Of a stretch of 64,000 bases of DNA, positions 1-64,000 are shown in pieces. Numbering within the stretch: position 1 is the stretch's first letter; each line of letters starts with the position of its first letter. Below the pieces are notes generated by a model. That model had not been told where the DNA came from. It saw only the letters and a program-made list of their open reading frames with translations, and searched no databases. The position numbers were made by a program, and so were the translations under genes. The DNA lies in the IMG/VR virus record IMGVR_UViG_3300044707_000321, positions 635 to 64,634 of that record. One strand, given 5' to 3'. This stretch comes from a virus. Taxonomy: Duplodnaviria > Caudoviricetes.

Positions 1-3000
1 TGCTTATTGTCACCCGCACCCACGGGGATCGCTTCCCCTACCCTAATTCCACCATCAAATCCGTAGTCCTTGGGACTTCCGGCAATCGTTAATCTAGCCC
101 TTTCGGGGGATTCCGAGCGAACATCCACCTCCCGATCCTGCATCGTGGCCGTGTCCGTAACCCGCACCCTGAATAGGTTGCCGGCCTCCTCCTTGGTGTC
201 TTTTGCAACAACCGGTGCGGTCTTTACTTTTTCCTTATCCTGCTTCTGCTCAAGCATTGACCGAGCGTTCACTACGCTCCTACCTTGAGCTAGAGCAGAG
301 ATCGTCGAGGCAGTATTTCGATATTGGTCGATTGCCCTTTGCGATACGACGACGGCCCCGTTCTTGTCTTTACCAAATACCGGAGATCCATCTGGAAGCT
401 CTTCTGCCATTTCGTCAAACGAAAGTTCTCCTCCTGAGGCATACTTAGCCAATGCCCGTACTGGGCCTAGCTTTGCTTCTGATACAACTTTGCCCTTTTC
501 GTCTGTTACGGTCTGAGCCGGAAACCTAGAAAGCTCTTCCTGAATCTGGTTCTGCATTTCTGCACCAACCGTAACCGCAGGAATAATCTGCCTCCGTTGA
601 GCGTATAATTGCGCCCCTTCATTGAGTAAATCCCGCTTCCTATCTCCTTTTGCCTTGGGTAGCTCAAGTTCGATAGAAGCAATCCGTGTGTCGATAGAGT
701 TTAACCGAGTCTCCTGCTTGCTTATCTCTTTGGGGGTATATTCAGAAAGATCAGGATTTGTTACCCTTTGCCCAATAGGTAGCGCATTGAGCGACTCCTC
801 TTTGGCCTTTCCAAAATCTGCCATCAGCTTGCGAATATCGGTAGATCTCTTGTTTTGCGATTGAGCCGTTTGAGCCAAGGCAACCATAGCCGGCACAAAT
901 GCCTCTACTGCTCCACCAATCTTGAAGCTCTGCCATACATCTTCAGTGAGATCGACATTCGGCATGTTGTCGAAGTACTTCTTGGTGCGGTTTAACATGT
1001 ATTGCTGGTATCCTTCAGCACTACCACCAAGAAGTCCGGAAACTGCCGTTGCGCCGAGCGCATCCCCAAGTGCCTTTGTAGTGATCTTGTTAAATAATGG
1101 CTTAACCAACTTGAAAAGTTTTATCTCTAATAGATTTGATACGATTTCTGCCGGTGCGCCTTTTGCTATGTAATTCAATGCACCTTGATGGGCCGAGAGC
1201 CTGTCAAACTCAGAACCGTTCTTAATAGCGGTTTGTTCCGCATCCTGCATGTACTCGTCGTACATCCCTGCGGAAACTGCGCCTCCCATTAGATAAGGGC
1301 CAACGAAAGGTATGAGGGCCGGCCCGATTTGTGCCGGAAGCTCGGATAAACCTTTAGCAAACTGTCCGACATCCGTTGATAGGAACTGCTCGGAAACCGG
1401 TAAAGCCTCCTCGACGTTTTTAGCTTCTTTACGTAGGTACTCCGATGCCATCCGGAGGCTGTTCACGAAATAGTTGGTAGTTCCAATATCGTAGGTCTTT
1501 CCGCCAATCATTACCTGATTGTAAGGATCCGGAACTGCGCTCTTATCGTATTTACCGGTCTTAGCTTTTTGTGCTTCCCTTAGAAGCTCACCAAAACTGA
1601 CTTCTCTTGCCCCGTCTCCCATGCCTATTGAGACGGATCCGGCCTTTACGTCCGGTGACAATGTTTCTGCACCTACCCCACCAAACGAGGATAGTCTTGC
1701 TTGTCTCTGTTCGTAAGTTTCACCAAAGATAAACTGAGTTCTAGGATCGTTCTCACCGGCAACAATATCCGCCATCGCCCCAATCATACGCATGCCCATG
1801 GCCGGCGAACTGCGGAGCATTAGGTTGAAAACATCCATGTCCCAAAAGTCTGCGTCGCTCCCGTTATACTTCTTTTTGGCTTGCTGATAGTACATCCGGA
1901 GGGATTCGGAAACTTCCTTATCCATTCCAAGGTCATTTGCCTCTTTCATTGAAGCCTCGAATGCCTTGTCGTCCATCGCTCTTACCGCATTGTCGATCTT
2001 GGGCATTACGACCGTTTTGAATGTGTCCTGTTTAACTTTCTCTTGTTGCTCAACCTTTGCCTGTAAGGACTCGTAAGAAGATCGCCTCTCTTGATCTGCC
2101 GTTTTTGCTTCATTCTCAAGATTGCGCTGGGCGTCAAACATCGCTCCCATGCGTGTACCAATCGACTTAAACCCGCCTTTTTCGTCGAATGTTCCTACTT
2201 CCTTATCGAATACCCCTTTTGATTCCTCGTACTTGGAAACATGACCCTGCCTCTGTTGGTTAAGGTTTTCTGCTTGTTGAGCCAAGGCATTGATTCGACC
2301 GGCAACCTCAGGAGTTATCTTCCCACCCGTCATCGCCTTGAGTTCCGTCATCCGATCTTGTAGCCCTTTGAGTTGGTTATCGATTGAAGTAACCGCATCG
2401 GCACTAGCGTTTAGATTCGAATACAATGCCCGTACTTTTTCGTTCTCCTTCGTGGCAACTTCGTTCGCTAGAATCTTTGCATCAGTAACCCGTTTTTCGT
2501 ACTTATCGTCAGCTTCTCTTAGCGTTGCCGTCTCCTGCATCGGCAAGGCAGGACTCTTTTTGGATGATTCGGGTTGCTCTCCCCCGTCAATCATCGTGTT
2601 TCCGACTAGCTGGGTTCTATCTTCAGTTTTTTTTTGAGACTGCTCTAGGGTTTTTCTGCCTTGTTCGTTCAGCTTATTGCGAATGTCGATTAAAACTTGA
2701 TCCTTTTCAGGATTATCAATCCCCTTGCGCTTCAAGTATTCTGCGCCTCTATCACTACTCAAGAAGTCTAGTCTTGCTCTCTCAGCATTTGACCAAGCAG
2801 ATAGACTCTGACTTGCCTCGAAATCCTCACGCTGGACTTTAGCTTCTAGCATTGATTCGCTGAAGGCTTGCGCTTTTTTCGCCCCGTCCTCGATTGCCTT
2901 ATCAATTTCAGCCTTCTTCGCTAGCTTCTCAGGCGAATCCGGAAGCATGTCGTTTTCCTGCGACGCCTTGGCAAGTTGGGCCATCTGAAGTTTATGATCG

Positions 3001-3809
3001 TCAAGATCTGCCTTAACCTTGAGTTCTTGGCGTACAAACGAGTTCCTTGTTTCCTTAAGAAGATTGTCGTTCTGCTTCTCTCTTGCTTGTTCTGCCACAC
3101 CTCGGATCGTTTCGTCACCAGAGGTAAGACCTTCATCGACTGTTCCAACGAATTGATCCTCTGATAGCTTGTTTTTCCGGAAGAGTTGGTTTGGCTTGAT
3201 CTTGGATTCTGCGATAGGCGCATCTTTATCCGGATCCTCTGTCTCTACTTCGCCAAGTTCGTTCCTGCGGGTTTTTACGTTTCGACCGTCTAACCCCTTT
3301 TGGATCTTCCAAGGGGTAGCATCAAACATCGGCTTGTTCTCTTCATTGACCTGAGCCTGAACATCACCAAAAGCATCAGTATAAAACTTTTGTCCCGCCT
3401 TCCTGAATTGCCCCTCCTTTTCACTATTCTGTCCCTTCTTAAAATCTGCTTCCTGTTGCTTCTGAGCCTTGGCATCTGCTACTTGCTTTGCCCTCTCCTC
3501 CCTAGCCTTCAACTGGGCTTGGGCGGAGTCGATCCTAGTATTGAATTGATCCGCTTTGTTTGCGTAATCAATCTCGCTCTTGAAGTTTTTCCTAGCGTAA
3601 GGATCCTTGATATACCTGAAATCTATTCCGGAAGGGTTCGGATTTACCGGACTAGCATAAGCCATGGCAGAACCAGTTGGTTCTACCGGATCCGCCTCTT
3701 TTGGGTCGAAATCAACATCCTCAAGTTTAACTGGATCGATCCCGACGCCTTTTGAGTCAGGTAGGCGACTAGCTCCCTTTGAGTCGTCAAAGATGTTTTC
3801 TAGGCTCAC
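1..3809 (-). CDS. N-terminal ~1270 aa of a giant virion/ejection protein, truncated at the left edge; probably the 5' part of the 50551-64000 gene
   Basis: Absent from the ORF track, consistent with no stop before the edge. GTG at 3809 opens MSLENIFDDSKGASRLP...; same frame still open at the edge (...GEAIPVGAGDNK); charged helical N-terminus and Gly/Ala-rich hydrophobic helices at ~880-1370. Frame spot-checked, not every codon read. Confidence 0.8.
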   Translation of the reverse strand, partial: MSLENIFDDSKGASRLPDSKGVGIDPVKLEDVDFDPKEADPVEPTGSAMAYASPVNPNPSGIDFRYIKDPYARKNFKSEIDYANKADQFNTRIDSAQAQLKAREERAKQVADAKAQKQQEADFKKGQNSEKEGQFRKAGQKFYTDAFGDVQAQVNEENKPMFDATPWKIQKGLDGRNVKTRRNELGEVETEDPDKDAPIAESKIKPNQLFRKNKLSEDQFVGTVDEGLTSGDETIRGVAEQAREKQNDNLLKETRNSFVRQELKVKADLDDHKLQMAQLAKASQENDMLPDSPEKLAKKAEIDKAIEDGAKKAQAFSESMLEAKVQREDFEASQSLSAWSNAERARLDFLSSDRGAEYLKRKGIDNPEKDQVLIDIRNKLNEQGRKTLEQSQKKTEDRTQLVGNTMIDGGEQPESSKKSPALPMQETATLREADDKYEKRVTDAKILANEVATKENEKVRALYSNLNASADAVTSIDNQLKGLQDRMTELKAMTGGKITPEVAGRINALAQQAENLNQQRQGHVSKYEESKGVFDKEVGTFDEKGGFKSIGTRMGAMFDAQRNLENEAKTADQERRSSYESLQAKVEQQEKVKQDTFKTVVMPKIDNAVRAMDDKAFEASMKEANDLGMDKEVSESLRMYYQQAKKKYNGSDADFWDMDVFNLMLRSSPAMGMRMIGAMADIVAGENDPRTQFIFGETYEQRQARLSSFGGVGAETLSPDVKAGSVSIGMGDGAREVSFGELLREAQKAKTGKYDKSAVPDPYNQVMIGGKTYDIGTTNYFVNSLRMASEYLRKEAKNVEEALPVSEQFLSTDVGQFAKGLSELPAQIGPALIPFVGPYLMGGAVSAGMYDEYMQDAEQTAIKNGSEFDRLSAHQGALNYIAKGAPAEIVSNLLEIKLFKLVKPLFNKITTKALGDALGATAVSGLLGGSAEGYQQYMLNRTKKYFDNMPNVDLTEDVWQSFKIGGAVEAFVPAMVALAQTAQSQNKRSTDIRKLMADFGKAKEESLNALPIGQRVTNPDLSEYTPKEISKQETRLNSIDTRIASIELELPKAKGDRKRDLLNEGAQLYAQRRQIIPAVTVGAEMQNQIQEELSRFPAQTVTDEKGKVVSEAKLGPVRALAKYASGGELSFDEMAEELPDGSPVFGKDKNGAVVVSQRAIDQYRNTASTISALAQGRSVVNARSMLEQKQDKEKVKTAPVVAKDTKEEAGNLFRVRVTDTATMQDREVDVRSESPERARLTIAGSPKDYGFDGGIRVGEAIPVGAGDNK

Positions 3810-3812
3810 GGA

Positions 3813-4040
3813 TTAAAGACTTACACGTTTCTGTGCTGATTCTCTATTTGCCTGTTTATTTGCTTCCATCTTTGCCTGTTTCTCCGATTTTCTGCCCTCG
3901 CTCTTCATCTTGTCATCCCAATCCCCGCCTTGGTTATTGGCTTCTGAGACAGATAGTCTCTTTTTCCACTTCTTTGGTTTCCATTCATCTGGAAAGTCTG
4001 TTTGCATCGGCACTGCAAACATTTGAGAGTCGTTTTCCAT
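3813..4040 (-). CDS. Small charged hypothetical protein
   Basis: 75 aa ORF tightly packed between the 590-aa gene and the giant gene. Confidence 0.6.
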   Translation of the reverse strand: MENDSQMFAVPMQTDFPDEWKPKKWKKRLSVSEANNQGGDWDDKMKSEGRKSEKQAKMEANKQANRESAQKRVSL

Positions 4041-4045
4041 ATTAT

Positions 4046-5818
4046 TTAAGCAACCATCGGCCCTTCGTTTGGATTTTTCTTCTTCTTTCTAGCTAAATCG
4101 TTTGCGTCGGCAGTTTCACCGGATGCCGGAGGCCCATTGTAGCCGACGTCTCCTTCATATTTAGGAGTGCTTGGTTTCGAGTCTTTTGCAGGAGCGTTGT
4201 CTTTATAGGGAACTTCTAGGGGCTTATCGCTAACACGGGCAAATGCGCTTTTGTCCACGGAACCATCTTGCTTAAAGAAGTCGTAAGGTTTTGCTACTTC
4301 TGGTTTTGCGCTCGCCATCTCCATCTTTTGCTTATCGAAGTCCTTCGACATGTCTTGCACCTTCTTGTCGCCACTTCGTTGCGCTAATACAGATTGGTAC
4401 TGCTTATCGGAGTCTAGCTTCGACGCATCATAGTTATTGCGAGCTAGCGCAGAAATCCGATCCTTGTCGTCCAGAGCATTGTAATCCGCTTTCTTGGTAG
4501 GGGATCTGCCATTTGTTGTGTTGTAATCATCGATATTGCCGGCCATGTAAATCTGCTGAATGTCCTTAGTTGATTGATTCCTAGCACTTTTTTCGTCCAT
4601 GCCACCAGCAACTAGCTCTTTGTATCTATTGGATTTTAATCCATCAATCTTGTCGTCGGTTGATTGTGACGTTGTTGCCATGGATCCTGCTGAACCATCT
4701 GCATTCTTAATCGTTGTCCTTGCCATGCCCCCCGACTGCTCTCTTCCGGTAACGATCTGAGGGGCTTCACCCATTCTTTTGTCGATGTCTGCAAAGGCAG
4801 TGCGATCAGCTACATACCCTTTTTCTGTACGTTCACGTTCCCTGTCAAAACCAAGTGTTCTTCCGCTTGCTAACTGTCTTGCGTCCTCGTCACGTCTTGC
4901 ACTCGCCTGAATGCCCTTGTCATATTCCATTTTAATTTTTTCACGTTCATCTTGGTACTCGTTTCTTGCCCGTGCATCACCCATTTTCCTTTCGGCACTA
5001 TTGTCAGTGTTGTATCTGCTATTTAGTGCCAAACCATCCTGAGCAGTCTGAATATCTCTTAATCTTGAACCCATCGGGCTTTTGTTGAATTGGGTATCGT
5101 AATCACTTACCGCAGAGGGACGTGTTTTCTTAAATGCGTTGTATGACTCGGAGTCAGTATAACCGTACCCTTCTTTATCTTTGTCCTCCTTGGCCTTAAG
5201 CTCAGGCGAAGATCCTGCCGGCTGGGAGGATTGGGTTGGCTTAGTCGATCCTGCCGGTTGAGATCCGCCAACCTTGCCCTCTGCGTTTGCTACCCCTGCC
5301 ACCTGAACTTCCCCGTTATTGGACGAAGGCTCAGGTACGGGTTTCGCATTGTTTCCAGTTGTCGGATTTTTCTTTGCGTATGTATCAATAATATCCTGAT
5401 TATACCTTGGATCCACAACACGCTTCCCGTCCTTATTCGTAATCATTACACCACCACTTGTCCCAACATTCTGATCGTATTGCTTCCACTGTTGTTGCGG
5501 GGATGGAGTCTTGCTTTGACGTCCCGACAAGTCGTAGCTCTGACTTAATTCTGCTTTGAATGCTTCTTTTTCTGCATCCGTAGCGGTTGCACCTTTTTCA
5601 GCCTCGAATCTATAACGTGCTTTATCCCTATCAGGGAGATCTTTGTACCAACTCAAGGATTTAGAGGCTATGTCGCTTTCTTCTGCTTCGCTCAGTCTCC
5701 TACGACGCTCACTTGTGCTGTTTCTACGCTTCGCTATCTCATTTGCCCTATTTTTTTCGTAATATGCCCCATAACCGGTATCCGCAATAGGCGCAGAGAA
5801 GTTGCTGTTTTCAGCCAT
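4046..5818 (-). CDS. Putative internal virion/ejection protein (590 aa, hydrophilic, low complexity)
   Basis: Long ORF rich in K/D/E/S/Q just upstream of the giant gene; function inferred from position only. Confidence 0.55.
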   Translation of the reverse strand: MAENSNFSAPIADTGYGAYYEKNRANEIAKRRNSTSERRRRLSEAEESDIASKSLSWYKDLPDRDKARYRFEAEKGATATDAEKEAFKAELSQSYDLSGRQSKTPSPQQQWKQYDQNVGTSGGVMITNKDGKRVVDPRYNQDIIDTYAKKNPTTGNNAKPVPEPSSNNGEVQVAGVANAEGKVGGSQPAGSTKPTQSSQPAGSSPELKAKEDKDKEGYGYTDSESYNAFKKTRPSAVSDYDTQFNKSPMGSRLRDIQTAQDGLALNSRYNTDNSAERKMGDARARNEYQDEREKIKMEYDKGIQASARRDEDARQLASGRTLGFDRERERTEKGYVADRTAFADIDKRMGEAPQIVTGREQSGGMARTTIKNADGSAGSMATTSQSTDDKIDGLKSNRYKELVAGGMDEKSARNQSTKDIQQIYMAGNIDDYNTTNGRSPTKKADYNALDDKDRISALARNNYDASKLDSDKQYQSVLAQRSGDKKVQDMSKDFDKQKMEMASAKPEVAKPYDFFKQDGSVDKSAFARVSDKPLEVPYKDNAPAKDSKPSTPKYEGDVGYNGPPASGETADANDLARKKKKNPNEGPMVA

Positions 5819-5852
5819 ACAATGTTGTTAGATTGGCAACAACACATGTCAA
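5819..5852 (-). promoter_or_regulatory. Putative promoter: TTGACA 28 nt upstream of ATG 5818, with a TTGTTGCCA box and a TGTTGTT-N8-AACAACA inverted repeat in the spacer
   Basis: TGTCAA at 5847-5852 and TGGCAACAA at 5834-5842 on the + strand; no Shine-Dalgarno before the ATG. Confidence 0.5.
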
Positions 5853-5855
5853 GCA

Positions 5856-6209
5856 TCACTCTGCCGTTACATCGTAGGGCGACGAGTTGCTTCGATAGAA
5901 TGTTACTACGAATGTCTTAAGCAATCCTCCTATTGAGCCTCGACTGCTACCACTCCTAGATGATGAAGCAATCGTCATTTTTGTGGGTTTATTGATCCCA
6001 AGCTCTTCAATCCTTTGATTCATGAACATCATTATAGCGTAAGCCAGCTTTCTTACATCGCCCGTGCTTTGATTTGCCTCTGCATTTGTAAGCTCGTTTA
6101 GCTTGATTGCATGCGTAGAATTGTTTGTACTGAGCGTGATCTTCTTGTTCGATGATGAATACGAATATCCTGCTCCAAAAAATGTCGTCGGTGATTTATC
6201 GTATGGCAT
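5856..6209 (-). CDS. Small putative virion protein; paralog of the terminal segments of 6211-8106
   Basis: Shares P..F/Y..GYS...I and L.[ED]L....AN..TGD.R....A motifs with the N- and C-termini of the upstream 631-aa protein. Confidence 0.65.
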   Translation of the reverse strand: MPYDKSPTTFFGAGYSYSSSNKKITLSTNNSTHAIKLNELTNAEANQSTGDVRKLAYAIMMFMNQRIEELGINKPTKMTIASSSRSGSSRGSIGGLLKTFVVTFYRSNSSPYDVTAE

Positions 6210-6210
6210 A

Positions 6211-8106
6211 TTAAGGCTCCGGATCCATTACCAGTTCTCCGGATTCAGGAGATATGTCAAAGATAAATGTGTACCTTTCTATGACCCCTGTAAAACTGGG
6301 TTGTAGGGATGTTTCGAATGTTGTTCTAACAGAATTGGTGTCTATTCCTTCAATCAACTCGCAAAGTGCATGGCATATCACACGAAAGTCTCCGGTTGTC
6401 GGATTTGCATTTGCTTCAGATAGATCGGGTAAGGAGATAGCTGGGTTTTCAGATAGTGCCGTAGTTCCGGTAGCATTTGTACCCCCTGAAGAAACGCTCC
6501 CAGTAAAGGATACCGATGGGCTTGTCAGATAGTCCAACCCAGTATTTGTTATAGCTACATTATCAGCTTTGTAGATAATAGTCTTTACCACGTTTGAGTT
6601 GCTTATCCCTCCACCACTAACTGTTATTGTTGGTGCTGACGCATAAATACCTCCATTACCCTGAATGGAAGAGTCTTTCAGGAGAAGTTTCTGATCAAAG
6701 TTTCCCGACTGCACATTATTTGTAAGATCTGCCTCTGTTTTAAGGTTTGTGCTTTGCACTTGCAATAGTTCAGTATATCCGTTTCCTGCACTAGTTACAC
6801 TAATTCTGCTTGAGGCTGTCCCGACCGGCATCTTGAGTGCTTTGATTGCAAAAGATGAAGTACTTATTTGAGCCGTTGTTGAGCTAACAACAGAATAACT
6901 GAAGCTACTGTTAGTAGCGAGAGTCTCACACGACGGATCTGTATGTATATTGTTTATAGCGAATTCAATACCTTGGGTGTCATATCTTCCTCTGTTATTC
7001 CAAGTTATTTCAGGAGATGCAGTTGATTTAACAGTTCTGATTCGAAGCTCATATAGCGCAGGAGCAGTCGGAGTAGCTACTGATATTGCCTCATAGATAG
7101 AATTATCACTGGCAGTTTGCCATGTCATTGTGCTTCCCAGCCATGTAAATGTTGATTGACCATTAGCGACAGTGGCAACAGTTGGTTGATTGTTCCCAGA
7201 ATGTTGCCTACGAATAGTTACATTCTCATCAGGAATAAATAATAATCCATTGTAAAGGTCTGTGAATGTTGCGGGAACACACGAAGTCAAAGGGATAGTG
7301 AACGTTGCTCCTCCATTGTAATACGGAGTTTGGTTTGTTATTGAGAGCGACGGGGCCGATGTTCCATCTGTTTTGAAGTAATAGCTTGTATTGGTAGGCT
7401 TAGTAAATGAAGTAAGTTCAAACGATGGCTCAATCGACTTAAGTTTTAAGGAATAACCTTGTAGCGTGCTTTTGGCTTGTCCGGTAGCCCAGCTATTAAG
7501 GATTACAATATCGTCAGATAATTGTCCCTCGTTGTCTGCGTTTATTGTAGCAGTTCCAAGAACTACGCTTGTATTTGCTGAATCTACGATTTGAACGGAT
7601 GATTCGTCTGATCGCTTGTAATTGCCCGATCCTGTTGCCGGAGTGACGAGGCTTGCAACATGCAGACCTGACGAGCTATCCAGTGAAGATATTACTGCAT
7701 CGGAATATGTTCCGTTCGGGCCTGAAACTGAGACTGTTGGAGTTGTGCTTATGTCGTAGAACATATCTACGTTTGGAGATACACTTGCTAATCCAAAAAG
7801 AGGGTTTGCTCCGCTTGCTCCACTTACTTGTATTGACACTGACTCTGGTGAAGCTGTTTCTACTAAGCCAGACGCTCCGGTGGATGAAAAAGTTATGCCC
7901 TTTAGGGCCATATTTACAGTTGCAGAAGCCCCGCTACCAGATCCTCCGGAGAATGCAACTGAAGCGGTTGGCGTCGTGTAGGATCCGCCATCAGTCACCG
8001 TTACGCTCGCAACCTTCTTGCCCGTGTTTCCCGCAATCGTGAAAGATATAGTATTCCCCGTTGCACTATAACCTTGAATATACTGGGCTGGGGGAAACTC
8101 GGCCAT
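6211..8106 (-). CDS. Putative virion decoration/fibre protein (631 aa, Ser/Thr-rich beta repeats)
   Basis: Repeats such as VASVTVTDGGSYT..., ISVTSAGNGYT and VAITNTGLDYLTSPSVSF resemble phage structural beta modules. Confidence 0.65.
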   Translation of the reverse strand: MAEFPPAQYIQGYSATGNTISFTIAGNTGKKVASVTVTDGGSYTTPTASVAFSGGSGSGASATVNMALKGITFSSTGASGLVETASPESVSIQVSGASGANPLFGLASVSPNVDMFYDISTTPTVSVSGPNGTYSDAVISSLDSSSGLHVASLVTPATGSGNYKRSDESSVQIVDSANTSVVLGTATINADNEGQLSDDIVILNSWATGQAKSTLQGYSLKLKSIEPSFELTSFTKPTNTSYYFKTDGTSAPSLSITNQTPYYNGGATFTIPLTSCVPATFTDLYNGLLFIPDENVTIRRQHSGNNQPTVATVANGQSTFTWLGSTMTWQTASDNSIYEAISVATPTAPALYELRIRTVKSTASPEITWNNRGRYDTQGIEFAINNIHTDPSCETLATNSSFSYSVVSSTTAQISTSSFAIKALKMPVGTASSRISVTSAGNGYTELLQVQSTNLKTEADLTNNVQSGNFDQKLLLKDSSIQGNGGIYASAPTITVSGGGISNSNVVKTIIYKADNVAITNTGLDYLTSPSVSFTGSVSSGGTNATGTTALSENPAISLPDLSEANANPTTGDFRVICHALCELIEGIDTNSVRTTFETSLQPSFTGVIERYTFIFDISPESGELVMDPEP

Positions 8107-8139
8107 TTTGTCTATGAATTAGGTTCGTGTGTTAGTGCG

Positions 8140-9900
8140 TCAAGCATAGCTTCTGCGGTTTGCCTGTAAGGATTTCTCTGCGGTTAGCAAATCCCTCGGA
8201 AGTCCTCTTGTGGATGAAGGCGCAAGATATGGAGTTGCACCGTCGATTGTCGCTACTGCGATTGATAGTGCCAAAACATCGTCATCATGGTTTCCACTCA
8301 TCGCCTCGGCCTTGCCTGAATCCGTAATCACAAACGTCTTAAGCTCTGAAAGGATGTTCGGGCAATAGATATTGATTCCACCACCATCCATATCCCCGTC
8401 CCTGATTGCCGTGGCTAGTGTTTCAATCGCCAGTGTCCTTGTCTTTTCGGTTGTTTGCCATCCAAGTGCCTTCGCCTTCTTGGATTCCCGTAAATTGAAG
8501 ATTTCCCGCTGATAGATCGGCGTTTGAGCGTCCTTTAGCAATTCAATTAAGGCCAATCCGGAGTTATTTACCTCAGGAACGACCATGCAACCACCAAAGA
8601 ACCTCGAAAGCCTGTCCACGAAGAGGGCAAGAACGTCAATATCAACCCTGCAAGGAGGCTTGAGCCTACCCACCACGGAAGGCGGGATCCATTTACCGGA
8701 TACAAAAGCACCGGACGCTAGCACGACCACTGAATGACAGTCCGGCTCCCTTGTAGATCCTGCCACCTGACTTGCGCCAGTCATCGTATCGACCCCAATC
8801 AGATACCGGCGACCGTACTCCGGCCTTTCCCATAGCCACAACCATGCCTCGGAGGATCCGGTGGGCCGGAACACAACCGAATTGCCGGAAGGATCAAGCA
8901 CACCCTCGGTTCTCTGCTTCTTTCTGGTCAGAACCTCGATTCTCTCAACCCCTGACCGGTCAAACCTTGGCCGGCCTGACGTTAAGAAGCATGAAACGTC
9001 GTCGGTGGGGTATTCCTGATTGAAAAGTTCAGCATCTCCACCGCATTTCTCCCCCACGATCCGGCGACGCCAAGCAAGATTCGGTATCGTCGCACCCAAA
9101 CCCATCAGATTTCTCTCTGAATCTGTGATAGACGCCTTAATTTCCTCTTCTTTCTCAGCCGGCAACGTTTCGACTGAATCGGCAAAGCTATACCAAGGCC
9201 AAAAGACACGGATAAACCCGTTCCCCTTCTTTCCTTTTTTGAAGTCCTCGAACCAAACGGCTTTTTGCCACCTCTCGTAGAATGCACCGGACGCACCGTT
9301 AGGGGTAGATTCAACAATGACTAGAGTTTTAGGCTCATCAGGTACGCAGTTCAGAATCGAAAGGAGTACGCTTTCGGCATTCCGTTCGCCACGCTTCTTC
9401 CAGTGTGCGACCTCCGACGCCAAGACAACCTGAAACGTCGATGACATGCCGGCCCGTGGATCGTTTGCAGTTTCCTTGTGGCAACTTGAATCATTTGAAA
9501 ATGCCAACTTTGTCTTAAACCATTCGTTGCTCCATGCATGATCGTCCATGTCTGCATATCGGCTGAAGATTTCCGCAAGATTGTTTGACGTATCCAACTC
9601 GTCCCCGATCAAAGCACACCTAGCACCTGAAAAACGACGCAAGAAGGTATAAACGCAAGCGCAGGAAACTGTTGAGGATCCCTTCTGACGAGGCTTAAGG
9701 ATAACGATTCTAGGACGCTCGTTATTTTCAATACACCACTCAATCACTTCCGAAACGAACTTTTGAAAATCATTCGGTTTGGGCCTGACGAGATTACCGG
9801 CCTTGTTTTTAATGATTCCAGACGTTGCCATCCAGAGTGCCGGACTCGTTTCGATTACCGAATCCAGACTCATAAACCGAGAATCCTGTGAAACGGACAT
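8140..9900 (-). CDS. terL: Terminase large subunit
   Basis: Walker A LKPRQKGSST, Walker B VLASEVAHW, coupling motif IVESTPNG, RNase H-like nuclease IGVD...HDDDV. Confidence 0.95.
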   Translation of the reverse strand: MSVSQDSRFMSLDSVIETSPALWMATSGIIKNKAGNLVRPKPNDFQKFVSEVIEWCIENNERPRIVILKPRQKGSSTVSCACVYTFLRRFSGARCALIGDELDTSNNLAEIFSRYADMDDHAWSNEWFKTKLAFSNDSSCHKETANDPRAGMSSTFQVVLASEVAHWKKRGERNAESVLLSILNCVPDEPKTLVIVESTPNGASGAFYERWQKAVWFEDFKKGKKGNGFIRVFWPWYSFADSVETLPAEKEEEIKASITDSERNLMGLGATIPNLAWRRRIVGEKCGGDAELFNQEYPTDDVSCFLTSGRPRFDRSGVERIEVLTRKKQRTEGVLDPSGNSVVFRPTGSSEAWLWLWERPEYGRRYLIGVDTMTGASQVAGSTREPDCHSVVVLASGAFVSGKWIPPSVVGRLKPPCRVDIDVLALFVDRLSRFFGGCMVVPEVNNSGLALIELLKDAQTPIYQREIFNLRESKKAKALGWQTTEKTRTLAIETLATAIRDGDMDGGGINIYCPNILSELKTFVITDSGKAEAMSGNHDDDVLALSIAVATIDGATPYLAPSSTRGLPRDLLTAEKSLQANRRSYA

Positions 9901-10604
9901 CGACTCTTTCCGTCTTTTTTCCAGACCTGATCCCTGTAATACGACTCATGGGCGTCCATCTTAAGTTTTGTTTTCTGGATCTCCGCAAGATCCTTCTTAC
10001 TTAGCGTCCCGCAAGAATGTCTCCCGCCCATCTCTGACCGCTTAAAAGGGATAGCCTGAACCAACGGAGTTCCCTGCTCAATAATTCCGGAGAACTTCGG
10101 ATCCTTTAGGACGAATGGGAAGTTAATCTGATTCTTAAACTTATCACATTCAACGATTGCGGAAAAACATTCGAATCTAGGATCTGCCCTGTTTAGGGGA
10201 GGCACAAACAATACAGACCAACCGGCGGGAACATGGATATGCCAAAAGTTTGAAAACTTAAGGGGTTGCGCCGGATGGGTTGGATGGGCCTCGCCACCCA
10301 ACTGCCAAGGTTGGTGCATCCCTATGATCTTCGATGGGAAGGCACTATCCGTTGTTACAATCGAACCTTTCTCGGTTGAGACAAGCTCGACGTCACCGGC
10401 CAGAGGAATAATGAAGCCGGCGGAAAGAGAATCTAGGAATGGGGCGCACCTCTTGACAGTTCCCTTGTTTAACCCCTGATTGCCAGTGCGGTGATGAAGT
10501 TTCTTGTACCATTCCGGTAAAAACTGGCTAGCTGGGTAAGGCTCAGGGATAACCCCCCTGAATCGCTCCTCGCAAAGAAACCGGATCCTTGGGGAAAAGA
10601 TCAT
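9870..10604 (-). CDS. Conserved phage hypothetical protein (DUF6065/dUTPase-like fold)
   Basis: Motifs PEWYK, TVKRCAPFLD, GWSVLF.PP.N, D.F...INFPF, GTPLVQAIPFKR; C-terminal RCPFH. Confidence 0.65.
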   Translation of the reverse strand: MIFSPRIRFLCEERFRGVIPEPYPASQFLPEWYKKLHHRTGNQGLNKGTVKRCAPFLDSLSAGFIIPLAGDVELVSTEKGSIVTTDSAFPSKIIGMHQPWQLGGEAHPTHPAQPLKFSNFWHIHVPAGWSVLFVPPLNRADPRFECFSAIVECDKFKNQINFPFVLKDPKFSGIIEQGTPLVQAIPFKRSEMGGRHSCGTLSKKDLAEIQKTKLKMDAHESYYRDQVWKKDGKSRCPFHRILGL

Positions 10605-10996
10605 ATATAGAAAGCTCCGTCTGCCCCTTTATTCCTTGCTGATGCTGAGTAATAAGGCTTATCCAATCTTTTACGTAGCGTAGATCCATCGATGGGCGAA
10701 TGACACATCCGGAGTAGCAGATCTAGGTCAGGAGATTTTAGGAAGTTAAGAAGATCCACCACTTCCCCGTCATGACGCATCGTGGTTACTTTGCTGTCTT
10801 TACTGAAACCGTATTTTTTTAGGGATCCAACTTTTTTAAGTTTATCGACGATTCCTCCGGCCCGAAGATGGCGATATTCGTGAATCGCCTCGGCGACGAC
10901 CGCTTCTATCAGTTTTACGCAGTTTTCGGCGATGTAGCCTTTTTTTGTGCGTTTTCGTTTTGTCTTTCGGCCAGAAGTAGAGGATGGACGTTTCAC
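10601..10996 (-). CDS. Hypothetical protein
   Basis: 131 aa, 4-nt overlap with the downstream gene. Confidence 0.6.
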   Translation of the reverse strand: MKRPSSTSGRKTKRKRTKKGYIAENCVKLIEAVVAEAIHEYRHLRAGGIVDKLKKVGSLKKYGFSKDSKVTTMRHDGEVVDLLNFLKSPDLDLLLRMCHSPIDGSTLRKRLDKPYYSASARNKGADGAFYI

Positions 10997-11011
10997 CTTG
11001 GATAATTCCTT

Positions 11012-11485
11012 TTAGACTTGATGTAATCGTTCGCCCCATGATGTTGTCAGATTAACAACAACATCTATCTTAGTAAAGCCTTGAATATCCATGACGACCA
11101 TTGGCTCACGATCCTGCCAATCCCGAATCTGACCTCTTCCCCCAAAGACAATATCCGGAAACTCCCCTTCCTCGATTTTTCGGTAGCAGACGAGTTTAGG
11201 AAAAGAGAATATGAGGAAGAACGGGAGTCCTGACTTTTTGGAAAGCTCGATCCCTGACCAGTACTTTTGCGCTGAGATAAAAGGACATTCCCATACTTTC
11301 GAACGGCAACGAATCTCGGCCCACGCAACAACCTTTTCGTTACGGGTAAGCCCGTAATCGACAATGTACTTGATCGGCAACTTTTCGATACCGACCTTCC
11401 ACTTCTCGGCAATCGCTTCGCCGACTTCCCTTTCCCGTGAAAGATCCTCTTTGGTTTCATATAATGGCCTCATCTTGAATGCCAT
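11012..11485 (-). CDS. PD-(D/E)XK-family endonuclease-like protein
   Basis: MRPLYET..D..RE, Y.VDY...AWAEIRCR, GGR..RDWQD.EP; the usual catalytic K position is R here. Confidence 0.65.
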   Translation of the reverse strand: MAFKMRPLYETKEDLSREREVGEAIAEKWKVGIEKLPIKYIVDYGLTRNEKVVAWAEIRCRSKVWECPFISAQKYWSGIELSKKSGLPFFLIFSFPKLVCYRKIEEGEFPDIVFGGRGQIRDWQDREPMVVMDIQGFTKIDVVVNLTTSWGERLHQV

Positions 11486-11982
11486 CCGGTACTAGCTTGC
11501 CAGTTTTTCGAACGGGCATAGGCGACTGAGCCATGATCGCAACCCCACATTTTCGCAATCTGAAGGATCTTCATGCCCGACTCGTATTGCGCCTTCCAGA
11601 TAGCCCACCGACGGGCAACCTTATCGGGCGTTTTATTAGCCGGCTTCTGAGTGTAGTTGGTGCGGTTGTACATTAGATCCTCAGGGATCTCGAACTTCGG
11701 CCCCTCCACCTTTTCAACCGGATCCGCATTCAAGCCGGCACTCAACCCCTTCATGTAGTCATCTCCCCAGCTACCGGCCATGTTTTTCTCCGCAGACATA
11801 AGCCTAGCCTCTAGGCCGGCGATCCTATGCGATAAAACGGTAATAGCCTCTAGCCCTCGTTCGACTAACTGGATCCGTGCCATGATTGCCTCATCCCGTG
11901 CAATCTCCATATTGATAACGTTACTGCGTTCCACTGTCCTGCCCTGCTCCACGCTACGATTGAATGCCTGATACAGACTCAT
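11470..11982 (-). CDS. Hypothetical protein with coiled coil and C-terminal HTH
   Basis: GMKILQIAKMWGCDHGSVAYA is HTH-like. Confidence 0.55.
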   Translation of the reverse strand: MSLYQAFNRSVEQGRTVERSNVINMEIARDEAIMARIQLVERGLEAITVLSHRIAGLEARLMSAEKNMAGSWGDDYMKGLSAGLNADPVEKVEGPKFEIPEDLMYNRTNYTQKPANKTPDKVARRWAIWKAQYESGMKILQIAKMWGCDHGSVAYARSKNWQASTGWHSR

Positions 11983-12000
11983 TACTAACCTACCTTTCTT

Positions 12001-12228
12001 TTATAGTTTGGGATCCCGACCACTACTCATGATCGGACGATCAATGTTGAATGTTTTGTTTTCCAAACCCCGAATCTCTCTCATGTCAATGCACCGGTGT
12101 TCGCCACTCGACGCAACTTCCACTAGGTAGATCGGGTTATGAGAAATCCCGTAATCAATGGTTGCCACCCATAGCGATTCCCCAAACGGAGTCAGAACCC
12201 AGCGGGGAGCCGGCAAGTAGGTAATCAT
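12001..12228 (-). CDS. Hypothetical protein
   Basis: Likely start MITYLPAP with ATGA overlap at 12225-12228; WV.TP.GE...IDYG motif. Confidence 0.6.
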   Translation of the reverse strand: MITYLPAPRWVLTPFGESLWVATIDYGISHNPIYLVEVASSGEHRCIDMREIRGLENKTFNIDRPIMSSGRDPKL

Positions 12229-12824
12229 TCTTTTGATGTTTTGTTGTATATCCCAAACACCGAATGCCATGTGGCTTCAAGAATGTGTGCAAAATGCCCC
12301 TCGTTCCTTTGGGCGTAGTACCTTTTGAAAACATCTTCAGGTACGGATAGAATTAGCTCTTTCTTCACCCATATCTGCGCCCCGACCTGAAACGATCCGG
12401 CTCTTGGGGCATGATCTACCCATGCAGTTTTGTGGAACTTTTCGCCCATCCCGCCCTCATGATGAATAATGCCTTCAATATGCTCGTTCTCCTTAGGGAT
12501 ATTTAGGTACGCCATTTGACGAGGATCCTCATCTGAGATGTTTTCAATCGTGGACATCTTTAGATGCCTCCAAAAATCCCCCTGCAAGAAAAGGGTTACA
12601 TCTGCCAGTGATTCCCGCCGGTGAATGATGTGCCAAAGATACTGCCCCGCCTCTCTCCCACCGTTGGGGATCTTGATTACAGGAAGATCACCAAACATGG
12701 CCGGAGTCTCGTTGCTGACTCCATCCGTGGCCCTGTAAATTGTTCTTTCCCATTCTTGGGGTATTTCCTTAATCCAACTCAGATCAGGTTCTTTATATGT
12801 TGCTATTACTACTTCTTTTTTCAT
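12225..12824 (-). CDS. DUF3431-like (glycosyltransferase-related) protein
   Basis: EVVIA.Y.E.DLSW, N.GREAG.YL.HII, LAD.T.FLQG, GAQ..V.K..I, LE..W..F. Confidence 0.75.
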   Translation of the reverse strand: MKKEVVIATYKEPDLSWIKEIPQEWERTIYRATDGVSNETPAMFGDLPVIKIPNGGREAGQYLWHIIHRRESLADVTLFLQGDFWRHLKMSTIENISDEDPRQMAYLNIPKENEHIEGIIHHEGGMGEKFHKTAWVDHAPRAGSFQVGAQIWVKKELILSVPEDVFKRYYAQRNEGHFAHILEATWHSVFGIYNKTSKE

Positions 12825-13042
12825 TTGCCTCCTGTTTTTGTTTTTGTTGCTTTCACCATGCGTTCAATCGCTACTCGCACCATGTACGAAATCACTGCTT
12901 CCCTATCTTTCTTAAGTTCCTTTAGCCCTTGCTTATAAAGGTTATCCCCGCACTTCTTGTTAAAAGTAATATCCACCTCGACCATTTTAACTTTCCTAGA
13001 TTTGCCAAACGTGATTTTTCCCAAGTCCTTGTTCTTTTTCAT
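12821..13042 (-). CDS. Small basic hypothetical protein
   Basis: 73 aa; SD-like AAGGA; ATGA overlap. Confidence 0.55.
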   Translation of the reverse strand: MKKNKDLGKITFGKSRKVKMVEVDITFNKKCGDNLYKQGLKELKKDREAVISYMVRVAIERMVKATKTKTGGK

Positions 13043-13058
13043 TTTTTCCTTTCTTAAA

Positions 13059-13150
13059 GAGATGCTGGGAACGACAAGTAACCAGCTTGTCTTTTCAGCC
13101 CCCGATACAGGGGAAAGGCCGAACCCGTATTAAGGTCTGCCCAGCTTCTC
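13059..13150. ncRNA. Candidate structured RNA (multi-branch fold) in an intergenic gap
   Basis: Closing stem GAGATGCTGGG/CCCAGCTTCTC (10 of 11 pairs) enclosing hairpins GACAAG-N7-CTTGTC, CCCC-N6-GGGG and ACC-N8-GGT. Confidence 0.35.
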
Positions 13151-13361
13151 ATTTCTTTTTTTTCTTTCCAAAAGGAGCAGTTTTCCATTTACCAAACTTC
13201 TTCTTTGAAGGACGGAATGCCCACACATCCCCGTTCTTATCCAGATCCACGGATATTTTCATTAGCCTCTGGTAAGCCCATCCGCCGAAACCAAACGAAC
13301 CCAATAACCGATAAACGGAATCCCCCATCCAAAAAAAAATCCTAGAAAGTAGTACCTTCAT
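13149..13361 (-). CDS. Small hypothetical protein
   Basis: 70 aa, ATGA-coupled to the upstream gene. Confidence 0.55.
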   Translation of the reverse strand: MKVLLSRIFFWMGDSVYRLLGSFGFGGWAYQRLMKISVDLDKNGDVWAFRPSKKKFGKWKTAPFGKKKKK

Positions 13362-13648
13362 TTCGACATCTCCTCGGCGTATTCAACCGCTTCTTCAACC
13401 GGCTCCTCAATCTCACGAAACCTTTCAATTCTAAATCCACGCTCAGGAAACGGAGGGACATTCGAACACGGATTCTCTAGGCCGACTAAATAAACGGCAA
13501 TCTCCCCCGCCTCACTTGTTGTCGAAACGCCGACGCTCATTCCACGAACGGTATAGGTTTTATCTTTTATGGGAAGCATTTTGTATAAGTTGATAATCCC
13601 CGTCTCAAAACTGTCATCGACGCATACCACTTTTGAACCCTCCCTCAT
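13358..13648 (-). CDS. Hypothetical protein (G.KVVCVDD...YTVR...GF..ERFR family)
   Basis: SD GGAGG before ATG 13648; motif typical of small phage proteins. Confidence 0.65.
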   Translation of the reverse strand: MREGSKVVCVDDSFETGIINLYKMLPIKDKTYTVRGMSVGVSTTSEAGEIAVYLVGLENPCSNVPPFPERGFRIERFREIEEPVEEAVEYAEEMSK

Positions 13649-14268
13649 TTGACCTCCGCATATAAACACTTCGAAGGAAGCGCATGCAGGAAGCGCATAG
13701 CCTCACGCTCGGTATTAAAGAAACAATCCACAACGGGAACCCCCCTATGCCCATTCGCCCTAGATGCCTTCCTAGAGATGACATCCGTACCGGTATCGAC
13801 AACAACCCACTCTCTGTTCCCTACCACTAGCTTTGTTCCGTAATTAAACACCCGTGGATCCGACGCCATGCTTCGACCGCTAACCAGACGCCGGCCTGAT
13901 GAGCTACGTAGCCTCGACGTATCGGGATCCTCACCCCGCCAGTAGCAAGTCACATAAACCTTTTTAAGAACCTTAGGCTTGGGAAACATGAAGGCGAAAG
14001 GGCAAGTAGTAGTTGAGAACGCAAAGTTGAGAAAAAATAAAATCGGAATTAGCCGTAGGAAAAACGGGCTTTTATTAAAGCGAAGGGGGGGGGTACGGGA
14101 ACCCGACCTTTTTTTAATCGTATATATTGGGGAAAAAGGCCGGCCAAAAAGGGGGAACGGAGGGGGGTCAAACATTGATTTGTCGCACAATGAACAGTGT
14201 ATGGTGCGCTTGCAGATCTCGTTGATTATCATACTACTTATGACTTTCAATTTCGGCCCGTGGAACAT
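13645..14268 (-). CDS. 3D-domain (MltA-like lytic transglycosylase) protein; true start probably downstream of ~14100
   Basis: VT.Y, ASDPRVF.YGTKL, VVDTG.DV.SRKA, VVD.FF: three conserved Asp; hydrophobic signal-like stretch upstream. Confidence 0.7.
   Translation of the reverse strand: MFHGPKLKVISSMIINEICKRTIHCSLCDKSMFDPPPFPLFGRPFSPIYTIKKRSGSRTPPLRFNKSPFFLRLIPILFFLNFAFSTTTCPFAFMFPKPKVLKKVYVTCYWRGEDPDTSRLRSSSGRRLVSGRSMASDPRVFNYGTKLVVGNREWVVVDTGTDVISRKASRANGHRGVPVVDCFFNTEREAMRFLHALPSKCLYAEVK
14081..14170. other. G-tract cluster just downstream of putative TerS; candidate packaging (pac/cos-like) site
   Basis: G9 at 14085-14093 plus GGGGAAAAAGGCCGGCCAAAAAGGGGG and GGAGGGGGGT within 90 bp. Confidence 0.35.
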
Positions 14269-14692
14269 TCTCTATAACTGCTTGCGCTTGCCCATGCTTA
14301 CGTAGCTTATCGGCCAAAAGCTCCAAGGCTTCAGGGGTCAAATCCTTGAGACGATCATCCTCAGTCTTGATGTGCTTAGTCGTCGTGAGGATTCGCTCGA
14401 CTGGTTTCCCAACTGCATAACCTAGATATAGTTCCGCAGATCTTAAACGAGTTTTATGATCGGGCCTTTCGTCATACGTGTGCGTCTTGTTATTCCACAA
14501 GTATTCTTTAGCCTCAAGTGCTTCATTGATAGCGTTATAGCACTTCCTAAGAATCTCCGGATCTTGTAGCTCGGACTGGTTTAGGTTCATCACCCCCTCA
14601 CGTATGTGCGCTCGGTGTGGGCCAAAACGGGTCAAACCCTTCTCTCGGCCCTTGCTCGCAATCTTCTCAGCTAACGTCGTGGGTTCACTCAC
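14234..14692 (-). CDS. Putative terminase small subunit
   Basis: EAL.A...PDHKTRLRSAELYLGYAVGKPVER helical motif typical of TerS-like proteins; upstream of TerL on the same strand. Confidence 0.55.
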   Translation of the reverse strand: MSEPTTLAEKIASKGREKGLTRFGPHRAHIREGVMNLNQSELQDPEILRKCYNAINEALEAKEYLWNNKTHTYDERPDHKTRLRSAELYLGYAVGKPVERILTTTKHIKTEDDRLKDLTPEALELLADKLRKHGQAQAVIENVPRAEIESHK

Positions 14693-15510
14693 CAGACTAC
14701 CTCTGCTTCCTTTGCTGGTGCTTTGACTGCTACCAGTTCATCCACTATGTCAGTTGTTGTCAGGTTGGCAACATCTTTCTCATTAGATGCCACGCAATCG
14801 AGCAACAATGCCGATTCCCGTGCGGTTTGTAGTTCGATAGGGGTAAGTATCGATTCGAGCCATATCCAACCATCCTCAGGCATTTTATTGCAAAGTAGGC
14901 TTATCGACCATCCGGAGTGACCTTTCTTCACGTCTGATGCGACTGCGATTGCATCGTAGTACCAGAGTGGTTGTTTGATTTCCCAGTTCCCTTCGAGTGC
15001 CTTCTTTGTTGCATCGACTGACTTGTACATGATCCACTTGGCATGCTCGTTGGATGGATCGAGTCGTGATAGTAGCCTTTGATCCACGTTCAAGCCGGTT
15101 AGATCCTCAAATGTGCAGTTGGTTGTGATGATCGTCGTCTTGCCGGCGTCCATGCGATTGCGGATCAGGTCTGAGATCCGGCCCCCGTTGTGATCCTTCA
15201 GGTGTCGATCATTGGCCCATAGGTCGTCCATGATGAGCAGATCTACCTTTGTGGGTAGGTCTAGGACTGACTGGATTGGTTTGTTGTCATGGTAAGCCAC
15301 TGAGATGTCCTTGAGCCAGTTTTCCATGTTCAGGAACAATGCTGTTGCTCTTGGTCTGTTTGAGATCCATGCGTAGCCGGCGTCGGTTGCTCTGTGGGTC
15401 TTGCCTGTGTGTGGTTCGCCTGTGAGTACCGTGATCAGCTTCTCGACTCTCATAGGCTTATGCTTGATTTGAGCCGAGTACTTCGATGGTGCGTTTAGAA
15501 TGCGTCCCAT
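14689..15510 (-). CDS. DnaC/IstB-like AAA+ helicase loader
   Basis: Walker A GEPHTGKT, Walker B LLIMDDL, TTIITTN, R.LSRL; follows the initiator gene. Confidence 0.85.
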   Translation of the reverse strand: MGRILNAPSKYSAQIKHKPMRVEKLITVLTGEPHTGKTHRATDAGYAWISNRPRATALFLNMENWLKDISVAYHDNKPIQSVLDLPTKVDLLIMDDLWANDRHLKDHNGGRISDLIRNRMDAGKTTIITTNCTFEDLTGLNVDQRLLSRLDPSNEHAKWIMYKSVDATKKALEGNWEIKQPLWYYDAIAVASDVKKGHSGWSISLLCNKMPEDGWIWLESILTPIELQTARESALLLDCVASNEKDVANLTTTDIVDELVAVKAPAKEAEVVW

Positions 15511-15514
15511 AGTT

Positions 15515-16201
15515 TTATGCCTCCTCGTATTGAATTGTTTTGGTTTGTGGTTTGATTGCTGTGAGTGACTTCACTTGCTTTGGTTTGTTGCGTAAGTGGC
15601 AAGTGCGTACACACGCTTTCCAATCTTTCATGGGATTCTTGCCAACCTTGAAACCGTTTGACTGATACCAGTTGTAAGTCTGTTCAGCGTTGCTTTCATC
15701 GAATCCGATTTCTTTTGAATAAGACAACCATTCTTCAAGCGATGGGATCCTATTCCTTTCCATTCCATTCCCTTCCTTTCCCTTCCCTTCCGGCAGTGAG
15801 TCGTCAGTGAGTTGTGTGTGAGTCGTCACTGAGTCCTCACTGAACGCTCCGTGAGTTTGGGTATTACTAGCTAAGTAGTAGCCTTTTATAGAACTGGCCG
15901 TCGGCCTATTGATTACCTGATGCTCCTTAAACTTACAGATCCGACCGATCTTCCCCATTTTGGGGTGAGTTACTATTTTAATAAACTCTATGTTAGCCAA
16001 TTCATCTAGGCTTTTTTGTATGGTTTTGGTGTCCTTTGCGAAAGGATCCACCTCACCCCGTAGGTAGTACTCGTCGGCATGGAAGTAGCCTTCGTCGTCT
16101 GCCACGTTGAGCAGTGCGACCGCTAGCCACTTCGCATCCCCTGAAAGCCTCCCCGTTAGGGGGTGCTTCCAGAAGTACGGTTTGATGGTTCTAATACGCA
16201 T
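15515..16201 (-). CDS. Phage replication initiator (replisome organiser)
   Basis: MRIRTIKP.FW...L.N.ADDEGYF, F..HQ.INRP, C-terminal GFKVGKNPMKDWKACVRT; carries internal iterons. Confidence 0.85.
   Translation of the reverse strand: MRIRTIKPYFWKHPLTGRLSGDAKWLAVALLNVADDEGYFHADEYYLRGEVDPFAKDTKTIQKSLDELANIEFIKIVTHPKMGKIGRICKFKEHQVINRPTASSIKGYYLASNTQTHGAFSEDSVTTHTQLTDDSLPEGKGKEGNGMERNRIPSLEEWLSYSKEIGFDESNAEQTYNWYQSNGFKVGKNPMKDWKACVRTCHLRNKPKQVKSLTAIKPQTKTIQYEEA
15749..15861. repeat. Putative replication origin: six 11-bp iterons plus a pyrimidine tract inside the initiator gene
   Basis: GTGAGTCGTCA, GTGAGTTGTGT, GTGAGTCGTCA, CTGAGTCCTCA, CTGAACGCTCC, GTGAGTTTGGG in tandem at 15796-15861; CCTT-rich tract at 15749-15791. 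Confidence 0.7.
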
Positions 16202-16665
16202 TAGAACGGTATTTCGTCGTTGTCCGGCTTGGGTTCCGCCTTGGGTTGGGCCTTTGCCTTGGGCTTGGCCGGCTCAGGATCCTTCTCAACCTTTGCCACT
16301 GTCTTGCTCAGGAACTCGCCGATGCGATTACGTTTCACACCATTGTATTCCTCGACGCCAATCAATGCCTCGCCTTCCTTGCCCTTAATCTTGGTCAAGA
16401 ATGCCTCGTCCAAGTCGAACTCTTCACCACGTTTCGGTGCTACCCCGAAACACTTGAGGAATGAGTCCGTTTTCCATGCGCTCTTCTCAGTGAAGAACAG
16501 GAAGTCGGTGATCTGCGTCCCGCTATCCACGTCCTCCATCGTGATCTTGAGCATTTCGTTCCCTGCTCTGGACACCATGAACTCGCCATCGACAAAGCGA
16601 AGTTTGTAGTCGCCCTCCGGTAGCAAGGTGTTTCCGCCTTTTCGATCCATGAACTGATATTTCAT
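16201..16665 (-). CDS. DUF669 family SSB-like protein
   Basis: LLPEGDY, S.AGNEML, W....FLK..G, EEYNG..RN.I; acidic tail DNDEIPF. Confidence 0.85.
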   Translation of the reverse strand: MKYQFMDRKGGNTLLPEGDYKLRFVDGEFMVSRAGNEMLKITMEDVDSGTQITDFLFFTEKSAWKTDSFLKCFGVAPKRGEEFDLDEAFLTKIKGKEGEALIGVEEYNGVKRNRIGEFLSKTVAKVEKDPEPAKPKAKAQPKAEPKPDNDEIPF

Positions 16666-16871
16666 TTGTTTTGTAACTCCTTTTCTTTTCTGCGTTTCTT
16701 TTGTTCTATGATCTCTTTCAACATCAGGATTGATCCATCGACTCCCTGCTTAACTTCCTTAACGCTCGCTTGTAGTGGCGTTGGTGCGTGTGTGTGAAGT
16801 TTGGTCAAGGCTTCTGTATTCCTTGTGAGAATATCGATAACCCATCCAAGTTTTTCGCTACTTGGCCTCAC
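16662..16871 (-). CDS. Hypothetical protein
   Basis: 69 aa, translationally coupled. Confidence 0.55.
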   Translation of the reverse strand: MRPSSEKLGWVIDILTRNTEALTKLHTHAPTPLQASVKEVKQGVDGSILMLKEIIEQKKRRKEKELQNK

Positions 16872-17074
16872 TATTTTTTAATGAGAGCAGTCAAAACAGT
16901 GATCTTGCTTTCCAACTCAATCACTTTGTCCCGTAGCCGATTGACCGTATCGACGATCTCTTTCTGTTGGCCGAATGGATTAAATCCTCCCATTCCTCCA
17001 TTAATGTTTATTGATGGCGGATACTGCGGGATTGGTTGATTTGTTGCGTTTCCGGTTGTTTGCGTGTCGCTCAT
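16871..17074 (-). CDS. Hypothetical coiled-coil protein
   Basis: 67 aa; SD GGAG; coupled. Confidence 0.55.
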   Translation of the reverse strand: MSDTQTTGNATNQPIPQYPPSININGGMGGFNPFGQQKEIVDTVNRLRDKVIELESKITVLTALIKK

Positions 17075-17199
17075 TTCTTTTTCTCCTTTGTGTTGGGTAC
17101 GCAGTTAGGCACTGTCTTTGCGCCTTTCTTTTTTGTTCCTACCATTTCGTAGCCCTTCCAACATGGGCCTTGGTAGTTCTTGCTTTTTCCTTTGTTCAT
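17071..17199 (-). CDS. 42-aa peptide with a CWKGYE.VG.K.K...VPNCVP motif
   Basis: Below the ORF-track cutoff; MNKGKSKNYQGPCWKGYEMVGTKKKGAKTVPNCVPNTKEKKK; ATGA overlaps at both ends. Confidence 0.75.
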   Translation of the reverse strand: MNKGKSKNYQGPCWKGYEMVGTKKKGAKTVPNCVPNTKEKKK

Positions 17200-17489
17200 T
17201 TCATTTGTCCTTTCAGTTTTGCCAATAGGAAAACGGCCCTGACGATGGCCCTTTCCGCATGGTCTAGTTTGTTTTCTCCGTCCACGTCCTTGGGGGCATT
17301 CCCGTCCTTCTGCATTAGGCAGATGGAGGCATGTTTAATGGCCCTAAGACCGTGATAATCGCAGTTGTTTTTCGTCCACCATTCGTTCAGTCCGGACTTG
17401 GTAGATCCGGTAATCATGACCTTCCGAACTACGTGTCCGGCTAGCTCGGCTAGATCCTCGATTGTCGGGGCCGGCTTGACTTCGCTCAT
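17196..17489 (-). CDS. Hypothetical protein, possibly dATP/dGTP diphosphohydrolase-like (DUF5664)
   Basis: H..RAI.H...DGE...DHA.RA.R motif; weak match. Confidence 0.45.
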   Translation of the reverse strand: MSEVKPAPTIEDLAELAGHVVRKVMITGSTKSGLNEWWTKNNCDYHGLRAIKHASICLMQKDGNAPKDVDGENKLDHAERAIVRAVFLLAKLKGQMK

Positions 17490-17490
17490 A

Positions 17491-17688
17491 TTAGTTCCTC
17501 CCTGCCTGTAAGCCTTGAGTATTTATGATGTAGTGAATCATCACCTTGGGCTTTTCCGGTGGTGGTTCGTTCGCAACGAGAATCTTTACCTTGGCGGGAT
17601 CAATACCCTTCTTGCAGGAGTGGACGTAAGCCTTGTCCACTGCCCGTTTCAGCCTCTCTAGGGTGATTACCTTGTGGGTTTTCTTCAT
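17491..17688 (-). CDS. Small hypothetical protein
   Basis: 65 aa, coupled. Confidence 0.5.
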   Translation of the reverse strand: MKKTHKVITLERLKRAVDKAYVHSCKKGIDPAKVKILVANEPPPEKPKVMIHYIINTQGLQAGRN

Positions 17689-18038
17689 ACATTTTTAAGT
17701 GCTAGGTATTCGGCAACCTTGGCACGTCCTTCTTCTACCGAGCGCACGACTACGACCGCATAGCCTAAGCCCATAAAATTCTCGCCCATGACCTTCTGAG
17801 AAGCCGAAAGCACTCCCTTGTCCGTTTTAAGTTCTATGAATAGCCCGTGGAACTTCCCCCGTGCCACTGGCAGGAATAGATCCGGTACGCCGGCCAGCAC
17901 TCCCTCTTTCTTTAATCGAACAGCAGTACGAATGTTGCGTAGCCCACCATTCGGGATCGCAAAAAGATTCCTGCACCGGTGATCCATTCGAAGCAGGGTA
18001 ACGAGTGACTGTTGGAGTTGGCTTTCGAGGTGTCTCAT
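17685..18038 (-). CDS. VRR-NUC domain nuclease (Holliday junction resolvase-like)
   Basis: ES.LQ, FAIPNGG.R, LKKEGV.AGVPDL, GLFIELK, S.SQ. Confidence 0.92.
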   Translation of the reverse strand: MRHLESQLQQSLVTLLRMDHRCRNLFAIPNGGLRNIRTAVRLKKEGVLAGVPDLFLPVARGKFHGLFIELKTDKGVLSASQKVMGENFMGLGYAVVVVRSVEEGRAKVAEYLALKNV

Positions 18039-18376
18039 GCCGTCCTCCAATAGATCCGCCAGAATAAGTGCTTCCAGTTGCCGGACGTCTTGACGTTTGC
18101 CACGTCAAAGAAGCTGATGCCAAAACGACAACACCTCTTCCAAAAGAAGTAATCCTCGTTAAAGTTGTCCTCCACCACTTTGATTATCATGTTCCCGCTT
18201 GCATCGACCTGAGGGGCAATCTTCCCGTCGAATGCCACCATCCCCAGTACGTTCCTTGGGATGATTAGCCGGCCCCCGTTCTGCTTGGCTAGCGCACTCA
18301 GGGCCAGACCAAGCATTCCGGATCTCCTGCGTTCCGTTGCGATCTTTGCGTTTAAGGTTTCCATCATTTTACTCAT
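18035..18376 (-). CDS. Hypothetical protein
   Basis: Likely start MSKMMETL at 18376 with ATGA overlap and GGAGG SD. Confidence 0.55.
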   Translation of the reverse strand: MSKMMETLNAKIATERRRSGMLGLALSALAKQNGGRLIIPRNVLGMVAFDGKIAPQVDASGNMIIKVVEDNFNEDYFFWKRCCRFGISFFDVANVKTSGNWKHLFWRIYWRTA

Positions 18377-18549
18377 AAGAACTCCCTCCATAACTTCCTG
18401 ATAAACCAGAAAGCAACTGCGCCTCCGCTTGCTACACCGACGATTAAGATTCCCCATAGGATCGCCACACCCAGCCAGAAGGCAGTTAGCTCGGCCATGG
18501 ATACGACGACCTTCAAGACCTCGTATGCAAAGGGGGTTATGGTTTCCAT
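18373..18549 (-). CDS. 58-aa membrane protein
   Basis: METITPFAYEVLKVVVSMAELTAFWLGVAILWGILIVGVASGGAVAFWFIRKLWREFL; fills the gap between neighbours; not in the ORF track. Confidence 0.6.
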   Translation of the reverse strand: METITPFAYEVLKVVVSMAELTAFWLGVAILWGILIVGVASGGAVAFWFIRKLWREFL

Positions 18550-19091
18550 ATACTTAAAATTGATTTTGGATCGGTGATGCCGGCCATGGCATCTGTTCGC
18601 ACAAACCGATCTTCATGAATGTCAAACGAGGCAATCAGGTTGCCCATACCCGTAAGACTATTAACCACATGGGATCCCTTTGCGTATGACCTATAGTGAT
18701 ATTCGCTTTGTAGCCTTAAAGGGTTCGATATAACGGCATATCCACCGACCTCCACCAATCCTTTCATGTCTCTTAAAAAGTTTAAGTAGCAAGGAACGTG
18801 TTCGATAACGTGGAATGCGCTTACTACTCCAAACTTGTGCGTCCGGATGGTGTGGAAGGGGATCGTTATATCGACCGGTTGATTCGGGGCCGGATCTTGG
18901 CTCATGTAGGTAAAGCCAAACCCAGCGATGCGTTGCTCGGCCCTAGCTTGGCCGGCCCCGATGTCTAGCCATGACCGGTTAGGCAGTGGCAATAGGCACA
19001 ACAAGGATCCGGCTATGATCTGCTCAAGCCTCTGGTTGTCCGGACGGCATTCGTCACCGGACTCCTTGAGTGGATCTCGGTAAATGCTCAA
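18537..19091 (-). CDS. Class I SAM-dependent methyltransferase
   Basis: WLDIGAG motif I; F.VV.AFHVIEHV; L..GG..VIS.P. Confidence 0.85.
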   Translation of the reverse strand: MSIYRDPLKESGDECRPDNQRLEQIIAGSLLCLLPLPNRSWLDIGAGQARAEQRIAGFGFTYMSQDPAPNQPVDITIPFHTIRTHKFGVVSAFHVIEHVPCYLNFLRDMKGLVEVGGYAVISNPLRLQSEYHYRSYAKGSHVVNSLTGMGNLIASFDIHEDRFVRTDAMAGITDPKSILSIWKP

Positions 19092-19273
19092 GCAGTCCTC
19101 CGGCCAAGCTCTTGTTTAAGATGCTTGAAATACTGACTTCCGGTTTCCCTGCCCTTCGGCAACTGAGTCCAATTTTTTTTGTCCTGCTCCTTGGTAAAGT
19201 TGCCGGAGATCATAGTTTCCAGTCGGGCAATCATCTCTTTGATCGCCTGAGTTTTCATTTTGTTAATCTTCAT
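19088..19273 (-). CDS. Small hypothetical protein
   Basis: 61 aa, coupled on both sides. Confidence 0.55.
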   Translation of the reverse strand: MKINKMKTQAIKEMIARLETMISGNFTKEQDKKNWTQLPKGRETGSQYFKHLKQELGRRTA

Positions 19274-20325
19274 TTTTTCATCAACCTCGGCTCGCTTTCA
19301 ATCACCTCTAGTTCGTCACCCAACAGATTCGACAATGCCTCTTTTGAGTCTTTCACACCAAGTTGTTGTTTTTTTGCCAACAACTTCTGCAAATCGCCCA
19401 CCTTTACGGAACAACAAGACGCAAACTCGGATCCGTTAAGGATGGTCGATAGCTTGGTAAAGGCAGTCTCAGGACTCTTAATCGCACGACGTTGAACCGG
19501 AGAACTCAATTTATAGCCCTTTATTGCTTCAGGATTAGCCCTTAAAAGAGTCTTAGCCTTCTCCTTGATACTTTCTATGATCTGCTCAACGATTTCGGCC
19601 CTAATGAGCAATTCCTCGAAAGGCATACCCAACTCGAACTTCGACTCTTGTGGAACGATTTGCATGCTTTCGCCTATGGCCGTTTCGCATACGCCGATTG
19701 CCTTGCAGTACTTACACCATGTCCCACTCTTTCGTGGGGCATTGTCCTGATCCAGTGCCTTTAGTCCGGTTAGAATGTTCTCACGGGATAGGCGTATATC
19801 ACTTTTGGAATAAGCGCAAAGGGTCGTAGGTGAGCCAATCTGGATGATGCCTACGGTAATTTCTTCAAGGTTGGGATGCTCCTGAGCCATGAGTACGGCC
19901 AAGAAGCGGAGTTGAAGATTCTTGCCGGCTTTATCGACTTCGCCCCTGCCTGTCTTGTAATCGATAATGATTCCCCGCTTACCGCATGCGGAGATCGCCA
20001 TGAGATCCCCCTTGCCGGAGGCTAGTTCTTTGCCTTGTTCCACAAGGAACAACCGCTTTTCCCTAGTTACCAGAGGCTTCTCAGATTCCCAGCTAGCCAC
20101 AACCAAGTCGCTTTCAGTGTTCAGCGTCTCGGCCATGTCACGTTCAGCGTCATTCAGGGTCGTCCAAGGTGCTTCGCCGGCTAGCACGTCATGGATCCTA
20201 GTACCGGCCTCAGACGCCGGATTGGACGTGTCCGGAAAGCCGGACTCTGCCCGAAAGGATCCTGCACAGTTCAGGAAGCGTTTGGCGTTGCTTGCGCTGG
20301 GTAATCCTTTGCGCTCGTCGCTCAT
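19270..20325 (-). CDS. DUF2800/Cas4-like PD-(D/E)XK exonuclease (RecT partner)
   Basis: SAS...R...C.GS, GT.IH, G..D, IIDYKTG, N.QL, G.WCKYC.A...C. Confidence 0.88.
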   Translation of the reverse strand: MSDERKGLPSASNAKRFLNCAGSFRAESGFPDTSNPASEAGTRIHDVLAGEAPWTTLNDAERDMAETLNTESDLVVASWESEKPLVTREKRLFLVEQGKELASGKGDLMAISACGKRGIIIDYKTGRGEVDKAGKNLQLRFLAVLMAQEHPNLEEITVGIIQIGSPTTLCAYSKSDIRLSRENILTGLKALDQDNAPRKSGTWCKYCKAIGVCETAIGESMQIVPQESKFELGMPFEELLIRAEIVEQIIESIKEKAKTLLRANPEAIKGYKLSSPVQRRAIKSPETAFTKLSTILNGSEFASCCSVKVGDLQKLLAKKQQLGVKDSKEALSNLLGDELEVIESEPRLMKK

Positions 20326-21044
20326 TTTGCTTCCTCAAATATCGGGGTTGCAACAACCGGTATGCTCGACGCTTTGCCGGCAAACTGGTGGACGTCCTCA
20401 CGCTCGATCTGATCCCGCACTTCGGGCGACAACGGAACCCACTTGGATGCCCGTCGAAATACCGTCTTTTTCGCCATCTCATTCCAGTCCGTAACCCAAG
20501 GGCCGGACTTACCGGCCTTGGAACGTGACCGGATCGATTCGACGTCGGCCTTTGTCATTACTTCACATTTGTTCGATCCGTCCTTCATGCGAATCATGCA
20601 ATAGACCGCAATCACGGCCCCACGATCCTTCCGGAAGTCGATCTTGTGCTGTTTGATTTCGCCAAGGTCGTATTCGAAAACGTCACCCTCGCAAACGACG
20701 TCGGCATGGATCGATAGGACGTGGCCTGACCTCATGATCAGGTCAAGGATCCCCTTGTAGTCCACCACCAGAGTAGCCACGTTGCCGTAGGGGATAAGGT
20801 GCGCCCGTCGCCCGTCCGGTTCTAGGCCCATGGCCCCCAAATCTACCAAGCACTGAAAGAGGCTCGGCTTCGAGCAGTTCAGCAGGGCCGGCGTCTTGTT
20901 GATTGCCATCAGTGCCACCCTTGCGAAACGTTCCGGCGTCAGGTGCTTTGGCAGGGCATCGGAAATCTTCTTTTTGAACTCGTCGGATCCGATCAGTTCC
21001 CGAATCGTGTTCTCGCTCTTTACTGCAATTTCTTTGTCGCTCAT
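20322..21044 (-). CDS. recT: RecT single-strand annealing recombinase
   Basis: LPKHLTPERF.R, GLEPDG..AHLIPY, YKG..L..RSG, GPWVTDW.EMAKKTV.RR..K..PLS. Confidence 0.95.
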   Translation of the reverse strand: MSDKEIAVKSENTIRELIGSDEFKKKISDALPKHLTPERFARVALMAINKTPALLNCSKPSLFQCLVDLGAMGLEPDGRRAHLIPYGNVATLVVDYKGILDLIMRSGHVLSIHADVVCEGDVFEYDLGEIKQHKIDFRKDRGAVIAVYCMIRMKDGSNKCEVMTKADVESIRSRSKAGKSGPWVTDWNEMAKKTVFRRASKWVPLSPEVRDQIEREDVHQFAGKASSIPVVATPIFEEAK

Positions 21045-21054
21045 GGTTGTCTCC

Positions 21055-21204
21055 TTATTGGTTGTGTAAGTATTCCCATCCCATGCCGTCCTCCCGTAAT
21101 TGGGACTTCGTGCTGGTAGGGACGTTGATGAAGCTCATGTCTTTTTTGACGTCTAGTTCGTGGTCGCAACTCGGCTCATTACTATCCTGTTTAGGATTAG
21201 TCAT
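21055..21204 (-). CDS. Small hypothetical protein
   Basis: MTNPKQDSNEPSC...; AAGGA SD upstream. Confidence 0.45.
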   Translation of the reverse strand: MTNPKQDSNEPSCDHELDVKKDMSFINVPTSTKSQLREDGMGWEYLHNQ

Positions 21205-21322
21205 GCTGGTTCGTCCTTTCGTAGAACTTGATCGCCAAGTCATCTGCTTTCCTTGCACCCCATTCGAGAACGTCTTTCACAAAGACAAACATTTCGAATA
21301 GGGCGTAGTTTATTTGATTCAT
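21197..21322 (-). CDS. 41-aa hypothetical, first gene of the recombination operon
   Basis: MNQINYALFEMFVFVKDVLEWGARKADDLAIKFYERTNQHD; not in the ORF track. Confidence 0.4.
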   Translation of the reverse strand: MNQINYALFEMFVFVKDVLEWGARKADDLAIKFYERTNQHD

Positions 21323-21450
21323 TTTATGCCTTTCAACGCACGGAATAGGCGCACAAGCCCCCGTGGTAATTATTTGTTTTTAGTGTGAATAGATGCGCCC
21401 GTGGGACACTGCCACAATCGGCGCACTGTAAGTTACTGACTGAAAGCACT

Positions 21451-21480
21451 CGGACGGGGTGGGATTTGAACCCACGGTAG
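21451..21480 (-). other. attP core candidate: 3' fragment (T-arm and acceptor strand) of a tRNA, probably tRNA-Ser
   Basis: Minus strand reads CTACCGTGGGTTCAAATCCCACCCCGTCCG; no 5' half or CCA; about 90 bp upstream of the integrase. Confidence 0.8.
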
Positions 21481-21566
21481 GATACAAGGGTAAGATTTGT
21501 ATGATAGTGACTTAATCCTTCACTTACTGATTTGATTTGATTGGGTTTGCGTGTGACACTTGTTAC

Positions 21567-22646
21567 ATGGCGAGTATCTATAAGAGAAAGCGTTCGAAGT
21601 TCTGGTACGTGAGAATTAAGCAGGGCAACCGCTGGGTTGCCAAAGCTACTCGCTACCTTGTTGCCGATCCACTGGCAACGGCCCGTGCCAAGGTTTATGC
21701 GTCCACTCTTTCCGTTGGCGAGGTTTCCGTTCCCCAAAATAAAAGTACCGACTGGGTTGTTCCGATGATTGAAAACATGCCGATTACGACTGGAACTTGT
21801 GAGCGTTATCTCTCGGCGTGGCGATCCCTTAATCAATTTATGACTCTGAAAAAAATTCGGTTGGATGAGTTCGGGCCAATTCACGCAAACTTGTTTATAG
21901 GTTGGAGACATGACGTAAAGAAAAATCTTTCGAGAAAAAAACTTTCTAGGAATACCATGATTCAGGAGTTGAAAATCCTGAAGATAATCCAACGGCAGGG
22001 ACGCCTTTTAGGAAAAATGGAAGGTCGCCCCATGGATGACTATAAATGCCAACAAACGGCAAAAAGAATCCGTCCAGAACTCACGGATGAGGAGATCCAA
22101 AAGTGCCGAATGGCACTTATGAATAAGCCCTCTTGGATGGGCGTAGCCTTTGAGATCAGCTTGGCGACCGGATGCCGGCTAAGGGAGTGTTGCATTCCCA
22201 CCTCCTGTATCGATCTGGAAAGGCGAACAGTCACCTTCCCCAACCCCAAGGGCGGGGAGACGAAAGCCTTCCTTATCCCCATCCCCGCATCGATCCTCCC
22301 TCTTCTGACTCATATCGTAGAAAGCGGGGCAAGGGTTACTTGCCTTATGCCACGTAAAGCCTCGTACCGGTTCCGCCGGATGTTCGACCGAATTGGGATG
22401 CCTAACCACACTTTTCACAGCCTACGTATTACCCGTGTATCCCGAATGCGTAGGGCCGAAGTGCCAAGGGCATCTGCCATGAGGCTCGTCAATCATAGTT
22501 CTGAAATAGTTCACCGAATGTATGATCGTTTTGAGATGGGAGATCTAAGGAAGTACGTGGACGCCGGTAGTACACCTCTCGCCAACGGTCAAAATCAGAC
22601 GGCACAACTACCCCTTCCAAAATTGGAAAGCCGGCGCATTCTCTGA
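21567..22646 (+). CDS. int: Tyrosine recombinase / phage integrase
   Basis: N-terminal arm-binding MASIYKRKRSKFWY; TGCRLRE (R), PKGG (K), FHSLR (H-x-x-R), LVNHSS..VHRMY (H, Y). Confidence 0.93.
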   Translation: MASIYKRKRSKFWYVRIKQGNRWVAKATRYLVADPLATARAKVYASTLSVGEVSVPQNKSTDWVVPMIENMPITTGTCERYLSAWRSLNQFMTLKKIRLDEFGPIHANLFIGWRHDVKKNLSRKKLSRNTMIQELKILKIIQRQGRLLGKMEGRPMDDYKCQQTAKRIRPELTDEEIQKCRMALMNKPSWMGVAFEISLATGCRLRECCIPTSCIDLERRTVTFPNPKGGETKAFLIPIPASILPLLTHIVESGARVTCLMPRKASYRFRRMFDRIGMPNHTFHSLRITRVSRMRRAEVPRASAMRLVNHSSEIVHRMYDRFEMGDLRKYVDAGSTPLANGQNQTAQLPLPKLESRRIL

Positions 22647-22773
22647 GTTTGCAGATACGGGCGTAGGTTAATCCGTAGGCAATCGAAAGTTCCCTGAGGC
22701 TCAGGGCCAGATCTAATTTTCTCTTTTCGTGAGCAGAAATTCGTCCCCTTCCATTCCCAGCAGTGAAATCCAT
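22489..22773 (-). CDS. Putative excisionase-like DNA-binding protein
   Basis: LSLRELSIAYGLTY...GFP..EG.V..SDFDRW HTH/wing pattern; convergent with and overlapping the int 3' end. Confidence 0.55.
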   Translation of the reverse strand: MDFTAGNGRGRISAHEKRKLDLALSLRELSIAYGLTYARICKLRECAGFPILEGVVVPSDFDRWREVYYRRPRTSLDLPSQNDHTFGELFQNYD

Positions 22774-22820
22774 TAAAGCTAATTACAAAATACGCTTTTT
22801 ATTGTAAATGCTATTTATAA

Positions 22821-22856
22821 GGTGTTAAACACCATAAAGATGCGGTGTTTTACACC
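22821..22856. promoter_or_regulatory. Pair of palindromic operators GGTGT-WWW-ACACC in the divergent xis/RHH intergenic region
   Basis: GGTGTTAAACACC at 22821-22833 and GGTGTTTTACACC at 22844-22856. Confidence 0.65.
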
Positions 22857-22901
22857 GGCTTAAATTACTTGGATTCTACCGAGAAGCGGGTAGGTATCCG
22901 T

Positions 22902-23123
22902 ATGCCCAATAAGAGACATCCAACACGGACTTTCGTTGGATTATGGATTTCGCAAAGCAATAAACTGAGCCTACAAAGTTTGGCTAGTTTCGAAAAACTT
23001 AGTGTGTCTGCCTACTTGTCGAAGCTCGTCACTTCGAATCTCAAATCAAAAAGCAAAGTTCTCATAGCTTTGACCAGAAGTGCGCCGACCCAAACTGAAG
23101 TGAGTGTCGATGTAGCGTCGTAG
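22902..23123 (+). CDS. Ribbon-helix-helix transcriptional regulator
   Basis: MPNKRHPTRTFVGLWIS...LQSLA...LSVSAYLSKLV: alternating beta strand followed by two helices. Confidence 0.55.
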   Translation: MPNKRHPTRTFVGLWISQSNKLSLQSLASFEKLSVSAYLSKLVTSNLKSKSKVLIALTRSAPTQTEVSVDVAS

Positions 23124-23384
23124 TTTCTCTCGGTCGTACTCGGTTGCGTTGAGTCCGTACTTATCCATCCACTCCCAGTAGAACTTCCGTTCGTCTGTTA
23201 GGTCGCAGTAGTACCGGTAGCATCGCAATTCCATCGTCGCTATCCGCACGTTTCGCTCTTCCTCCGGCATCTTCGACGACATGACTTGAGGCAGTTGCCT
23301 GAGCAGGAAATCCCGCTTGTATGCCTCGTATCCGTCGGCGAAGGCTCCGGTGGCAGTCAGGAGGAGTAGGGTCAGGTACTTCAC
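23046..23384 (-). CDS. Secreted hypothetical protein (signal peptide)
   Basis: MKYLTLLLLTATGAFA/D Sec-type signal. Confidence 0.6.
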   Translation of the reverse strand: MKYLTLLLLTATGAFADGYEAYKRDFLLRQLPQVMSSKMPEEERNVRIATMELRCYRYYCDLTDERKFYWEWMDKYGLNATEYDREKLRRYIDTHFSLGRRTSGQSYENFAF

Positions 23385-23626
23385 AGAACCCCACTCACCT
23401 TCAACTGGTAGAAGGGCTTGAAGAACGTGTCGCCGATCAAGGCGATGTCCTCGGCGTTGCTGGGTTCCGTGTTCTTCAGGGTTTCGTATCCGATGGCGAG
23501 AGCATGACCCATCACGTACCGACCCCGTGGCGAACCGAGGAGAAGTTTTGCGACGTTCTCCCTGTCATCGCCCTTGAGGTTGGCGTACTTGTTGAGTGCC
23601 GGCAGTTTCAGTTTCCGTGTTTTCAT
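23381..23626 (-). CDS. Early-region hypothetical protein
   Basis: AGGAGG SD; coupled. Confidence 0.65.
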   Translation of the reverse strand: MKTRKLKLPALNKYANLKGDDRENVAKLLLGSPRGRYVMGHALAIGYETLKNTEPSNAEDIALIGDTFFKPFYQLKVSGVL

Positions 23627-23829
23627 GTCTGTCCTCCTTTTTGGTTTTTTGTTTCTTGGTTGAAGATTTCCAGTTTCCCATTTCCCTCATTTTCGATGCA
23701 CCATTGTTTCGCTTCTTCCGCATCAGCAAGGTTATTGTAGTAGTGGCAAAACGTTTCGTCCCCGTCGCTGAAACTGACTTTGTACCTCGTCGGGGCGGGG
23801 CCGGTGGCGGGGAGGTTTTTTTCGTTCAC
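23623..23829 (-). CDS. Early-region hypothetical protein (apparently leaderless GTG start)
   Basis: MNEKNLPATGPAPT...; GTG 28 nt from a TTGTTGTCA box. Confidence 0.65.
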   Translation of the reverse strand: MNEKNLPATGPAPTRYKVSFSDGDETFCHYYNNLADAEEAKQWCIENEGNGKLEIFNQETKNQKGGQT

Positions 23830-23866
23830 GATTCCAATAGTCGTGACGCAACGAAACTGACAACAA
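23830..23866 (-). promoter_or_regulatory. Conserved phage promoter, copy 1
   Basis: TTGTTGTCA-N17-CTATTGGAATC-GTGAAC. Confidence 0.75.
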
Positions 23867-23905
23867 AAGTATTTCGCTATTTAGCAGTTACTTAGAAAGT
23901 ATTGC

Positions 23906-24727
23906 TCAATCTACATGCGAACCAACTCTAATAGCTTCACGTCTTTCAATCTCTGTCAGCTTGCACCTTGCCATAATAGCGTCCCCTGCTTCGCCTACAG
24001 GCATTAAAGCACAAAGCATCTCTGGTTTGCCGTATATTTCACTTATAGAATCGCACCCTTTCGGCATAGTTACCCATCGATGAGTACTCCCCTTTTCTGA
24101 AAGTGGGCCTTGCTTGAAAAGATCGTAAATAACTGCCGGCCATTTGCCGTACTCTGCCCACCATGCAAAATTATTATCAGCATTATTTAACACACCCATG
24201 TAATAGCTTCGGGGAAGAGCATGAATTATATCTTTTGAAACGACATGCTGTGCGCCTACAAAAGCCATCGAGAATATATCGGCCCACCTAAACTCAATAG
24301 GCTCAAAACCCCATAGAAAACTTATGATTTTACAATCAAGTGGAGTAAAGAAATGTCCTCTTGGATTTGCGGGGCCGGCATTCTTTACTTCTACTAAGGA
24401 GGGCCATATAAAAAAACCATTGTTAGGGAGTGGTCTGAATCCCCTCAGTGCGTTTAAGTCGAGGGGCCAATCTTTGTCTGTTTTGCCATAAGCCGGCCCC
24501 AAGTCTGCTTGCACAAAGAATGTGAAATCGGCCAAGTTTTCGTAGTTCGCAACAATATGGTGCAACCATTGTCCAGCTTCTCTGCCCCTGTTTCTTACGT
24601 TCTGCCCTGCCCGATAGACCGTTATTTTAGTATCCGGAAGTATATTTACTGCGTCATTACCGGCTTTCCAGAAGTCCAGCCATGTAAGGTTTTCAAGGTA
24701 AGAAGCCACCACTATTTCGTGTGTCAT
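23906..24727 (-). CDS. DUF3431-like protein (second copy)
   Basis: EIVVASY.ENL.W, NRGREAGQWLHHIV.NY.NLADFTFFVQ, GAQHVVSK..I...PRSYY. Confidence 0.75.
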   Translation of the reverse strand: MTHEIVVASYLENLTWLDFWKAGNDAVNILPDTKITVYRAGQNVRNRGREAGQWLHHIVANYENLADFTFFVQADLGPAYGKTDKDWPLDLNALRGFRPLPNNGFFIWPSLVEVKNAGPANPRGHFFTPLDCKIISFLWGFEPIEFRWADIFSMAFVGAQHVVSKDIIHALPRSYYMGVLNNADNNFAWWAEYGKWPAVIYDLFKQGPLSEKGSTHRWVTMPKGCDSISEIYGKPEMLCALMPVGEAGDAIMARCKLTEIERREAIRVGSHVD

Positions 24728-24764
24728 TATACATAACGACACCAACCGTTTTTTGCGTGTCGAG

Positions 24765-25097
24765 CTAGACTTTGCTCAAGACCGTCACCAACTGGGAGGC
24801 TTTTAGTAGGTTTAGCGACGTGTCAGTGTTGCCGGATCCCTTGATTCCGACGATCAATCCCCTGCCTCCGATTGTGAACTTGCCGTATTTTTCTGCGCCT
24901 ATTTCAAAGGATCCTGAGAAACGTTTTTTGGGATCCTTATTGTTCCAATCCTCATCTATGAAAATAGCGTCCTTGGCCCCTAGCCGGATCATTTCGATGT
25001 AGCCCCCGACTAGCTTTTGAGCCTCTGCCAGTTCCCCGCCGATCTCGACTTCTTGTACTGCCGGCGTAGCTGATGGGTTAATTAGAATGGCTTTCAT
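24765..25097 (-). CDS. DUF3846-like protein
   Basis: MKAILI.P...EVEI...L...QKLVGGYIE...IDED...I.G.GLIVG. Confidence 0.7.
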   Translation of the reverse strand: MKAILINPSATPAVQEVEIGGELAEAQKLVGGYIEMIRLGAKDAIFIDEDWNNKDPKKRFSGSFEIGAEKYGKFTIGGRGLIVGIKGSGNTDTSLNLLKASQLVTVLSKV

Positions 25098-25318
25098 TCG
25101 TCTCCGCAACATTCTGCACTTCTCGCATGCTTATTCAACCATTCGCACAATTCAGAAGGATTCTTGAACGATACCTTTGTCACAATGAAATAGTCCCGTG
25201 GGGTTTCATTACTCTGGTTGGCTTTTGCCTTTATTTCCTCAACTCCGGCTAGGGTAGTCGCAAATTGTCGAATGCTTCCGGCTAATCCTTCACTCCATTG
25301 TACTTCGTAAAACTTCAT
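25094..25318 (-). CDS. Early-region hypothetical protein
   Basis: MKFYEVQW..; AGGAGG SD. Confidence 0.6.
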   Translation of the reverse strand: MKFYEVQWSEGLAGSIRQFATTLAGVEEIKAKANQSNETPRDYFIVTKVSFKNPSELCEWLNKHARSAECCGDE

Positions 25319-25500
25319 TTCGCCTCCTCCTGCTTCCGTAGCCATTCGACCGGCACGGACATTTGCAGTCCTTTTGGGGTGGGGATAACGACTGCCTTTG
25401 CACCATTCCGGCCCCGATAATTCACAAGCACGTCCTCCTCGGTAAATGGACTGTGCATGATCACAATTTCATCGACTTGGAATGGTGCGTTGTCGCTCAT
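25315..25500 (-). CDS. Early-region hypothetical protein (SH3-like size) between 18-bp direct repeats
   Basis: MSDNAPFQVDEIV...; ATGA overlaps. Confidence 0.6.
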   Translation of the reverse strand: MSDNAPFQVDEIVIMHSPFTEEDVLVNYRGRNGAKAVVIPTPKGLQMSVPVEWLRKQEEAK

Positions 25501-25525
25501 TTTGTCCCCTGCTTCCGTAGCCATT
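25329..25525. repeat. 18-bp direct repeat CCTGCTTCCGTAGCCATT
   Basis: Identical copies at 25329-25346 and 25508-25525. Confidence 0.9.
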
Positions 25526-25733
25526 TCCCCATTTCCTCATAGGAGAGATCGGCCCCCATAGGTAGGTTCATCCAAGGTTGGTAGTCGCTGGGCCTCCAAC
25601 CTTCCATGATTTCGACGTCCACGGCCCCTTGTGCGTCACTGGTGGTCAATCCCTCCTCTTCAAGCTCGTTCACCCGTTCCTGCCAAGTTTTGTTGGCAGT
25701 GGTGGGGCCGGCGGGGAGGTTTCTTTGTTTCAC
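25497..25733 (-). CDS. Early-region hypothetical protein (apparently leaderless GTG start)
   Basis: MKQRNLPAGPTT...ERV.ELE.EGLTTSDAQG.VD.E; start reassigned to the GTG 28 nt from a TTGTTGTCA box. Confidence 0.65.
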   Translation of the reverse strand: MKQRNLPAGPTTANKTWQERVNELEEEGLTTSDAQGAVDVEIMEGWRPSDYQPWMNLPMGADLSYEEMGKWLRKQGTK

Positions 25734-25770
25734 GCCTTCTATAGTGCCGGCACTTGGATTCTGACAACAA
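25734..25770 (-). promoter_or_regulatory. Conserved phage promoter, copy 2
   Basis: TTGTTGTCA-N17-CTATAGAAGGC-GTGAAA. Confidence 0.75.
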
Positions 25771-25783
25771 CTATTTTCAGTAC

Positions 25784-26641
25784 TCATAATTCCTCGTTGC
25801 TCCCCTCTAGGCGGGTGGGCCATTGGTTGTAGGGGTTGCCCAGCTTGGAGAAGTTCAGGATGACTTTCGTATTCCAGACATACTTTCCGTTAGTCGTCGT
25901 CACGATCACTTTCCCGCCGGCCCAAGGATCGACTGCTCCGACGTAGGCAGTCTCGGTGATTTTCTCGGTTGTCCCAAGTCGTCCGTCTTTGATTACTTCC
26001 TCAGTCCGGCGAACGATTTTGCAAGCGAAGGCGTCACAAGCTGACTTGGCGTAGTCTTTGGAGTCTGTCTCAATCTTCTCCTCAATCCCCTCCTTTTTGG
26101 AGACTGTTGCACTGCCCCTATTTCCGTAGGAATCATCGTAGTCATACTCAAAAAGATCCCCGTAGCATTCCCTGAACTGGGAGTATTGGAAAAGACCTTT
26201 ATCAAAGTCAAAAGCATCACGAAAACCAACAATCTTGATCTTGTTTTTGAGTTTCTTGAAGAACTTAATCCCGTCCTTTAGATCCACGTTTTTCCGTTTG
26301 ATGATCGACTGGGCTAGGGCTTTTTCGACCGGTATCAGATTTATCCGTAGCGAGGAGGCTAGCTCTTTGATCCTCTGCTCCTCTGCCATCTTGGAGTTTT
26401 TCTTTTCCTCACGGGCCTTGGCCCTGCTCGCTTTTTCGAACCTCTCAAGCGCACTTCGGTAGGGATCCAGTGTTTGACCAATATCCCAGTTTGCATCGCT
26501 CATACCCCTAGTTTTCCTGTAAGCCACGGTAAGTTCATCAACGATGGCCCGTACTTCCGGTTCGCTTAGGTGCTTTAGTTCTCGGTACGTGTTAGCGTCG
26601 CCATTGGGTTTCCGGTACTGGGGAAATAACATTGTTCTCAT
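25784..26641 (-). CDS. Early-region hypothetical protein (285 aa)
   Basis: AGGAGG SD; C-terminal T.VILNFSKLGNPYNQWPTR motif resembles other phage early proteins. Confidence 0.7.
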   Translation of the reverse strand: MRTMLFPQYRKPNGDANTYRELKHLSEPEVRAIVDELTVAYRKTRGMSDANWDIGQTLDPYRSALERFEKASRAKAREEKKNSKMAEEQRIKELASSLRINLIPVEKALAQSIIKRKNVDLKDGIKFFKKLKNKIKIVGFRDAFDFDKGLFQYSQFRECYGDLFEYDYDDSYGNRGSATVSKKEGIEEKIETDSKDYAKSACDAFACKIVRRTEEVIKDGRLGTTEKITETAYVGAVDPWAGGKVIVTTTNGKYVWNTKVILNFSKLGNPYNQWPTRLEGSNEEL

Positions 26642-26850
26642 GATCCTCCTTCTAGTTTAATTGTCCCGAAGAAAACGCTATTTCCAGAGAGGAGAGCGTA
26701 GAGAGTAGTGCCGGATACTTCAGTCGTGTATTCGATCTCAGGAAGATCAGGCACTTCCCCTACATCCGCCACAGACCGGAAAGCAGACCGGAGCGCAGTC
26801 ACGGCCTCCCGCCGATTCCCGAAGTTTCTTTTGCCGATGGGAAAGTTCAC
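26638..26850 (-). CDS. Early-region hypothetical protein (apparently leaderless GTG start)
   Basis: MNFPIGKRNF...; GTG 28 nt from a TTGTTGTCA box. Confidence 0.6.
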   Translation of the reverse strand: MNFPIGKRNFGNRREAVTALRSAFRSVADVGEVPDLPEIEYTTEVSGTTLYALLSGNSVFFGTIKLEGGS

Positions 26851-26887
26851 GCATTCCATAGCCGGCCCTAATGCAAAGTGACAACAA
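26851..26887 (-). promoter_or_regulatory. Conserved phage promoter, copy 3 (leftward member of a divergent pair)
   Basis: TTGTTGTCA-N17-CTATGGAATGC-GTGAAC. Confidence 0.75.
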
Positions 26888-26929
26888 CTTTTTTAATCTT
26901 TTATTTCGTTGATAGTCAGTGAAATGTTT

Positions 26930-26966
26930 TTGTTGTCAAAAATACTTTGTTTGTACTATTGAATGT
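26930..26966 (+). promoter_or_regulatory. Conserved phage promoter, copy 4 (rightward member of a divergent pair)
   Basis: TTGTTGTCA-N17-CTATTGAATGT-GTGAAT. Confidence 0.75.
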
Positions 26967-26999
26967 GTGAATGAGAAAATGAGAAAGGAAAAAAGATGA
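26967..26999 (+). CDS. 10-aa putative leader peptide MNEKMRKEKR, ATGA-coupled to the next gene
   Basis: GTG at the same position as in the other three promoter copies; stop overlaps ATG 26996. Confidence 0.4.
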   Translation: MNEKMRKEKR

Positions 27000-27451
27000 G
27001 AGTGAAAAACTTCACCACGATTCCGGATGAGATGGTTAGGGAGATAATCCGGCACACAGTTCCCTCCGGAGTGAAGAACTTCGACGTGAGAGTGTCCAAT
27101 CTTGGGCGGGACTACGGAGATAACACAAAAAGCGCAGGAGTCGCCGGTCGTGCCTATTCTCGCAGTCGATACCATGACCGGAGTTGCCCTTTCGTTGTCT
27201 GTCGGATCGATAAACTGGAAGATCCTAGCTACTACGAGCCTTACCAGTTGGGCCAACACAAAGGGAAAAGATACTGGTTGTACAACCGAGCCGAGAAGCT
27301 GGTTGTCATCATGGCTCACGAACTGCGCCACCTCTGGCAGTACAAACAGAAAAACAAACGAGGCTACTGCTGGGGATCCCGTGGACGCTCCTCTGAGGTG
27401 GACACCGAGGCTTACGCAATCAATCGCCTCAGAGCATGGAGGAAGCGATGA
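26996..27451 (+). CDS. Zincin-like metallopeptidase
   Basis: AHELRH..Q (HExxH) followed by EVDTEAYA third-ligand motif. Confidence 0.75.
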   Translation: MRVKNFTTIPDEMVREIIRHTVPSGVKNFDVRVSNLGRDYGDNTKSAGVAGRAYSRSRYHDRSCPFVVCRIDKLEDPSYYEPYQLGQHKGKRYWLYNRAEKLVVIMAHELRHLWQYKQKNKRGYCWGSRGRSSEVDTEAYAINRLRAWRKR

Positions 27452-27735
27452 ATAAAACCTTAACCGTCGGAAGCGTGACATTCGGTAATGGAGAATGGAG
27501 GAAATACAAAAACAAGGTTCAGTTTTACGACCAAAAAAAGAATCCTTGGTTTGCCCTCATAAAGAATAGATTCGGCTCATTGTTTTTCGTTGAAACGGCA
27601 TACACTCCGGAAGGAAAAATGTGGTACTTCCAATCAACATGCTCCACCACCGATGAAAAGATTGGGCTTACATTCAAAATGAAATCGGAAATAGCGGAAA
27701 CATTGTGGGATGAGGCAGGAGGTAAATTGCGTTGA
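27448..27735 (+). CDS. Hypothetical protein
   Basis: GGAGG SD; ATGA overlap. Confidence 0.6.
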   Translation: MNKTLTVGSVTFGNGEWRKYKNKVQFYDQKKNPWFALIKNRFGSLFFVETAYTPEGKMWYFQSTCSTTDEKIGLTFKMKSEIAETLWDEAGGKLR

Positions 27736-27768
27736 AATCCTTAACCCCTGTCATTCAACGTGATTTAC

Positions 27769-27808
27769 TTGTTGTCAATTCAGCAACAACTGGGGTAATG
27801 AAGTTGTC
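27769..27808 (+). promoter_or_regulatory. Variant of the conserved promoter (copy 5)
   Basis: TTGTTGTCA-N18-TAATGAAG; internal TTGTTG-N9-CAACAA palindrome; ATG 31 nt downstream. Confidence 0.55.
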
Positions 27809-27958
27809 ATGAAAATCTTCCTCCCCCCTCTCTCTCCGGCTGGGAAAACGAGATTGTTCGTGTTCGCCTTCTGCTGGGTTCTGGCCTCCATCGCCTTGTT
27901 TGCCATCCCCCTGCTCTTCCCTGCACCAAAAACCCAAACCAAGGAGGCACGAACATGA
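27809..27958 (+). CDS. 49-aa single-pass membrane protein
   Basis: MKIFLPPLSPAGKTRLFVFAFCWVLASIALFAIPLLFPAPKTQTKEART; ATGA overlap with 27955; not in the ORF track. Confidence 0.6.
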   Translation: MKIFLPPLSPAGKTRLFVFAFCWVLASIALFAIPLLFPAPKTQTKEART

Positions 27959-28188
27959 GAGCAAATAGAATGACAAACCGGCAAATCTTCATGAAGTTTG
28001 CCAAAGAGACTGATGAAATGTCTCTGGTGGTACTTCGTGAGAGGATTCTGGCAGTCGCCGACTGGACTCTGGCGGATCCGGAGTTAGTCCGAAAGAAGAT
28101 GGAGAAGAGCTTCATGAGTCCTGACCTCTTCTTGTCCTCCATGCAGAAGATCAAGGACGCCTTCCAGTTCGAGGGGGCAACGGTATGA
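27955..28188 (+). CDS. Hypothetical protein
   Basis: AAGGAGG SD. Confidence 0.65.
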   Translation: MRANRMTNRQIFMKFAKETDEMSLVVLRERILAVADWTLADPELVRKKMEKSFMSPDLFLSSMQKIKDAFQFEGATV

Positions 28189-28475
28189 GGGAGGGCCAAA
28201 AACTGAGGCTTCTGAGTCAAAAACTGGCTCTCATCCAGCGTGGAATTGCTGATTGGACGGTTCCACAAAAGCAACGAGCCATGGAGAGGTGTCGGTATAA
28301 CTACGTAAGCGAAGCTAGGCCGTATGTTGAGGGTTGGAAAAATATCGATGAAATGATTGTCGATATTAGGAAATGCGTGAGCCAACTCGAAGAAACCGAT
28401 TCACTGCTTACAAGCTACAAACAAAATGCCGACTCCATCCCTAGCGGGGTCTGGAACAACTTCGGAAGAGGATGA
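28185..28475 (+). CDS. Hypothetical protein, tandem paralog A
   Basis: IADW..P.KQ.AME..RY.Y...V.GWKNIDEM.VD.R shared with the next gene. Confidence 0.75.
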   Translation: MREGQKLRLLSQKLALIQRGIADWTVPQKQRAMERCRYNYVSEARPYVEGWKNIDEMIVDIRKCVSQLEETDSLLTSYKQNADSIPSGVWNNFGRG

Positions 28476-28503
28476 AAAACAACCAACAAAAGGAGGCACG
28501 AAC

Positions 28504-28758
28504 ATGAAAATAGGCATAACGCTGAAGTCACTGAGGAAGCAACTACTCCTCAACTCTCAAGAGATTGCTGACTGGGCGACTCCGGAGAAGCAACAAGCCA
28601 TGGAGCAGTACCGGTATGACTATGAGTACACCAACGGCCCATGTCGGGTTAAGGGGTGGAAGAACATCGACGAAATGGAAGTCGATCTCAGGGGGGCCAT
28701 GAGTGAACTCCGGAGAATCCAGAAACTCCTCAAGGGCTACGTAAAGGAGGAATCATGA
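28504..28758 (+). CDS. Hypothetical protein, tandem paralog B
   Basis: Same motif as paralog A; AAGGAGG SD before ATG 28504. Confidence 0.75.
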   Translation: MKIGITLKSLRKQLLLNSQEIADWATPEKQQAMEQYRYDYEYTNGPCRVKGWKNIDEMEVDLRGAMSELRRIQKLLKGYVKEES

Positions 28759-28997
28759 AAATCGTTAGCTTCACCACTCAGAAAGGACGGGCCTTATCGG
28801 TTCTCACCATGATCGACAAGCTGGAAAGCGAGATCAAGTACTACCGAGAACAGGCAAGGAGGATCCGGAGTTACGACAAGAAGTACGGCACTAATCTCTA
28901 TGCCGATAGCACCTACGCTAACGGAGCAGAGATTATGAATCGCCGACGGGCCATCGAGTTCCTGAAAAGCCTCATCGTTGTAGAAGAAACAAAATAA
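28755..28997 (+). CDS. Hypothetical protein
   Basis: AGGAGG SD; coupled. Confidence 0.65.
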   Translation: MKIVSFTTQKGRALSVLTMIDKLESEIKYYREQARRIRSYDKKYGTNLYADSTYANGAEIMNRRRAIEFLKSLIVVEETK

Positions 28998-29020
28998 CAA
29001 ACCAAAGAAAGGACACATAC

Positions 29021-29824
29021 ATGCTAACAACCGAACAAATCGCAACTAAGGCTCCGGCAGTATTCGCCGAGACGCCAAGTTCGCACTTATCGAACCGGTA
29101 CGGATTCGTCCCTACCCGTGAGATTGTGACGAGTTTGGCTCAAACCGGCTGGGGAGTCGCAAGCGCACGTCAGGTAGGACGTCGTAACGCCAGTGTGTTT
29201 AGCAAACACAAATTGACGTTCCGGCGGGAAAATGCACCGGTGATATTGAATGAGGTTTCACCTTCAGTGGATCTCTTCAATTCCCACGATGGAACGAGTG
29301 GCTTTCTCGTTTCTCTCGGCCTGACCCGATTGATATGCACGAACGGATTGAGCGTTCCGGCCTTTGCCGGCTCCTCGTTCTCGTACCGTGTGCGTCACTC
29401 GATCAAAGCAGTGGAAGGGATTCAAGAGGCTATCGCTAAGATCATGGATAACCTACCCCTGCTTGAGAATGGCATTCAGAACTGGATGAAAACCCCCTGC
29501 GGTTTAGATGGGGCCATCCGGCTTGCTGAAACGGGATTGACTGCCCGTTATGGTGAGGATCGGACGAAATGGCCTACTCAGCCTAGCCGAGTGGTCGATA
29601 TTGTCCGTCGTGAAGAGGATCGGGGCGACAACCTTTGGGTTGTTCTGAACCGAGTTCAGGAAAACGTGATTCGAGGTGATTATGGCTCCCCTGTCAGGGT
29701 TGCCAATGCAGTGACTCCCAAAAACAGAATGCGCCGGATGGGGTCAGTGCGTTCCATTGTGGCAGATCACCGGATTAATTCGGCACTATGGAGAACCGCT
29801 GACGAGTTGGCCCTCGCCAGTTAA
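29021..29824 (+). CDS. DUF932 (DUF945) family protein
   Basis: APAVFA...S.RY.FVPT, KH...FR, NSHDGTS, RLICTNGL, RR.ED...LW.V.NRVQENVIRG, IN.ALW. Confidence 0.9.
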   Translation: MLTTEQIATKAPAVFAETPSSHLSNRYGFVPTREIVTSLAQTGWGVASARQVGRRNASVFSKHKLTFRRENAPVILNEVSPSVDLFNSHDGTSGFLVSLGLTRLICTNGLSVPAFAGSSFSYRVRHSIKAVEGIQEAIAKIMDNLPLLENGIQNWMKTPCGLDGAIRLAETGLTARYGEDRTKWPTQPSRVVDIVRREEDRGDNLWVVLNRVQENVIRGDYGSPVRVANAVTPKNRMRRMGSVRSIVADHRINSALWRTADELALAS

Positions 29825-29830
29825 ACATGA

Positions 29831-30016
29831 ATGAAATATCAAATTATCCAAATTACCGGAAAGGAACGCAAGGTAATCGATACAGTCCCTACGAGGGGGG
29901 ATGCCCGACGAGTGTTGGGCGTCCTTCAACTCACAAAAGGCAAGGCGGATCGGTTTATCGCCGAGGCAGGGGGAAAACCCCTGCCGGCCCTTTGGGTGAA
30001 AAGGTTGGCCTTGTGA
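29831..30016 (+). CDS. Small hypothetical protein (frame ambiguous with 29827-30084)
   Basis: MKYQIIQITG...; more protein-like than the overlapping frame. Confidence 0.4.
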   Translation: MKYQIIQITGKERKVIDTVPTRGDARRVLGVLQLTKGKADRFIAEAGGKPLPALWVKRLAL

Positions 30017-30163
30017 TCGTATCGGTATTATTCGGCATACTGATTGGCATGGGGATTTTGAGTTGGCTCGACTTCCTCATTTAGTTGTTTTTCTATAAAC
30101 ACCTATCAATCAGTCGAATAAAATGCTAGTACGCCCTGTACTTGTTGCCATATCATAACCACT

Positions 30164-30511
30164 ATGAAAATAAACCAATGGTTTGCATGGAAGCGTTCCG
30201 AGAAGCGAATGACCATGGGCGAGATCGCCAAAAAGTGCGGTCTGCACCGTTCGACAATCTGGAAGATTGAGAAGGGCCGTCCGGTCAAAGGCGAAATCCT
30301 TAGACTGGTTGTTCGTGCCATGGGCCTGACAAAGCAGGAGTCAAACGAACTTCAGGCATTGTGGGCAAAGCAACGTCTAGGTACTGAGGATCCGGTATGG
30401 ATGGATCAAATTGAGCCTCCAAAGGGTCTTAATAAAGAGGAGTTGCGTTTGGTGCGTCGCCTACTTGCCAACAAGAAGGCACTCCTAGAATCGGCTTATA
30501 AGCTCAAATAA
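30164..30511 (+). CDS. XRE-family HTH transcriptional regulator
   Basis: R.EKRMTMGEIAKKCGLHRSTIWKIEKG; TTGTTGCCA box at 30142-30150 upstream. Confidence 0.85.
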   Translation: MKINQWFAWKRSEKRMTMGEIAKKCGLHRSTIWKIEKGRPVKGEILRLVVRAMGLTKQESNELQALWAKQRLGTEDPVWMDQIEPPKGLNKEELRLVRRLLANKKALLESAYKLK

Positions 30512-30513
30512 GG

Positions 30514-30726
30514 CTATTCTAGTATATCCTCGACTCCATCCTCATCCTTGTCTTTGAAGGATTCCGGATCCCTAGAGAAGATCCGGTTGGCGATCATGTA
30601 CTTGGATGATGCCTCATCCTCCTCAAACATCTTCTTTTGATCTTCGTCCACCTTGCCGGCTTTCCATACTACGAAAGCGAATGCGTAGCCTGAGAAGCAA
30701 ACAAGGAAGGCTAGGAGTACTATCAT
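30514..30726 (-). CDS. Small membrane protein
   Basis: N-terminal TM helix and acidic tail. Confidence 0.6.
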   Translation of the reverse strand: MIVLLAFLVCFSGYAFAFVVWKAGKVDEDQKKMFEEDEASSKYMIANRIFSRDPESFKDKDEDGVEDILE

Positions 30727-31004
30727 ATAAGCCTGAACATGGGTAATCTTCGGTAGTAAGGTGGATCGGCAACAACCAACTGTGCGAACTTCTTGCGTTC
30801 CGCCTTCCCCGCATTGATAAGTTCGGATAAGTAGCGGGAGGTGTACTCTTTGTTATGCCCTATTTGCTTTGAGATCTGATCTGCCGTGTACCACCCTTTC
30901 GGAATCTCCTCTTTGTATCGCACTTTGATATGATCCCGAATGGCATCTTTCCATGCGGTATCTGCGCTTTCCTCTAGCTGTTTTCTGGTGGGTGTTTTTT
31001 TCAT
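30723..31004 (-). CDS. Winged-HTH-like small protein
   Basis: PKGWYTADQISKQIG.....TSRYL..L...GKAERK.F. Confidence 0.6.
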   Translation of the reverse strand: MKKTPTRKQLEESADTAWKDAIRDHIKVRYKEEIPKGWYTADQISKQIGHNKEYTSRYLSELINAGKAERKKFAQLVVADPPYYRRLPMFRLI

Positions 31005-31807
31005 AGAACGTCAATGTCTCCTTGTGGTGATGGGAAGCTGATCTCGTTCACCACCGGCAGGGATCCGTCCGGAACGTTGCGCCAATCCAGAACAAGGGCA
31101 GATGGGCGGGGTACACTGGACGGAACAACCTTGCGCCCGTATCTGGTTAGAAACTGCCATCCTCCGGTGATCCCCATAAGACCGGCCCCGTCCGAATACC
31201 ATCCCCCGACGTGCCTATGGCCCCTCAAGAAAACTGTTGGGATCTCATGGCCGGATCGGGCCGACTGCAAACGGGCATTCCCTAGCTCGGCCCCTAATGC
31301 GCTACTTTCGCTCACTGCCCGTCCTGCGGTAGAGATATGATGCGTTGCCGAAACCAGTGTGCCGGCAATCTTGAAAAGCCACTGGGGTAATGCCTTACCG
31401 GATCTGGCCTTTAGTTTTTTGGCAATATACGACTCTATATTGTGGGTATGACACTCTGTTCCCTGCGTCACCAAGACCTGACAAGCCTTGTTTGCCAGAG
31501 GCTCAAGGCATTCCACGGCCATGTTTGCGTGATCCTCGATTAACTGGGTTAGATTCTCGATTGAGTTATGATGCACTCCCTCGGTCAGATCCCCGTTTAA
31601 GAGCATCGCATACGGACTCTTTCCCCTGATCTTTGCAAACCGCTTCTGCATATCTAGCCACTTGTCCCATAGCCACGCATGATGAATGTTCCTGCCGAAA
31701 CCTATCTTGTTGCCCGTGACAGTCTCAGTCTCCGGAGGCATAAGTCCTACGACCGATCCACAATGGATGTCGGATAAAACCAGTAATAATCTTGGACGAT
31801 CACTCAT
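31001..31807 (-). CDS. Calcineurin-like metallophosphoesterase
   Basis: SDIHCG, NGDLTEG, GTECH, THH, RGHRH. Confidence 0.85.
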   Translation of the reverse strand: MSDRPRLLLVLSDIHCGSVVGLMPPETETVTGNKIGFGRNIHHAWLWDKWLDMQKRFAKIRGKSPYAMLLNGDLTEGVHHNSIENLTQLIEDHANMAVECLEPLANKACQVLVTQGTECHTHNIESYIAKKLKARSGKALPQWLFKIAGTLVSATHHISTAGRAVSESSALGAELGNARLQSARSGHEIPTVFLRGHRHVGGWYSDGAGLMGITGGWQFLTRYGRKVVPSSVPRPSALVLDWRNVPDGSLPVVNEISFPSPQGDIDVL

Positions 31808-32303
31808 GGAGGTAGTCCTTCACTTTGTAGATCTGCTTAACTAGGCGTCGTCTCCGATAGCATCCGTTCCCGTCCCTGCTTCCTTCTGGTGACGTATTCC
31901 CTTCGATGGTGAATACCCATTGACCTTCGTTTTTTTCGATAAGTCCCACATGTGCCACTCGTCGTAGGCTTTCGAACCAGATTCCAAACACTCCGGCAAC
32001 CGGAACGACTCCGGCAACTGGCCGTTTGCCTCCGGATACCCAACTAGGCGACCAACCAGACCTCGGTACAACCGCAGTACTGCTCTTGGAAAAAACGTAA
32101 TACAGGAATGAAGCGCACCAAGGATCCCCTTTAGAAAGCCCAACGGACTCAAGGAATGCTTCGACCTCAGGGCCATCATTCTTTCCTGTCGCTTCTTTAA
32201 CCCCAAGAAACGAACGTGCGAAATTAAGGACGTCCTCCCTTTCTCCTGCCCAACACGATCCACAGAGGGCCGTGACCACCATGATCCGGAGGAGTAATCC
32301 CAT
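31800..32303 (-). CDS. CHAP-domain endolysin with N-terminal signal
   Basis: GVKEATGKNDGPEV, PWCASF (Cys), HVG (His), TIEGNT; hydrophobic N-terminus from ATG 32303. Confidence 0.88.
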   Translation of the reverse strand: MGLLLRIMVVTALCGSCWAGEREDVLNFARSFLGVKEATGKNDGPEVEAFLESVGLSKGDPWCASFLYYVFSKSSTAVVPRSGWSPSWVSGGKRPVAGVVPVAGVFGIWFESLRRVAHVGLIEKNEGQWVFTIEGNTSPEGSRDGNGCYRRRRLVKQIYKVKDYLHE

Positions 32304-32304
32304 G

Positions 32305-32649
32305 TCATAACCCACTCCGGATTGAGAGAATTGCCCCAAAGAAGAGGGCAAATATAACGCAAACCGTCACAATTACCCGTGTGAGGGAGTTAATTGCTCT
32401 CCAATCCTGCAAGAACCGGCCTGAGTCCATGTGTTCGTCAATCGTCGGGAACTCCGAGCTAACGACGAAAAAGGCTAAGGCGATGGAAAGCAGAAATACG
32501 CATACTCCGAAAACAAGGGCATGGAGTACCCCGAAATCCGTAGATCCGGCACTCGGATCTAGGTTCTGGATAACCGGCCTTGAAACGACGAAGAGCGTTA
32601 GGGCCGATACCAATGCCCAAAACCCCTGAATCTTCCTTAGAAATCTCAC
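32305..32649 (-). CDS. Holin-like membrane protein (3 TM)
   Basis: Three hydrophobic segments; adjacent to the endolysin; GTG start overlapping the upstream stop. Confidence 0.6.
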   Translation of the reverse strand: MRFLRKIQGFWALVSALTLFVVSRPVIQNLDPSAGSTDFGVLHALVFGVCVFLLSIALAFFVVSSEFPTIDEHMDSGRFLQDWRAINSLTRVIVTVCVIFALFFGAILSIRSGL

Positions 32650-33263
32650 CAAGGGATCCCCACGAATTTGCGGATTACCCAAAAGATCGGCCCCTTCATG
32701 GCAAATAAGCCAACGACAATCAAAGCACCCCGCCAGAACCAGAGTTCTTTTAGTGCCTTCCTCTGCTTCCCCTTCCAGTAATCCACATTCTTATTCGCAT
32801 CGTTTAGCTCTTTAGTAACACGATCCAGTTCTTCAGTATTTGAGGCGCATACTTCCTTTGCCGATACAAGCTGGGCCTTAGCCTTATCAGCTAGCTTTTT
32901 GGCATCTTCTACTGTCTTTGCTTCCCCTACTTGTTCCAGATAAAAGTCCACACGGTTAAAGTCACCGGAAGATCTCTTGCTACTTGTTGTCGAACAGCCG
33001 ACAATGCATATCACAAAAAGGATGGCGACGGGCGGAAAGGTCTTAAACCTTGCAGTGTAGAACTTTTCAAGACGTTTGAGGGATGCGGTAAGTTTATTTA
33101 CGTGTACTTCACCTACTTCATCCGACGCACCGGCTTCTGCGTCTCTTAGCATCCTATGGAGGTGCATAATCACTGACCGAAGAAGTGTGTTTTCCTTGAG
33201 AACAAACGTCACAAGAGAGTTTAGATCCTGCTTCTTTTTGGCTTTCAAGGTTGTACTCCCCAA
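32646..33263 (-). CDS. Spanin-like protein (internal lipobox, coiled coil, C-terminal TM)
   Basis: AILFVICIVG/C lipobox at ~aa 90, helical region, C-terminal hydrophobic helix; in the lysis cluster. Confidence 0.55.
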   Translation of the reverse strand: MGSTTLKAKKKQDLNSLVTFVLKENTLLRSVIMHLHRMLRDAEAGASDEVGEVHVNKLTASLKRLEKFYTARFKTFPPVAILFVICIVGCSTTSSKRSSGDFNRVDFYLEQVGEAKTVEDAKKLADKAKAQLVSAKEVCASNTEELDRVTKELNDANKNVDYWKGKQRKALKELWFWRGALIVVGLFAMKGPIFWVIRKFVGIPW

Positions 33264-33502
33264 AACTTAGCCTTCACCCATTCATAGGTGAAGCTCAAGG
33301 CAAGCGAAGCAAAGGCAATAAAGCCAAGGGCATACGACTTGAGACGTTCTAGGGTGTCGATCCGGCCAGATATTCTTGACGACCATTCAGCCAATTCGGA
33401 GGTGTTCTTTTCAAGAACGGATTGAATCGTGATGATTCGCTCCTCTAAACGGGCCAACCTCTCACGAACGTCCGATATGCTCTTTCTATCGGTCGTACTC
33501 AT
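33245..33502 (-). CDS. Coiled-coil plus C-terminal TM protein (XhlA/holin-like)
   Basis: RERLARLEE...RIDTLE followed by a TM helix. Confidence 0.6.
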   Translation of the reverse strand: MSTTDRKSISDVRERLARLEERIITIQSVLEKNTSELAEWSSRISGRIDTLERLKSYALGFIAFASLALSFTYEWVKAKFWGVQP

Positions 33503-33503
33503 A

Positions 33504-34604
33504 TTAGTTTGTCGCAAGCGTTACGCCTCTTGTGACTAATGCCTTCGCACTTGCCCCAGCCTTAACAATAGTTGCCGTTCCAGCACCAGTAAGGCTTGCA
33601 GGACTGCTCATCGTATAGGTAAATTGATTTTCGTTAGTAACTGTGATTACGGCATATCTATTTGCAAATGTTAGGGTTGTTATTCCTGATATACGAAGAA
33701 CATCACCAGTTGAATATCCGTGACTAGCCAGACTTACAGTACAGGTTGTTCCTGACCCAACAAAGTTCGAGCCAGCAGTTGTGGTTGAACCTAGATTTGA
33801 TGGAGCAGATGAGGTTCCTGTTATAGTAACTGTTTTTCCAGTCGAATATGCAATAGTGTTGTTTGCTCCATCCATGTATGCTAGTGCCGAAAGAAGATTA
33901 TCAACGGAGGATTGGTTAAGTGCGATGCTTGTTAGACTTATATTTCCAAAGCAAGCCTTCCATGTTCCCAAGGTTGGCATTGTCAGCGTAGTCATCAATG
34001 GGGCAGTTATATTGATTGAACCTCCAACATAGATCAAAGAAGAAAAGTTTAATGAAGTTAATACACTAAAGGTAGCACTAAAACTAGCTAGTATAAATTG
34101 CAGTTTTGAGAGATCAAAGACAGTAAGGACTGAAAATGTTACGGCAGTGTTGAATTGCACAAACGCCATTAAAGATCCGATATTTATAGTAGTTAGCGAT
34201 GAAAAGTTCCCACCAAAAGAACCGATCTGATTTGTGTATTTTAGATTTGGGACATTAAGTGTTGTTAATGAAGATGTTGGAGATTGAAGAAGATTTCCAC
34301 CAATATAAACTAAATTTGGTGCTGAAATGCTTGTTATTGTGGATGGGATGGACGTAAAGAAATTTCCAATAATTCCTTCTAAATCAGAAAAAGTAAATGA
34401 GGTTGGGCTCAAGCCAGCAAGAGACCCATAGTAATCGATTGCATTTACCCACTTGCCACGACCAGTTCCAACCAGTTCTCCGTTAATTTGAAGATTTTGT
34501 GCAGGGATAATAAGAGTGGGTGGGAACGGAACAAGATTTGTCCCGCCAATTTCAACACTGATGGGTGATTGAGATATAAATGCTGATTGCTTAGTAAGAG
34601 GCAT
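33504..34604 (-). CDS. Putative receptor-binding/fibre-associated protein with LRR-like solenoid repeats
   Basis: LT.L....L.YIGG repeats; C-terminal TVSLASHGYSTGD.L.ISG beta module. Confidence 0.65.
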   Translation of the reverse strand: MPLTKQSAFISQSPISVEIGGTNLVPFPPTLIIPAQNLQINGELVGTGRGKWVNAIDYYGSLAGLSPTSFTFSDLEGIIGNFFTSIPSTITSISAPNLVYIGGNLLQSPTSSLTTLNVPNLKYTNQIGSFGGNFSSLTTINIGSLMAFVQFNTAVTFSVLTVFDLSKLQFILASFSATFSVLTSLNFSSLIYVGGSINITAPLMTTLTMPTLGTWKACFGNISLTSIALNQSSVDNLLSALAYMDGANNTIAYSTGKTVTITGTSSAPSNLGSTTTAGSNFVGSGTTCTVSLASHGYSTGDVLRISGITTLTFANRYAVITVTNENQFTYTMSSPASLTGAGTATIVKAGASAKALVTRGVTLATN

Positions 34605-34614
34605 CGCCTACTCC

Positions 34615-36087
34615 CTAACTAATTGCAGTTATCCTTGCCGTACCTGCGCTACTGAAGATTCCGCTATGCTGAAGGGATTGTTGACCCGCTGGGGCTTCCC
34701 AATAATCTCCCGCCAGTAACCGCACCTGATACGATGTGGTGCTACAACTTGCACCAACATTTATAAAGAGTGTTCCCGCCCCTTCGTTAAATACTGTTAG
34801 AACTTCCCTGCCAGCAACGGCTGTAACTAAAGTAGCCGAAGTTGTGCTTGTGAAGTTAGAGTTTGTCGTTGTGAACCCTTGCTGGGGATATGTATTTACT
34901 GTTCCGCTAACTGTGCATGGGAGCGAGCTTGTGCAACTGTTTATATCGACAACCCCTGCGATTGGCACTCTATTAAGTATCCTGTGATCTCCACCACTTG
35001 TAGCATTAAGACCTAAGTTTCTGTATGAATTAAATACGCCAGACCAACTGCCTCCACCATTACCCGTTACATCTAATCTTACATATCTATACTTGGTACT
35101 TCCAGCCCACAAACTAAAGACATAGGTGCCTGTCGAGCCACCTGTTAGAGTTGAATTTGAGAATCGATAGGCTATTGGATCGCCTTGAGAAGATGGATAT
35201 CTGTCATTAAATACCGTTACCGAGCCATTGGAAGTTCCAGCACCCGTTGTAAAGGGGGAGTTGCCAACAGATAAAGCAATGTTGTGAGTAAATCCTCCGC
35301 CTCCACCATTTACCCTAAACTCGACATAGTCAGCAGATCCCGCATCAAACAATCCGTAATTACCAGCAGTAGCATAGCTGAATATAGTCCCCGCATTAAC
35401 TAGGGTGTTATTAAATGTTCCGACCGTGCCAGAGATGGGCTGGGTAGATGGCTGTTCATAGGAAATAGCGATAGTTCCAGTTATTCCAGTTTCCAGATAC
35501 CATCCAGTTTTGGGTGGAAATGGATCTCCATTGTCATTGCCAGCGTTTTGAGGAAGGATACTTGCAACTACTCCCTGTATATCTGCATAAGAGCCAGTTG
35601 AATATAATCTCCATATTTTTTGCGAGGAGTCACTAGGAGTCTCTAATACTACTCTTAGATATGCTTCATCTTCATTCCCTTGATATCTAATGCTTTCATA
35701 TTCGTATTCACCAATTCTTCTCAAATAAACATCTGACACTAAGGTGTCCGAAGTGGCATTGATTACATTTACATTAACCTTAATGTAGGGGAGTTCGTTG
35801 CTTCCCTGCGATTTGTCATCGTAATAAATAACCAAGCCATCGGAGTTTGAGTGGGTCGATGATGCTGAAACTACGGAACTATTTAACGTGATTGTAGCTG
35901 AATTTGCGTCATTGTGGGGCTTGGTGAAGGCTTGAAGCGTTGTCGCAGAATCGGCAAAGTTATAGTAAGTGACGTTCCTTGTTGTATTGACGATTAAAAG
36001 AACCTGATCCCTGTCTATGTTCACTCCTGTAAGAGTGATTACTCCGGTTGTTTTATTGTAAGTATAATTAGGTGCAATTTGTTTCAT
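34615..36087 (-). CDS. Tail fibre/spike-like protein
   Basis: N-terminal YTYN..TG.ITL...LLIVNTTRN..YYNFAD module; beta-rich S/T/G composition. Confidence 0.65.
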   Translation of the reverse strand: MKQIAPNYTYNKTTGVITLTGVNIDRDQVLLIVNTTRNVTYYNFADSATTLQAFTKPHNDANSATITLNSSVVSASSTHSNSDGLVIYYDDKSQGSNELPYIKVNVNVINATSDTLVSDVYLRRIGEYEYESIRYQGNEDEAYLRVVLETPSDSSQKIWRLYSTGSYADIQGVVASILPQNAGNDNGDPFPPKTGWYLETGITGTIAISYEQPSTQPISGTVGTFNNTLVNAGTIFSYATAGNYGLFDAGSADYVEFRVNGGGGGFTHNIALSVGNSPFTTGAGTSNGSVTVFNDRYPSSQGDPIAYRFSNSTLTGGSTGTYVFSLWAGSTKYRYVRLDVTGNGGGSWSGVFNSYRNLGLNATSGGDHRILNRVPIAGVVDINSCTSSLPCTVSGTVNTYPQQGFTTTNSNFTSTTSATLVTAVAGREVLTVFNEGAGTLFINVGASCSTTSYQVRLLAGDYWEAPAGQQSLQHSGIFSSAGTARITAIS

Positions 36088-36092
36088 TTTAA

Positions 36093-38042
36093 TTATCCTA
36101 AGGCTATGCTGAAAGCTATAACTTCAGCGTCAAGGGCGTTTTGGGTTGGCAGTTGTGAAAGAGGAATAACTCCATTAACAAGGGTAGCGTAAGAACCTGA
36201 TTGTTGTTTTCCATCTAGTGCAGTTTGAAGTCCGGTAACATTAGAGATTGAGTGTGTGTGTGATGATAGTGCCTTTCCGTCTAAAGCTGTTTGTAGGCTT
36301 GTTACTTCGGAAATTGCATGACTATGGGCAGTTGGTGTTCGGGGATCTGAAAGCCTTGAATCATTCGTGACAACCGCAGTTCCAGTAATTGCCGACGGGG
36401 CTATGCCAGTTGCAGGAGCGTAGCTTCCAGATGCCTGTTTCCCATTCAAGGTGGTCTGCAAGTCCGTTACATCAGAAATTGTGTGAGAGTGAGAAGTCGG
36501 TGAAGCCCCAACATCCGAAGCAGTAAGCGTAACTGCACCAGTTTTTGTGTTTACTGAGGTTACTTCGCTGGGGCTTATTTCAATATACGCACTACCAGAC
36601 CATCTAAATGTTTTGTTGGTTGCAAGTGATACATAAATCTTTCCGGCCTCACCAGTTGCGGGAAAAGCCGAATTATTTGCGTATTCTAAAACATCATCGA
36701 CAAAGCTAGGGAGTTGGTCGGAAGGCACTTTTCCGCTAACTAGAGTTGCGTAAGCTCCAGAGGGTTGCGCTCCAATATCAGCTGGGGTTAAGGCATCCAC
36801 TCCGCCAGTTGCGTGAGTGGATTTATGAGCCGTAGGTGTCCTTGGATCTGAAAGACGTGAATCGTTTGTGACAACGGCGGTACCAGTAATTTCGGAAGGA
36901 GCGTGGGTGTGTGCGGACGGAGTAAATGAATTGGGCTTGTTAAGGATTTGTGCATCGCCAGAGACGGCGTTCCAATCCGCATTAACGTTGACCTCGGCTC
37001 CGCTTGCGACTCCATCTAGTTTTGCTTTATCGCTCGATGACATGGAGCCATCTGAAGTCGAGGTAGCTGTATATTCATGATCCGATTTCCATATCATTCC
37101 AGCATCAGTAATCATGCTGTAACCAGACCAGCGGTATGGAGTTAGGGGCGGTACATTCAGAGAACCCGCTGGGGTGAGGTTAATTCTTGCCGTTACCCCT
37201 GCTGGCGTAGTGAATGCAAATCTCAGCCTATCGCCAGCCCTTACCCCTGAGCTTGGAAAATAAATATTAATAGTTCCACTTCCGATGAACTCGACTGACC
37301 ATCTTTTATTTCTGGATGCCGTGAACCTGTTTTGAGTGTTTTCGGGCGCATTAGCATAAAGGGTATCTACCTGCTGGCCGAGAACCTCGCCAAGCTCGGG
37401 CAGATCAGCGTTGTTGTGTGTGTGAGTCGTTGGTTGCCTAGAATCTGAAAGCCTTGCATCGTTCGTGACAACTGCAGTACCAGTAATTGCCGATGGAGAA
37501 ATGCCAGTTGAAGGGGCATAGCTTCCAGATGCTTGCTTGCCGTCGATTGCAGTTTGCAAGCCCGTGACATCTGCGATTGCGTGGGCATGGGACAAAAGAG
37601 CTTTCCCATCTAAGGTAGTTTGCAGTCCTGTGACATCTGCTACGGCATGGGTATGCGTAAAGTCGGTTATATTCGACTTGGTGTGTGTGTGTGCCTTGGG
37701 ATCTCTTGTGTCTGAAAGCCTTGCATCGTTTGTCAAAACCAGATTCGCCGTGTTCGCAATTCCGTGGACTGATGTGGTTACAGAGTTGTGCGTTGTGATT
37801 TTTCCGTCAACCTCTGCGTCTAGTGAGGCTTGGTCTGGGAGATTGGCTACTGGTACTTTTGCGTTTGCGTCTAGCGGAGCGTACCCGTTAGCTACTCCCT
37901 TGTTTGCTTTGTCCTCCTTGTTTGCGATATTCTCAAGGGGTAAAGATGGCACCGCATAGGTGTCGTTAATGCTTGTTGGTACGGATGTATTAAGACTCGT
38001 ATTCACACTCGGATTGCTATTGCCAGTTGTATTTAGGCTCAT
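36093..38042 (-). CDS. Tail fibre protein with H-x-H repeats
   Basis: Repeated H.H.I.DVTGLQT.LDGK and TGTAVVTND.RLSD.RTP.AH; KGVANGYAPLD; GKVPSDQLPSFVDDVLEY...YIEIS. Confidence 0.9.
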   Translation of the reverse strand: MSLNTTGNSNPSVNTSLNTSVPTSINDTYAVPSLPLENIANKEDKANKGVANGYAPLDANAKVPVANLPDQASLDAEVDGKITTHNSVTTSVHGIANTANLVLTNDARLSDTRDPKAHTHTKSNITDFTHTHAVADVTGLQTTLDGKALLSHAHAIADVTGLQTAIDGKQASGSYAPSTGISPSAITGTAVVTNDARLSDSRQPTTHTHNNADLPELGEVLGQQVDTLYANAPENTQNRFTASRNKRWSVEFIGSGTINIYFPSSGVRAGDRLRFAFTTPAGVTARINLTPAGSLNVPPLTPYRWSGYSMITDAGMIWKSDHEYTATSTSDGSMSSSDKAKLDGVASGAEVNVNADWNAVSGDAQILNKPNSFTPSAHTHAPSEITGTAVVTNDSRLSDPRTPTAHKSTHATGGVDALTPADIGAQPSGAYATLVSGKVPSDQLPSFVDDVLEYANNSAFPATGEAGKIYVSLATNKTFRWSGSAYIEISPSEVTSVNTKTGAVTLTASDVGASPTSHSHTISDVTDLQTTLNGKQASGSYAPATGIAPSAITGTAVVTNDSRLSDPRTPTAHSHAISEVTSLQTALDGKALSSHTHSISNVTGLQTALDGKQQSGSYATLVNGVIPLSQLPTQNALDAEVIAFSIALG

Positions 38043-38776
38043 AATCCTCCTCTAATTCCTACCGAAAACTTGCATACGCAAGCGAGATTGGCCTTTTCTG
38101 ACTCAGTAGCGTTCTCGTTCGAGTTTGAATTGCTGTTCTGAACACTGTTGTCGTTCTTGTTGGTTGTTGCGTTAGTATTGCTATTTCTGTTCTCGTTCTC
38201 ATTCCGGTTCTCATTCCGGTTCTCATTCCTGTTCTCGTTCCGGTTCTCATTCCTGTTCTCGTTCCGGTTCTCATTCCTGTTCTCGTTCCGATTCTCATTC
38301 CTGTTCTCGTTCCGATTCTCATTCCTGTTCTCGTTCCGATTCTCATTCCTGTTCTCGTTCCGGTTCTCGTTCCGATTCTCGTTCTGATTCTCGTTCTTGT
38401 TTTCATTCCTGTTCTCGTTCCGGTTTTCATTCCTGTTCTCGTTCCGATTCTCATTCCTGTTCTCGTTCCGGTTTTCATTCCTGTTCTCGTTCCGATTCTC
38501 GTTCCGGTTCTCGTTCCGATTTTCATTTCTGTTCTCATTCTCGTTCCGGTTCTCATTCTTGTTCTCGTTCCGGTTCTCATTCTTGTTCTCGTTCCGGTTC
38601 TCATTCTTGTTCTCGTTCCGGTTCTCATTCCTGTTCTCGTTCCGGTTCTCATTCCTGTTCTCGTTCCGGTTCTCATTCCTGTTCTCGTTCCGGTTCTCAT
38701 TCCTGTTCTCATTACGGTTCTCGTTCTGATTGGAATTAAGTGTCTCATCTTTTAGTACGTAGTCATTGCCATCCAT
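38039..38776 (-). CDS. (ENRN)n repeat protein, 245 aa
   Basis: GAGGA SD 7 nt before ATG; ATGA overlap with the fibre gene; repeat variation is mostly synonymous in this frame. Confidence 0.8.
   Translation of the reverse strand: MDGNDYVLKDETLNSNQNENRNENRNENRNENRNENRNENRNENRNENRNENRNENKNENRNENKNENRNENKNENRNENENRNENRNENRNENRNENRNENRNENRNENRNENRNENRNENRNENKNENQNENRNENRNENRNENRNENRNENRNENRNENRNENRNENRNENRNENRNENRNENRNENRNENENRNSNTNATTNKNDNSVQNSNSNSNENATESEKANLACVCKFSVGIRGGL
38183..38722 (-). repeat. 12/24-bp coding tandem repeat, about 45 ENRN units (180 aa)
   Basis: GAGAACCGGAAT/GAGAACAGGAAC-type units. Confidence 0.95.
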
Positions 38777-38787
38777 ATATTTATCCT

Positions 38788-39648
38788 CTAGTTCCCCATT
38801 GTGTTGTCAGCTTGACCGTAGGTGTATTTGTTGCTTTGGCTTTCGCTCTTTGAACTAGAACTCGAACCAGAACTCGAACCAGAACTTGAACCAGAACTTG
38901 AACCAGAGCTAGAGCTAGAACTCGAACCAGAACTCGAACCAGAACTTGAACCAGAACTTGAACCAGAGCTAGAGCCAGAACTTGAACCAGAGCTAGAGCC
39001 AGAACTAGAACCAGAGCTAGAGCCAGAACTAGAACTCGAACCAGAACTCGAACCAGTGGTTGAACCAGTGGTTGAACCAGTGGTCGAACCAGTAGTAGAA
39101 CCAGTGGTTGAACCAGTGGTCGAACCAGTAGTAGAACCAGTAGTAGAACCGGTAGTAGAACCAGTGGTCGAACCAGTAGTAGAACCGGTGGTCGAACCAG
39201 TAGTAGAACCGGTGGTCGAGCCAGTAGTAGAGCCAGTGGTTGAACCAGTAGTAGAACCGGTGGTCGAGCCAGTAGTAGAGCCAGTGGTTGAACCAGTAGT
39301 AGAGCCAGTGGTTGAACCAGTAGTAGAACCGGTGGTCGAGCCAGTAGTAGAACCGGTGGTCGAGCCAGAATTAGATCTTACTGTACTTGCGCTTTCGGAA
39401 CTTGCCTGACTTTGTGTTCCGCTAGTATTCCCGCTTTGACTTTGACTCCCAGCCCCTGTTTTAGAAGTTGTTTTCTGTATAGCATAAGACGAGTCTTGCC
39501 AGCCCCTTACTAGGTTCATCTCGAAATCTACCTTTTCGGGCAGTTCAGCGATTGCGTACTGCCTTGCCCCAACAATACCAACCTTAATCTGCTGAATCGT
39601 TTCAGTGATTAGGTTATCCAGTTCTGAAAGAGGGATAATGTTTTCCAT
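38788..39648 (-). CDS. (GSTT)26-(GSSS/SSSS)17 repeat protein, 286 aa
   Basis: Unique N-terminal helix and strand followed by tetrapeptide arrays; third-position synonymous variation; starts 1 nt after the upstream stop. Confidence 0.8.
   Translation of the reverse strand: MENIIPLSELDNLITETIQQIKVGIVGARQYAIAELPEKVDFEMNLVRGWQDSSYAIQKTTSKTGAGSQSQSGNTSGTQSQASSESASTVRSNSGSTTGSTTGSTTGSTTGSTTGSTTGSTTGSTTGSTTGSTTGSTTGSTTGSTTGSTTGSTTGSTTGSTTGSTTGSTTGSTTGSTTGSTTGSTTGSTTGSTTGSTTGSSSGSSSSSGSSSGSSSGSSSGSSSGSSSGSSSGSSSGSSSGSSSSSSSGSSSGSSSGSSSGSSSSSKSESQSNKYTYGQADNTMGN
38851..39366 (-). repeat. 12-bp coding tandem repeat: 26 GSTT units (39055-39366) and 17 G/S tetrads (38851-39054)
   Basis: GGYTCNACYACY and GGYTCNAGYTCT units. 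Confidence 0.95.
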
Positions 39649-39649
39649 T

Positions 39650-40501
39650 TTAGTAGCCCCTCGCAGACTTCACCTTATTGGCCGGAGAAGCCATGTCATT
39701 AGACTCAAGTTGGCCTAGCCCGATTATTGCGTTTTCGTATCTTTTCATGACTCCATCTTTAGCAATCTCAGAGTTCCATAGTTCGGACATGGCTAGTTCG
39801 CCTTCGCAAATAGGCAAAAGGAATGACGCAACATGACTATTCCGGACTGGAATCGTTGTTTGAGCCGAAAGATCGGTGATAACCAACTGGGAAGGCTCAA
39901 GTTCTACTGTGATTGAAACAATAAAAGATGTCTCCGGAAGCGGGTGAACACGCAGATAAAATGGAGGAAACGCCCCGCCAATAGATCCGACTGCTTCTAG
40001 TTTATAGGCTGAAGGCTTTCCGACTGCCGTTGGGCTAATCCAGATTTCAGCATCTTCCCTTTTTAAGACGTTTCCGGAGATTGTTGGGTGAGTGACAACC
40101 CTAGCAACACCGGATGGAAGTTGAATTGCATCCCCGTAAATCGTCCCATTAAATGTCCCAGTACCCCCGCCCCAGTTTGCTAGAAATTGGTTTGTGCTAA
40201 CAATTTGCTGAGGATCGTTCTTTTCTGAAAACAAAACCGACGATCCCTCTTGGCTTGTGGTCGCAGTGTAACCGGTGAAGTTCTGACTTCCGTTTGTAAG
40301 TCCGAAGGAGGCAGTCATAGGGGCCGGAAGCGTCACACTTGCGCTAGCATGCCGATAGTTTGGAGGAGTCCTTAGGTGATAAGCCGAAAGGCCGGAGTTG
40401 ATAATATCAACGAACCGGATCGCATCCTCGACCGTAAGCAAGGCCACGTCCTTAGCCGGCGTAAATCGAACGAGACGCTGGGCTAGCTGGGCTGAGTTCA
40501 T
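39650..40501 (-). CDS. Putative head-tail connector/adaptor protein
   Basis: Position after the capsid gene; IN.GL...GKP..Y...LRVHPLP...V.VE pattern shared with the neighbour. Confidence 0.6.
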   Translation of the reverse strand: MNSAQLAQRLVRFTPAKDVALLTVEDAIRFVDIINSGLSAYHLRTPPNYRHASASVTLPAPMTASFGLTNGSQNFTGYTATTSQEGSSVLFSEKNDPQQIVSTNQFLANWGGGTGTFNGTIYGDAIQLPSGVARVVTHPTISGNVLKREDAEIWISPTAVGKPSAYKLEAVGSIGGAFPPFYLRVHPLPETSFIVSITVELEPSQLVITDLSAQTTIPVRNSHVASFLLPICEGELAMSELWNSEIAKDGVMKRYENAIIGLGQLESNDMASPANKVKSARGY

Positions 40502-41184
40502 TTTGCCTTAGCCTCCATGGGCATAACCCTCGGTGATGTTCCGGAAAGCACTGCGAGAGCATTTTGGTAGTCCTGCTCCACGAACGATTCACGTCCTTTA
40601 TCCACGAAGAACCTAGTGCCTAGACCCAGCTTACGGACTACCGGAAGGAGTATTGCCTCATAGTTATGAGGCACTGCGATAACGGTTTGTGAGGCGTAAT
40701 CAGAGTAATAGTACCGTGTAGGTTGCTTAATCACGTCCACTGAAATACTTGCGGTAGATGTCGGGGCCGGAACGGTCAGGATCCGTAGCCTTACCGAATC
40801 TGCCGTTGCCTGACGAAGCTCTTCCAAGAAGTAGAATTGCGGTGTTCCGGATAAAATCGTGGGAGAATCCCCGAAAAGCAGTCCAAAACGTTCGTATGCT
40901 CCCCTGCTAGAAATCTGCAAAAGCGGTTGATTTGTCGAAGCTACCCTGACCGGCCCGATAACTGTTTGAATGTCATCATCCAGTGAGGCAACCCCTGAGC
41001 TATTTACAGTAACGGTAATAGTTTCACGGGCAAAATAGGACATCTCTTTTGCGTTTGACCAAATGAGTTGCATGGCCGAATTAAGGGTATTTACGGTACG
41101 ATCCCTCAGGAAAGCCGTTACGTTTGTCTCAGCTTCGAATCCCCAGTTACCCCAAAGATCGTCAAAAACGGTTTTAACTGTCAT
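40498..41184 (-). CDS. Putative head-tail adaptor protein
   Basis: LN.AMQ...GTPQFY...L.I..VPAP....V pattern of podoviral adaptors. Confidence 0.65.
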   Translation of the reverse strand: MTVKTVFDDLWGNWGFEAETNVTAFLRDRTVNTLNSAMQLIWSNAKEMSYFARETITVTVNSSGVASLDDDIQTVIGPVRVASTNQPLLQISSRGAYERFGLLFGDSPTILSGTPQFYFLEELRQATADSVRLRILTVPAPTSTASISVDVIKQPTRYYYSDYASQTVIAVPHNYEAILLPVVRKLGLGTRFFVDKGRESFVEQDYQNALAVLSGTSPRVMPMEAKAK

Positions 41185-41461
41185 TTTTGACTACTTTCTT
41201 GCGCTTAGGAGCCTCTTCAACGGCCTCCTTGGGTTCGTCCAAGAGCATGACAACTGCCTTTTGATAAGTGTTTTCCTCTGAAGTGGTCAGATCTAGGATG
41301 ATTGAATTATCCTCAATCCCGATCTCTTTTCCGTTCAAGATGTGTTTCTGGTAGGTATCAGACCAAGTAAATGTGTATTCCTTATGAGATTTTCCGTTTA
41401 GATACGTAATAGGCCCGTTAATGGAACGGGAAACTCCTGAGATGTAGAGAATTGCTTTCAT
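41174..41461 (-). CDS. Small hypothetical virion-region protein
   Basis: 95 aa, basic C-terminal tail. Confidence 0.6.
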   Translation of the reverse strand: MKAILYISGVSRSINGPITYLNGKSHKEYTFTWSDTYQKHILNGKEIGIEDNSIILDLTTSEENTYQKAVVMLLDEPKEAVEEAPKRKKVVKNDS

Positions 41462-41466
41462 TATTA

Positions 41467-41504
41467 AAAGTTGCCCCCGCCTAGATTTTTAGGTCTAGGC
41501 GGGG
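41467..41504 (-). terminator. Rho-independent terminator after the capsid gene
   Basis: CCCCGCCTAGA-N8-TCTAGGCGGGG 11-bp stem followed on the minus strand by GCAACTTTT. Confidence 0.75.
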
Positions 41505-41529
41505 TACAACAATTCAGTTTTTCAGTCTA

Positions 41530-43020
41530 TTAGCTGATCACTGGGAGGTTCAGACCGGCATAGGCAATCGCATGTTCTACGACTGCATAGTTCGGGTAAC
41601 GCCCGTCGGGACGTTGGAACGGAGTCTGACCGAAGATCGAAGTGATATACACCTTGCGGATGAAATCACCGTCGAACATTTCTTCAGTACGCTCGTTCGT
41701 GAATCGTCCGTAGCCACGAAGGGCCGAGGAAGCTCCGAGAACCACGGTACGACCAATCGGAACACCGGATGAGTTGGTTTCCACAATGAGGGAACCAACG
41801 GGGTGTTGCCGGCTCAGGTTGGCATTCGCCCAAACGCCAGTTGTGGCGTGAGCAGATACCGCACCGATAGTGGCTTTCAAGTAAGATCCGGCAGTATCCG
41901 TAGTCTTAGCAAGTGCGCCAGTGATCGTGAGTTGGTTGCCGTTGTTCGAAGTGTAGGAGTAGAGGTTATATTTTCCGTCCGTCAAATTATAGATCAGGAC
42001 GTATTTTTCGCTACTTCCGGCACTCAGAGCATCGTCTGGTGACCATTTATAGGCGTAGTTCGAGAAGAACTCGAAGTACTTAGGGGCAGTCTTATCCCCA
42101 GCCGAGGCCGATCCGCCACCCTTCAATGAGAAGGAAGCAGTCGGAGCAGTGGAGAGGTCAGCACCCAAGTAAGCCTTAGGATTCAGAGGAGAGCCAACCG
42201 GCCCCCATCCGTCGTGATCAATCGGGTCATAAGACCGGATTACGTGGCCGTTGATGTTCGAGAATCCACCCTTAAAGATGTAGTTCTCGTCACCACGGAC
42301 GCCAGCATCACGTTGAGCCTGTTTGTAGTCGGAAGAGTTCTTCAACGACAACAATCCTTCGCCAGTCGATACGAATGTGAAGGCATTGACGGAGTTTTTG
42401 CCGACTTTGCCAACCAAAGCGGGTTTAGCACCACGGGTACGCATCTGCTGTCCGAAGGTAGTGATGGCATCCATTGTCAAAACGTCGGCAGAACGAAGAT
42501 CGTTCGTCGTCGCTTTGTTGTTGGGGCGAACGGTGTTTTCACTGTTGCCTTTGTGGATGAACATCTTCAGGAGACGTTCGGTTTTTTTCCGTCCGAGCCA
42601 GTTACCCAACAAGTTGGGGATGCTGGACTTGAGTTCGGTCATCAAACCGGTTTGATCTTCTGTTCGGATGTTGTAGGAAACTGCGTGGCGAAGGTAATCG
42701 ACCGAGAGTGTGTAGCTCCCAACCCGAAACTCTTCGACATTAGATCCTACGATCTCGTCGCCCTGAACACCGTCACCGAACAACTGGGCCATTGTCCGGA
42801 ATGTGATCTTCTGTCCCGCCCCCTTGGCAAGATCGGTTACGCTCATAATGGGGCTATTCTGAGAACCACCTTCAAAATCATTGAAGTAATCCTCCTGAGC
42901 CTCACTAATCTGCACACCTTTCTTCCAAAGTTTAGGCAAGAAGTCACTGTTTGTCGTCTGAGCATTAAGCTCGGACGATAAGTTTACATTAGGTACGCTT
43001 AGGTTAAATGCTGTTGCCAT
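41530..43020 (-). CDS. Major capsid protein (N4-gp56/DUF4043-like)
   Basis: DL.KGAGQKITF...G.GV.GDE...N.EE...VD..RHAV; strong AGGAGG SD; follows the scaffold gene and precedes a terminator. Confidence 0.88.
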   Translation of the reverse strand: MATAFNLSVPNVNLSSELNAQTTNSDFLPKLWKKGVQISEAQEDYFNDFEGGSQNSPIMSVTDLAKGAGQKITFRTMAQLFGDGVQGDEIVGSNVEEFRVGSYTLSVDYLRHAVSYNIRTEDQTGLMTELKSSIPNLLGNWLGRKKTERLLKMFIHKGNSENTVRPNNKATTNDLRSADVLTMDAITTFGQQMRTRGAKPALVGKVGKNSVNAFTFVSTGEGLLSLKNSSDYKQAQRDAGVRGDENYIFKGGFSNINGHVIRSYDPIDHDGWGPVGSPLNPKAYLGADLSTAPTASFSLKGGGSASAGDKTAPKYFEFFSNYAYKWSPDDALSAGSSEKYVLIYNLTDGKYNLYSYTSNNGNQLTITGALAKTTDTAGSYLKATIGAVSAHATTGVWANANLSRQHPVGSLIVETNSSGVPIGRTVVLGASSALRGYGRFTNERTEEMFDGDFIRKVYITSIFGQTPFQRPDGRYPNYAVVEHAIAYAGLNLPVIS

Positions 43021-43098
43021 AAGTGTATCCTCCTATTTCTTTTGGAGGGAGCAGTAGCCGGAGACTGCTGACTGGGGCTATCGCCCCGAATTAACAAC

Positions 43099-44121
43099 TT
43101 AGATCTTGCCGATCAAAGACCGGAAGGCTTCTTCGTCACTAATCCCGTCGAGTACAGTTTCCAACGATTTGATACTGCTCCCGTTTGAGCGAGCGTTTCC
43201 ACTCGCTATTGGGGTTTGTATCGCTTTGCGGGATGCACTTGATGGGGCTGGGGTGACGACCTTCTCAACCTTCCGGTTAGGATCCTTGGGAGCGATTCCC
43301 AAGTCGTTGCCGGCCATTTGAGCGATCTTGAAAGGCTTATCGGCGGAATAGTAAAGTGGGTTATCCTGCTCCTTAAGAGCATTATCGATTTCCACCATCC
43401 GGCGCACTAACTGACTTTGTTTATCGGTAGTGTCCGGATAAAAAGAGACTGCTTTACGCTTTGAATCCTCGACTGACCTTTGGTAGCTTGCACGGGCCTC
43501 AACTTCTGCTTCTTTTGCAGATTCCCGAAGTTGCGCCTGTTTCTCCCTTAGTCCATCAAGAGTTTCGTCCAGATCCCCCAATTTTTCAAAGTCCAAGTCC
43601 TTAAGTGCCTGTTTGCGATCTGCTTTAACCTTTGCAACTTGAGCCTCCACTTCATCGAGTGAAGGTACTGATTGCTTGGTTTCTTCAGCCTTTTCAGGCT
43701 CATTTCCCTTGATTTTGGCAAGTGCCTCGTCAAGTGACATGTCAGGGTTTCTCGCCCTGAGCGCAATCGCCTTTCGTTCTACCTCTGACCAGTTTCCGAC
43801 TCGCACCCGTTCGGGTAGCTTGTTGGGATCCTCGGTATCTTCGGTAGCTTCAGGCTCCTCTTCCTTGGTGGATTCTTCTTTTTTGGGTTCTTCCGGAACC
43901 GTCTCTTCTTTTACTTCTTCTGCTTCAGCCTTTACCTCGGCGGGTGGTTTTTCCTCCTTGGAGACGTCTAAATCTTTTAGGAGTTTTTCGTAGCCAACCG
44001 CATCAAGTGCATCCACGCTTAACGACGATTCAGCAGGATTCTCTTTAGGAGCCTCCCCTGAATTAGTTGTAGTGGCGTTAGGTTGCTCGGCTTGCGCCGG
44101 AGTCACTTCCGTTTCGTCCAT
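43099..44121 (-). CDS. Capsid scaffolding protein
   Basis: Acidic E/K/P-rich N-terminus, coiled coil, immediately upstream of the capsid gene. Confidence 0.75.
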   Translation of the reverse strand: MDETEVTPAQAEQPNATTTNSGEAPKENPAESSLSVDALDAVGYEKLLKDLDVSKEEKPPAEVKAEAEEVKEETVPEEPKKEESTKEEEPEATEDTEDPNKLPERVRVGNWSEVERKAIALRARNPDMSLDEALAKIKGNEPEKAEETKQSVPSLDEVEAQVAKVKADRKQALKDLDFEKLGDLDETLDGLREKQAQLRESAKEAEVEARASYQRSVEDSKRKAVSFYPDTTDKQSQLVRRMVEIDNALKEQDNPLYYSADKPFKIAQMAGNDLGIAPKDPNRKVEKVVTPAPSSASRKAIQTPIASGNARSNGSSIKSLETVLDGISDEEAFRSLIGKI

Positions 44122-44156
44122 AAAGTGAAGTATGTGGGTTGTTGTCGTCCTGTCAA
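44122..44156 (-). promoter_or_regulatory. Putative promoter of the scaffold-capsid operon
   Basis: TTGACA-N16-CATACT-N7-ATG, with GACAACAA in the spacer. Confidence 0.6.
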
Positions 44157-44164
44157 CACCTATC

Positions 44165-44602
44165 TTAAAAAGATTTTATTGCCCAATCGTAAGGGATGTT
44201 TTTATCGTCAAACGGCCTCCGGTACTCGTCCGGATTTGCGTAGTCGAATGGTTGATCAACGGTATTGATAACGACCGCTTCCTTCGTCCCGCATGCCATG
44301 AAACCATGCCATAGGTTAGGAGGTATTGTGATCCGGTATGGGCTATTCTCCCCAATGAAATACGTCTCTGTTTTGCCTGTTTTCTCGTCATAGATACCTA
44401 CCTTTAGAGTCCCACTGACGCATACAAACTGATCCGTCTGCTTTTTATGGAAGTGCCACGCCTTCACTATGTTGGGATTGCACGTAGTCATATATACTTG
44501 CCCGAAACTTGTGAATCCATGCTCATCGTTTCTGAGCATTTCCATGAGCCGGCCCCTGCCGTCCTCGATAACCTTAAGAGGCGTCTTTAGGCACAGGCTC
44601 AT
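44165..44602 (-). CDS. rmlC: dTDP-4-dehydrorhamnose 3,5-epimerase (cupin)
   Basis: D.RG.L.E, KAWHFH..Q.D.F.CVSG, IPP.LWHGF, IPYDW. Confidence 0.85.
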   Translation of the reverse strand: MSLCLKTPLKVIEDGRGRLMEMLRNDEHGFTSFGQVYMTTCNPNIVKAWHFHKKQTDQFVCVSGTLKVGIYDEKTGKTETYFIGENSPYRITIPPNLWHGFMACGTKEAVVINTVDQPFDYANPDEYRRPFDDKNIPYDWAIKSF

Positions 44603-45638
44603 TGGCTTGAGGAATTGAGTTATACTTAATAAATGGTATCTGGCGTACCCTTAGATGTCCGGCAGTTTCCTCGCAATCCGGCACAAAATAAGGCTCCCAA
44701 GCAAACAAGTTGCCTTTGGGATCTTTTTTAACGTGATAGGCCGGAACACCTACAACTAAACCAATCTTAATCCCTGCCGGATACCATTTGTTCCAGCAAA
44801 GGAAAAGGTCTTGAGTGCCGTGTCCGGCATACCCAACAAAGTTACTCAACATCAGTGCCTTCTTTGAGAGAAGAGTGCAACCATGCCCACACCAGTCAGT
44901 AGGCAGAACCGCACCCTGAACGGCAGATCCGGCGTAAGCCTGATCCAACCACCCTCGCTTTCTCCATTTTTTCGCATTCAAGGCAAATACGTTCGCTTTT
45001 GGTGGGGATTCCTTAAGTTTCTTATGCAAATCATCCATCTCCTTGATCATCTCCTTGGGCGGATTCTTTCTTTTTAAGGCGTAGGCATTCAACTTCTTAG
45101 ACATCGCCTTAATCTTTTTGGATAACTCCAGTCCGCCCACTTTTTCGCTAGGCAAGTAATCTTCGGCAATCTGGTTATACGGAGTACCCCTGCCACATAA
45201 AAATGATCCGTTGAAGTATGTCGAACACGTTACCTCGTATCGTGGCGATGACGGATAATTAAGTGCCCATATCAGGGAATCTAACGAATCAGGATGAACA
45301 ATTACGTCTGATTCAACAATCCAGCATAAGTCATAGTTTCCTTCTCTAGCCATCTCGAAGCCATTACCTAGTAGCTGTGCAATAATTATTTGGGCTTTTT
45401 CCTTGTAAGGAATTGCTCCGGAATCGCATACATCAATAGCGACTTCCTTGACATTTAGATTTCCCAGTCTTGTTAGTGTCCTTATCTTTTCCATTACGGA
45501 TGAGCTTTTATCAGTGCAAAGATATAGATCCGCACTCCTGCCTTTCAGGGCTACTGATATTGCCGTAATACATTCCTCGATGGCATACGAGTAGGAGGAT
45601 GTGCATGGAAGAACAATGCAGATATTTCCGGTTGTCAT
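44574..45638 (-). CDS. GT-A fold glycosyltransferase
   Basis: N-terminal ICIVLP, WIVESDV (DxD-like), TDWCGHGCTLLS, QDLF, HVK. Confidence 0.65.
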   Translation of the reverse strand: MTTGNICIVLPCTSSYSYAIEECITAISVALKGRSADLYLCTDKSSSVMEKIRTLTRLGNLNVKEVAIDVCDSGAIPYKEKAQIIIAQLLGNGFEMAREGNYDLCWIVESDVIVHPDSLDSLIWALNYPSSPRYEVTCSTYFNGSFLCGRGTPYNQIAEDYLPSEKVGGLELSKKIKAMSKKLNAYALKRKNPPKEMIKEMDDLHKKLKESPPKANVFALNAKKWRKRGWLDQAYAGSAVQGAVLPTDWCGHGCTLLSKKALMLSNFVGYAGHGTQDLFLCWNKWYPAGIKIGLVVGVPAYHVKKDPKGNLFAWEPYFVPDCEETAGHLRVRQIPFIKYNSIPQANEPVPKDAS

Positions 45639-47573
45639 TTAGAGGGCATTCCCTTTATAATGTGGTCTGCCAAACACAAGATATTCGCTTGCCGGTGCAA
45701 CACCGATCGGGACATAGCTATTTTTAATGGTGATATTAAGATCTTTTGATCCGCTTATTTTGCCTTCTTGTTTGTATGTAGCCCTTTCTTGGCATGGCCC
45801 GATGGTTGGCAATGTTGCACCAAAGTTAGGATTTATTCCAAGGTATGTAGTGCCCGTATTCTCAAAGTTCTTTGTTTCCTGAAGTTTCAATTCAAGGGTA
45901 CTCCTGCTTCCTTCCGGACTTCTCATCTTCGTTGTTACCGATACTTTGGTGTTGTTGATTGTACTCGCAGTTTGGAACTTTTGACGGTTAGCGAAGTTCA
46001 GGATATCAATGCACGTAGCATCCCAACATCTGAAAGTATTTGCATCAATTTCTTCTCGTAAGACTAGATTTGCGTCAAATGCTCTATTTTTGGGGTCTGT
46101 GAAATAATACCCGACTCTGTCATGTATATATTCTTGCGCTAGGTATCCAACAGGAGTTTTATAGGTATTGTAATGATCAATCTGCTCGTTACCACCTCTT
46201 GTTTCGCCCAAGGTTTGTCCATTAAAGCCAGAATAGGAAGCTGTTTGCTTAAATTTTTGTGTTCCTCCAGCTATTTTATAACCATACGGATAAACAGATC
46301 CAGTCGTCTGCATGGTACCACCGTATGAGTTTGTCGTTGGCACTACACCCGTCACTGACAAATCTATACAAGTACCCGATGCTGTAGTTGTTTTCCAATA
46401 TCCACTTTCGTAAGTTTCTAATTTTGTTGTTATTGTTGGCTTCTCATCATCATAGTCCCGATAAGGATAAGATCTCCTACCATTCCGAGTTGTGTAGGAA
46501 ATACCTGTTAGCGTTATCTTTCTCGTTGCGTCCACAAGATTTGTGATTGATAACTGCCCCTGAACTGTCATAATTCGGCTTGTTTTTCTTGCAATCGGCG
46601 TATGGCTAATAACTGCAGTTCTTACGCTTGAATCGTCTTGAGTTATTGGATTTGTAACACCGAATATATTGAATGGAACCCTGCCTCTATGTCCAATGAG
46701 GAAATCTTCTCTCATACTAAACTCAGCAACAGAGTATTCTAAAGTTTGAAACCCGTGAAAACCACCAGCAACAACTACAAAATTTTGTGGCTTAGTCTTG
46801 CAATTTGAGATATCTGGCGCAATTATAGTCGTATTAACTACAGCCGAAGTGCTTACCATTTTGTTATTTTTTACCGTATATCCGTTGGCTTTTGTTGTTG
46901 TTGAATATGTGGGTATGCCACTGTAGTACCCCGTAACGTAATAAGTTCCAGAACCCGTGCTGGATTCAGTATTATAGTTCACTTGAGTACCCGCTTTTAC
47001 AGAGTTAGTCGCTCCATAACTTCTCATATATTTTTCTTTCGGCCATTCAATCTGACTCCAGTTCTCATTTTGCGTAGCCGTATTCCCGTATGCAATCATT
47101 CCACCTTCACTTTTGACTAAATCATTCGGTGCGTCCCATCTGTAGGAACTTAAGTACCTCGCTTGATAGCGTAATTTTGAACCTTTTCCAACCGTAACTT
47201 CCCACTGTTGGCTGGTTTGACCATTTGCGCCAGCCTGATTATTCCGTGGACGGCTATCTGGTTCTTCAAGGAAAGGCCAAGGCATAAAATAAATGCCATT
47301 GCCTACCTCACTCATTGATACCGACTGTGCGTATCCTCCTGTTAGTTGTGCGCCCACCAATTTATCTACTTTTTGTGGAGGCATTTGAGACGATGCCCCA
47401 CCTCCTCCTTCGCCACGGTTTGTTTGACCCCTATCGTAACCTTCGACCTTTATACCATTCCAATAAAAAACAATATCACCACTCTTATTCGATGAATTAT
47501 TTATTTTATTATTTACATAATTTGTACTAACTTGATCATGATAAAACTTTATCGGCCAAATTGTGAATGCCAT
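45639..47573 (-). CDS. Thr/Gly/Tyr-rich hypothetical protein, probably virion-associated (644 aa)
   Basis: Long beta-rich ORF between portal and scaffold; AT-richer than the core genes. Confidence 0.6.
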   Translation of the reverse strand: MAFTIWPIKFYHDQVSTNYVNNKINNSSNKSGDIVFYWNGIKVEGYDRGQTNRGEGGGGASSQMPPQKVDKLVGAQLTGGYAQSVSMSEVGNGIYFMPWPFLEEPDSRPRNNQAGANGQTSQQWEVTVGKGSKLRYQARYLSSYRWDAPNDLVKSEGGMIAYGNTATQNENWSQIEWPKEKYMRSYGATNSVKAGTQVNYNTESSTGSGTYYVTGYYSGIPTYSTTTKANGYTVKNNKMVSTSAVVNTTIIAPDISNCKTKPQNFVVVAGGFHGFQTLEYSVAEFSMREDFLIGHRGRVPFNIFGVTNPITQDDSSVRTAVISHTPIARKTSRIMTVQGQLSITNLVDATRKITLTGISYTTRNGRRSYPYRDYDDEKPTITTKLETYESGYWKTTTASGTCIDLSVTGVVPTTNSYGGTMQTTGSVYPYGYKIAGGTQKFKQTASYSGFNGQTLGETRGGNEQIDHYNTYKTPVGYLAQEYIHDRVGYYFTDPKNRAFDANLVLREEIDANTFRCWDATCIDILNFANRQKFQTASTINNTKVSVTTKMRSPEGSRSTLELKLQETKNFENTGTTYLGINPNFGATLPTIGPCQERATYKQEGKISGSKDLNITIKNSYVPIGVAPASEYLVFGRPHYKGNAL

Positions 47574-47575
47574 AC

Positions 47576-48136
47576 TTACCCTTCGTACCCCCAGCTAAAG
47601 ATATATGATGGGGGGTAGGTCAGTCCACAATTTGTAAATGTTACATACGCAGTAATACTTCCTAGTACTAATCGAGATGGGATTTTATTTTGTATTCTAA
47701 CCAGTGATACATAGACCTTTGTTGGCGCACTTCCCGTGCTTGCCTCTTGCGACTTGCCAAGAGGCGGGCCTTCTATCAATTCTGCTGATGTCACTACACC
47801 ATTTGAAGTGTTTCCTTGGCATATAATTGTGCAGTTCTCATTATTAGTCCCAAATTCAAATAGATTGCTAGGAATAATTCCATTTATAGCTCCTGCGGTA
47901 ACACCTATGCCAGTTGATCTTGTTGTGATAGAAAACGGTGGCAATAAAGCACTGTCTGATCTGCCGAATGCAAACCTCTTGTTTGGAGACTTGTAAGATC
48001 CGTCCTCCCCTGAAAATACTCTCGGCCTAGTGTTCTTTAATAGGAACGCAGACCTCTCTACCTCTTGCCGTTGCCGTTGAAGATCTTGCCGTTGCCGTTG
48101 AAGATCATCTTGGATTCTCCGGATGTCATCCCTCAT
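47576..48136 (-). CDS. Hypothetical protein (N-terminal coiled coil, beta C-terminus)
   Basis: 21-bp duplication encoding DLQRQRQ twice; PF.I...V.AG.ING..P motif of tail-associated proteins. Confidence 0.6.
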   Translation of the reverse strand: MRDDIRRIQDDLQRQRQDLQRQRQEVERSAFLLKNTRPRVFSGEDGSYKSPNKRFAFGRSDSALLPPFSITTRSTGIGVTAGAINGIIPSNLFEFGTNNENCTIICQGNTSNGVVTSAELIEGPPLGKSQEASTGSAPTKVYVSLVRIQNKIPSRLVLGSITAYVTFTNCGLTYPPSYIFSWGYEG

Positions 48137-48414
48137 TTCTTTACCTCGGATTGAAGTACTCTCATCGCAGATGCCTCGTCCTCATCCATCATGCGAGACA
48201 ATGCTTTAAGTTGCCGGTACTTCTCTAGGTTAATCATGACGGTGTTCTGGTCTTTTTCCTCGTCCAAAATCCCTTGTGCCAGTCCTGCCGTAATTCCACC
48301 TAGACGCCTTACCCAGTAACGTTGAAACGACTGGTTTTGTCGAAGTGCCTTAATGTCGGCTATCGTTTCCTGCGCTACTGTTATCGACCGATCCCGTGCC
48401 TCGTTCTTATCCAT
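48133..48414 (-). CDS. Small helical protein downstream of the portal
   Basis: 93 aa; typical position after podoviral portals. Confidence 0.65.
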   Translation of the reverse strand: MDKNEARDRSITVAQETIADIKALRQNQSFQRYWVRRLGGITAGLAQGILDEEKDQNTVMINLEKYRQLKALSRMMDEDEASAMRVLQSEVKK

Positions 48415-50509
48415 TGGGAGTTTGTGGCACTTGGGAAGGATCTAAGGGGGTTATGATCGTTTCCGCATCAGCAATTTGAAGGGCTTTTAGCATTTGAATG
48501 TAAAGGCTTGCTACCTTCTGCTGAATCACCGGCGGATATGCGTAGAATTGCTGAACTAAGTTAGCCCCTTGGGTGGAAGATTGTAGGATCTGCTCGCCAC
48601 GATACCGTGTCAGAAGCAGTCGAACATCCATATCAAGGTTAGCAACCTCCTCCGGCGTAATGGATCCGATTTGAGCCTTGTCTCCTTCCAGATAAGTGAA
48701 CACCTCTTTGGAGTCCATATTTCTGAAAATCAGTTTAACTAAGCGGTCTAAGACTAGCTGAACACCTTGTTCCAAGTGAGATAGGTACAAGGCAAACATC
48801 TCCTGACCTGATTTCTCAATGTTACGTATGCCAGTGGCTAGCTTGGCCGGCTCAAGTCCTGCAAACTGCTGATCTCCGGCATTTACTACCCCTGATTCGA
48901 GTTGCACAACCTGAAGGAAGAACTCAACCATCTTAAATAGGTATTCGCTCTTAACTTCAGGAAGGGCCACGTACTCAAGGGCATCTTTAGGAGTTTTGCC
49001 GTGTGCCAGCGTGTAAGTACCACCATTGTTTAGAACAAGGTGGGGATTGGATCTTCCCTCAAGTGTGGCGTCTGGTTGCCAGAACGTAACACGTCCGGAT
49101 CCTCCCTGTGCGAAAGAGATCCGGTTAATCGTCAAATCGACAAAGTTTTGGCTAGGCTCAAACATTTCAACTGACCCGATCCCATACCAACGACCGTCCA
49201 CCGGATTGCACCGGATGATTGTAAATGGACGCCTACCATCAGGGGTAAGGTTTGCCGTATAGTCATAGAACAATGCTCGACGATTCTTAACATCAACTAG
49301 AACCATGATTTCCTCAAGGATCCCGTCTCCGTCTGCGTCGTAAGTCATATAAACTTCAGCAACCTCAACCAGAGGATTCTCAGTGTTAGGGGCTTGGGTT
49401 GTCTCCCCACGCTCGGTCTTAGCCTGACTAATACCGGCTTTAGGTGTTCCGGATTCACCGGCAAGCGACCTGATTAGCTCAATAGCACTCTTTGTTGCTA
49501 GTACGCTTTGCTCTGTGGACATGTCCAATAGGTTTTTGCGTTGGTATAGATCCGATAGCGTTGCTACCGGAACATCATAAAAGTGGGCTACAATATCTGC
49601 TTCATCTACTGATGGGGCATTCAAAGGACAGATAAAGTCCTTAAAATAAACAAGTCCGACATCAGGCCCACGCATAATAGTAGCCTTACGGGTAATAATC
49701 TTTTCCTCATAGATCGGTGTTGCCGGCATTTCTGTAACGCCGTCTCTGCGTAATACAGTCTGCATGCCCACCGGATTGCCGGCTTCATCTGAAATTATCT
49801 TTGTATCAAAAGCGTCAGTCTCAAGGATGTAATCACCGTCCTGAGCTAGAATATCTTTACCGGTTGGATCTACCAATACCTTAGCCAAACTCCTGTAAAT
49901 CTGTTCCTTGGATGCGTGAGTGGTCTTTACAATACATTCACCCCGCATGAAGGCTAATTCTACGGCCATCTGAAGTTTTGTTGCCGTGTCGGATTTGTCT
50001 AGTTTCCAACGAACATAATGCTCAACGCCATGCGCCTTTTCTGCGTCGCTTGCTCCCTGCGGGTAGGCCGAGAACCACGGATCCGTGCTGAAGAAGTAGT
50101 TGTTTGCTCTAGCAACCATCTGACGGGCAATTCGGCGGGTGATCGGTACGGTCAAGTTACTATCCTCAAAGATCCCGCCCAGCGAGGCAGGACGCCAATC
50201 GACCTGATTGTGATACATGAGTTCGAATAGCTCCCTGCGCCCCATAAAAGAGGCAGATCCCCTCGCTACCTCACTTGTGCGATACCATCCGGTTCCTCGA
50301 ACGATGTTTCGACCACTCTCCTGCTCAAGAGCAGTAAGTCGGTTTAGAATATGATTTACGAGTCGATCTTCCTGCTCTGCCGACAACGAATAAGCCGTTG
50401 GGAAAGGCACTTTTTGAGCCTGACCGGATAGTGGTGACGCCGGATCTGCCCCAGCGACTTTAATTGATTCGTCCGTTTTATCTAAGAATTGTTCGATTTG
50501 TTCTGCCAT
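48407..50509 (-). CDS. Portal protein
   Basis: 700 aa; EVY..YDADGDG..EE...RPF...P...RWYG.G..E...Q...N; AGGAG SD. Confidence 0.88.
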   Translation of the reverse strand: MAEQIEQFLDKTDESIKVAGADPASPLSGQAQKVPFPTAYSLSAEQEDRLVNHILNRLTALEQESGRNIVRGTGWYRTSEVARGSASFMGRRELFELMYHNQVDWRPASLGGIFEDSNLTVPITRRIARQMVARANNYFFSTDPWFSAYPQGASDAEKAHGVEHYVRWKLDKSDTATKLQMAVELAFMRGECIVKTTHASKEQIYRSLAKVLVDPTGKDILAQDGDYILETDAFDTKIISDEAGNPVGMQTVLRRDGVTEMPATPIYEEKIITRKATIMRGPDVGLVYFKDFICPLNAPSVDEADIVAHFYDVPVATLSDLYQRKNLLDMSTEQSVLATKSAIELIRSLAGESGTPKAGISQAKTERGETTQAPNTENPLVEVAEVYMTYDADGDGILEEIMVLVDVKNRRALFYDYTANLTPDGRRPFTIIRCNPVDGRWYGIGSVEMFEPSQNFVDLTINRISFAQGGSGRVTFWQPDATLEGRSNPHLVLNNGGTYTLAHGKTPKDALEYVALPEVKSEYLFKMVEFFLQVVQLESGVVNAGDQQFAGLEPAKLATGIRNIEKSGQEMFALYLSHLEQGVQLVLDRLVKLIFRNMDSKEVFTYLEGDKAQIGSITPEEVANLDMDVRLLLTRYRGEQILQSSTQGANLVQQFYAYPPVIQQKVASLYIQMLKALQIADAETIITPLDPSQVPQTPNG

Positions 50510-50550
50510 AAAGATCTACTCCTATACCTTGTTGTTGTTTCGCCGACAAG

Positions 50551-53500
50551 CTATTCCTTCAGTAAATCTTTTAACGGGATTCCGAACTGCTCTCTTCTTG
50601 CGTCGGTTCTAGCCTTCTGGATTGCGCTAGAGATTTTGTCCTTTGCCTCAGGGGTTTGTCCCATGCCTAACAATGGAGCTACGGCCATCTTCGCCTTTTC
50701 ACCAGCAGACTTGGTAAATCTGCTATACTGTTCAGGAGTCATCTTCTTGTCGTTGCCTGTCAGCGTCTTGTACGATGCCGTTGGCCTAGATACATAGAAC
50801 GGATCGGAAGGATTATTGCGGTTATACTTCATCATGAACTGGTCAAGTTTTGAAGGCTCAGGCGCATCCTCGAAAGTAATTGGACTGATTGCCCTGATAA
50901 GTGCGTTTCCACGCTTCTTAATCTCGACTCCCTCAGGAGTCCTTAGCGGGGGAGGCGCAAGCATTGGAGCAGGGAGAACGGAGTAGGCTATCCCCTTTAG
51001 GGTGTCTTTTCCGGTCTTGGTGTCCCGCACGTAAGGATCCATCTCTCTGAGGGGTTGGCGAATAAGATTGGGAACAAGTACTGTACCAAGTTGTCCTGCT
51101 GTCCATGTCCCAACGTTGTTCTGTCCGTTGAGGAGGTTGCCAAGATCATCCATCCCCCTCATGTATGTCTTACTTTCAACCGCTTGCATTAAGTAGGACT
51201 GGAACATCGCCAATACTTCTGCCGGCGGGAGTCCTTGCTGGCCCTTCTTGATTGCCCGAATCATATCCACGGTAGTACCTAGAGCAGTGGCAAGCGGATC
51301 GATGCGAGCGTAGCTAAACTGCTTGGATCCGACCCGAATCGTCATGGCTGGGAGAGTCCTGTTGGCTAGATCCCTCTCCCCTTGTCCGGTCAGCTTGGAA
51401 GGTTTAGATCCTGAGATTACGATGTATTTGTCATCGTCGTCATCGTCTCCCTCGACCATTCCCCATATCACGGCAGTCACCATGGATGAAACCAGTTGAT
51501 TCGAGATGTTCTCAATTACTTCGGGTTTCATGTCTGAGGATAAGCTGATCCCATCCTTGTCGAACCTTATGCCTCTTCCGATAGAGATCAGGGTGTCCGG
51601 AAGTCCTAGTGGGCTTTTCTTAACTCCCTCTTTCAAGAGGTTAAATGGTGTCCGAATGAATGGGAAAATTAGCTGGAAGGGCCGGAGTAGCATGCGACCA
51701 ACCTCTGACTCTGGACGGGCCTTCACGAACTTGTTGAGCGCACGGGCAGAAGCCCCGACAACATCCATAACGTTCTTTGATTCCCCGATGGTTGGAAGCT
51801 CGGTTTGGAAGGTGTACGCATACGCTTTCTCCGATGCCTTAATCCAAGCATCGCTCCCTGCCGTATTCACTTGCTCCCTAATAAACCTTTCCATCTCCTG
51901 ACCGGTAAGCCCGTTTGCCTTGCCCATCCGGTAGGCTTGTGCGCCAACCTCCATTTGTGCCGTCATTGTCTTTACAAAATCGTCAGTCGCCAAAAGAAGC
52001 CGGCTTGGGATTCGTATGAATCTGCCTTTTGCACCAGAAATACTTACTCCCCTTGTAGTAACGCCACCCTGCCTATCAAGTTCACCCAAGAGTTTGATCG
52101 GTTGATCCAGAATGTCCTCTTCAAAGAAGCCTGATTCGGTGTACCAAGTGGCAACCGCATTTGACCATGCCCTACTGATGGCCGGAGAGATACCCGCTAC
52201 CAAGGGCTTGAACTCACCGAAAGAAGCAGATTTAGGATCGTTGAAAGCTAGGTTCACCATAGACTGAATGCCTCTTCCGACTGTCATTTCATAGACCGAA
52301 AACGGCCCTGAAGATAAGTTGGCGATGAATGTCTTGGCTCCCGATAGGATCGAATTAACCCACATTTCAACCAGAATGTCGTCCATTGATGATTCTACTG
52401 TCTGGATCGCTCTTGCCACACGCTTGACCTGAATTGCATCCGTAATATCGAAAGTGTATCCATCTTCAGTAAGTTCTGGACGTGGGAAGTTTGGCCCAGC
52501 GGGAGCGACCTTAGCCCTGCGACGCTTAAACATGTTGGGTTTGGTGTATGCGTCATCTAGCCCCATGGCCGAAAGGATCCGGTCTGCTTGACGCAAGGCA
52601 TCGGCCTCAGAAACGTTTTGATTCCCGTAGGATGCGCTTGCGCCTAGCTCTTCCGTTGCCAAGTCCTCGACTGTTGCCCCACGACGGGTCTTAGGCATGA
52701 GTTTTTGGCGAATCTCTTCCGCTACGGACTGCCTGAGTGCTTCGATTTCCTCGGCCTTGAGTCCGGTGATTCGCTTGATCTTCGAAACGTCGTTCCTCTG
52801 TTGGATCATCCGAATTGCCTTAACTTCCCTTGGGTTAAGCCCCTTTAAGGTGTTGTCAATCATGCTGGATGTCTTGAGTGAAACTTGAACTTCACCGGAG
52901 AAGAGATCGGCGAGCGTAACCCCCCATTTACCAAGGGCAGTTTCAATCTTGGCTAGCCTCTTGGCAGTTTCACTTTGGAGAATGTCGTTCGAATCTGGTT
53001 CTTTCCGAACCCTCTTTAGTTCCTCTTCCGTAGTCGGATTCGATTCGTTTAGGAGTTGGGCCTCAAGCTGTTGGATCCTCCGGCTTTTCTCGGCAGGAGA
53101 GATGGCATACTTAATCTTTCGCTCGATTTCTTTCGTCGGGTTAAAGATTAAGTCTGTCAGGAATGCTTTGTGTCGTTCTGCCGGTGTCTTGTAGTCGTCG
53201 ATTCTGGCCCTGAGTGATCTTGCGACCTCTGATCCGGTCTGCCGGTAGGCGTAGGCCAAGATAGAAGCCTCTCGTTGAGCCTTCTCGTCGCCCGAAGTCA
53301 TAGCCCTACGTGCCAGCTTTTCAACAAGCAACTTGGCGGATCGCACCTCTACGTCGGTAGGCAGTCCGGCTTGAGATGGATCCACTGCCCTTTCGAGCAA
53401 CATGCGCTTTACGCCTTCCTCGTCGTTTGCGAGTAGCGCACGGGCCTCGGCCATCACGATAACGTCAGGCCGGCGTTGCAGGATGTCTTTTCGGGCCTCA

Positions 53501-56500
53501 TCCACCGCATTCACTAGGTTACGCCCCATGCCCTTAGCGGGGTTGGCTAGCGTTGGGTTTCCTGTGATTTTGAATCTGTTGCGTTCGTTATCTGCCTTGT
53601 TGATTAGCTCATTCGTTTCAGGCAACTCTTTACCTAGATAATCCATGTACTCTTCAACGGCATCCATGTCAGGATTCCGAGTGGGTGAGAAAAGTGATTC
53701 CATGGGTTTGAACCCTTCGTGGATCTCTCTTTGGGGATTTCTTACGCCCATAGCACTCATAATCGCCTGAGTTTTGTTCGGGAAAACCGAATGCGAAGTG
53801 GGTGTTATGCTTTGGCCGTCGGGGGTAATTACGGTTGTTGGGGATACAATCGCACCAAGAATACCATAACTGCTTGTGTATCTGGTTATCCGATATGCCG
53901 TGTTCCTGAAATCCGTAAGTGGAACTTGTTTGTAATTAAAATCATTTACTCCAACTTTATCTTCAGGATTTATAATTGCTTTCGATACAAGAAGTTTTTC
54001 GCCCTCATCGTTCTCAAATGCAATCACTCGATTATTCTCGTTCTGCTCAAGTACCTTGTAGGCTTCTTTAACTTTCTTGTTATTTTCTATCCTGATGTCC
54101 TCCATAATAGAATTGTTTTGGGCTATCTTACCAAACTTCTCAAACGACCACTTAAGATCGGGATATTTATCTAGGCTTTTATCTGTTTGGATCTGCCCCT
54201 TAGCCACATTATCCAAGGACGTCTTAGACGCTAGATACTCGGCAAGTGCTTCTATTACAAACTTTTTGCCTTCCTCTGAAATATCTCCTTTTCCGGTTTG
54301 GTCTTTTTCCGCAACTTCCATCATCGATTTCATGAATCCTAATTCAAACTGCTCTGCCTCATATCTTTTGTTGTTCGGAAGTCTAAACTTTGACTTGGAT
54401 TGTCTTGTTGAAGATCCAAGCATTTGCATCTCATCGTCCTGAATTGGATGAGCCTGTCTCCAAGCCTTTGCACTATCTAGGAACTCATCGATTCTTTCCG
54501 TAGCAAACTGATCTAAGGTCAATCCCCTGCTACGGGCCAATTCGGTAAGATACTCAGCCTGAGCCTGTTCCTCTTCCCTTGTAATTGCCCTAAGGGGAGA
54601 ATTGAGCCTAGAGATAATCTCCCGTGTGGATCCTGAAATAAGATCCTTAGTTTCCTCGATCCCTACCTTTGCCAACCTTTTCCGGAGTACTGAAAGGGCG
54701 TTGTTGAGCATCGTCAAAGCGTATTGTCGGGAAATCCCCATCTTTTCTGCGATTTGTGAGACTCCCTCCCCATTCATGTATGCCGATACAACCGTCCGTG
54801 GGCGAACCGGCAGTCCGTCAATCATGGTCTGCATGAGTCTTTGTGCGTCGTTTGTGATAGCGGATTGCGACGGCAAGCTCTGGTTTTCGTCCGGAATGAT
54901 GCTACCCAACGGGGCCGTGCTTTCGCCGGACACCGGAGAGTCAATGTTCATGGATCTCATGGAGATCTCACGGGCCGTTGCCTCGTTCCTAGAGTAGTTC
55001 TTTTTAAGTGCGTTCCGGACTACTGCCTTTGCATATTTATCAAAATCACCGGCATTCGGATCGAATCCCTGCACTGCTTTGATGAGTGCGATCCGGCCAA
55101 TCTGAATAGCCTCGTCTAGCGATGTCTGCGGGGAAACGAACGACCTAGCGATAGGCTCGATTAGGTTCATCGCATCTTTGGAGAGTAGGCTTGCCTTACT
55201 TGGCGTAAGGGCGGGAGCGTTCAACTGCATTTGCTCCGCTTCTACCCTCTTTGTCTTACCCTTGTCCGTGTAATCCTCCATGATCTTGGCGTATTTAGCC
55301 CTAAGACCATCTAGCTCTTCCTTCCTTGGGAATGCCTTGGAGGATGCGATTGTCGCTGAATCTGCCGTCTCTTGGGCAGATTCCATGCCGTTAATAAACT
55401 GTTTCTCGTAACTCTTGAGGTTCTTAACGAGATCCCTCAATGCGCTAACCACGTATCCTGCGCTCTTTACCTTCGAACCTAATTCACGTCCATTGACCAT
55501 GACTCCGGTTTCAACCTTGAATGCCTTCTTGGGATCCGGTTCACCTAGAATCTCATCTACTGAAGCCGGCGAAAGTGTGATTTTTGTTCCGTTGTATGTG
55601 AACTCGCCAAGTGGTTTCTTTGCCTCTACGGATGCTGGGAATGATTTTCCGGTTTGGACGGCCTGATCCCTACGCTTATCAAAGTACTGTTGGATAGCGT
55701 CACGGATGTCGTTTTCTTTAGTCAATGCTACGCCTTCGATCATGGCCGTAGGCTCAGGCGTCCAGTTTGATACTTCGCTTAGGAACTCCCTTGTCTGGTT
55801 AAGCCTGTTTTCGTATGCCTTGACCTGAAGCTCGGCATTCTTGCCGGCCTGAATTGCATCGAATGAGGATTGAACCCATGCCCGTTCCTGATTTTCTAGC
55901 TCACGGATCTTTGTCTCTGTGTTAAACTTCTCAAGCCCCATTGGGCCGGACAAGATGGCCTTTTGCTCTGCTAGGCTGAGAAGCCCCGAATCATCCTCAA
56001 TGACACGACCGCTAATCTTTCCACTCAATGCCTGTTTAATGAATCTTTCCTTAAACTCTAGCTTCTGCCAAAGGGCCGAATCCAACGTATCCTTCATGCC
56101 GTACCGGTAGATTTCAACCGGTATGCCAAGCTCTGAGTGAATGTTGCCCTGACGGATTACCCGCCCGTCCCGTTGCTCCATCTCTGCCGGAGTCCAAGGC
56201 ACGTCCAAGTTATGTCCGGCAATCATCCGGCCTTGCATGTTCACGCCAGTTCCCAGCTTTTGCGTCGATCCAATAATGATGCGAACCGTTCCGTTGTTCA
56301 CCTTCTCAAATAACTGCTCTTTTGCTTGATCGGTCTTAAAATCGTTAATAACTGCAATCTCTTCAGGCTTTACTCCCTTTTTGATCAGCTTCTCTTTGAT
56401 GTCTGTATAAAGGTTGAATCCGCCCATGAATTCCGCTTCACGCTCTTCTTTTTCTTCCTCTTTTACACCAGAAATAAGATCCATTCCCGAATCTTCACTG

Positions 56501-59500
56501 TCATCAGTTTCAACGCCCGAATCCAATCCATTGAATGACAAGGATTCCGTTTTCATGGGCCGGTAACGATCAGAGAAGATTACTTGGGTTCCGTTGTAAT
56601 CATTCGTTCTCTTGTAGAGTTCGAACACCTTTTCAATCATGGTGTTTGATTTGCTCCCAGCCTCATCCTTTGCCTTGTCATCCACCAAACGCATGTCGAT
56701 TGATGCAAGTTTGCAAGCATTGTAAGTAACTAGCGGAATATGACTGTTTTCCTTCTTTTCCCGTCCATCCATGCTGTCAAAGTCGTCAATGATTCTATCG
56801 ATAATCTTTTTGTATTCGATTACCTGAGGAGTTGCCTCGACCGCAATAAGGTCAGGTTTGCCGTCTTTGATTTCGGGCCGGTTCTTTACGACCATATCCC
56901 CGCCCATCTTGACGTCTGCTCTAGTCCGGAACATCTTGTTCCACTCAGGCAAGTTAGCCAATTTCGATAGACGTTGGATGCTCTTATACTTTCCGTTGGC
57001 CCTTAGTTCTGCGCTTCTCTCTACCTCTGCGAATGTAGAAACAAACGAATCAAAGCTAGATGAACCAAACTCGGCCAATAGTTCGGGATCGATAAGGCGA
57101 ACCTGATTCCAAACTTCACCAAGGGTATTTGTTACCGGTGTGCCAGTCATCGTGAACATATTCCGGCCCTTGTTCTTTTCCTGAATAAATCGTGCTTTGG
57201 TTAATAGGCTTGTTCCTGATTCGGTGGGCGAATTATCGATGCCGGCGATATTCTTCAGCTTTGTTACGAAAGGCATCTTTTTGTAGATATGCGCCTCGTC
57301 CAGAATAATAGCGTCCACCCCTAGTTCTTGGAACGTAAGGACATCATCGACCTTGCGTTCTTGTACTCGCTTGAGTCTTTCTTCGAGCCTCTTGATCTGC
57401 TTCTCCTTCTCCTTTACGGATGGATCCTTCTTTTTAGAGATCCTGCCGTAACGACTAACCTCGTTGCTTTCACTCATGGTTTGAGCGATAGCATCCCGAA
57501 GCTCATCTATAAGCTCATAGGTGATCTTTTTTACGTATTCCGGATCGTCCTTGATCTGGTTAAAGGTTGAGTGGGCCATCACGACCGCATCCCAGTCTCC
57601 TGAGGCTATTTTCGCCACAAACTCCTTGCGCTTGCTCTTTTCGAAGTCTTTCTTACGGGCAACAAGGACACGGGAAGTCGGGGCCATTCTTCCAATCGTT
57701 CCGGCAAACTGTTCCAAAGTAGCGTTGTGGACAACGATCATCGGCTTCTTGGCTAGTCCAAGGCGACGAAGTTCCATGGTCAGAGCAGTGCCGATGACCG
57801 TTTTTCCTCCTCCAACCCCGTGAGCAATAAGCATTTTGCCGTCCTGAATAGCCCTCCAAACCACGTTCTTTTTGTCTGGATATAAGTCGTATCCCTTGGC
57901 AAGCCACGGGAATGTGAGGAATTGACCATCGTACTGACGTAACGCATGGGAGTTCCGCTTCTCGTTGTACTGTTTTGCAAGTTCTTCAGAGACTTCAGGC
58001 TTGGATGATGCGTATTGGGCGAAAGATTCCTTGATCTTCTCCATGGCAAGTTTTGCCTTTTCGGTTTCACCGGCATTCAAAACCTTCTTCTCGTCGATTG
58101 TGTCAAATACCATCGGCGTTTGCATGTTAAGTGCCATCTCAAGCAGTCGAACTCCCGACATTCTATCGGTTCCGTAGATACTTGTGGCTACTGAGGGAAG
58201 GTCTGCCATTGATCTTGCGCCCTTGCCGTCGGATCCGTAAGTAACCGTGTACCTATCTGAAGAAACATCCCCAACCCCCTTGCTATACGTGACTGTAACC
58301 CGTGTCTTGAGTATGCTTCTCCCGAAGTCAGAGATGATGTCCGTCGGGATCCAGTTCGCCCCAAGGTTCATTGATATGTCGGAGAACGGCACATCTACCG
58401 GTTGCACTTTCTTTAGTGCCTCGATGTTTGCCTCGTAACTGTTGTCTTTTTTGGCCTTTTCTTCGGCTATCTTAAGTTTCTTTCTTACGTTGCCACTCAG
58501 GTATTCTTCCTTTGTGGACACAAGGCCGGTAGCTGGATCCCTAAACCCGATACCCTTGCTAAGAATGTCGTTCTCGACCTCATCCTTTGACTTCCCAATC
58601 AATCCAGCGATGTAGTCGGTATCAAGAGTACCCTTCCAACCGAGGGATATGCCCATGGCATCCTCAACGGATGAAGCAGAAGTCGGCTCCTGCCTTGGAG
58701 TGAGGATCCGCTTTGTGAAAATATCACCCTTCGTGTAGTTCTTTTTCCTAGTCAGGAACTTCTTAACGTTCTCGGCCTTGCTATCAGACTTTACCTCATT
58801 TTCGGCTCCTATGATCCGGTAATAATCGGGATCAAAGTCTAGTAGCTTACTATTTGCATGGAATGATCCATTCCGTGCCACAAAGTTGTCATAGGCAACA
58901 TTCAGTGCCTTCCGTTGATCTTCAATCTCGGCGTCCTGAGATTCCGGATCCATTTCCATCCGATACAATTCATTTAGGGCGTCCCTGACTTGAATGAATC
59001 CCGTGGCGATAGGCCGATTTTTGGGACTAAGGATTTCTTCATCTGAGTTCTCTACTCCGGCTATCCCAAGTTTCCCGTCCTCAAGCATCGCTAGAGTGCC
59101 AACCTTCTTGCCCCGCATCGCTTCTTCGTTTGTTATTGCCTCCCGATCAACCGGCTTACTCTGGCCCATCACGTCGCCGGATAGCTTCTCTAGGGATTTG
59201 CTAAGAAGGCTTTCTAGTGTTCTTCCGTCCTGAAAAGGACGTACTGTCATCTCTTCCTTGCCACCGTACATAGATCCGTCGTTGGCAAGTCGGCCAAGAA
59301 TCATGTCTGGATTCCGGTCGAAGTACTCATTGATCTTCACTGTTCCACCGTTATCTAGTGACACTTCTTTTGTGCTTTTGAACGATTCCGGATTGAAGCT
59401 AGGCATCTTGCCGTCCGGTTTTCTGATGAAGATGATGTCCGTCGTGACCTCTGTATTGGCATTCTCGCTGAATGCAGTGTTTGGAAGTCTTACTGCTCCA

Positions 59501-62500
59501 ATCAGTTCCCCGTGATCTGCAATCCATTTTCTCTGAACCACGTTGGCGTCCAGAGTGTTGCTTGTGGTGATAAAGGCTACAACCCCGCTGGGCCGAACCT
59601 TCTCAAGTGCCTTGGCGAAGAAATAGTTATGAAGCGACAACTTAGGCGCACCCTGAGCCTCAAGCCCTGAGTCGTACATTTGAACGTTGGCGAAAGGCAC
59701 GTTAGATATTGCGAGATCGATGGAGTTGTCCGGAATGTCTGCATCTTCGAATCCTGTGATCTGAACGTCGGTTTCGGGATAGAGTTTCCGCATGATCCTT
59801 CCGGATAGAGAGTCAAGCTCGACGGCCTTTGTGTAGGACGCATCGGCCATGTCCTTAGGCATTAGCCCAAAGAAGTGACCGATCCCACCGGCGGGTTCGA
59901 GTACTGTTCCACCATTGAATCCCAACTTCCTAACCGCATCCCACATGTAGTTAATGACTTTAGGCGACGTATAGTGAGCATTAGTTGTACTTGCTTTTGC
60001 AGATCTAAACTCATCCTCGGAAAGAAGATCTTTTACTTCATTGTAATACTTCCCGTATTTCTTATTCCAGTTCTCTACGGATTTAATTTCCTCTTCGTCG
60101 TAATATCCATATCGACGCATTTCATCAATCCTGCTTGCTCGATCCGCCTTATCTTCATCCAAGGCTTGCGACAAACCACCCCAGCCAACGTATTGAGCTA
60201 GGATCTTCTTCTCTTCGGTTGTCGCATTCCTGTCCTCTGACTCAAGTTTTTTGAGTAGTTGAATTACCGATATGTTTGTCTTGAGTCTTGTTACGTCACC
60301 CTTTGGGGCAAGTATGTCCTCAGGGGTGATTTCGTGATTTCTTTCCGGCGTACCCTCCGCAGGACGTTCTACGGTAGGTTTAACTCGAACGGGCAGATTT
60401 TCTCTAGCACTGTCTTGATTACTGCCAACGCTTCCGGATTCTCCTTCGATAAGATTAGTATCTTGCGTTCCGCTTTGTACACCGTCTCCTGATCTAATTC
60501 CGCCTGTTGGCTCGACTCCGCCTCGTTGTCCGACTGAATCCATTCCATCTCCGGATACCTCTCTAGGATAAACTTCTCTAGGAGTGCCGGATTCTTGGCT
60601 AGCTGGTTGAGTTGATCGGTTGGCGTATTCGCTAAAAAGCTCATCGCTCCCTCGTAGTCCGTCCTGAGTTCGGGCGGGTTCTTCGGTTGATTGTCTTGTT
60701 CTTGGTTGTCCATATTGTTCTCCACTTTCAATACCCCCTTGTTTGCTGTTTGACAACACCGAAGCACTGCCGGTTTCGTCAAAAAGGCTTAATTGATTAG
60801 CGTCTTGAGTGTTACGACGGGGGGCTGAAAGGGCAAACTCCTTAACAACTCCAACCGCATTCTGCCATCCTGCCAACATAAGTCCTTGGGAGGTAGCATT
60901 TCCGTCAATAATTGTGTAAGTGCCGTCCCCATTATCCGCAAGGTCAATGGGTTCTCTTGGTGTAAATGTCTCTCCATTAAGGTTTGAAACCATGCGATTG
61001 ATAGCTGTTTGCCGTGGATCCGCCTTCTTTCCTGCTACAAATCCCTCATCGTTAAGCTCATTTACCGGCGAAATCAGCTTATCTAGCTTAACGACGAATG
61101 ATCCTGATGCCTTTGTATTGAAGATAATCCCAAGCGAAGCCTCGTTTTCTGACACGTTTGCCAACCTAGAACTATCGACCGTACCCCTAAAATCCTCAAC
61201 ATTTGCATAAACGATACTTTCAGGTTGCGGAACTGCGTATTTCTGGCTATTGATTGTTGTCATGCCAACAACACCTGATGATCCTTCCAGAGTTCCGGAT
61301 CTCGACGAATTGATTTCTGATCCTAAAACCAAGCTGTTCGACGTTGATGATACCCCTGTCGCAGTACTTGGAGTAAGGGCTTGGCGTTGCGATGATGTTC
61401 CGCTTACTCGATTTCCACTTGTCTCTACGTTCGAGGCTCCACGGGTAAGATCCTTGGATGCGTTTAAGCGTTTGGTGATCAAGTCCCGTGCGCCTCGCCA
61501 AACCTGATCTACTTTTCCTTGTAACTCTTCGATCTGACGTTCGATAGCTAGAACTTCTTCACTGTTTCGAATAGTTGTAGCCAAGGCTTCAAGGCTACGA
61601 ATCTTTTCGTAGAAACGATGTCCAATATCCTTAGCCAACAACATTTCGGGTAAGTTAATCTGTACTTCTGCCTCCCAATTTAATCCGTCCCACTCAATAA
61701 GAATTAACCGGTGGGCATAGCCGGTGTTCTCGGTATCCAGATAAAGGTTCTTCTTGTCTTGTGTTACTCTTGCGTATTTCTGGATTTCAGCAATCGCCTC
61801 ATCCATTTCATCCAGCGTATTGACGGAAATCGTGGCCCGAAGAATGTCTTTTGCGTCATCTGCAACTACGCCCTTCTTTTCGAAAATGATTTTCTCTGCA
61901 AGCCTCTTCATCTTTTTGGGAGATGCAACTAGCGCAATCCAGTCTCTTCCGGCAGTTACTTTTCCAATAAGATCTCTAAAGTTATCCTGTTGCTTGCTTA
62001 CGCCTTCCAAGAAACTCGCCAGTACCTTGCTTGCTCCTACTCCGTTCAGATTCACTTTATTCCCGTCCGGAAGCGTGATGTCGATGGCAGGATCACCAAC
62101 TGAAAGGATCTTCTCAAGTCTCTCTTCAAATTGGTATGCCTGAGGAGGTAAGGATGCTCCGGATGGAACCGGCTCAAGCATCTTGTTAATTAGCCCGTAT
62201 AAACCGTTTTTATGGTAGTTCGCAACGTATTGGGCGATTTTTTGCTTTTGTGGATTCTTGGAAAGATCAAGGAATGCCGAAAGTTTTCCTGCCAATGTCT
62301 CTGCGGTATTCCTTGCAGGACTACTAAGCGTCTGCGTCGAATCACCCTTAGATACGATGGATGTTGCCATTTTAAGGACATCCATAACAGTCAATGGCAG
62401 TTCTGTTTCAGGGAACATTCCGCCCCCGTAGGCTTGCCGTTCCCGTTTCATGGCTTCTGCGGAAACCGCATAGGTTCTCAGGAAGTCGCCAATCGCTCGG

Positions 62501-64000
62501 CCCGTGGGATTCTCTGCGATGGTTCTCATCATGAACTCAGTTTCGGGCGAAGCCTCAGACTCAATCCCTTGGAGTCTCCCTTGGCTTAGGAAGTCCTCCA
62601 TCTTGCCATCGTTTTCCTTGTACTTAACAAACTCTTCAACGGCCATAGTCAGGGTTGGCTTAATGTCCAATTCCCCGTCACCAAGAACCGCTAGATCCGG
62701 CCCAGCCTGTACAAGTCCGGCACGGAGTCCGATAAGACCGAGATTTTCCGCATCTTCCGCAAGAGTCGTAATGAGAGTGTCGCTACCTTGACCAAAGTTA
62801 AGGGCCATAAGTGCGCCCATAACCCTGTTCTCCATAGCCTTGCTCCAAGTACCGTTCTTGTTTCTTAACTCTCTAGGAGATCCGATTGCGTTGTAGAAAT
62901 CAGATAAAACCTTGTCGTTGCGCTTAAGAAGTATCTCTCCATTCGATCCGGCCCGTAGGTTGCTGATCAGCTTGGGATTATCGATAAACTCAAGCGCATC
63001 GTATGATGCTTGTTCCGCCACACTCATTCCCTCGATGTTCGAATCCCTAACGAATTGCCGAATCTTGCTAGGATTCTCGTCACCCTGATACATACCCACG
63101 TAGTCGGGGCGTTTCATTGTATCGACCTTTGCTATCTCCGATTCCGGTTCGCCCATCTGTCGCATCGTGTTCTTGATCTCATCCCTAAGCCCTTGAGCGT
63201 TCTTTTGGCCTAATGCTTGATCTGCCGATGGTGTCTCGGCCATTTGATAAACAAGGTTTTTGGCGTTTGTCCTGCCGTGACCGCTATAAATACGACCATC
63301 CTTACCTACAATCGTAAGACCGGTATCGGAAGTAGAAGCCGGCCTAGCCCACATCGCATGATTCGGATTCCTTGCGATCTTTAGCTCTTGTTCCCTGTTA
63401 CCCGCCCGTGTCCTGTCCCGTGGCTGAAGGTTTGTTCCAGCCGATGATTTAAGATCCCCCAATTCGACAAGTTGCCCCTGAACTGGGACGCTCATCGTAT
63501 TCTTCGGTGTGGCTACATTGTAGCTACGCCCTTGGGTTGAAATAGCGGGAGATCCTGCCAACCCACTTGCTCCGGTGGTTCCTCCCTCATTCGTTTGGCT
63601 AGCTGATCCAGTTCCAACTCCACTTCTATTCTGAGGAACAGAAGTAGGTAATCCTGTGGCGGGAACCCCTTGAACGGTTGCAGTGTCGGTTGTCTTGGCA
63701 CTGTTTCCATAGCCAATTTTCGCCCGATCCGCAGATATTTTGTTTAACGCTCCTAGCTTGTCCATTGTGCTGATGATTCGCTCTTTAGCTTCGTTGGCTA
63801 AAGGAGCGTCCATCTTGTACGCACCGGAAGTTATCGCATCTAGGATCTTTTTAAGTGCATTTATGAAGTAGGGCAAAAACTCCGGATTTGTTTGAGCCTC
63901 TTCAGTCATGAAGCCCAACACACGCTCATCCTTCTGGACAATCGCTCGTATGAACTCTTGCCCTATTTCATAATGTTCTAAATCGGTAAGCTCACCGGAG
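50551..64000 (-). CDS. Giant polyvalent virion protein (>4480 aa, 5'-truncated): DdrB-ParB, RelA/SpoT, ParB, DarB-like N6-MTase plus SNF2 helicase, sigma-70 domain, LPD38-like C-terminus
   Basis: Frame stays open to the window edge (SGELTDLEHYEIGQEFIRAIVQKDER...); domain motifs listed in the sub-features. Confidence 0.92.
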   Translation of the reverse strand, partial: SGELTDLEHYEIGQEFIRAIVQKDERVLGFMTEEAQTNPEFLPYFINALKKILDAITSGAYKMDAPLANEAKERIISTMDKLGALNKISADRAKIGYGNSAKTTDTATVQGVPATGLPTSVPQNRSGVGTGSASQTNEGGTTGASGLAGSPAISTQGRSYNVATPKNTMSVPVQGQLVELGDLKSSAGTNLQPRDRTRAGNREQELKIARNPNHAMWARPASTSDTGLTIVGKDGRIYSGHGRTNAKNLVYQMAETPSADQALGQKNAQGLRDEIKNTMRQMGEPESEIAKVDTMKRPDYVGMYQGDENPSKIRQFVRDSNIEGMSVAEQASYDALEFIDNPKLISNLRAGSNGEILLKRNDKVLSDFYNAIGSPRELRNKNGTWSKAMENRVMGALMALNFGQGSDTLITTLAEDAENLGLIGLRAGLVQAGPDLAVLGDGELDIKPTLTMAVEEFVKYKENDGKMEDFLSQGRLQGIESEASPETEFMMRTIAENPTGRAIGDFLRTYAVSAEAMKRERQAYGGGMFPETELPLTVMDVLKMATSIVSKGDSTQTLSSPARNTAETLAGKLSAFLDLSKNPQKQKIAQYVANYHKNGLYGLINKMLEPVPSGASLPPQAYQFEERLEKILSVGDPAIDITLPDGNKVNLNGVGASKVLASFLEGVSKQQDNFRDLIGKVTAGRDWIALVASPKKMKRLAEKIIFEKKGVVADDAKDILRATISVNTLDEMDEAIAEIQKYARVTQDKKNLYLDTENTGYAHRLILIEWDGLNWEAEVQINLPEMLLAKDIGHRFYEKIRSLEALATTIRNSEEVLAIERQIEELQGKVDQVWRGARDLITKRLNASKDLTRGASNVETSGNRVSGTSSQRQALTPSTATGVSSTSNSLVLGSEINSSRSGTLEGSSGVVGMTTINSQKYAVPQPESIVYANVEDFRGTVDSSRLANVSENEASLGIIFNTKASGSFVVKLDKLISPVNELNDEGFVAGKKADPRQTAINRMVSNLNGETFTPREPIDLADNGDGTYTIIDGNATSQGLMLAGWQNAVGVVKEFALSAPRRNTQDANQLSLFDETGSASVLSNSKQGGIESGEQYGQPRTRQSTEEPARTQDGLRGSDELFSEYANRSTQPASQESGTPREVYPREVSGDGMDSVGQRGGVEPTGGIRSGDGVQSGTQDTNLIEGESGSVGSNQDSARENLPVRVKPTVERPAEGTPERNHEITPEDILAPKGDVTRLKTNISVIQLLKKLESEDRNATTEEKKILAQYVGWGGLSQALDEDKADRASRIDEMRRYGYYDEEEIKSVENWNKKYGKYYNEVKDLLSEDEFRSAKASTTNAHYTSPKVINYMWDAVRKLGFNGGTVLEPAGGIGHFFGLMPKDMADASYTKAVELDSLSGRIMRKLYPETDVQITGFEDADIPDNSIDLAISNVPFANVQMYDSGLEAQGAPKLSLHNYFFAKALEKVRPSGVVAFITTSNTLDANVVQRKWIADHGELIGAVRLPNTAFSENANTEVTTDIIFIRKPDGKMPSFNPESFKSTKEVSLDNGGTVKINEYFDRNPDMILGRLANDGSMYGGKEEMTVRPFQDGRTLESLLSKSLEKLSGDVMGQSKPVDREAITNEEAMRGKKVGTLAMLEDGKLGIAGVENSDEEILSPKNRPIATGFIQVRDALNELYRMEMDPESQDAEIEDQRKALNVAYDNFVARNGSFHANSKLLDFDPDYYRIIGAENEVKSDSKAENVKKFLTRKKNYTKGDIFTKRILTPRQEPTSASSVEDAMGISLGWKGTLDTDYIAGLIGKSKDEVENDILSKGIGFRDPATGLVSTKEEYLSGNVRKKLKIAEEKAKKDNSYEANIEALKKVQPVDVPFSDISMNLGANWIPTDIISDFGRSILKTRVTVTYSKGVGDVSSDRYTVTYGSDGKGARSMADLPSVATSIYGTDRMSGVRLLEMALNMQTPMVFDTIDEKKVLNAGETEKAKLAMEKIKESFAQYASSKPEVSEELAKQYNEKRNSHALRQYDGQFLTFPWLAKGYDLYPDKKNVVWRAIQDGKMLIAHGVGGGKTVIGTALTMELRRLGLAKKPMIVVHNATLEQFAGTIGRMAPTSRVLVARKKDFEKSKRKEFVAKIASGDWDAVVMAHSTFNQIKDDPEYVKKITYELIDELRDAIAQTMSESNEVSRYGRISKKKDPSVKEKEKQIKRLEERLKRVQERKVDDVLTFQELGVDAIILDEAHIYKKMPFVTKLKNIAGIDNSPTESGTSLLTKARFIQEKNKGRNMFTMTGTPVTNTLGEVWNQVRLIDPELLAEFGSSSFDSFVSTFAEVERSAELRANGKYKSIQRLSKLANLPEWNKMFRTRADVKMGGDMVVKNRPEIKDGKPDLIAVEATPQVIEYKKIIDRIIDDFDSMDGREKKENSHIPLVTYNACKLASIDMRLVDDKAKDEAGSKSNTMIEKVFELYKRTNDYNGTQVIFSDRYRPMKTESLSFNGLDSGVETDDSEDSGMDLISGVKEEEKEEREAEFMGGFNLYTDIKEKLIKKGVKPEEIAVINDFKTDQAKEQLFEKVNNGTVRIIIGSTQKLGTGVNMQGRMIAGHNLDVPWTPAEMEQRDGRVIRQGNIHSELGIPVEIYRYGMKDTLDSALWQKLEFKERFIKQALSGKISGRVIEDDSGLLSLAEQKAILSGPMGLEKFNTETKIRELENQERAWVQSSFDAIQAGKNAELQVKAYENRLNQTREFLSEVSNWTPEPTAMIEGVALTKENDIRDAIQQYFDKRRDQAVQTGKSFPASVEAKKPLGEFTYNGTKITLSPASVDEILGEPDPKKAFKVETGVMVNGRELGSKVKSAGYVVSALRDLVKNLKSYEKQFINGMESAQETADSATIASSKAFPRKEELDGLRAKYAKIMEDYTDKGKTKRVEAEQMQLNAPALTPSKASLLSKDAMNLIEPIARSFVSPQTSLDEAIQIGRIALIKAVQGFDPNAGDFDKYAKAVVRNALKKNYSRNEATAREISMRSMNIDSPVSGESTAPLGSIIPDENQSLPSQSAITNDAQRLMQTMIDGLPVRPRTVVSAYMNGEGVSQIAEKMGISRQYALTMLNNALSVLRKRLAKVGIEETKDLISGSTREIISRLNSPLRAITREEEQAQAEYLTELARSRGLTLDQFATERIDEFLDSAKAWRQAHPIQDDEMQMLGSSTRQSKSKFRLPNNKRYEAEQFELGFMKSMMEVAEKDQTGKGDISEEGKKFVIEALAEYLASKTSLDNVAKGQIQTDKSLDKYPDLKWSFEKFGKIAQNNSIMEDIRIENNKKVKEAYKVLEQNENNRVIAFENDEGEKLLVSKAIINPEDKVGVNDFNYKQVPLTDFRNTAYRITRYTSSYGILGAIVSPTTVITPDGQSITPTSHSVFPNKTQAIMSAMGVRNPQREIHEGFKPMESLFSPTRNPDMDAVEEYMDYLGKELPETNELINKADNERNRFKITGNPTLANPAKGMGRNLVNAVDEARKDILQRRPDVIVMAEARALLANDEEGVKRMLLERAVDPSQAGLPTDVEVRSAKLLVEKLARRAMTSGDEKAQREASILAYAYRQTGSEVARSLRARIDDYKTPAERHKAFLTDLIFNPTKEIERKIKYAISPAEKSRRIQQLEAQLLNESNPTTEEELKRVRKEPDSNDILQSETAKRLAKIETALGKWGVTLADLFSGEVQVSLKTSSMIDNTLKGLNPREVKAIRMIQQRNDVSKIKRITGLKAEEIEALRQSVAEEIRQKLMPKTRRGATVEDLATEELGASASYGNQNVSEADALRQADRILSAMGLDDAYTKPNMFKRRRAKVAPAGPNFPRPELTEDGYTFDITDAIQVKRVARAIQTVESSMDDILVEMWVNSILSGAKTFIANLSSGPFSVYEMTVGRGIQSMVNLAFNDPKSASFGEFKPLVAGISPAISRAWSNAVATWYTESGFFEEDILDQPIKLLGELDRQGGVTTRGVSISGAKGRFIRIPSRLLLATDDFVKTMTAQMEVGAQAYRMGKANGLTGQEMERFIREQVNTAGSDAWIKASEKAYAYTFQTELPTIGESKNVMDVVGASARALNKFVKARPESEVGRMLLRPFQLIFPFIRTPFNLLKEGVKKSPLGLPDTLISIGRGIRFDKDGISLSSDMKPEVIENISNQLVSSMVTAVIWGMVEGDDDDDDKYIVISGSKPSKLTGQGERDLANRTLPAMTIRVGSKQFSYARIDPLATALGTTVDMIRAIKKGQQGLPPAEVLAMFQSYLMQAVESKTYMRGMDDLGNLLNGQNNVGTWTAGQLGTVLVPNLIRQPLREMDPYVRDTKTGKDTLKGIAYSVLPAPMLAPPPLRTPEGVEIKKRGNALIRAISPITFEDAPEPSKLDQFMMKYNRNNPSDPFYVSRPTASYKTLTGNDKKMTPEQYSRFTKSAGEKAKMAVAPLLGMGQTPEAKDKISSAIQKARTDARREQFGIPLKDLLKE
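54670..55170 (-). other. Sigma-70 family domain (regions 2 and 4) embedded in the giant protein
   Basis: LI..IARSF...LDEAIQIGRIALIKAVQGFDP..GDF.KYA...VRNAL (region 2); IDSPV...LG.IIPD; LP.RPR.VV...G.GVSQIAEKMGISRQ....LNNAL..LRKRL (region 4). Confidence 0.85.
56020..57900 (-). other. SNF2/SF2 helicase domain (DarB-like)
   Basis: AHGVGGGKT, LDEAH, TGTPVTN, GTGVNMQ, PWTPAEMEQRDGRVIRQGN. Confidence 0.93.
59250..60300 (-). other. N6-adenine DNA methyltransferase domain (DarB-like)
   Basis: YVGWGG, NAHYTSP, VLEPAGGIGHFFG, ELD, ISNVPF, HNYFF. Confidence 0.93.
60845..61105 (-). other. ParB/Srx-like domain of the giant protein
   Basis: REPIDL.DNGDGTYTIIDGNAT...L...GW. Confidence 0.7.
61590..61930 (-). 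other. RelA/SpoT-type nucleotidyltransferase domain of the giant protein
   Basis: K..KRL.EK, KDILRATI, TGY.H, AEVQI, GH.FYEK.R. Confidence 0.75.
62450..63525 (-). other. DdrB-like ParB domain of the giant protein
   Basis: LVEL.DL..S...LQPRDR.R...I...SGHGRT...F...SN...MS..EQA..DA. Confidence 0.75.

What the first reader, a model, noticed from the sequence alone, without database searches (positions are those of the whole stretch)
38039..39648. Two adjacent length-matched tetrapeptide-repeat genes that look like the two strands of one split giant beta-hairpin
Seen: gene A = short helix + strand (ELDNLITETIQQIKVGI...PEKVDFEMNLV) followed by 239 aa including (GSTT)26 and 17 G/S tetrads (172 aa). 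Gene B = 232 aa including about 45 ENRN units (180 aa) followed by a strand (CVCKFSV). Both arrays have period 4, similar lengths and degenerate S/N/T-alternating flanks next to the folded ends, giving a mirror arrangement. Synonymous variation suggests protein-level selection. ENRN puts Asn on one face and alternating E/R on the other. The folded ends together recall the small Trypco2-like pattern (helix, V.F.h.V strand, hairpin, KF.V strand), from memory only. Inference: the two chains pair antiparallel as a ~230-residue ribbon (about 75 nm if fully extended) that may oligomerise into a tube or needle, for example a DNA conduit or ruler in a phage with no tape measure gene. The genes lie between head-tail adaptors and fibres.
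Basis: partly seen in the sequence, partly recalled or inferred. Interest (0 to 1): 0.85.

Follow-up and report, generated by a model that had tools for sequence, protein, structure and literature searches.

The report
Length-locked repeat protein pair in phage
Two neighbouring genes of a freshwater phage encode repeat-filled proteins whose lengths change in lock-step across dozens of related phages, which suggests they zip together into one long thin filament of a kind not described before.

Summary
Gene A (38788-39648, minus strand, 286 aa) has (GSTT)x26 plus 17 G/S tetrads. Gene B (38039-38776, minus strand, 245 aa) has a 179-aa ENRN array. In 31 distinct A/B pairs from 81 loci, arm lengths of 65-244 and 66-236 residues correlate at r=0.985. 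A minus B is exactly 41 in 6 of 7 pairs of the window's clade and exactly 47 in 6 of 6 pairs of another clade. Repeat types swap between the two genes in close relatives. A third gene (A2) in 16 relatives tracks the same length (r=0.998 with B). One close pair shows a 6-aa indel in all three proteins. Relatives of the window's clade lack the RNA hairpin, and other clades show no DNA similarity between arrays, so these do not explain the matching. A arms that are not repeats argue against an assembly artefact. No Pfam, PHROG or PDB family matches, and Trypco2 is not supported. Best reading: the chains pair in register as a long, probably antiparallel beta-ribbon attached at the phage neck. Orientation, fold, virion presence and function are inferred.

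The parts
38788..39648 (-). Gene A, 286 aa (stop at 38788-38790). Its start lies 1 nt after the stop of the upstream 283-aa adaptor-fold gene.
   Evidence: homologues in 37 loci
39469..39648 (-). Conserved N-terminal domain of A (residues 1-60): helix 7-31, then the motif LPEKVDFEMNLV (residues 36-47, with F42 as anchor).
   Evidence: alignment A2 of 16 sequences, P37 invariant, R29 and F42 at 90% or more; AF2 helix 7-31
39367..39468 (-). Degenerate S/T/G/Q flank of A (residues 61-94).
39055..39366 (-). (GSTT)x26 array of A (residues 95-198).
   Evidence: 26 identical peptide units, 7 DNA variants
38851..39054 (-). GSSS block of A (residues 199-266) with one 2-residue slip at residues 207-208. 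Its DNA unit is about 65% identical to the reverse complement of B's array.
38791..38850 (-). Conserved C-terminal tail of A (residues 267-286, ..Y.YGQAD..MGN).
38777..38787 (-). 11-nt spacer with an AGGA ribosome-binding site between A and B. B is in another frame.
   Evidence: the spacer is 11 nt in most of the window's clade, 4 nt in L001, and ranges from -4 to 18 nt in other clades
38039..38776 (-). Gene B, 245 aa. Its stop overlaps the start codon of the fibre gene (ATGA).
38726..38776 (-). Conserved N-terminus of B (residues 1-17, MDGNDYVLK..).
38189..38725 (-). ENRN array of B (residues 18-196), with Asn at every second position and 2-residue slips near residues 80-81 and 194.
38042..38188 (-). 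C-terminal flank and conserved end of B (residues 197-245), including CVCKFSV (38060-38080, with F237 as anchor).
   Evidence: alignment A4: F invariant..FSVPI.. in 10 clades
39650..40501 (-). Upstream neighbour, 283 aa, with a podophage head-to-tail adaptor fold.
   Evidence: AF2 mean pLDDT 83.7; Foldseek hits GP4 8jov_2 at E 4e-6, plus B2, VP1, A4, Pa223, DEV, N4 and SU10 tails
40498..41184 (-). 228-aa protein with a weak SU10_adaptor match.
   Evidence: Pfam PF24175 E 5e-4, below the curated cut-off
36093..38042 (-). Downstream 649-aa fibre protein with phage tail repeats. Its C-terminal part is variable among relatives.
   Evidence: Pfam PTR E 6e-32 and many PHROG tail-fibre hits; variable in L001-L007
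38520..39060 (-). Window-specific long imperfect RNA hairpin: the GSSS block of A pairs with the first part of B's ENRN array.
   Evidence: MFE -208.7 kcal/mol, z -11.8, 0 of 100 shuffles as good; relatives give z -1.5 and -2.7

Best explanation
Genes A and B encode subunits of one elongated hetero-oligomer. In many relatives a third gene, A2 (a paralogue of A), contributes a further subunit.

Proposed anatomy:
- Each chain contributes one long polar 'arm'. The arms lie side by side in register, most likely as an antiparallel beta-ribbon with A (and A2) running one way and B the other.
- One end is clasped by A's N-terminal helix-plus-strand together with B's C-terminal ..FSVPI.. strands.
- The other end is closed by A's C-terminal tail and B's N-terminus. 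The whole looks like a giant hairpin cut at its turn.
- Pairing would be through the backbone and through general polarity or charge (acidic A arms, basic B arms; or a neutral GST arm with a zwitterionic ENRN arm). The arm sequence is therefore free to drift, expand and even swap between genes.
- Any length change in one chain must be matched in the others.

Proposed function:
- The genes are translationally coupled to two neck (adaptor-type) genes. In the window's clade they are also coupled to a tail-fibre gene.
- I therefore read the product as a thin virion appendage attached at the neck, such as a stalk, rope or whisker, or a scaffold for fibres. Its reach would be about 20-80 nm if fully extended and differs between strains.

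Status of each step:
- Shown: the length locking and the family.
- Inferred: physical pairing, beta geometry, antiparallel sense, virion location and function.
For: 1. Length locking.
- 31 distinct complete pairs came from 37 of 81 loci examined. r(armA, armB)=0.985, slope 0.97, arms 65-244 and 66-236 residues.
- A minus B by clade: 41 in 6 of 7 pairs of the window's clade, over five length classes (A = 184, 222, 230, 238, 286). 47 in 6 of 6 pairs of the MSFT/MSYT clade (A = 207-267). 46-51 in the MGYQ clade.
- Shuffling partners within a clade is as tight in 86 of 20000 shuffles (window's clade) and 3 of 20000 (MGYQ).

2. A third chain. In 16 distinct triples, r(A2,B)=0.998 and A2 minus B is 59-67.

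3. Local compensation. In the close pair L032/L051, each of A, B and A2 has one 6-aa indel, at A 124-130, B 123-134 and A2 121-133.

4. Swapping.
- Window and L007: A = GST type, B = ENRN.
- L001, L002, L005, L006, L010: A = ENRN, B = GTST.
- L003: A = TETK/TDTN type.
- A minus B is 41 in the complete pairs of all three types except L005; L002's B is cut by the contig end.

5. Not explained at the nucleic-acid level. Arrays of A and B share DNA similarity only in the window's clade. In eight loci of other clades the best similarity is <=0.44. The RNA hairpin is window-specific.

6. Not an assembly artefact. In several clades the A arms are not repeats, yet lengths match exactly. The longest exact repeats in the window's clade are 32-94 nt.

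7. Beta-like periodicity. B arms have 92-99% small residues on one alternating face in 20 of the 23 pairs tabulated, over arms of 83-209 residues in those pairs. In the window, Asn is at 90 of 90 alternate positions.

8. Charge. In clades other than the window's, A arms are usually acidic and B arms basic, for example L024 at -38/+30.

9. Conserved ends and coupling. See alignments A2 and A4. Genes are tightly coupled: 1-nt gap, AGGA spacer, ATGA overlap.

10. Neck context.
Against: - No structure of the pair exists; the complex job did not run.
- A and A2 arms show no period-2 pattern in several clades. They look like disordered acidic linkers. The ESM Atlas model of one short A has pLDDT 0.40.
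- Two clear outliers exist: L020/L005 at 238/173 and L049 at 165/96.
- Offsets drift by 2-5 residues in the MGYQ clade.
- Orientation is unsettled. The L032/L051 indels fit both an antiparallel register and an N-flush parallel register. The window's mirrored slip could come from the inverted DNA/RNA repeat. Indel mapping in L048/L037 and in L001/L022/L010 fitted no register, probably because of alignment ambiguity.
- There is no evidence that the proteins are in virions.
- In the L035 and L047 clades B is followed by lysis genes rather than fibres, and A2 sits inside that cassette.
- In L084 the pair lies before the adaptor.
Confidence: 0.55

Rival explanations
1. The arms are intrinsically disordered tethers, or a fuzzy acid-base complex. 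They connect two small end complexes (A-N with B-C, and A-C with B-N) without regular hydrogen-bonded pairing. Lengths would be similar only because both ends are joined.
For: - A and A2 arms lack periodicity in several clades.
- Composition is typical of disordered regions.
- The Atlas model of one short A is low-confidence.
- A and B arms carry opposite net charges.
Against: - Slack tethers do not need equal lengths to the residue. Yet A minus B is identical in 6 of 7 and 6 of 6 pairs of two clades, over five length classes each.
- A 6-aa indel is matched in all three chains.
- B arms keep one alternating face 92-99% small in 20 of 23 pairs tabulated.
Confidence: 0.2
2. The proteins are threaded or ejected components. 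They would be a conduit, leash or ruler that lies extended inside the tail or portal channel and is delivered into the cell envelope.
For: - This is a podophage without a tape measure.
- Polar, unfolded chains could pass a narrow channel.
- The genes sit in the structural module.
Against: - Arm length varies from 65 to 244 residues among phages with related capsid, portal and neck proteins. This is hard to reconcile with a fixed channel or periplasm width.
- No membrane or pore-forming segment is evident by eye in either sequence. No transmembrane predictor was run.
Confidence: 0.08
3. The proteins are accessory factors of lysis or of another late non-virion function. In many relatives B is followed by a small membrane protein, A2, a spanin-like lipoprotein, a holin-like protein and an endolysin.
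For: Gene order in L036, L032, L047, L057 and L049. Homologues of the spanin-like, holin-like and endolysin genes are found by tblastn.
Against: - A and B have no signal peptide, lipobox or membrane segment evident by eye. No predictor was run.
- In the window's clade one or more fibre genes separate B from the lysis genes, three of them in the window itself.
- The tight coupling is to the adaptor genes.
Confidence: 0.05
4. The selected feature is nucleic acid (an RNA or DNA hairpin between inverted arrays), or the matching is an artefact of assembling repeats.
For: - Window RNA fold z is -11.8.
- The GSSS unit is about 65% identical to the reverse complement of the ENRN unit.
- Logan contigs cannot span the arrays.
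- The L005 outlier looks like a collapse within a GTTT block.
Against: - Relatives with direct-repeat arrays have no hairpin (z -1.5 and -2.7), yet keep A minus B at 41.
- In eight loci of other clades the arrays show no DNA similarity between them.
- In several of those clades the A arms are not repeats, yet they match exactly.
Confidence: 0.04

Closest known systems
Needle domain of the T4 long tail fibre tip (gp37)
   Same: It is a long antiparallel beta structure in a phage fibre. Each chain runs out and back, so the two halves must match in length. [quoted passage not shown] 2010. I did not read that paper.
   Different: - gp37 is a single chain forming a trimer, with His-x-His iron sites (recalled). 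The window's arrays contain no His.
- It is not low-complexity and not split into genes.
- There is no sequence similarity.
[quoted passage not shown]
   Same: It is an extended, roughly 300-angstrom rope-like polypeptide at a podophage neck or nozzle. It runs along the tail and serves as a docking site for fibre dimers (PMC13730344: abstract, section 9).
   Different: - It is one 620-aa chain with nozzle domains and an Ig domain.
- It has no repeats, no partner chain and no reported length variation.
- No homology to gp39 itself was tested.
Long tail fibres of Kuravirus SU10 (gp12 and gp13)
   Same: - Gene position is directly after the adaptor gene. SU10 fibres dock on the adaptor ring (passages of PMC9509320).
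- The window's portal hits the SU10 portal Pfam model. The 228-aa neck protein hits the SU10 adaptor model weakly, and the 283-aa neck protein resembles the SU10 tail structure by fold.
   Different: The SU10 fibres are ordinary trimeric fibre proteins. A and B gave no fibre-family hit.
Trypco2 domain (Pfam PF19631)
   Same: The consensus pattern is recalled only: a helix, then a hydrophobic strand, then a hairpin. The ends of A and B loosely resemble it.
   Different: - There is no HMM match in any of the 7 A N-terminal segments scanned, in the window's own end pieces, or in the genome.
- The domain would be split over two proteins.
- Trypco2 is described in bacterial conflict systems (PMC7159879, search listing only), not in virions.
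Silk-type (Gly/Ser-x)n antiparallel beta-sheets and single-layer beta-sheets such as OspA (recalled, not searched)
   Same: They show dipeptide periodicity with one face of small residues. They are polar, backbone-driven sheets without a hydrophobic core.
   Different: They are not phage proteins and are not heteromeric length-matched chains.
Length-setting proteins with repeats (phage tape measure proteins, injectisome ruler YscP; recalled)
   Same: Repeat expansion or contraction changes a physical length.
   Different: Those are single, largely helical chains that measure another structure. Here two or three chains measure each other.

Membership tests
Trypco2 (PF19631) | Match to the Pfam model at or above its 24.2-bit cut-off | tested here: not met
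   - No hit at E<=10 for the window's A N-terminus, B C-terminus or the whole proteins.
- No hit for any of 7 A or A2 N-terminal segments (six from relatives, one from the window).
- A PF19631 search of the whole 64.6-kb genome found 0 candidates.
Trypco2 (PF19631) | One compact domain of about 78 residues in a single chain | tested here: not met
   - The two putative halves lie in different proteins, separated by arms of 65-244 residues.
- There is no fused A-B ORF in 81 loci.
- None was seen among 44 A-like proteins of 124 aa or more (9 of them read).
Trypco2 (PF19631) | Co-folding of the A N-terminus with the B C-terminus into the Trypco2 fold | not testable with these tools
   The only complex job was not run by the tool. 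The monomer model of A residues 1-70 shows only helix 7-31.
T4 gp37-type beta needle | His-x-His metal-binding repeats along the needle (recalled feature) | tested here: not met
   The arrays of the window contain only G, S and T (gene A) and N, E, R, K and Q (gene B).
T4 gp37-type beta needle | Out-and-back antiparallel strands of equal length | tested here: inconclusive
   Equal length is shown. The antiparallel sense is favoured but not proven.
Collagen-like phage fibre | Gly at every third residue | tested here: not met
   The periods are 4 and 2, not 3.
Phage tail fibre or neck appendage (generic) | Gene in the tail module next to neck and fibre genes | tested here: met
   The two adaptor-type genes and the fibre gene flank A and B. 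In other clades the downstream neighbours are lysis genes.
Phage tail fibre or neck appendage (generic) | Protein present in the virion | not testable with these tools
   No cultured relative was found: 7 distant hits in the phage collection for the capsid protein and none for the DNA.
Tape measure or ruler protein | A single long helical chain whose length sets the length of a tube | tested here: not met
   The genome has podophage-type portal and neck genes. The arms have a non-helical composition. There are two or three chains rather than one.

The most novel reading that the evidence does not exclude
A, B and A2 form a register-locked molecular rope that is largely indifferent to its own sequence.

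- It would be a two- or three-chain polar beta-ribbon, 20-80 nm long, held only by backbone pairing and by a small clasp at each end.
- Its length would be re-tuned in evolution by concerted indels in separate genes.
- In the window's clade the arm material appears to come from one 12-nt DNA repeat. That repeat is read in two frames (ENRN and GT[S/R]T) and on the opposite strand (GSSS).
- This may explain how the repeat types came to be swapped between genes.
- The rope would set the reach of fibres or whiskers at the phage neck.
Probability: 0.4. Interest if true: 0.9.

Novelty: categorically new. Interest (0 to 1): 0.8.

Why it matters
- Residue-exact length covariation between separate, hypervariable, low-complexity proteins is a strong and unusual signature of physical pairing. 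I found no described example (paper searches found nothing relevant).
- If the ribbon model is right, this is a natural heteromeric fibre. Its length would be programmable simply by repeat number. Its sequence would be almost free. That is of interest for phage tail architecture, for understanding how low-complexity regions can be ordered, and as a design principle for protein nanofibres.
- It also gives a name and a testable role to a gene pair or triplet found in a broad group of uncultured freshwater podophages. These genes have no Pfam or PHROG family.
- It shows one DNA repeat serving as raw material for different peptides through changes of frame and strand.

Tried and rejected
**Complex prediction.** I submitted the short natural pair of L007. 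The tool answered NOT FOLDED because one chain resembles a eukaryotic protein. This says nothing about binding.

**Reads.**
- 24 runs hold part of the stretch. Seven hold half or more of the words, and all seven are lake-water metagenomes.
- In the 4 runs laid, Logan contigs break inside both arrays.
- Only the flanks and the A/B junction (38681-38881, no differences in X1 and X7) are confirmed.
- No contig spans an array, so repeat counts remain unverified.

**Searches that found nothing.**
- A residues 1-92 in the 5.8-billion-protein set: no hit.
- The 283-aa neighbour: only 2 clusters.
- Profile of the A N-terminus against PDB sequences: nothing meaningful, best E 0.025 to a designed protein.
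- ESM Atlas: no usable lead.
- PHROGs for 9 A, B and A2 proteins of other clades: 1 marginal hit, E 0.004.
- Genome-contig scan with the L035 neighbour: none. No host could therefore be inferred.

**Fusion by read-through or frameshift: rejected.** The spacer is 11 nt in most of the window's clade, 4 nt in L001, and ranges from -4 to 18 nt elsewhere, so the frame relation is not conserved.

**Fused natural forms.** None in 81 loci. None among 44 A-like proteins of 124 aa or more; the 318-aa one is an A2.

**Indel mapping to decide orientation.** Only L032/L051 gave clean indels. L048/L037 and L001/L022/L010 fitted no register and are probably alignment-ambiguous.

**Direct opposite-charge pairing in the flush mirror register.** I saw no consistent enrichment. 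In L024, E falls opposite S and T opposite R at offset 0, and opposite charges line up only at odd offsets.

**Rows dropped.** Of 96 loci plus the window, 16 were skipped:
- L002 and L004, cut by contig ends.
- L005-L007 and L012-L019, the same contigs as other loci.
- L008, L009 and L011, identical to L001, L003 and L010.

Of the 81 examined, 44 showed no complete pair. L021, L026 and L031 have A running off the contig. Most of the others have capsid identity of 46% or less and were screened only by motif and low-complexity filters. L033 and L053 were read by eye.

**Papers.** They might list virion proteins of SU10 or A1002.

Full report
**What is there.**
- The window is 64,000 of the 64,634 bases of one complete virus record with direct terminal repeats.
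- Almost all genes are on the minus strand.
- A has a 60-residue N-terminal part, a degenerate S/T/G/Q flank, 26 identical GSTT units (7 DNA variants, all synonymous), 17 G/S tetrads and a 20-residue tail.
- B has a 17-residue head and a 179-residue array with Asn at 90 of 90 alternate positions (E 46, R 38, K 4, Q 1 at the others). It ends in a 49-residue tail containing CVCKFSV.
- Tandem Repeats Finder confirms the arrays.
- The genes are tightly coupled. A starts 1 nt after the stop of the upstream gene. An 11-nt AGGA spacer separates A and B. B's stop overlaps the start of the next gene.

**Context.**
- The structural module reads, in order of transcription:
  - a giant DarB-like protein of at least 4456 aa
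  - an SU10-type portal
  - several unknown genes
  - a cupin-type sugar isomerase
  - the capsid protein
  - a 95-aa protein
  - a 228-aa protein with a weak SU10_adaptor hit
  - a 283-aa protein
  - A and B
  - a 649-aa fibre with PTR repeats
  - two more large proteins
  - a 90-aa membrane protein
  - a spanin-like lipoprotein, a holin-like protein and an endolysin
.
- The 283-aa protein was modelled at mean pLDDT 83.7. It matches head-to-tail adaptor chains of podophages GP4, B2, VP1, A4, Pa223, DEV, N4 and SU10.
- A and B therefore follow two neck-type genes and precede a fibre gene.
- Neither A nor B, nor their unique ends, hit Pfam or PHROGs.

**Close relatives.**
- The upstream 283-aa gene retrieved 7 viral contigs and 4 metagenome contigs at 94-96% identity. 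Two of the metagenome contigs duplicate viral ones.
- Lengths A/B are:
  - window 286/245
  - L007 184/143
  - L001 222/181
  - L003 230/189
  - L006 230/189
  - L010 (same pair as L011) 238/197
  - L005 238/173
- The difference is 41 in 6 of 7 distinct pairs, across five length classes.
- L005 has the same A as L010 and lacks 24 residues in a GTTT block of B. This may be an assembly collapse or a real intermediate.
- The repeat types are exchanged between genes:
  - window, L007 (and L004's A): GST-type in A, ENRN in B
  - L001, L002, L005, L006, L010: ENRN in A, GTST in B
  - L003: T-E/D-T-K/N/G in A, GTST/GSSS in B
.

**Distant relatives.**
- The capsid protein has 524 relatives at E<=0.001 in the representative library.
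- An alignment of 24 of them retrieved 80 viral loci.
- In these, the same two-gene module is recognisable by its ends:
  - A: helix, then ..LPE.hDFEh..
  - B: ..DD.G.h.FSVPI...P..
- The arms, in contrast, are unrelated in sequence:
  - (TETG)n with (SRSS/SRSG)n
  - (G-x)n with (S-x)n
  - non-repetitive acidic S/T/G/D/E stretches with (S-x)n
  - short T/S-rich stretches
- Altogether 81 loci were examined. Of these, 37 hold a complete pair, giving 31 distinct pairs.
- Arm lengths are measured from the conserved Phe of A to its end, and from B's start to its conserved Phe. They range over 65-244 and 66-236 residues, with r=0.985 and slope 0.97.
- A minus B within clades:
  - MSFT/MSYT clade: 47 in 6 of 6 (A = 207, 257, 261, 261, 265, 267)
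  - MGYQ clade: 51, 49, 47, 51, 49, 51, 46
  - 196/145 group: 51 in 4 of 4
- Shuffling partners within a clade reaches the observed tightness in 86 of 20000 trials (window's clade) and 3 of 20000 (MGYQ).
- Outliers are L020 (the L005 contig) and L049 (165/96).

**A third chain.**
- In 16 distinct triples a paralogue of A, called A2 here, lies a few hundred bases after B. It follows a membrane protein of about 90 aa and precedes the spanin-like gene.
- Its length tracks both partners: r=0.992 with A and 0.998 with B, and A2 minus B is 59-67.
- In L049, A2 and B match while A is the odd one out.
- In the closely related pair L032/L051 (A 227 of 267 columns identical, B 208 of 220), each of A, B and A2 carries one 6-residue indel. 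They lie at A 124-130, B 123-134 and A2 121-133, allowing for repeat ambiguity.

**What does not explain it.**
- *Assembly artefact.* In several clades the A arms are not repeats, yet they match B exactly. In the window's clade the longest exact repeats are 32-94 nt.
- *Nucleic-acid pairing or copying.*
  - In the window the GSSS block is about 65% identical to the reverse complement of B's array.
  - The RNA of 38520-39060 folds into a very long imperfect hairpin (-208.7 kcal/mol, z -11.8).
  - In relatives, however, the two arrays are direct repeats read one base out of frame. GTST is GGA ACN AGY ACN, and ENRN read +1 gives R-T-G-T. Identity is about 66-71%.
  - Those relatives have no such hairpin (z -1.5 and -2.7).
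  - In eight loci of other clades the arrays share no DNA similarity (<=0.44).
  - Length matching holds in all of these cases.
- *Fusion by read-through or frameshift.* The variable spacer excludes it.

**How it most likely works.**
- Equal length to the residue, in chains whose sequences are otherwise free, means each residue of one chain has a partner in the other. That describes an extended, in-register assembly.
- The two-residue periodicity fits beta strands. B arms have 92-99% small residues on one alternating face in 20 of the 23 pairs tabulated. The window's B has Asn at every second position.
- A's extra 41-51 residues equal its N-terminal helix. The conserved strand-like motifs sit at A's N-proximal end and at B's C-terminus. 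This is what an antiparallel arrangement predicts.
- In the ungapped mirror register of the window, the only internal slip of A (an extra SS at 207-208) lies exactly opposite an extra EN in B (80-81). Gly then always faces Asn and the next residue faces Arg. The same phase is seen in L007 and in the swapped type.
- This point is weakened by the window's inverted repeat, which would produce the same mirror symmetry.
- The L032/L051 indels fit the antiparallel register (74-80 versus 66-77 residues from the anchors). They also fit an N-flush parallel one. They exclude a C-flush parallel one.
- In clades other than the window's, A arms are usually acidic and B arms basic. In the window's clade one arm is uncharged and the other zwitterionic.
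- I did not find direct opposite-charge pairing in the flush register.

**Function.**
- This part is inference from gene order.
- The genes are coupled to two neck proteins. In the window's clade they are also coupled to a hypervariable fibre.
- The nearly four-fold variation in arm length among phages with related capsid, portal and neck proteins fits a free appendage better than a ruler or conduit. Candidates are a stalk, whisker, or rope that carries or positions fibres.
- Known analogues of the principle:
  - the out-and-back beta needle of T4 gp37 (passage in PMC9659904)
  - the 300-angstrom rope-like fibre dock of A1002 gp39 (PMC13730344, section 9)
  - SU10 fibres, which dock on the adaptor and are encoded right after it (PMC9509320 passages)
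- Against a tail role: in the L035 and L047 clades the downstream neighbours are lysis genes, and in L084 the pair precedes the adaptor.

**Trypco2.**
- PF19631 is the Trypco2 model.
- It gave no hit on the window's proteins or end pieces, on 7 N-terminal segments, or on the genome.
- AlphaFold2 of A residues 1-70 gives a helix at 7-31 and an unassigned segment over the motif.
- The resemblance remains a recollection, not a finding.

**Limits.**
- The complex prediction was not run by the tool.
- Reads could not span the arrays.
- No cultured relative exists in the phage collection. The capsid protein gave 7 distant hits at 24-26% identity, and the DNA gave none.
- No host could be inferred.
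- Physical pairing, beta geometry, orientation, stoichiometry, virion location and function are all inferences.

Noticed in passing
window 50551-63999 (minus strand): A giant ORF of at least 4456 aa runs off the window end. It has a DarB-like antirestriction match (phrog_10089, 1466 bits), a ParB-like N-terminal domain, SNF2/helicase and methyltransferase-like parts, and a sigma-70 region 2 match. It lies directly upstream of the portal gene and is a candidate injected multi-enzyme protein.
   Followed up: partly
window 38520-39060 (minus strand): The RNA folds into a very long imperfect hairpin between the GSSS block of gene A and the start of gene B's array (MFE -208.7 kcal/mol, z -11.8). 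It spans the A stop, the ribosome-binding site and the B start. It is absent from relatives L007 and L006. It may affect translation of B or be a by-product of an inverted copy.
   Followed up: partly
window 38189-39054 and loci L001, L006, L007, L010: One 12-nt DNA unit (about GGAACNAGWACN) appears to encode three different peptides. ENRN comes from one frame, GT(S/R)T from the next frame in relatives, and GSSS from the opposite strand in the window. The window's GSTT block uses a different encoding.
   Followed up: partly
L036 12973-13719, L032 13201-14022 and 14 other distinct triples: A third gene, A2, is a paralogue of A with an acidic arm and a Cys-containing C-terminus. Its length tracks A and B. 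It is absent from the window's clade.
   Followed up: yes
window 44165-44602 (minus strand): A cupin/FdtA/WxcM-like sugar isomerase (Pfam hits, E from 5.5e-16 to 2.5e-4) sits inside the head module. It is conserved in the close relative L022 and not found in more distant clades. It hints at glycan chemistry. I did not examine whether the Ser/Thr-rich arms are glycosylated.
   Followed up: no
window 45639-47573 (minus strand): A 644-aa protein between the portal and capsid genes is only 36% identical to its counterpart in L022. Neighbouring genes there are 65-98% identical. It is a hypervariable protein and a candidate receptor-binding protein.
   Followed up: no
window 32646-33263, 32305-32682, 31800-32351, 33245-33517 (minus strand): A lysis cassette. 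It holds a spanin-like ORF with an internal lipobox-like IVGC and a C-terminal membrane segment (features of a unimolecular spanin, judged by eye), a holin-like 125-aa protein and an endolysin (PHROG endolysin hits). It is preceded by a conserved 90-aa coiled-coil protein with a C-terminal membrane segment.
   Followed up: partly
window 39650-41184 (minus strand): Two adaptor-type genes lie in tandem. The 228-aa protein has a weak SU10_adaptor Pfam hit. The 283-aa protein has an adaptor fold by Foldseek with an inserted beta domain. This suggests a two-ring neck.
   Followed up: partly
L005/L020 (B gene) and L049: Two pairs break the length rule. L005 has B 24 residues short, within a GTTT block. 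L049 has A about 20 residues too long, while its A2 and B match. These are either assembly errors or natural mismatched intermediates.
   Followed up: partly

Follow-up and report, generated by a model that had tools for sequence, protein, structure and literature searches.

A giant polyvalent phage protein, probably carried in the virion, contains a complete small sigma factor

In a podovirus-like phage whose portal is of the SU10 type, the largest gene encodes a giant protein that carries a complete small sigma factor, and the phage, whose host is probably a member of the phylum Verrucomicrobiota, may deliver its own promoter-recognition subunit together with its DNA. We establish below the identity and the fold of this domain, its uniqueness in the genome, the order of the domains in the protein, the synteny with the portal gene and the recurrence of the architecture among relatives. 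Regarding function, our preferred reading, to which we give a probability of around 0.55, is that the sigma factor is borne by the particle and redirects the host core enzyme to phage promoters, the giant being an injected polyvalent protein.

Results

The giant gene and its neighborhood

The phage genome is circular and has 64.5 kb (the record includes a terminal repeat of 127 bases); the window that we analyzed is a stretch of 64,000 nucleotides of it. The giant gene comprises 5,921 codons, around 27% of the genome, and spans the ends of the record. Its 3' part, codons 1440-5921 and the stop, is found at 50551..63999 on the minus strand, and this open reading frame (ORF) continues across the circle into the minus-strand ORF at 3..3809, which holds codons 1-1269 and starts with GTG at 3809. 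The 634 bases of the record that the window does not include contain codons 1270-1439. The length of 4,456-4,482 amino acids given to the ORF in an earlier note on this DNA has therefore to be corrected to 5,921 codons on the circular genome. The cluster representative in the database also has 5,921 amino acids, and the database assigns PF28553, PF28554, and PF28555 to the protein.

From the N- to the C-terminus, the giant consists of an N-terminal region, a ddrB-like ParB domain, a DarB-like methylase-helicase, the sigma module, a small helical domain, and a conserved C-terminal module. The ParB domain (63184..63501, minus strand) matches Pfam PF18763 with 49.1 bits for a cut-off of 27.6. The dyad of DarB-like DNA methylase and SNF2/ResIII helicase (55174..60819, minus strand) was identified with phrog_10089, "DarB-like antirestriction" (1466 bits, E 0, residues 1061-2942 of the window part), and with the Pfam helicase domains ResIII, SNF2-rel_dom, and Helicase_C, which score above their cut-offs. 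Its methylase matches Eco57I weakly in Pfam (E 0.06), and the giant matches the DNA methyltransferase phrog_11801 with 611 bits. The protein thus has the adenine methylase fused to an SF2 helicase that characterizes P1 DarB, as judged by PHROG and Pfam, and this dyad stops where the sigma module starts. Neither Pfam nor PHROG recognized a family in the first 1,269 amino acids, and Pfam recognized none in the 170 codons of the junction or in the last 1,369 amino acids, searched whole and in pieces; the sole hint in these parts was a sub-threshold match to RelA_SpoT (E 0.015). No peptidase domain was found in the giant with Pfam. Several unrelated effector and DNA-handling domains, including ones typical of the family, are joined in this polypeptide, as in polyvalent proteins, and the giant is probably carried in the virus particle.

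The SU10-type portal gene (48407..50509, minus strand; Pfam SU10_portal, 102.8 bits; phrog_1216 portal) begins 42 nt past the stop codon of the giant gene. The two genes share their strand with a terminase-like gene (8140-9900) and with the capsid gene (41530-43020), so that the giant gene is located among portal, terminase, and virion genes, as are phage-type polyvalent proteins. The adaptor of the phage weakly matches the SU10 Pfam family. The Pfam and PHROG scans of the ORFs found no tape measure or tail tube protein, and a scan of the phage for host clues found no tRNA genes. Among 50,697 phage records, megablast found no match to the giant gene, and tblastn with the portal gave three weak matches to uncultured Caudoviricetes.

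A sigma module with regions 2 and 4

The earlier note had placed a compact sigma module of about 165 amino acids at 54670..55170, and the module is real, with nearly exactly these coordinates. The match to TIGR02937 covers 54673..55164 on the minus strand, i.e., around 164 amino acids (residues 2946-3109 of the window part, 4385-4548 of the full protein) with region 2, a linker resembling region 3.2, and region 4. The plus-strand translation of the same span is full of stops. Both peptides in which region 2 and the helix-turn-helix of region 4 had been read are located in the minus-strand ORF of the giant, DEAIQIGRIALIKAVQGFDP at 55057-55116 and SQIAEKMGISRQ at 54724-54759 of the window.

Profile searches, proposed in the earlier note as a check, recovered sigma families above their cut-offs. 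TIGR02937, a superfamily-level model of NCBIfam, scored 66 bits (cut-off 42.9, E 3e-18) in a single match over positions 13-165 of its 165, from region 2 through region 4; the next-best NCBIfam models, RpoS, SigB/F/G, and SigE/K, were all far under their cut-offs. The Pfam family Sigma70_r2 scored 30.7 bits (cut-off 24; residues 2946-3005) when the whole window part of 4,482 amino acids was searched and 35.2 bits (E 1.1e-8) in an isolated segment of 214 amino acids. In this segment, the two region-4 families were slightly below threshold: Sigma70_r4_2 had 23.6 bits for a cut-off of 25.7 and Sigma70_r4 had 18.3 for 24.1. A sequence search of the PDB returned 38 matches at E<=0.01, and all 38 are sigma factors.

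The predicted structure gave the same answer. We modeled the sigma unit with AF2 (pLDDT 82.8), and Foldseek returned 61 PDB matches at E<=1e-3; all 50 among the matches listed are sigma factors. The sigma2 domain (unit residues 11-93; 54955..55203, minus strand) has three long helices, with pLDDT mostly above 90, and superposes on the N-terminal domain of SigE (8b3z_B; Z 11.8, rmsd 1.4 A, 75 residues) and on residues 373-446 of the E. coli sigma70 fragment 1sig (Z 10.3, rmsd 1.7 A, 73 residues). The sigma4 domain with its helix-turn-helix (unit residues 121-189; 54667..54873, minus strand) superposes on sigma-H (3mzy; Z 11.1, rmsd 1.4 A, 71 residues) and on sigma4 of SigL (3hug_A; Z 10.7, rmsd 2.2 A, 79 residues). 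The structural match that the earlier note had called for was thus obtained, with rmsd values of 1.4-2.2 A to solved sigma domains. The module has a sigma2 region and, C-terminal to it, a sigma4 region, the latter recognized by TIGR02937 and by its modeled fold.

The length of around 165 amino acids and the two-domain layout would fit an ECF sigma factor; the linker aligns with region 3.2 of RpoS. The module keeps the region 2.1/2.2 pattern D..Q.G...L..A...FDP..G.F..YA...RN.L, which is the conserved core of embedded modules in an alignment of 39 rows from large proteins; in sigma4, the pattern Ia..Gis.Qav...A...lR..L is also kept across them. Primary sigma factors use two tryptophans at the -10 element. 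In the alignment to RpoS, these two positions are A and V in our module, and they vary among embedded modules.

In the whole record, Sigma70_r2 matches once, at the embedded module, and neither Pfam nor PHROG found an RNA polymerase or a second sigma factor in the remaining 49-50 ORFs of at least 100 amino acids. The statement of the earlier note that the window has no stand-alone gene for either hence extends to the record.

Flanking motifs and a small helical domain

A linker motif had been noticed on both sides of the sigma module. Indeed, (R/K)xEAEQ[MF][QE]L occurs in exactly two copies in the 5,921 amino acids of the protein, 18 residues before the module and around 100 after it. The upstream copy, EAEQMQL (55222..55242, minus strand), and the downstream one, EAEQFEL (54340..54360, minus strand), are also the only two matches of [AE]EQxxL. 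The downstream motif is kept in a relative with a 90% identical sigma module (P0003). We set aside the interpretation of QFELGF, QMQLNA, and QLSLFD (residue 2508 of the full-length protein) as beta-clamp-binding motifs. The flanking motifs are kept as "linker or possible cleavage motifs", because stretches of the type QLxLxF and D-G-I-L-x-A mark many domain borders in other giants. Between the sigma module and the second motif, the AF2 model has a small helical domain (unit residues 219-274; 54412..54579, minus strand; pLDDT around 91-96 over residues 220-260). Segments of the type ...WR..HP, like the one of this domain, adjoin the sigma module in three other proteins (P0043, P0064, and P0075).

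The C-terminal module resembles internal virion proteins

The conserved C-terminal module has around 1,260 amino acids (50554..54333, minus strand) and around 30% identity across 17 giants. Its core (50554-52497, minus strand) has a predicted fold like that of internal virion proteins. The AF2 model (pLDDT 85.8, pTM 0.83) had 55 matches at E<=1e-3 in BFVD, including internal virion proteins of a pelagiphage and of Synechococcus podoviruses: the "Internal virion protein" of Pelagibacter phage Eyrgjafa (E 1.6e-14, TMq 0.60) and those of Synechococcus phages S-CBP2, S-CBP3, and S-RIP1. The name "internal virion protein" is the one given by the depositors, and these matches are to predicted structures from cultured T7-like podoviruses. 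The core also matches proteins bearing MuF_C, ART-PolyVal, and LPD domains in BFVD, and the nearest Atlas cluster having a Pfam family bears LPD38. A Foldseek search of the PDB gave a best E of 0.13, with membrane transporters throughout, which we regard as noise, and the best result of the wide VIA-align search (Z 5.0 over 88 residues) was taken as chance. A second, weak sigma4-like helix-turn-helix was seen inside the C-terminal module.

Recurrence among relatives

We took the best 150 of 1,508 library matches to the sigma module. They include 38 proteins of at least 1,000 amino acids, of which 37 (1,000-6,300 amino acids) have a full internal sigma module and one is a repeat artefact. Among the 13 of these 38 that were scanned with Pfam, 11 have Sigma70_r2 above the cut-off, one has region 4 only, and one has neither at E<=1e-4. 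Families of polyvalent proteins are found in 8 of the 13: MuF_C, LPD1/3/5, InPase, Kinase-PolyVal, ddrB-ParB, RadC, and ART-PolyVal (below cut-off). In 17 giants, sigma immediately precedes the conserved C-terminal module.

We then considered the loci encoding the giant-protein family. A profile search of genome contigs with the single C-terminal protein found no relative; the 8 genome loci come from a profile search with a 6-row alignment of the C-terminal module. Sigma is in the same ORF in 13 of the 78 viral loci and in 2 of the 8 genome loci, with a third genome locus cut inside the sigma. In 48 of the 61 assessable viral loci, there is no sigma in the available part of the ORF. Sigma is thus optional for the family, and in one genome locus (L011) its place before the C-terminal module is taken by ART-PolyVal and LPD37. 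A homologous portal starts between -25 and +1523 nt from the stop of the homologous giant in 37 of the 78 viral loci, and a portal is found anywhere in the locus in 40. In the cultured Verrucomicrobium Cerasicoccus frondis NBRC 105381, one gene combines Kinase-PolyVal, LPD3, sigma, and the C-terminal module, and an SU10-type portal gene comes next.

The sigma module of our phage is 90% identical to that of P0003, and the two giants diverge more elsewhere. In the phylogenetic tree, a long branch separates these two modules from the main cluster of embedded ones, and their history and constraint may therefore differ from those of the cluster. Searching 50,697 phage records with the module (tblastn) matched only four unannotated uncultured fragments from human faecal samples, with 24-26% identity, and no phiEco32-like phage.

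Candidate promoter sites in the early region

Four conserved, non-canonical promoter-like sites of the form TTGTTGTCA-N16/17-CTATnGnA..GTGAA are found at 23.8-27.0 kb, in the early region, each with a -35-like TTGTCA and, 18 nt on, a -10-like element starting with TAT. Three are exact matches of the extended pattern, for 0.00 expected. Two are divergent: TTGTTGTCA-N17-CTATGGAATGCGTGAA at 26846..26887 on the minus strand, and a site of the same class at 26930..26971 on the plus strand, 25 nt upstream of the plus-strand ORF 26996..27451. The others, both on the minus strand, are at 25729..25770 and at 23824..23866, the latter being an approximate match, in which the downstream block is displaced by one base. 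A scan of 21000-31500 for the sigma-70 consensus gave 6 sites for 9.4 expected, and none at the TTGTTGTCA sites. Three further copies of TTGTTGTCA, at 14754, 27769, and 61254, were rejected as promoters, being parts of TTGTTG...CAACAA inverted repeats. On sequence grounds, the four sites could be targets of the embedded sigma; promoters of a host sigma factor or repressor sites are also conceivable. The TTGTTGTCA promoters proposed earlier thus exist as four extended, clearly non-random sites of the early region, and no observation favors this sigma over a host sigma factor or a repressor as the protein acting on them.

Predicted contact with the core polymerase

The predicted complex of the module with residues 1-400 of the C. 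frondis beta-prime subunit, a stand-in from a probable host phylum, scored 0.44, for 0.00 in the best of three controls, which ranks as weak support. This contact was a further check named in the earlier note. In the calibration, 116 of 157 solved complexes attained the mark, as did 2 of 215 mismatched pairs; a passing score of at most 0.60, the range of ours, was seen for just 18 of these 157 and for both of the mismatches. The runs share at least 40% of their contacts, and the pLDDT of the partner is at least 62. Since complexes of sigma and beta-prime (holoenzymes) are solved, the score may reflect likeness or memory only.

Discussion

In the reading that we prefer, the giant would be made late, together with the other structural proteins, packed into the capsid beside the portal by means of its C-terminal internal-virion module, and ejected with the DNA into the next host cell. 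There, the sigma module would bind the host core RNA polymerase, either within the giant or after cleavage at the two EAEQxxL motifs, and steer it to phage-specific promoters, which would produce the first phage transcripts without new protein synthesis or the host primary sigma. The methylase-helicase and ParB parts would shield the DNA at the same time. As the sigma sits in a gene of the structural block, a role in early transcription would be expected only if it is particle-borne. The adjacency of the portal, the fold predicted for the C-terminal core, the DarB-like segment, and the polyvalent domains in relatives are indirect indications that the giant is delivered in the virion; from there, we infer packaging, ejection, processing, core binding in vivo, and promoter choice. 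The interpretation of the earlier note, in which an injected, ready-made sigma factor would redirect the host polymerase to early promoters without new protein synthesis, is as a whole partly supported.

Several observations speak against a delivered sigma factor. The module has around 4,380 residues before it and around 1,370 after it, and such flanks might hinder its assembly into a holoenzyme. In addition, the region-4 models are sub-threshold, the -10 tryptophans are lost, the branch is long, sigma is optional, the giant has no recognizable peptidase, and the complex score is in the low range.

The function of the module may also be sought in the producing cell. An unpackaged pool of the giant, or a cleaved fragment, would then drive late and structural transcription, as the phiEco32/SU10 sigma does for middle and late genes, and the packaged copies would have no transcriptional role. 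Phages with SU10-type portals are described as using a stand-alone phage sigma at middle and late promoters (PMC4281155), the giant gene is within the structural block, and the phage encodes no second sigma. We nonetheless consider this rather improbable: the four promoter-like sites are in the early or regulatory region and not upstream of structural genes, a late sigma encoded within a late gene would be unable to switch itself on, and the fixed place before the internal-virion module in 17 giants, together with the other predicted injected effectors, fits cargo better.

Alternatively, the module could bind the core without initiating at specific promoters, either sequestering it, which would shut off the host, or anchoring the polymerase where the ejection channel opens into the cytoplasm. 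The region 2.1/2.2 pattern, the core-binding part, is the best kept of the module, the tryptophans that melt the -10 element are lost, and the predicted beta-prime contact (weak, as above) also fits. Yet sigma4 and its recognition helix are conserved across embedded modules and well folded in the model, and a pure core-binding decoy would not need them, so we lend little credence to such a tether or decoy. We judge it very unlikely that the module is a DNA-binding or structural domain that derives from a sigma factor and no longer works with RNA polymerase, e.g., one holding the giant on phage DNA in the capsid or at entry. The sub-threshold region-4 scores, the long branch, the absence of sigma from most relatives, and the second, weak sigma4-like helix-turn-helix are compatible with this idea. 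On the other side, both domains are kept with their order and spacing, the score is well above the family cut-off, and two phages keep 90% identity in the module, more than in the rest of their giants. We know of no non-sigma use of a sigma2 domain.

Among known systems, the closest are the polyvalent proteins of phages and conjugative elements, including DarB of phage P1 (Iyer, Burroughs, Anand, de Souza, Aravind 2017; PMC5512222). As described there, they too join many unrelated domains in one very large polypeptide and are encoded beside portal or terminase genes, and their ddrB-ParB, methylase-helicase dyad, LPD, MuF_C, ART, kinase, and InPase domains are also found in our giant or its relatives. 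The same source predicts that they are packaged and injected, and that they "jump-start transcription" via N4-like RNA polymerase or protein-modifying domains, a logic that our reading shares; its main text has no occurrence of "sigma", as a word or as the Greek letter. In our giant, it is the C-terminal, internal-virion-protein-like domain, and not an N-terminal MuF, that appears to be related to packaging. This fold is also predicted for the internal virion proteins of T7-like podoviruses in pelagiphage and cyanopodovirus genomes, which have around 770-1,230 amino acids and lack sigma; the C-terminal core matched neither the solved T7 core proteins nor any other PDB chain.

Regarding transcription, gp50 of N4 and the tape-measure-fused RNA polymerase of Thermus phage P23-45 are described as giant virion proteins that are ejected and allow early transcription without new synthesis (PMC13434306, PMC4496689, 10.1101/2022.12.01.518664). 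They deliver a catalytic polymerase, whereas our giant would deliver the specificity subunit only and borrow the host core; Pfam and PHROG found no polymerase domain in the giant or in the other ORFs. The sigma factors of phiEco32 (gp36) and SU10 (gp32) come from phages with an SU10-type portal; they are small and ECF-like, work with the host core enzyme, and have their own promoter motif (PMC4281155). According to this source, they are separate 25.8-kDa products of a middle gene, acting at middle and late promoters, whereas ours is an internal domain of a giant of the structural block. T4 Alt is described as an ADP-ribosyltransferase packaged in the capsid which retargets the host RNA polymerase on entry (PMC5512222). 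Alt works by enzymatic modification, whereas our module would supply a promoter-recognition subunit; the likeness extends to the related giant of L011, with its ART-PolyVal where others have sigma. A full-text search of the literature found no description of a polyvalent, internal-virion, or ejected phage protein with a sigma domain. We regard the embedded sigma as a variant of the known polyvalent, virion-delivered takeover proteins, in which the sigma arrangement itself is apparently new.

A more specific and more speculative version of our preferred reading, which we consider unlikely but worth stating, places the sigma at the cytoplasmic end of an ejection channel built by the giant's own C-terminal module. 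Attached or released, it would capture the host core at the exit point of the leading DNA end and initiate at the phage's own non-canonical promoters. If so, early expression would be independent of protein synthesis and of the host primary sigma, transcription might help to pull the genome into the cell, as in T7, and the mechanism would be in wide use by uncultured podovirus-like phages, both those of Verrucomicrobiota and those of other hosts.

The known routes to early transcription are promoters read by the host holoenzyme, an injected RNA polymerase (N4, phiKZ/AR9, P23-45), and injected enzymes that modify the polymerase (T4 Alt). A particle-borne sigma, if true, would be a cheaper fourth route, in which only the specificity subunit is delivered and the catalytic core of the host is used at once. 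The module is present in giant polyvalent proteins of dozens of lineages, so that its delivery would amount to a general strategy rather than a curiosity. A particle-borne sigma would also extend the catalogued domain types of polyvalent proteins and provide a functional handle on the C-terminal "internal virion" module.

A sigma-70 module within a giant phage protein

The earlier note had placed a compact sigma-70 factor within a giant DarB-like protein. Over 54670-55170 the plus strand has stops throughout, and the coding strand is the minus, where a single ORF extends from the right edge of the window down to 50551 and contains both peptides quoted in the note (55057-55116 and 54724-54759). 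When the entire window part of the giant was scanned with Pfam, Sigma70_r2 matched at 30.7 bits (cut-off 24). An isolated 214-aa piece gave 35.2 bits for this family and left two region-4 models just under their cut-offs (23.6 vs 25.7 and 18.3 vs 24.1). The general sigma-70 family model of NCBIfam, TIGR02937, scored 66 bits (cut-off 42.9, E 3e-18) over model positions 13-165 of 165, corresponding to 54673-55164(-). Searching the Protein Data Bank by sequence retrieved 38 chains at E<=0.01, all of them sigma factors. Alignment to RpoS revealed regions 2.1-2.4, then a region-3.2-like stretch (NIDSPVSGESTAPLGSIIPDE), then region 4. The tryptophan pair that primary sigmas use at the -10 element is A/V in this module.

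An AlphaFold2 model of the 292-aa unit enclosed by the flanking motifs (54358-55233, minus strand), built from an alignment of 54 stand-alone relatives, has a mean pLDDT of 82.8. It shows a sigma2 domain of three helices at residues 11-93 and a sigma4 domain at residues 121-189, joined by a low-confidence linker, and beyond them an additional small helical domain (residues 219-274). Foldseek found 61 matches in the PDB at E<=1e-3, and all 50 of the matches listed were sigma factors. The predicted sigma2 superposes on the N-terminal domain of SigE (Z 11.8, rmsd 1.4 A, 75 residues) and on residues 373-446 of E. coli sigma70 (Z 10.3, 1.7 A, 73 residues), and the predicted sigma4 on sigma-H (Z 11.1, 1.4 A, 71 residues) and on sigma4 of SigL (Z 10.7, 2.2 A, 79 residues). 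The sigma HMMs and the structural comparisons, two kinds of check that the earlier note had itself proposed, and the PDB sequence matches therefore confirm the sigma module, on the minus strand.

We also predicted how the module, supplied with its alignment, would pair with residues 1-400 of beta-prime from Cerasicoccus frondis, a species of the probable host phylum whose subunit stands in for that of the host. The outcome was graded as weak support: the score was 0.44, against 0.00 for the best of three controls, and indicates a likeness at most, since sigma/beta-prime complexes have already been solved. At least 40% of the contacts agree between runs, and the partner pLDDT is at least 62. 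For calibration, 116 of 157 solved complexes and 2 of 215 mismatched pairs reached the mark used for such predictions; with a score of 0.60 or less, just 18 of the 157 solved complexes reached it, together with both mismatches that passed.

Architecture of the giant gene and its genome context

The virus record, of which the window covers bases 635-64634, has 64,634 b, is rated complete, and carries a direct terminal repeat of 127 b. On the unrolled circle, the minus-strand ORF passes the record ends, via record bases 1-634, into window ORF 3..3809; the window cuts the gene into two pieces, 3-3809(-) and 50551-63999(-). Counted between stops the ORF has 5,922 codons, and counted from its GTG start 5,921, which amounts to around 17.8 kb or 27% of the 64.5-kb genome. 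The same architecture is found in the protein database, in a 5,921-aa cluster representative and in a 5,901-aa relative whose sigma module is 90% identical. The database assigns the Pfam entries PF28553, PF28554, and PF28555 to the giant.

In full-length residues, an N-terminal region without detected Pfam or PHROG match (about 1-1440) is followed by a ddrB-like ParB domain (1606-1711), a sub-threshold RelA/SpoT-like stretch (about 2130-2230), a DarB-like methylase-helicase dyad (2500-4381; phrog_10089, 1466 bits) whose end coincides with the start of the sigma module (4385-4548), a helical mini-domain (4580-4635), and a conserved C-terminal module (4662-5921). The linker motif described on both sides of sigma was found as (R/K)xEAEQ[MF][QE]L, which occurs exactly twice in the giant and brackets the sigma unit. 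The RelA_SpoT match (61636-61920(-); 16 bits vs a cut-off of 27, E 0.015) covers a GY.H...E.Q-like stretch, perhaps an alarmone-synthetase-type domain in degenerate form; domains of this type have been reported among phage polyvalent proteins. Short motifs recur at the domain borders of many giants among the library proteins matching the sigma module (P0005-P0142), at residues 2508, 4362, and 4656 in the window's giant. They are QLxLxF-like (QLSLFD, QLELDF, QLEFEE, QFELGF) or D-G-[IV]-L-x-[AS]-like. The motifs resemble the beta-clamp-binding consensus; alternatively, they could be protease sites. The domain scans found no peptidase in the giant that might free the sigma module.

When the other ORFs of at least 100 aa were scanned with PHROG and Pfam, the one immediately after the giant proved to be an SU10-type portal gene (102.8 bits). 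The scans further identified a weak match to the SU10 adaptor, a capsid protein, an endolysin, a tail-repeat protein, RecT, an exonuclease, a terminase-like protein, a DnaC-like loader, and a replication initiator. The genome also has a short divergent regulatory region. Neither a tape measure nor a tail tube protein was recognised in these ORFs, and hence the phage looks podovirus-like. The same scans revealed no RNA polymerase and no second sigma, and a six-frame Sigma70_r2 search of the whole record had the giant's module as its sole site, in agreement with the earlier observation that stand-alone genes for both are missing. A cupin of the WxcM/FdtA sugar-isomerase type (44165-44602(-); Polysacc_synt_C 59 bits, FdtA 37.8 bits) lies amid the head-gene block, an unusual location for such a protein.

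Recurrence of embedded sigma modules

An exhaustive HMMER search with the 214-aa module against 1.84 billion representative proteins gave 1,508 matches at E<=1e-3. Among the best 150 of these, 38 reach 1,000 aa or more (6,277 aa in the longest), 12 have 400-999 aa, and 100 have fewer than 400 aa. A complete sigma module lies deep within the protein in 37 of the 38 long matches; the other, P0021, was ruled out as a repeat artefact. We scanned 13 of the 38 with Pfam: Sigma70_r2 was over its cut-off in 11, one had region 4 alone, and one had neither region at E<=1e-4. Families typical of polyvalent proteins were found in 8 of the 13 (MuF_C, LPD1, LPD3, LPD5, InPase, Kinase-PolyVal, ddrB-ParB, RadC, and, below cut-off, ART-PolyVal). 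The embedded modules have in common the pattern Q.AR.aL..AA..FDP..GpF..yA...irN.L, followed by sLD.p and then by LP.r.r ... Ia...Gis.Qav......A...lR..L. A quick maximum-likelihood tree, built from 151 modules, clusters those from large proteins (12 changes vs a shuffled mean of 34.7); the window's module and a close relative form a long, weakly placed branch outside the main cluster. The embedded architecture is not a one-off.

In 17 giants, sigma stands directly before a module of around 1,100-1,260 aa sharing some 30% identity with the C-terminal module of the window's giant, as well as the landmarks GRPDLA, AYRxTG, GDDDDDDK, and VPNxIRQPL. A 648-aa core of this module, modelled with 34 relatives (mean pLDDT 85.8, pTM 0.83), had no convincing match among solved structures and 55 matches at E<=1e-3 in a library of predicted viral structures. 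The best were polyvalent proteins (ART-PolyVal, MuF_C, LPD); other predicted structures matched were those annotated "Internal virion protein" in Pelagibacter phage Eyrgjafa EXVC018P (E 1.6e-14, TMq 0.60) and Synechococcus phages S-CBP2, S-CBP3, and S-RIP1. In a language-model atlas, its neighbours are clusters of viral "hypothetical protein" of around 670-700 aa, and the nearest Pfam-bearing cluster carries LPD38, a family listed as confined to phage-type polyvalent proteins (PMC5512222). The predicted fold of the C-terminal module thus looks like that of an internal virion protein. The module also contains a second, weak sigma4-like helix-turn-helix at 52699-52839(-) (LNPREVKAIRM...GLKAEEIEALRQ; 4.8 bits with an HMM built from embedded sigmas), with HMM matches at the equivalent place in the giants of C. 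frondis and of locus L016 in the genome collection.

A scan of IMG/VR with the alignment of the C-terminal module retained 78 loci. Forty of them have a homolog of the window's portal, which in 37 starts on the same strand between -25 and +1523 nt from the giant's stop. Thirteen loci have sigma within the same ORF; at 48 the upstream ORF, as far as available, showed none, and truncation made the remaining 17 not assessable. Judged from these counts, sigma is an optional cargo domain within a widespread family of giants adjoining the portal.

The same alignment matched eight loci in a collection of species-representative genomes, seven of them in Verrucomicrobiota: three Verrucomicrobiales bins, one bin each of Chthoniobacterales, Verrucomicrobiia, and Verrucomicrobiota, and the cultured Cerasicoccus frondis NBRC 105381. 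The host phylum of the window's phage is thus probably Verrucomicrobiota. The C. frondis giant ORF (3,987 codons, stop to stop; positions 64960-76920 of its contig) has LPD3, Kinase-PolyVal, Sigma70_r2 (46.4 bits), and Sigma70_r4 (24.3 vs a cut-off of 24.1), and an ORF matching SU10_portal follows after 21 nt. The giant of L016 has ddrB-ParB, LPD5, LPD1, and sigma, and locus L013 ends inside sigma. At L011, a Verrucomicrobiales bin, the ORF 3-11141 lacks sigma and has, ahead of the C-terminal module, ART-PolyVal and LPD37 at the place that sigma takes in others; this giant also has an internal LAGLIDADG domain, which may be an intein-type insertion. The eighth locus, L017, is a 2,424-aa ORF in a Thermoplasmatota archaeon metagenome bin with the C-terminal module at 26% identity, which may reflect misbinning or a broader range of hosts.

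Promoter-like sites in the early region

The window contains eight exact copies of TTGTTGTCA, and 34 copies with at most one mismatch (17.7 expected). Four copies have in common a 42-nt design, TTGTTGTCA-N16/17-(A)CTATnGnA-n-G-n-GTGAA, whose strict pattern has three matches (0.00 expected). All four (at 23866(-), 25770(-), 26887(-), and 26930(+), within 23824-23866, 25729-25770, and 26846-26971) are in the early/regulatory region, and two of them form a divergent pair. A simple sigma-70 consensus scan of 21000-31500 picked none of them, and its six sites were fewer than expected by chance (9.4). The early promoters invoked in the earlier note have a counterpart in four conserved sites. These are reasonable candidate targets of a sigma specific to the phage, or may instead serve a host sigma or bind a repressor. 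Three other copies, at 14754, 27769, and 61254 (+), were rejected as promoters: each forms one half of an inverted repeat, TTGTTG(N9-10)CAACA(A), and does not resemble a promoter. The giant gene contains one of these. An identical AAACCTCCCCGCC stretch follows two of the promoter-like sites in the transcribed direction (about 23810-23825 and 25712-25728, minus strand). The site at 26930(+) is 25 nt ahead of the plus-strand ORF 26996-27451 (151 aa), which overlaps the minus-strand ORF 26936-27481 (181 aa). Because of this site and of a purine-rich stretch before its ATG, the plus-strand ORF may be the real gene.

Possible roles of the embedded sigma

The giant is a polyvalent protein in the sense of Iyer et al. 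2017 (PMC5512222), with a DarB-like middle part. The main text of that study, counted apart from the supplements, where a sigma could be listed, has no occurrence of sigma; the transcription-related cargo it names is the N4-like polymerase and protein-modifying enzymes. A jumbo-phage survey by the same group discusses, in its sections on phage sigmas, only stand-alone ones. Full-text searches of the literature turned up no polyvalent, internal-virion, or ejected protein described as containing a sigma domain.

In the best-supported reading, the giant would be an internal virion (ejection) protein carrying a set of early-acting tools, among them a sigma with which the incoming genome would use the host core polymerase at once. 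Since sigma is encoded only inside a gene of the structural block, it could act early only if the particle brings it. This location would also suit a sigma acting late, and phages SU10 and phiEco32, which have the same portal family, use an ECF-like sigma for middle and late genes (PMC4281155, in the part concerning this factor). Their sigma is a stand-alone protein, whereas that of the window's phage lies inside the giant. The candidate promoters are all in the early region, and we regard a late sigma as unlikely.

The module might otherwise serve as a tether or decoy for the polymerase, a role that the weakly supported beta-prime contact and the altered tryptophan pair would fit. A pure decoy would have no need of sigma4, which is conserved among the embedded modules and well folded in the model, and we consider this role improbable. 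Still more doubtful is a degenerate DNA-binding domain: the region-4 scores below cut-off, the long branch, and the many relatives lacking sigma would fit it, whereas the module retains both sigma domains and scores well above the family cut-off. The missing peptidase, the A/V pair, the long branch, and a sigma that is apparently dispensable in most relatives of the giant all count against, or leave open, the injected sigma. The module itself is confirmed; the delivery of a ready-made sigma proposed in the earlier note, with its early use, is plausible and strengthened, short of proof. The embedded sigma is recurrent, mechanistically distinct, and open to test in a cultured host.
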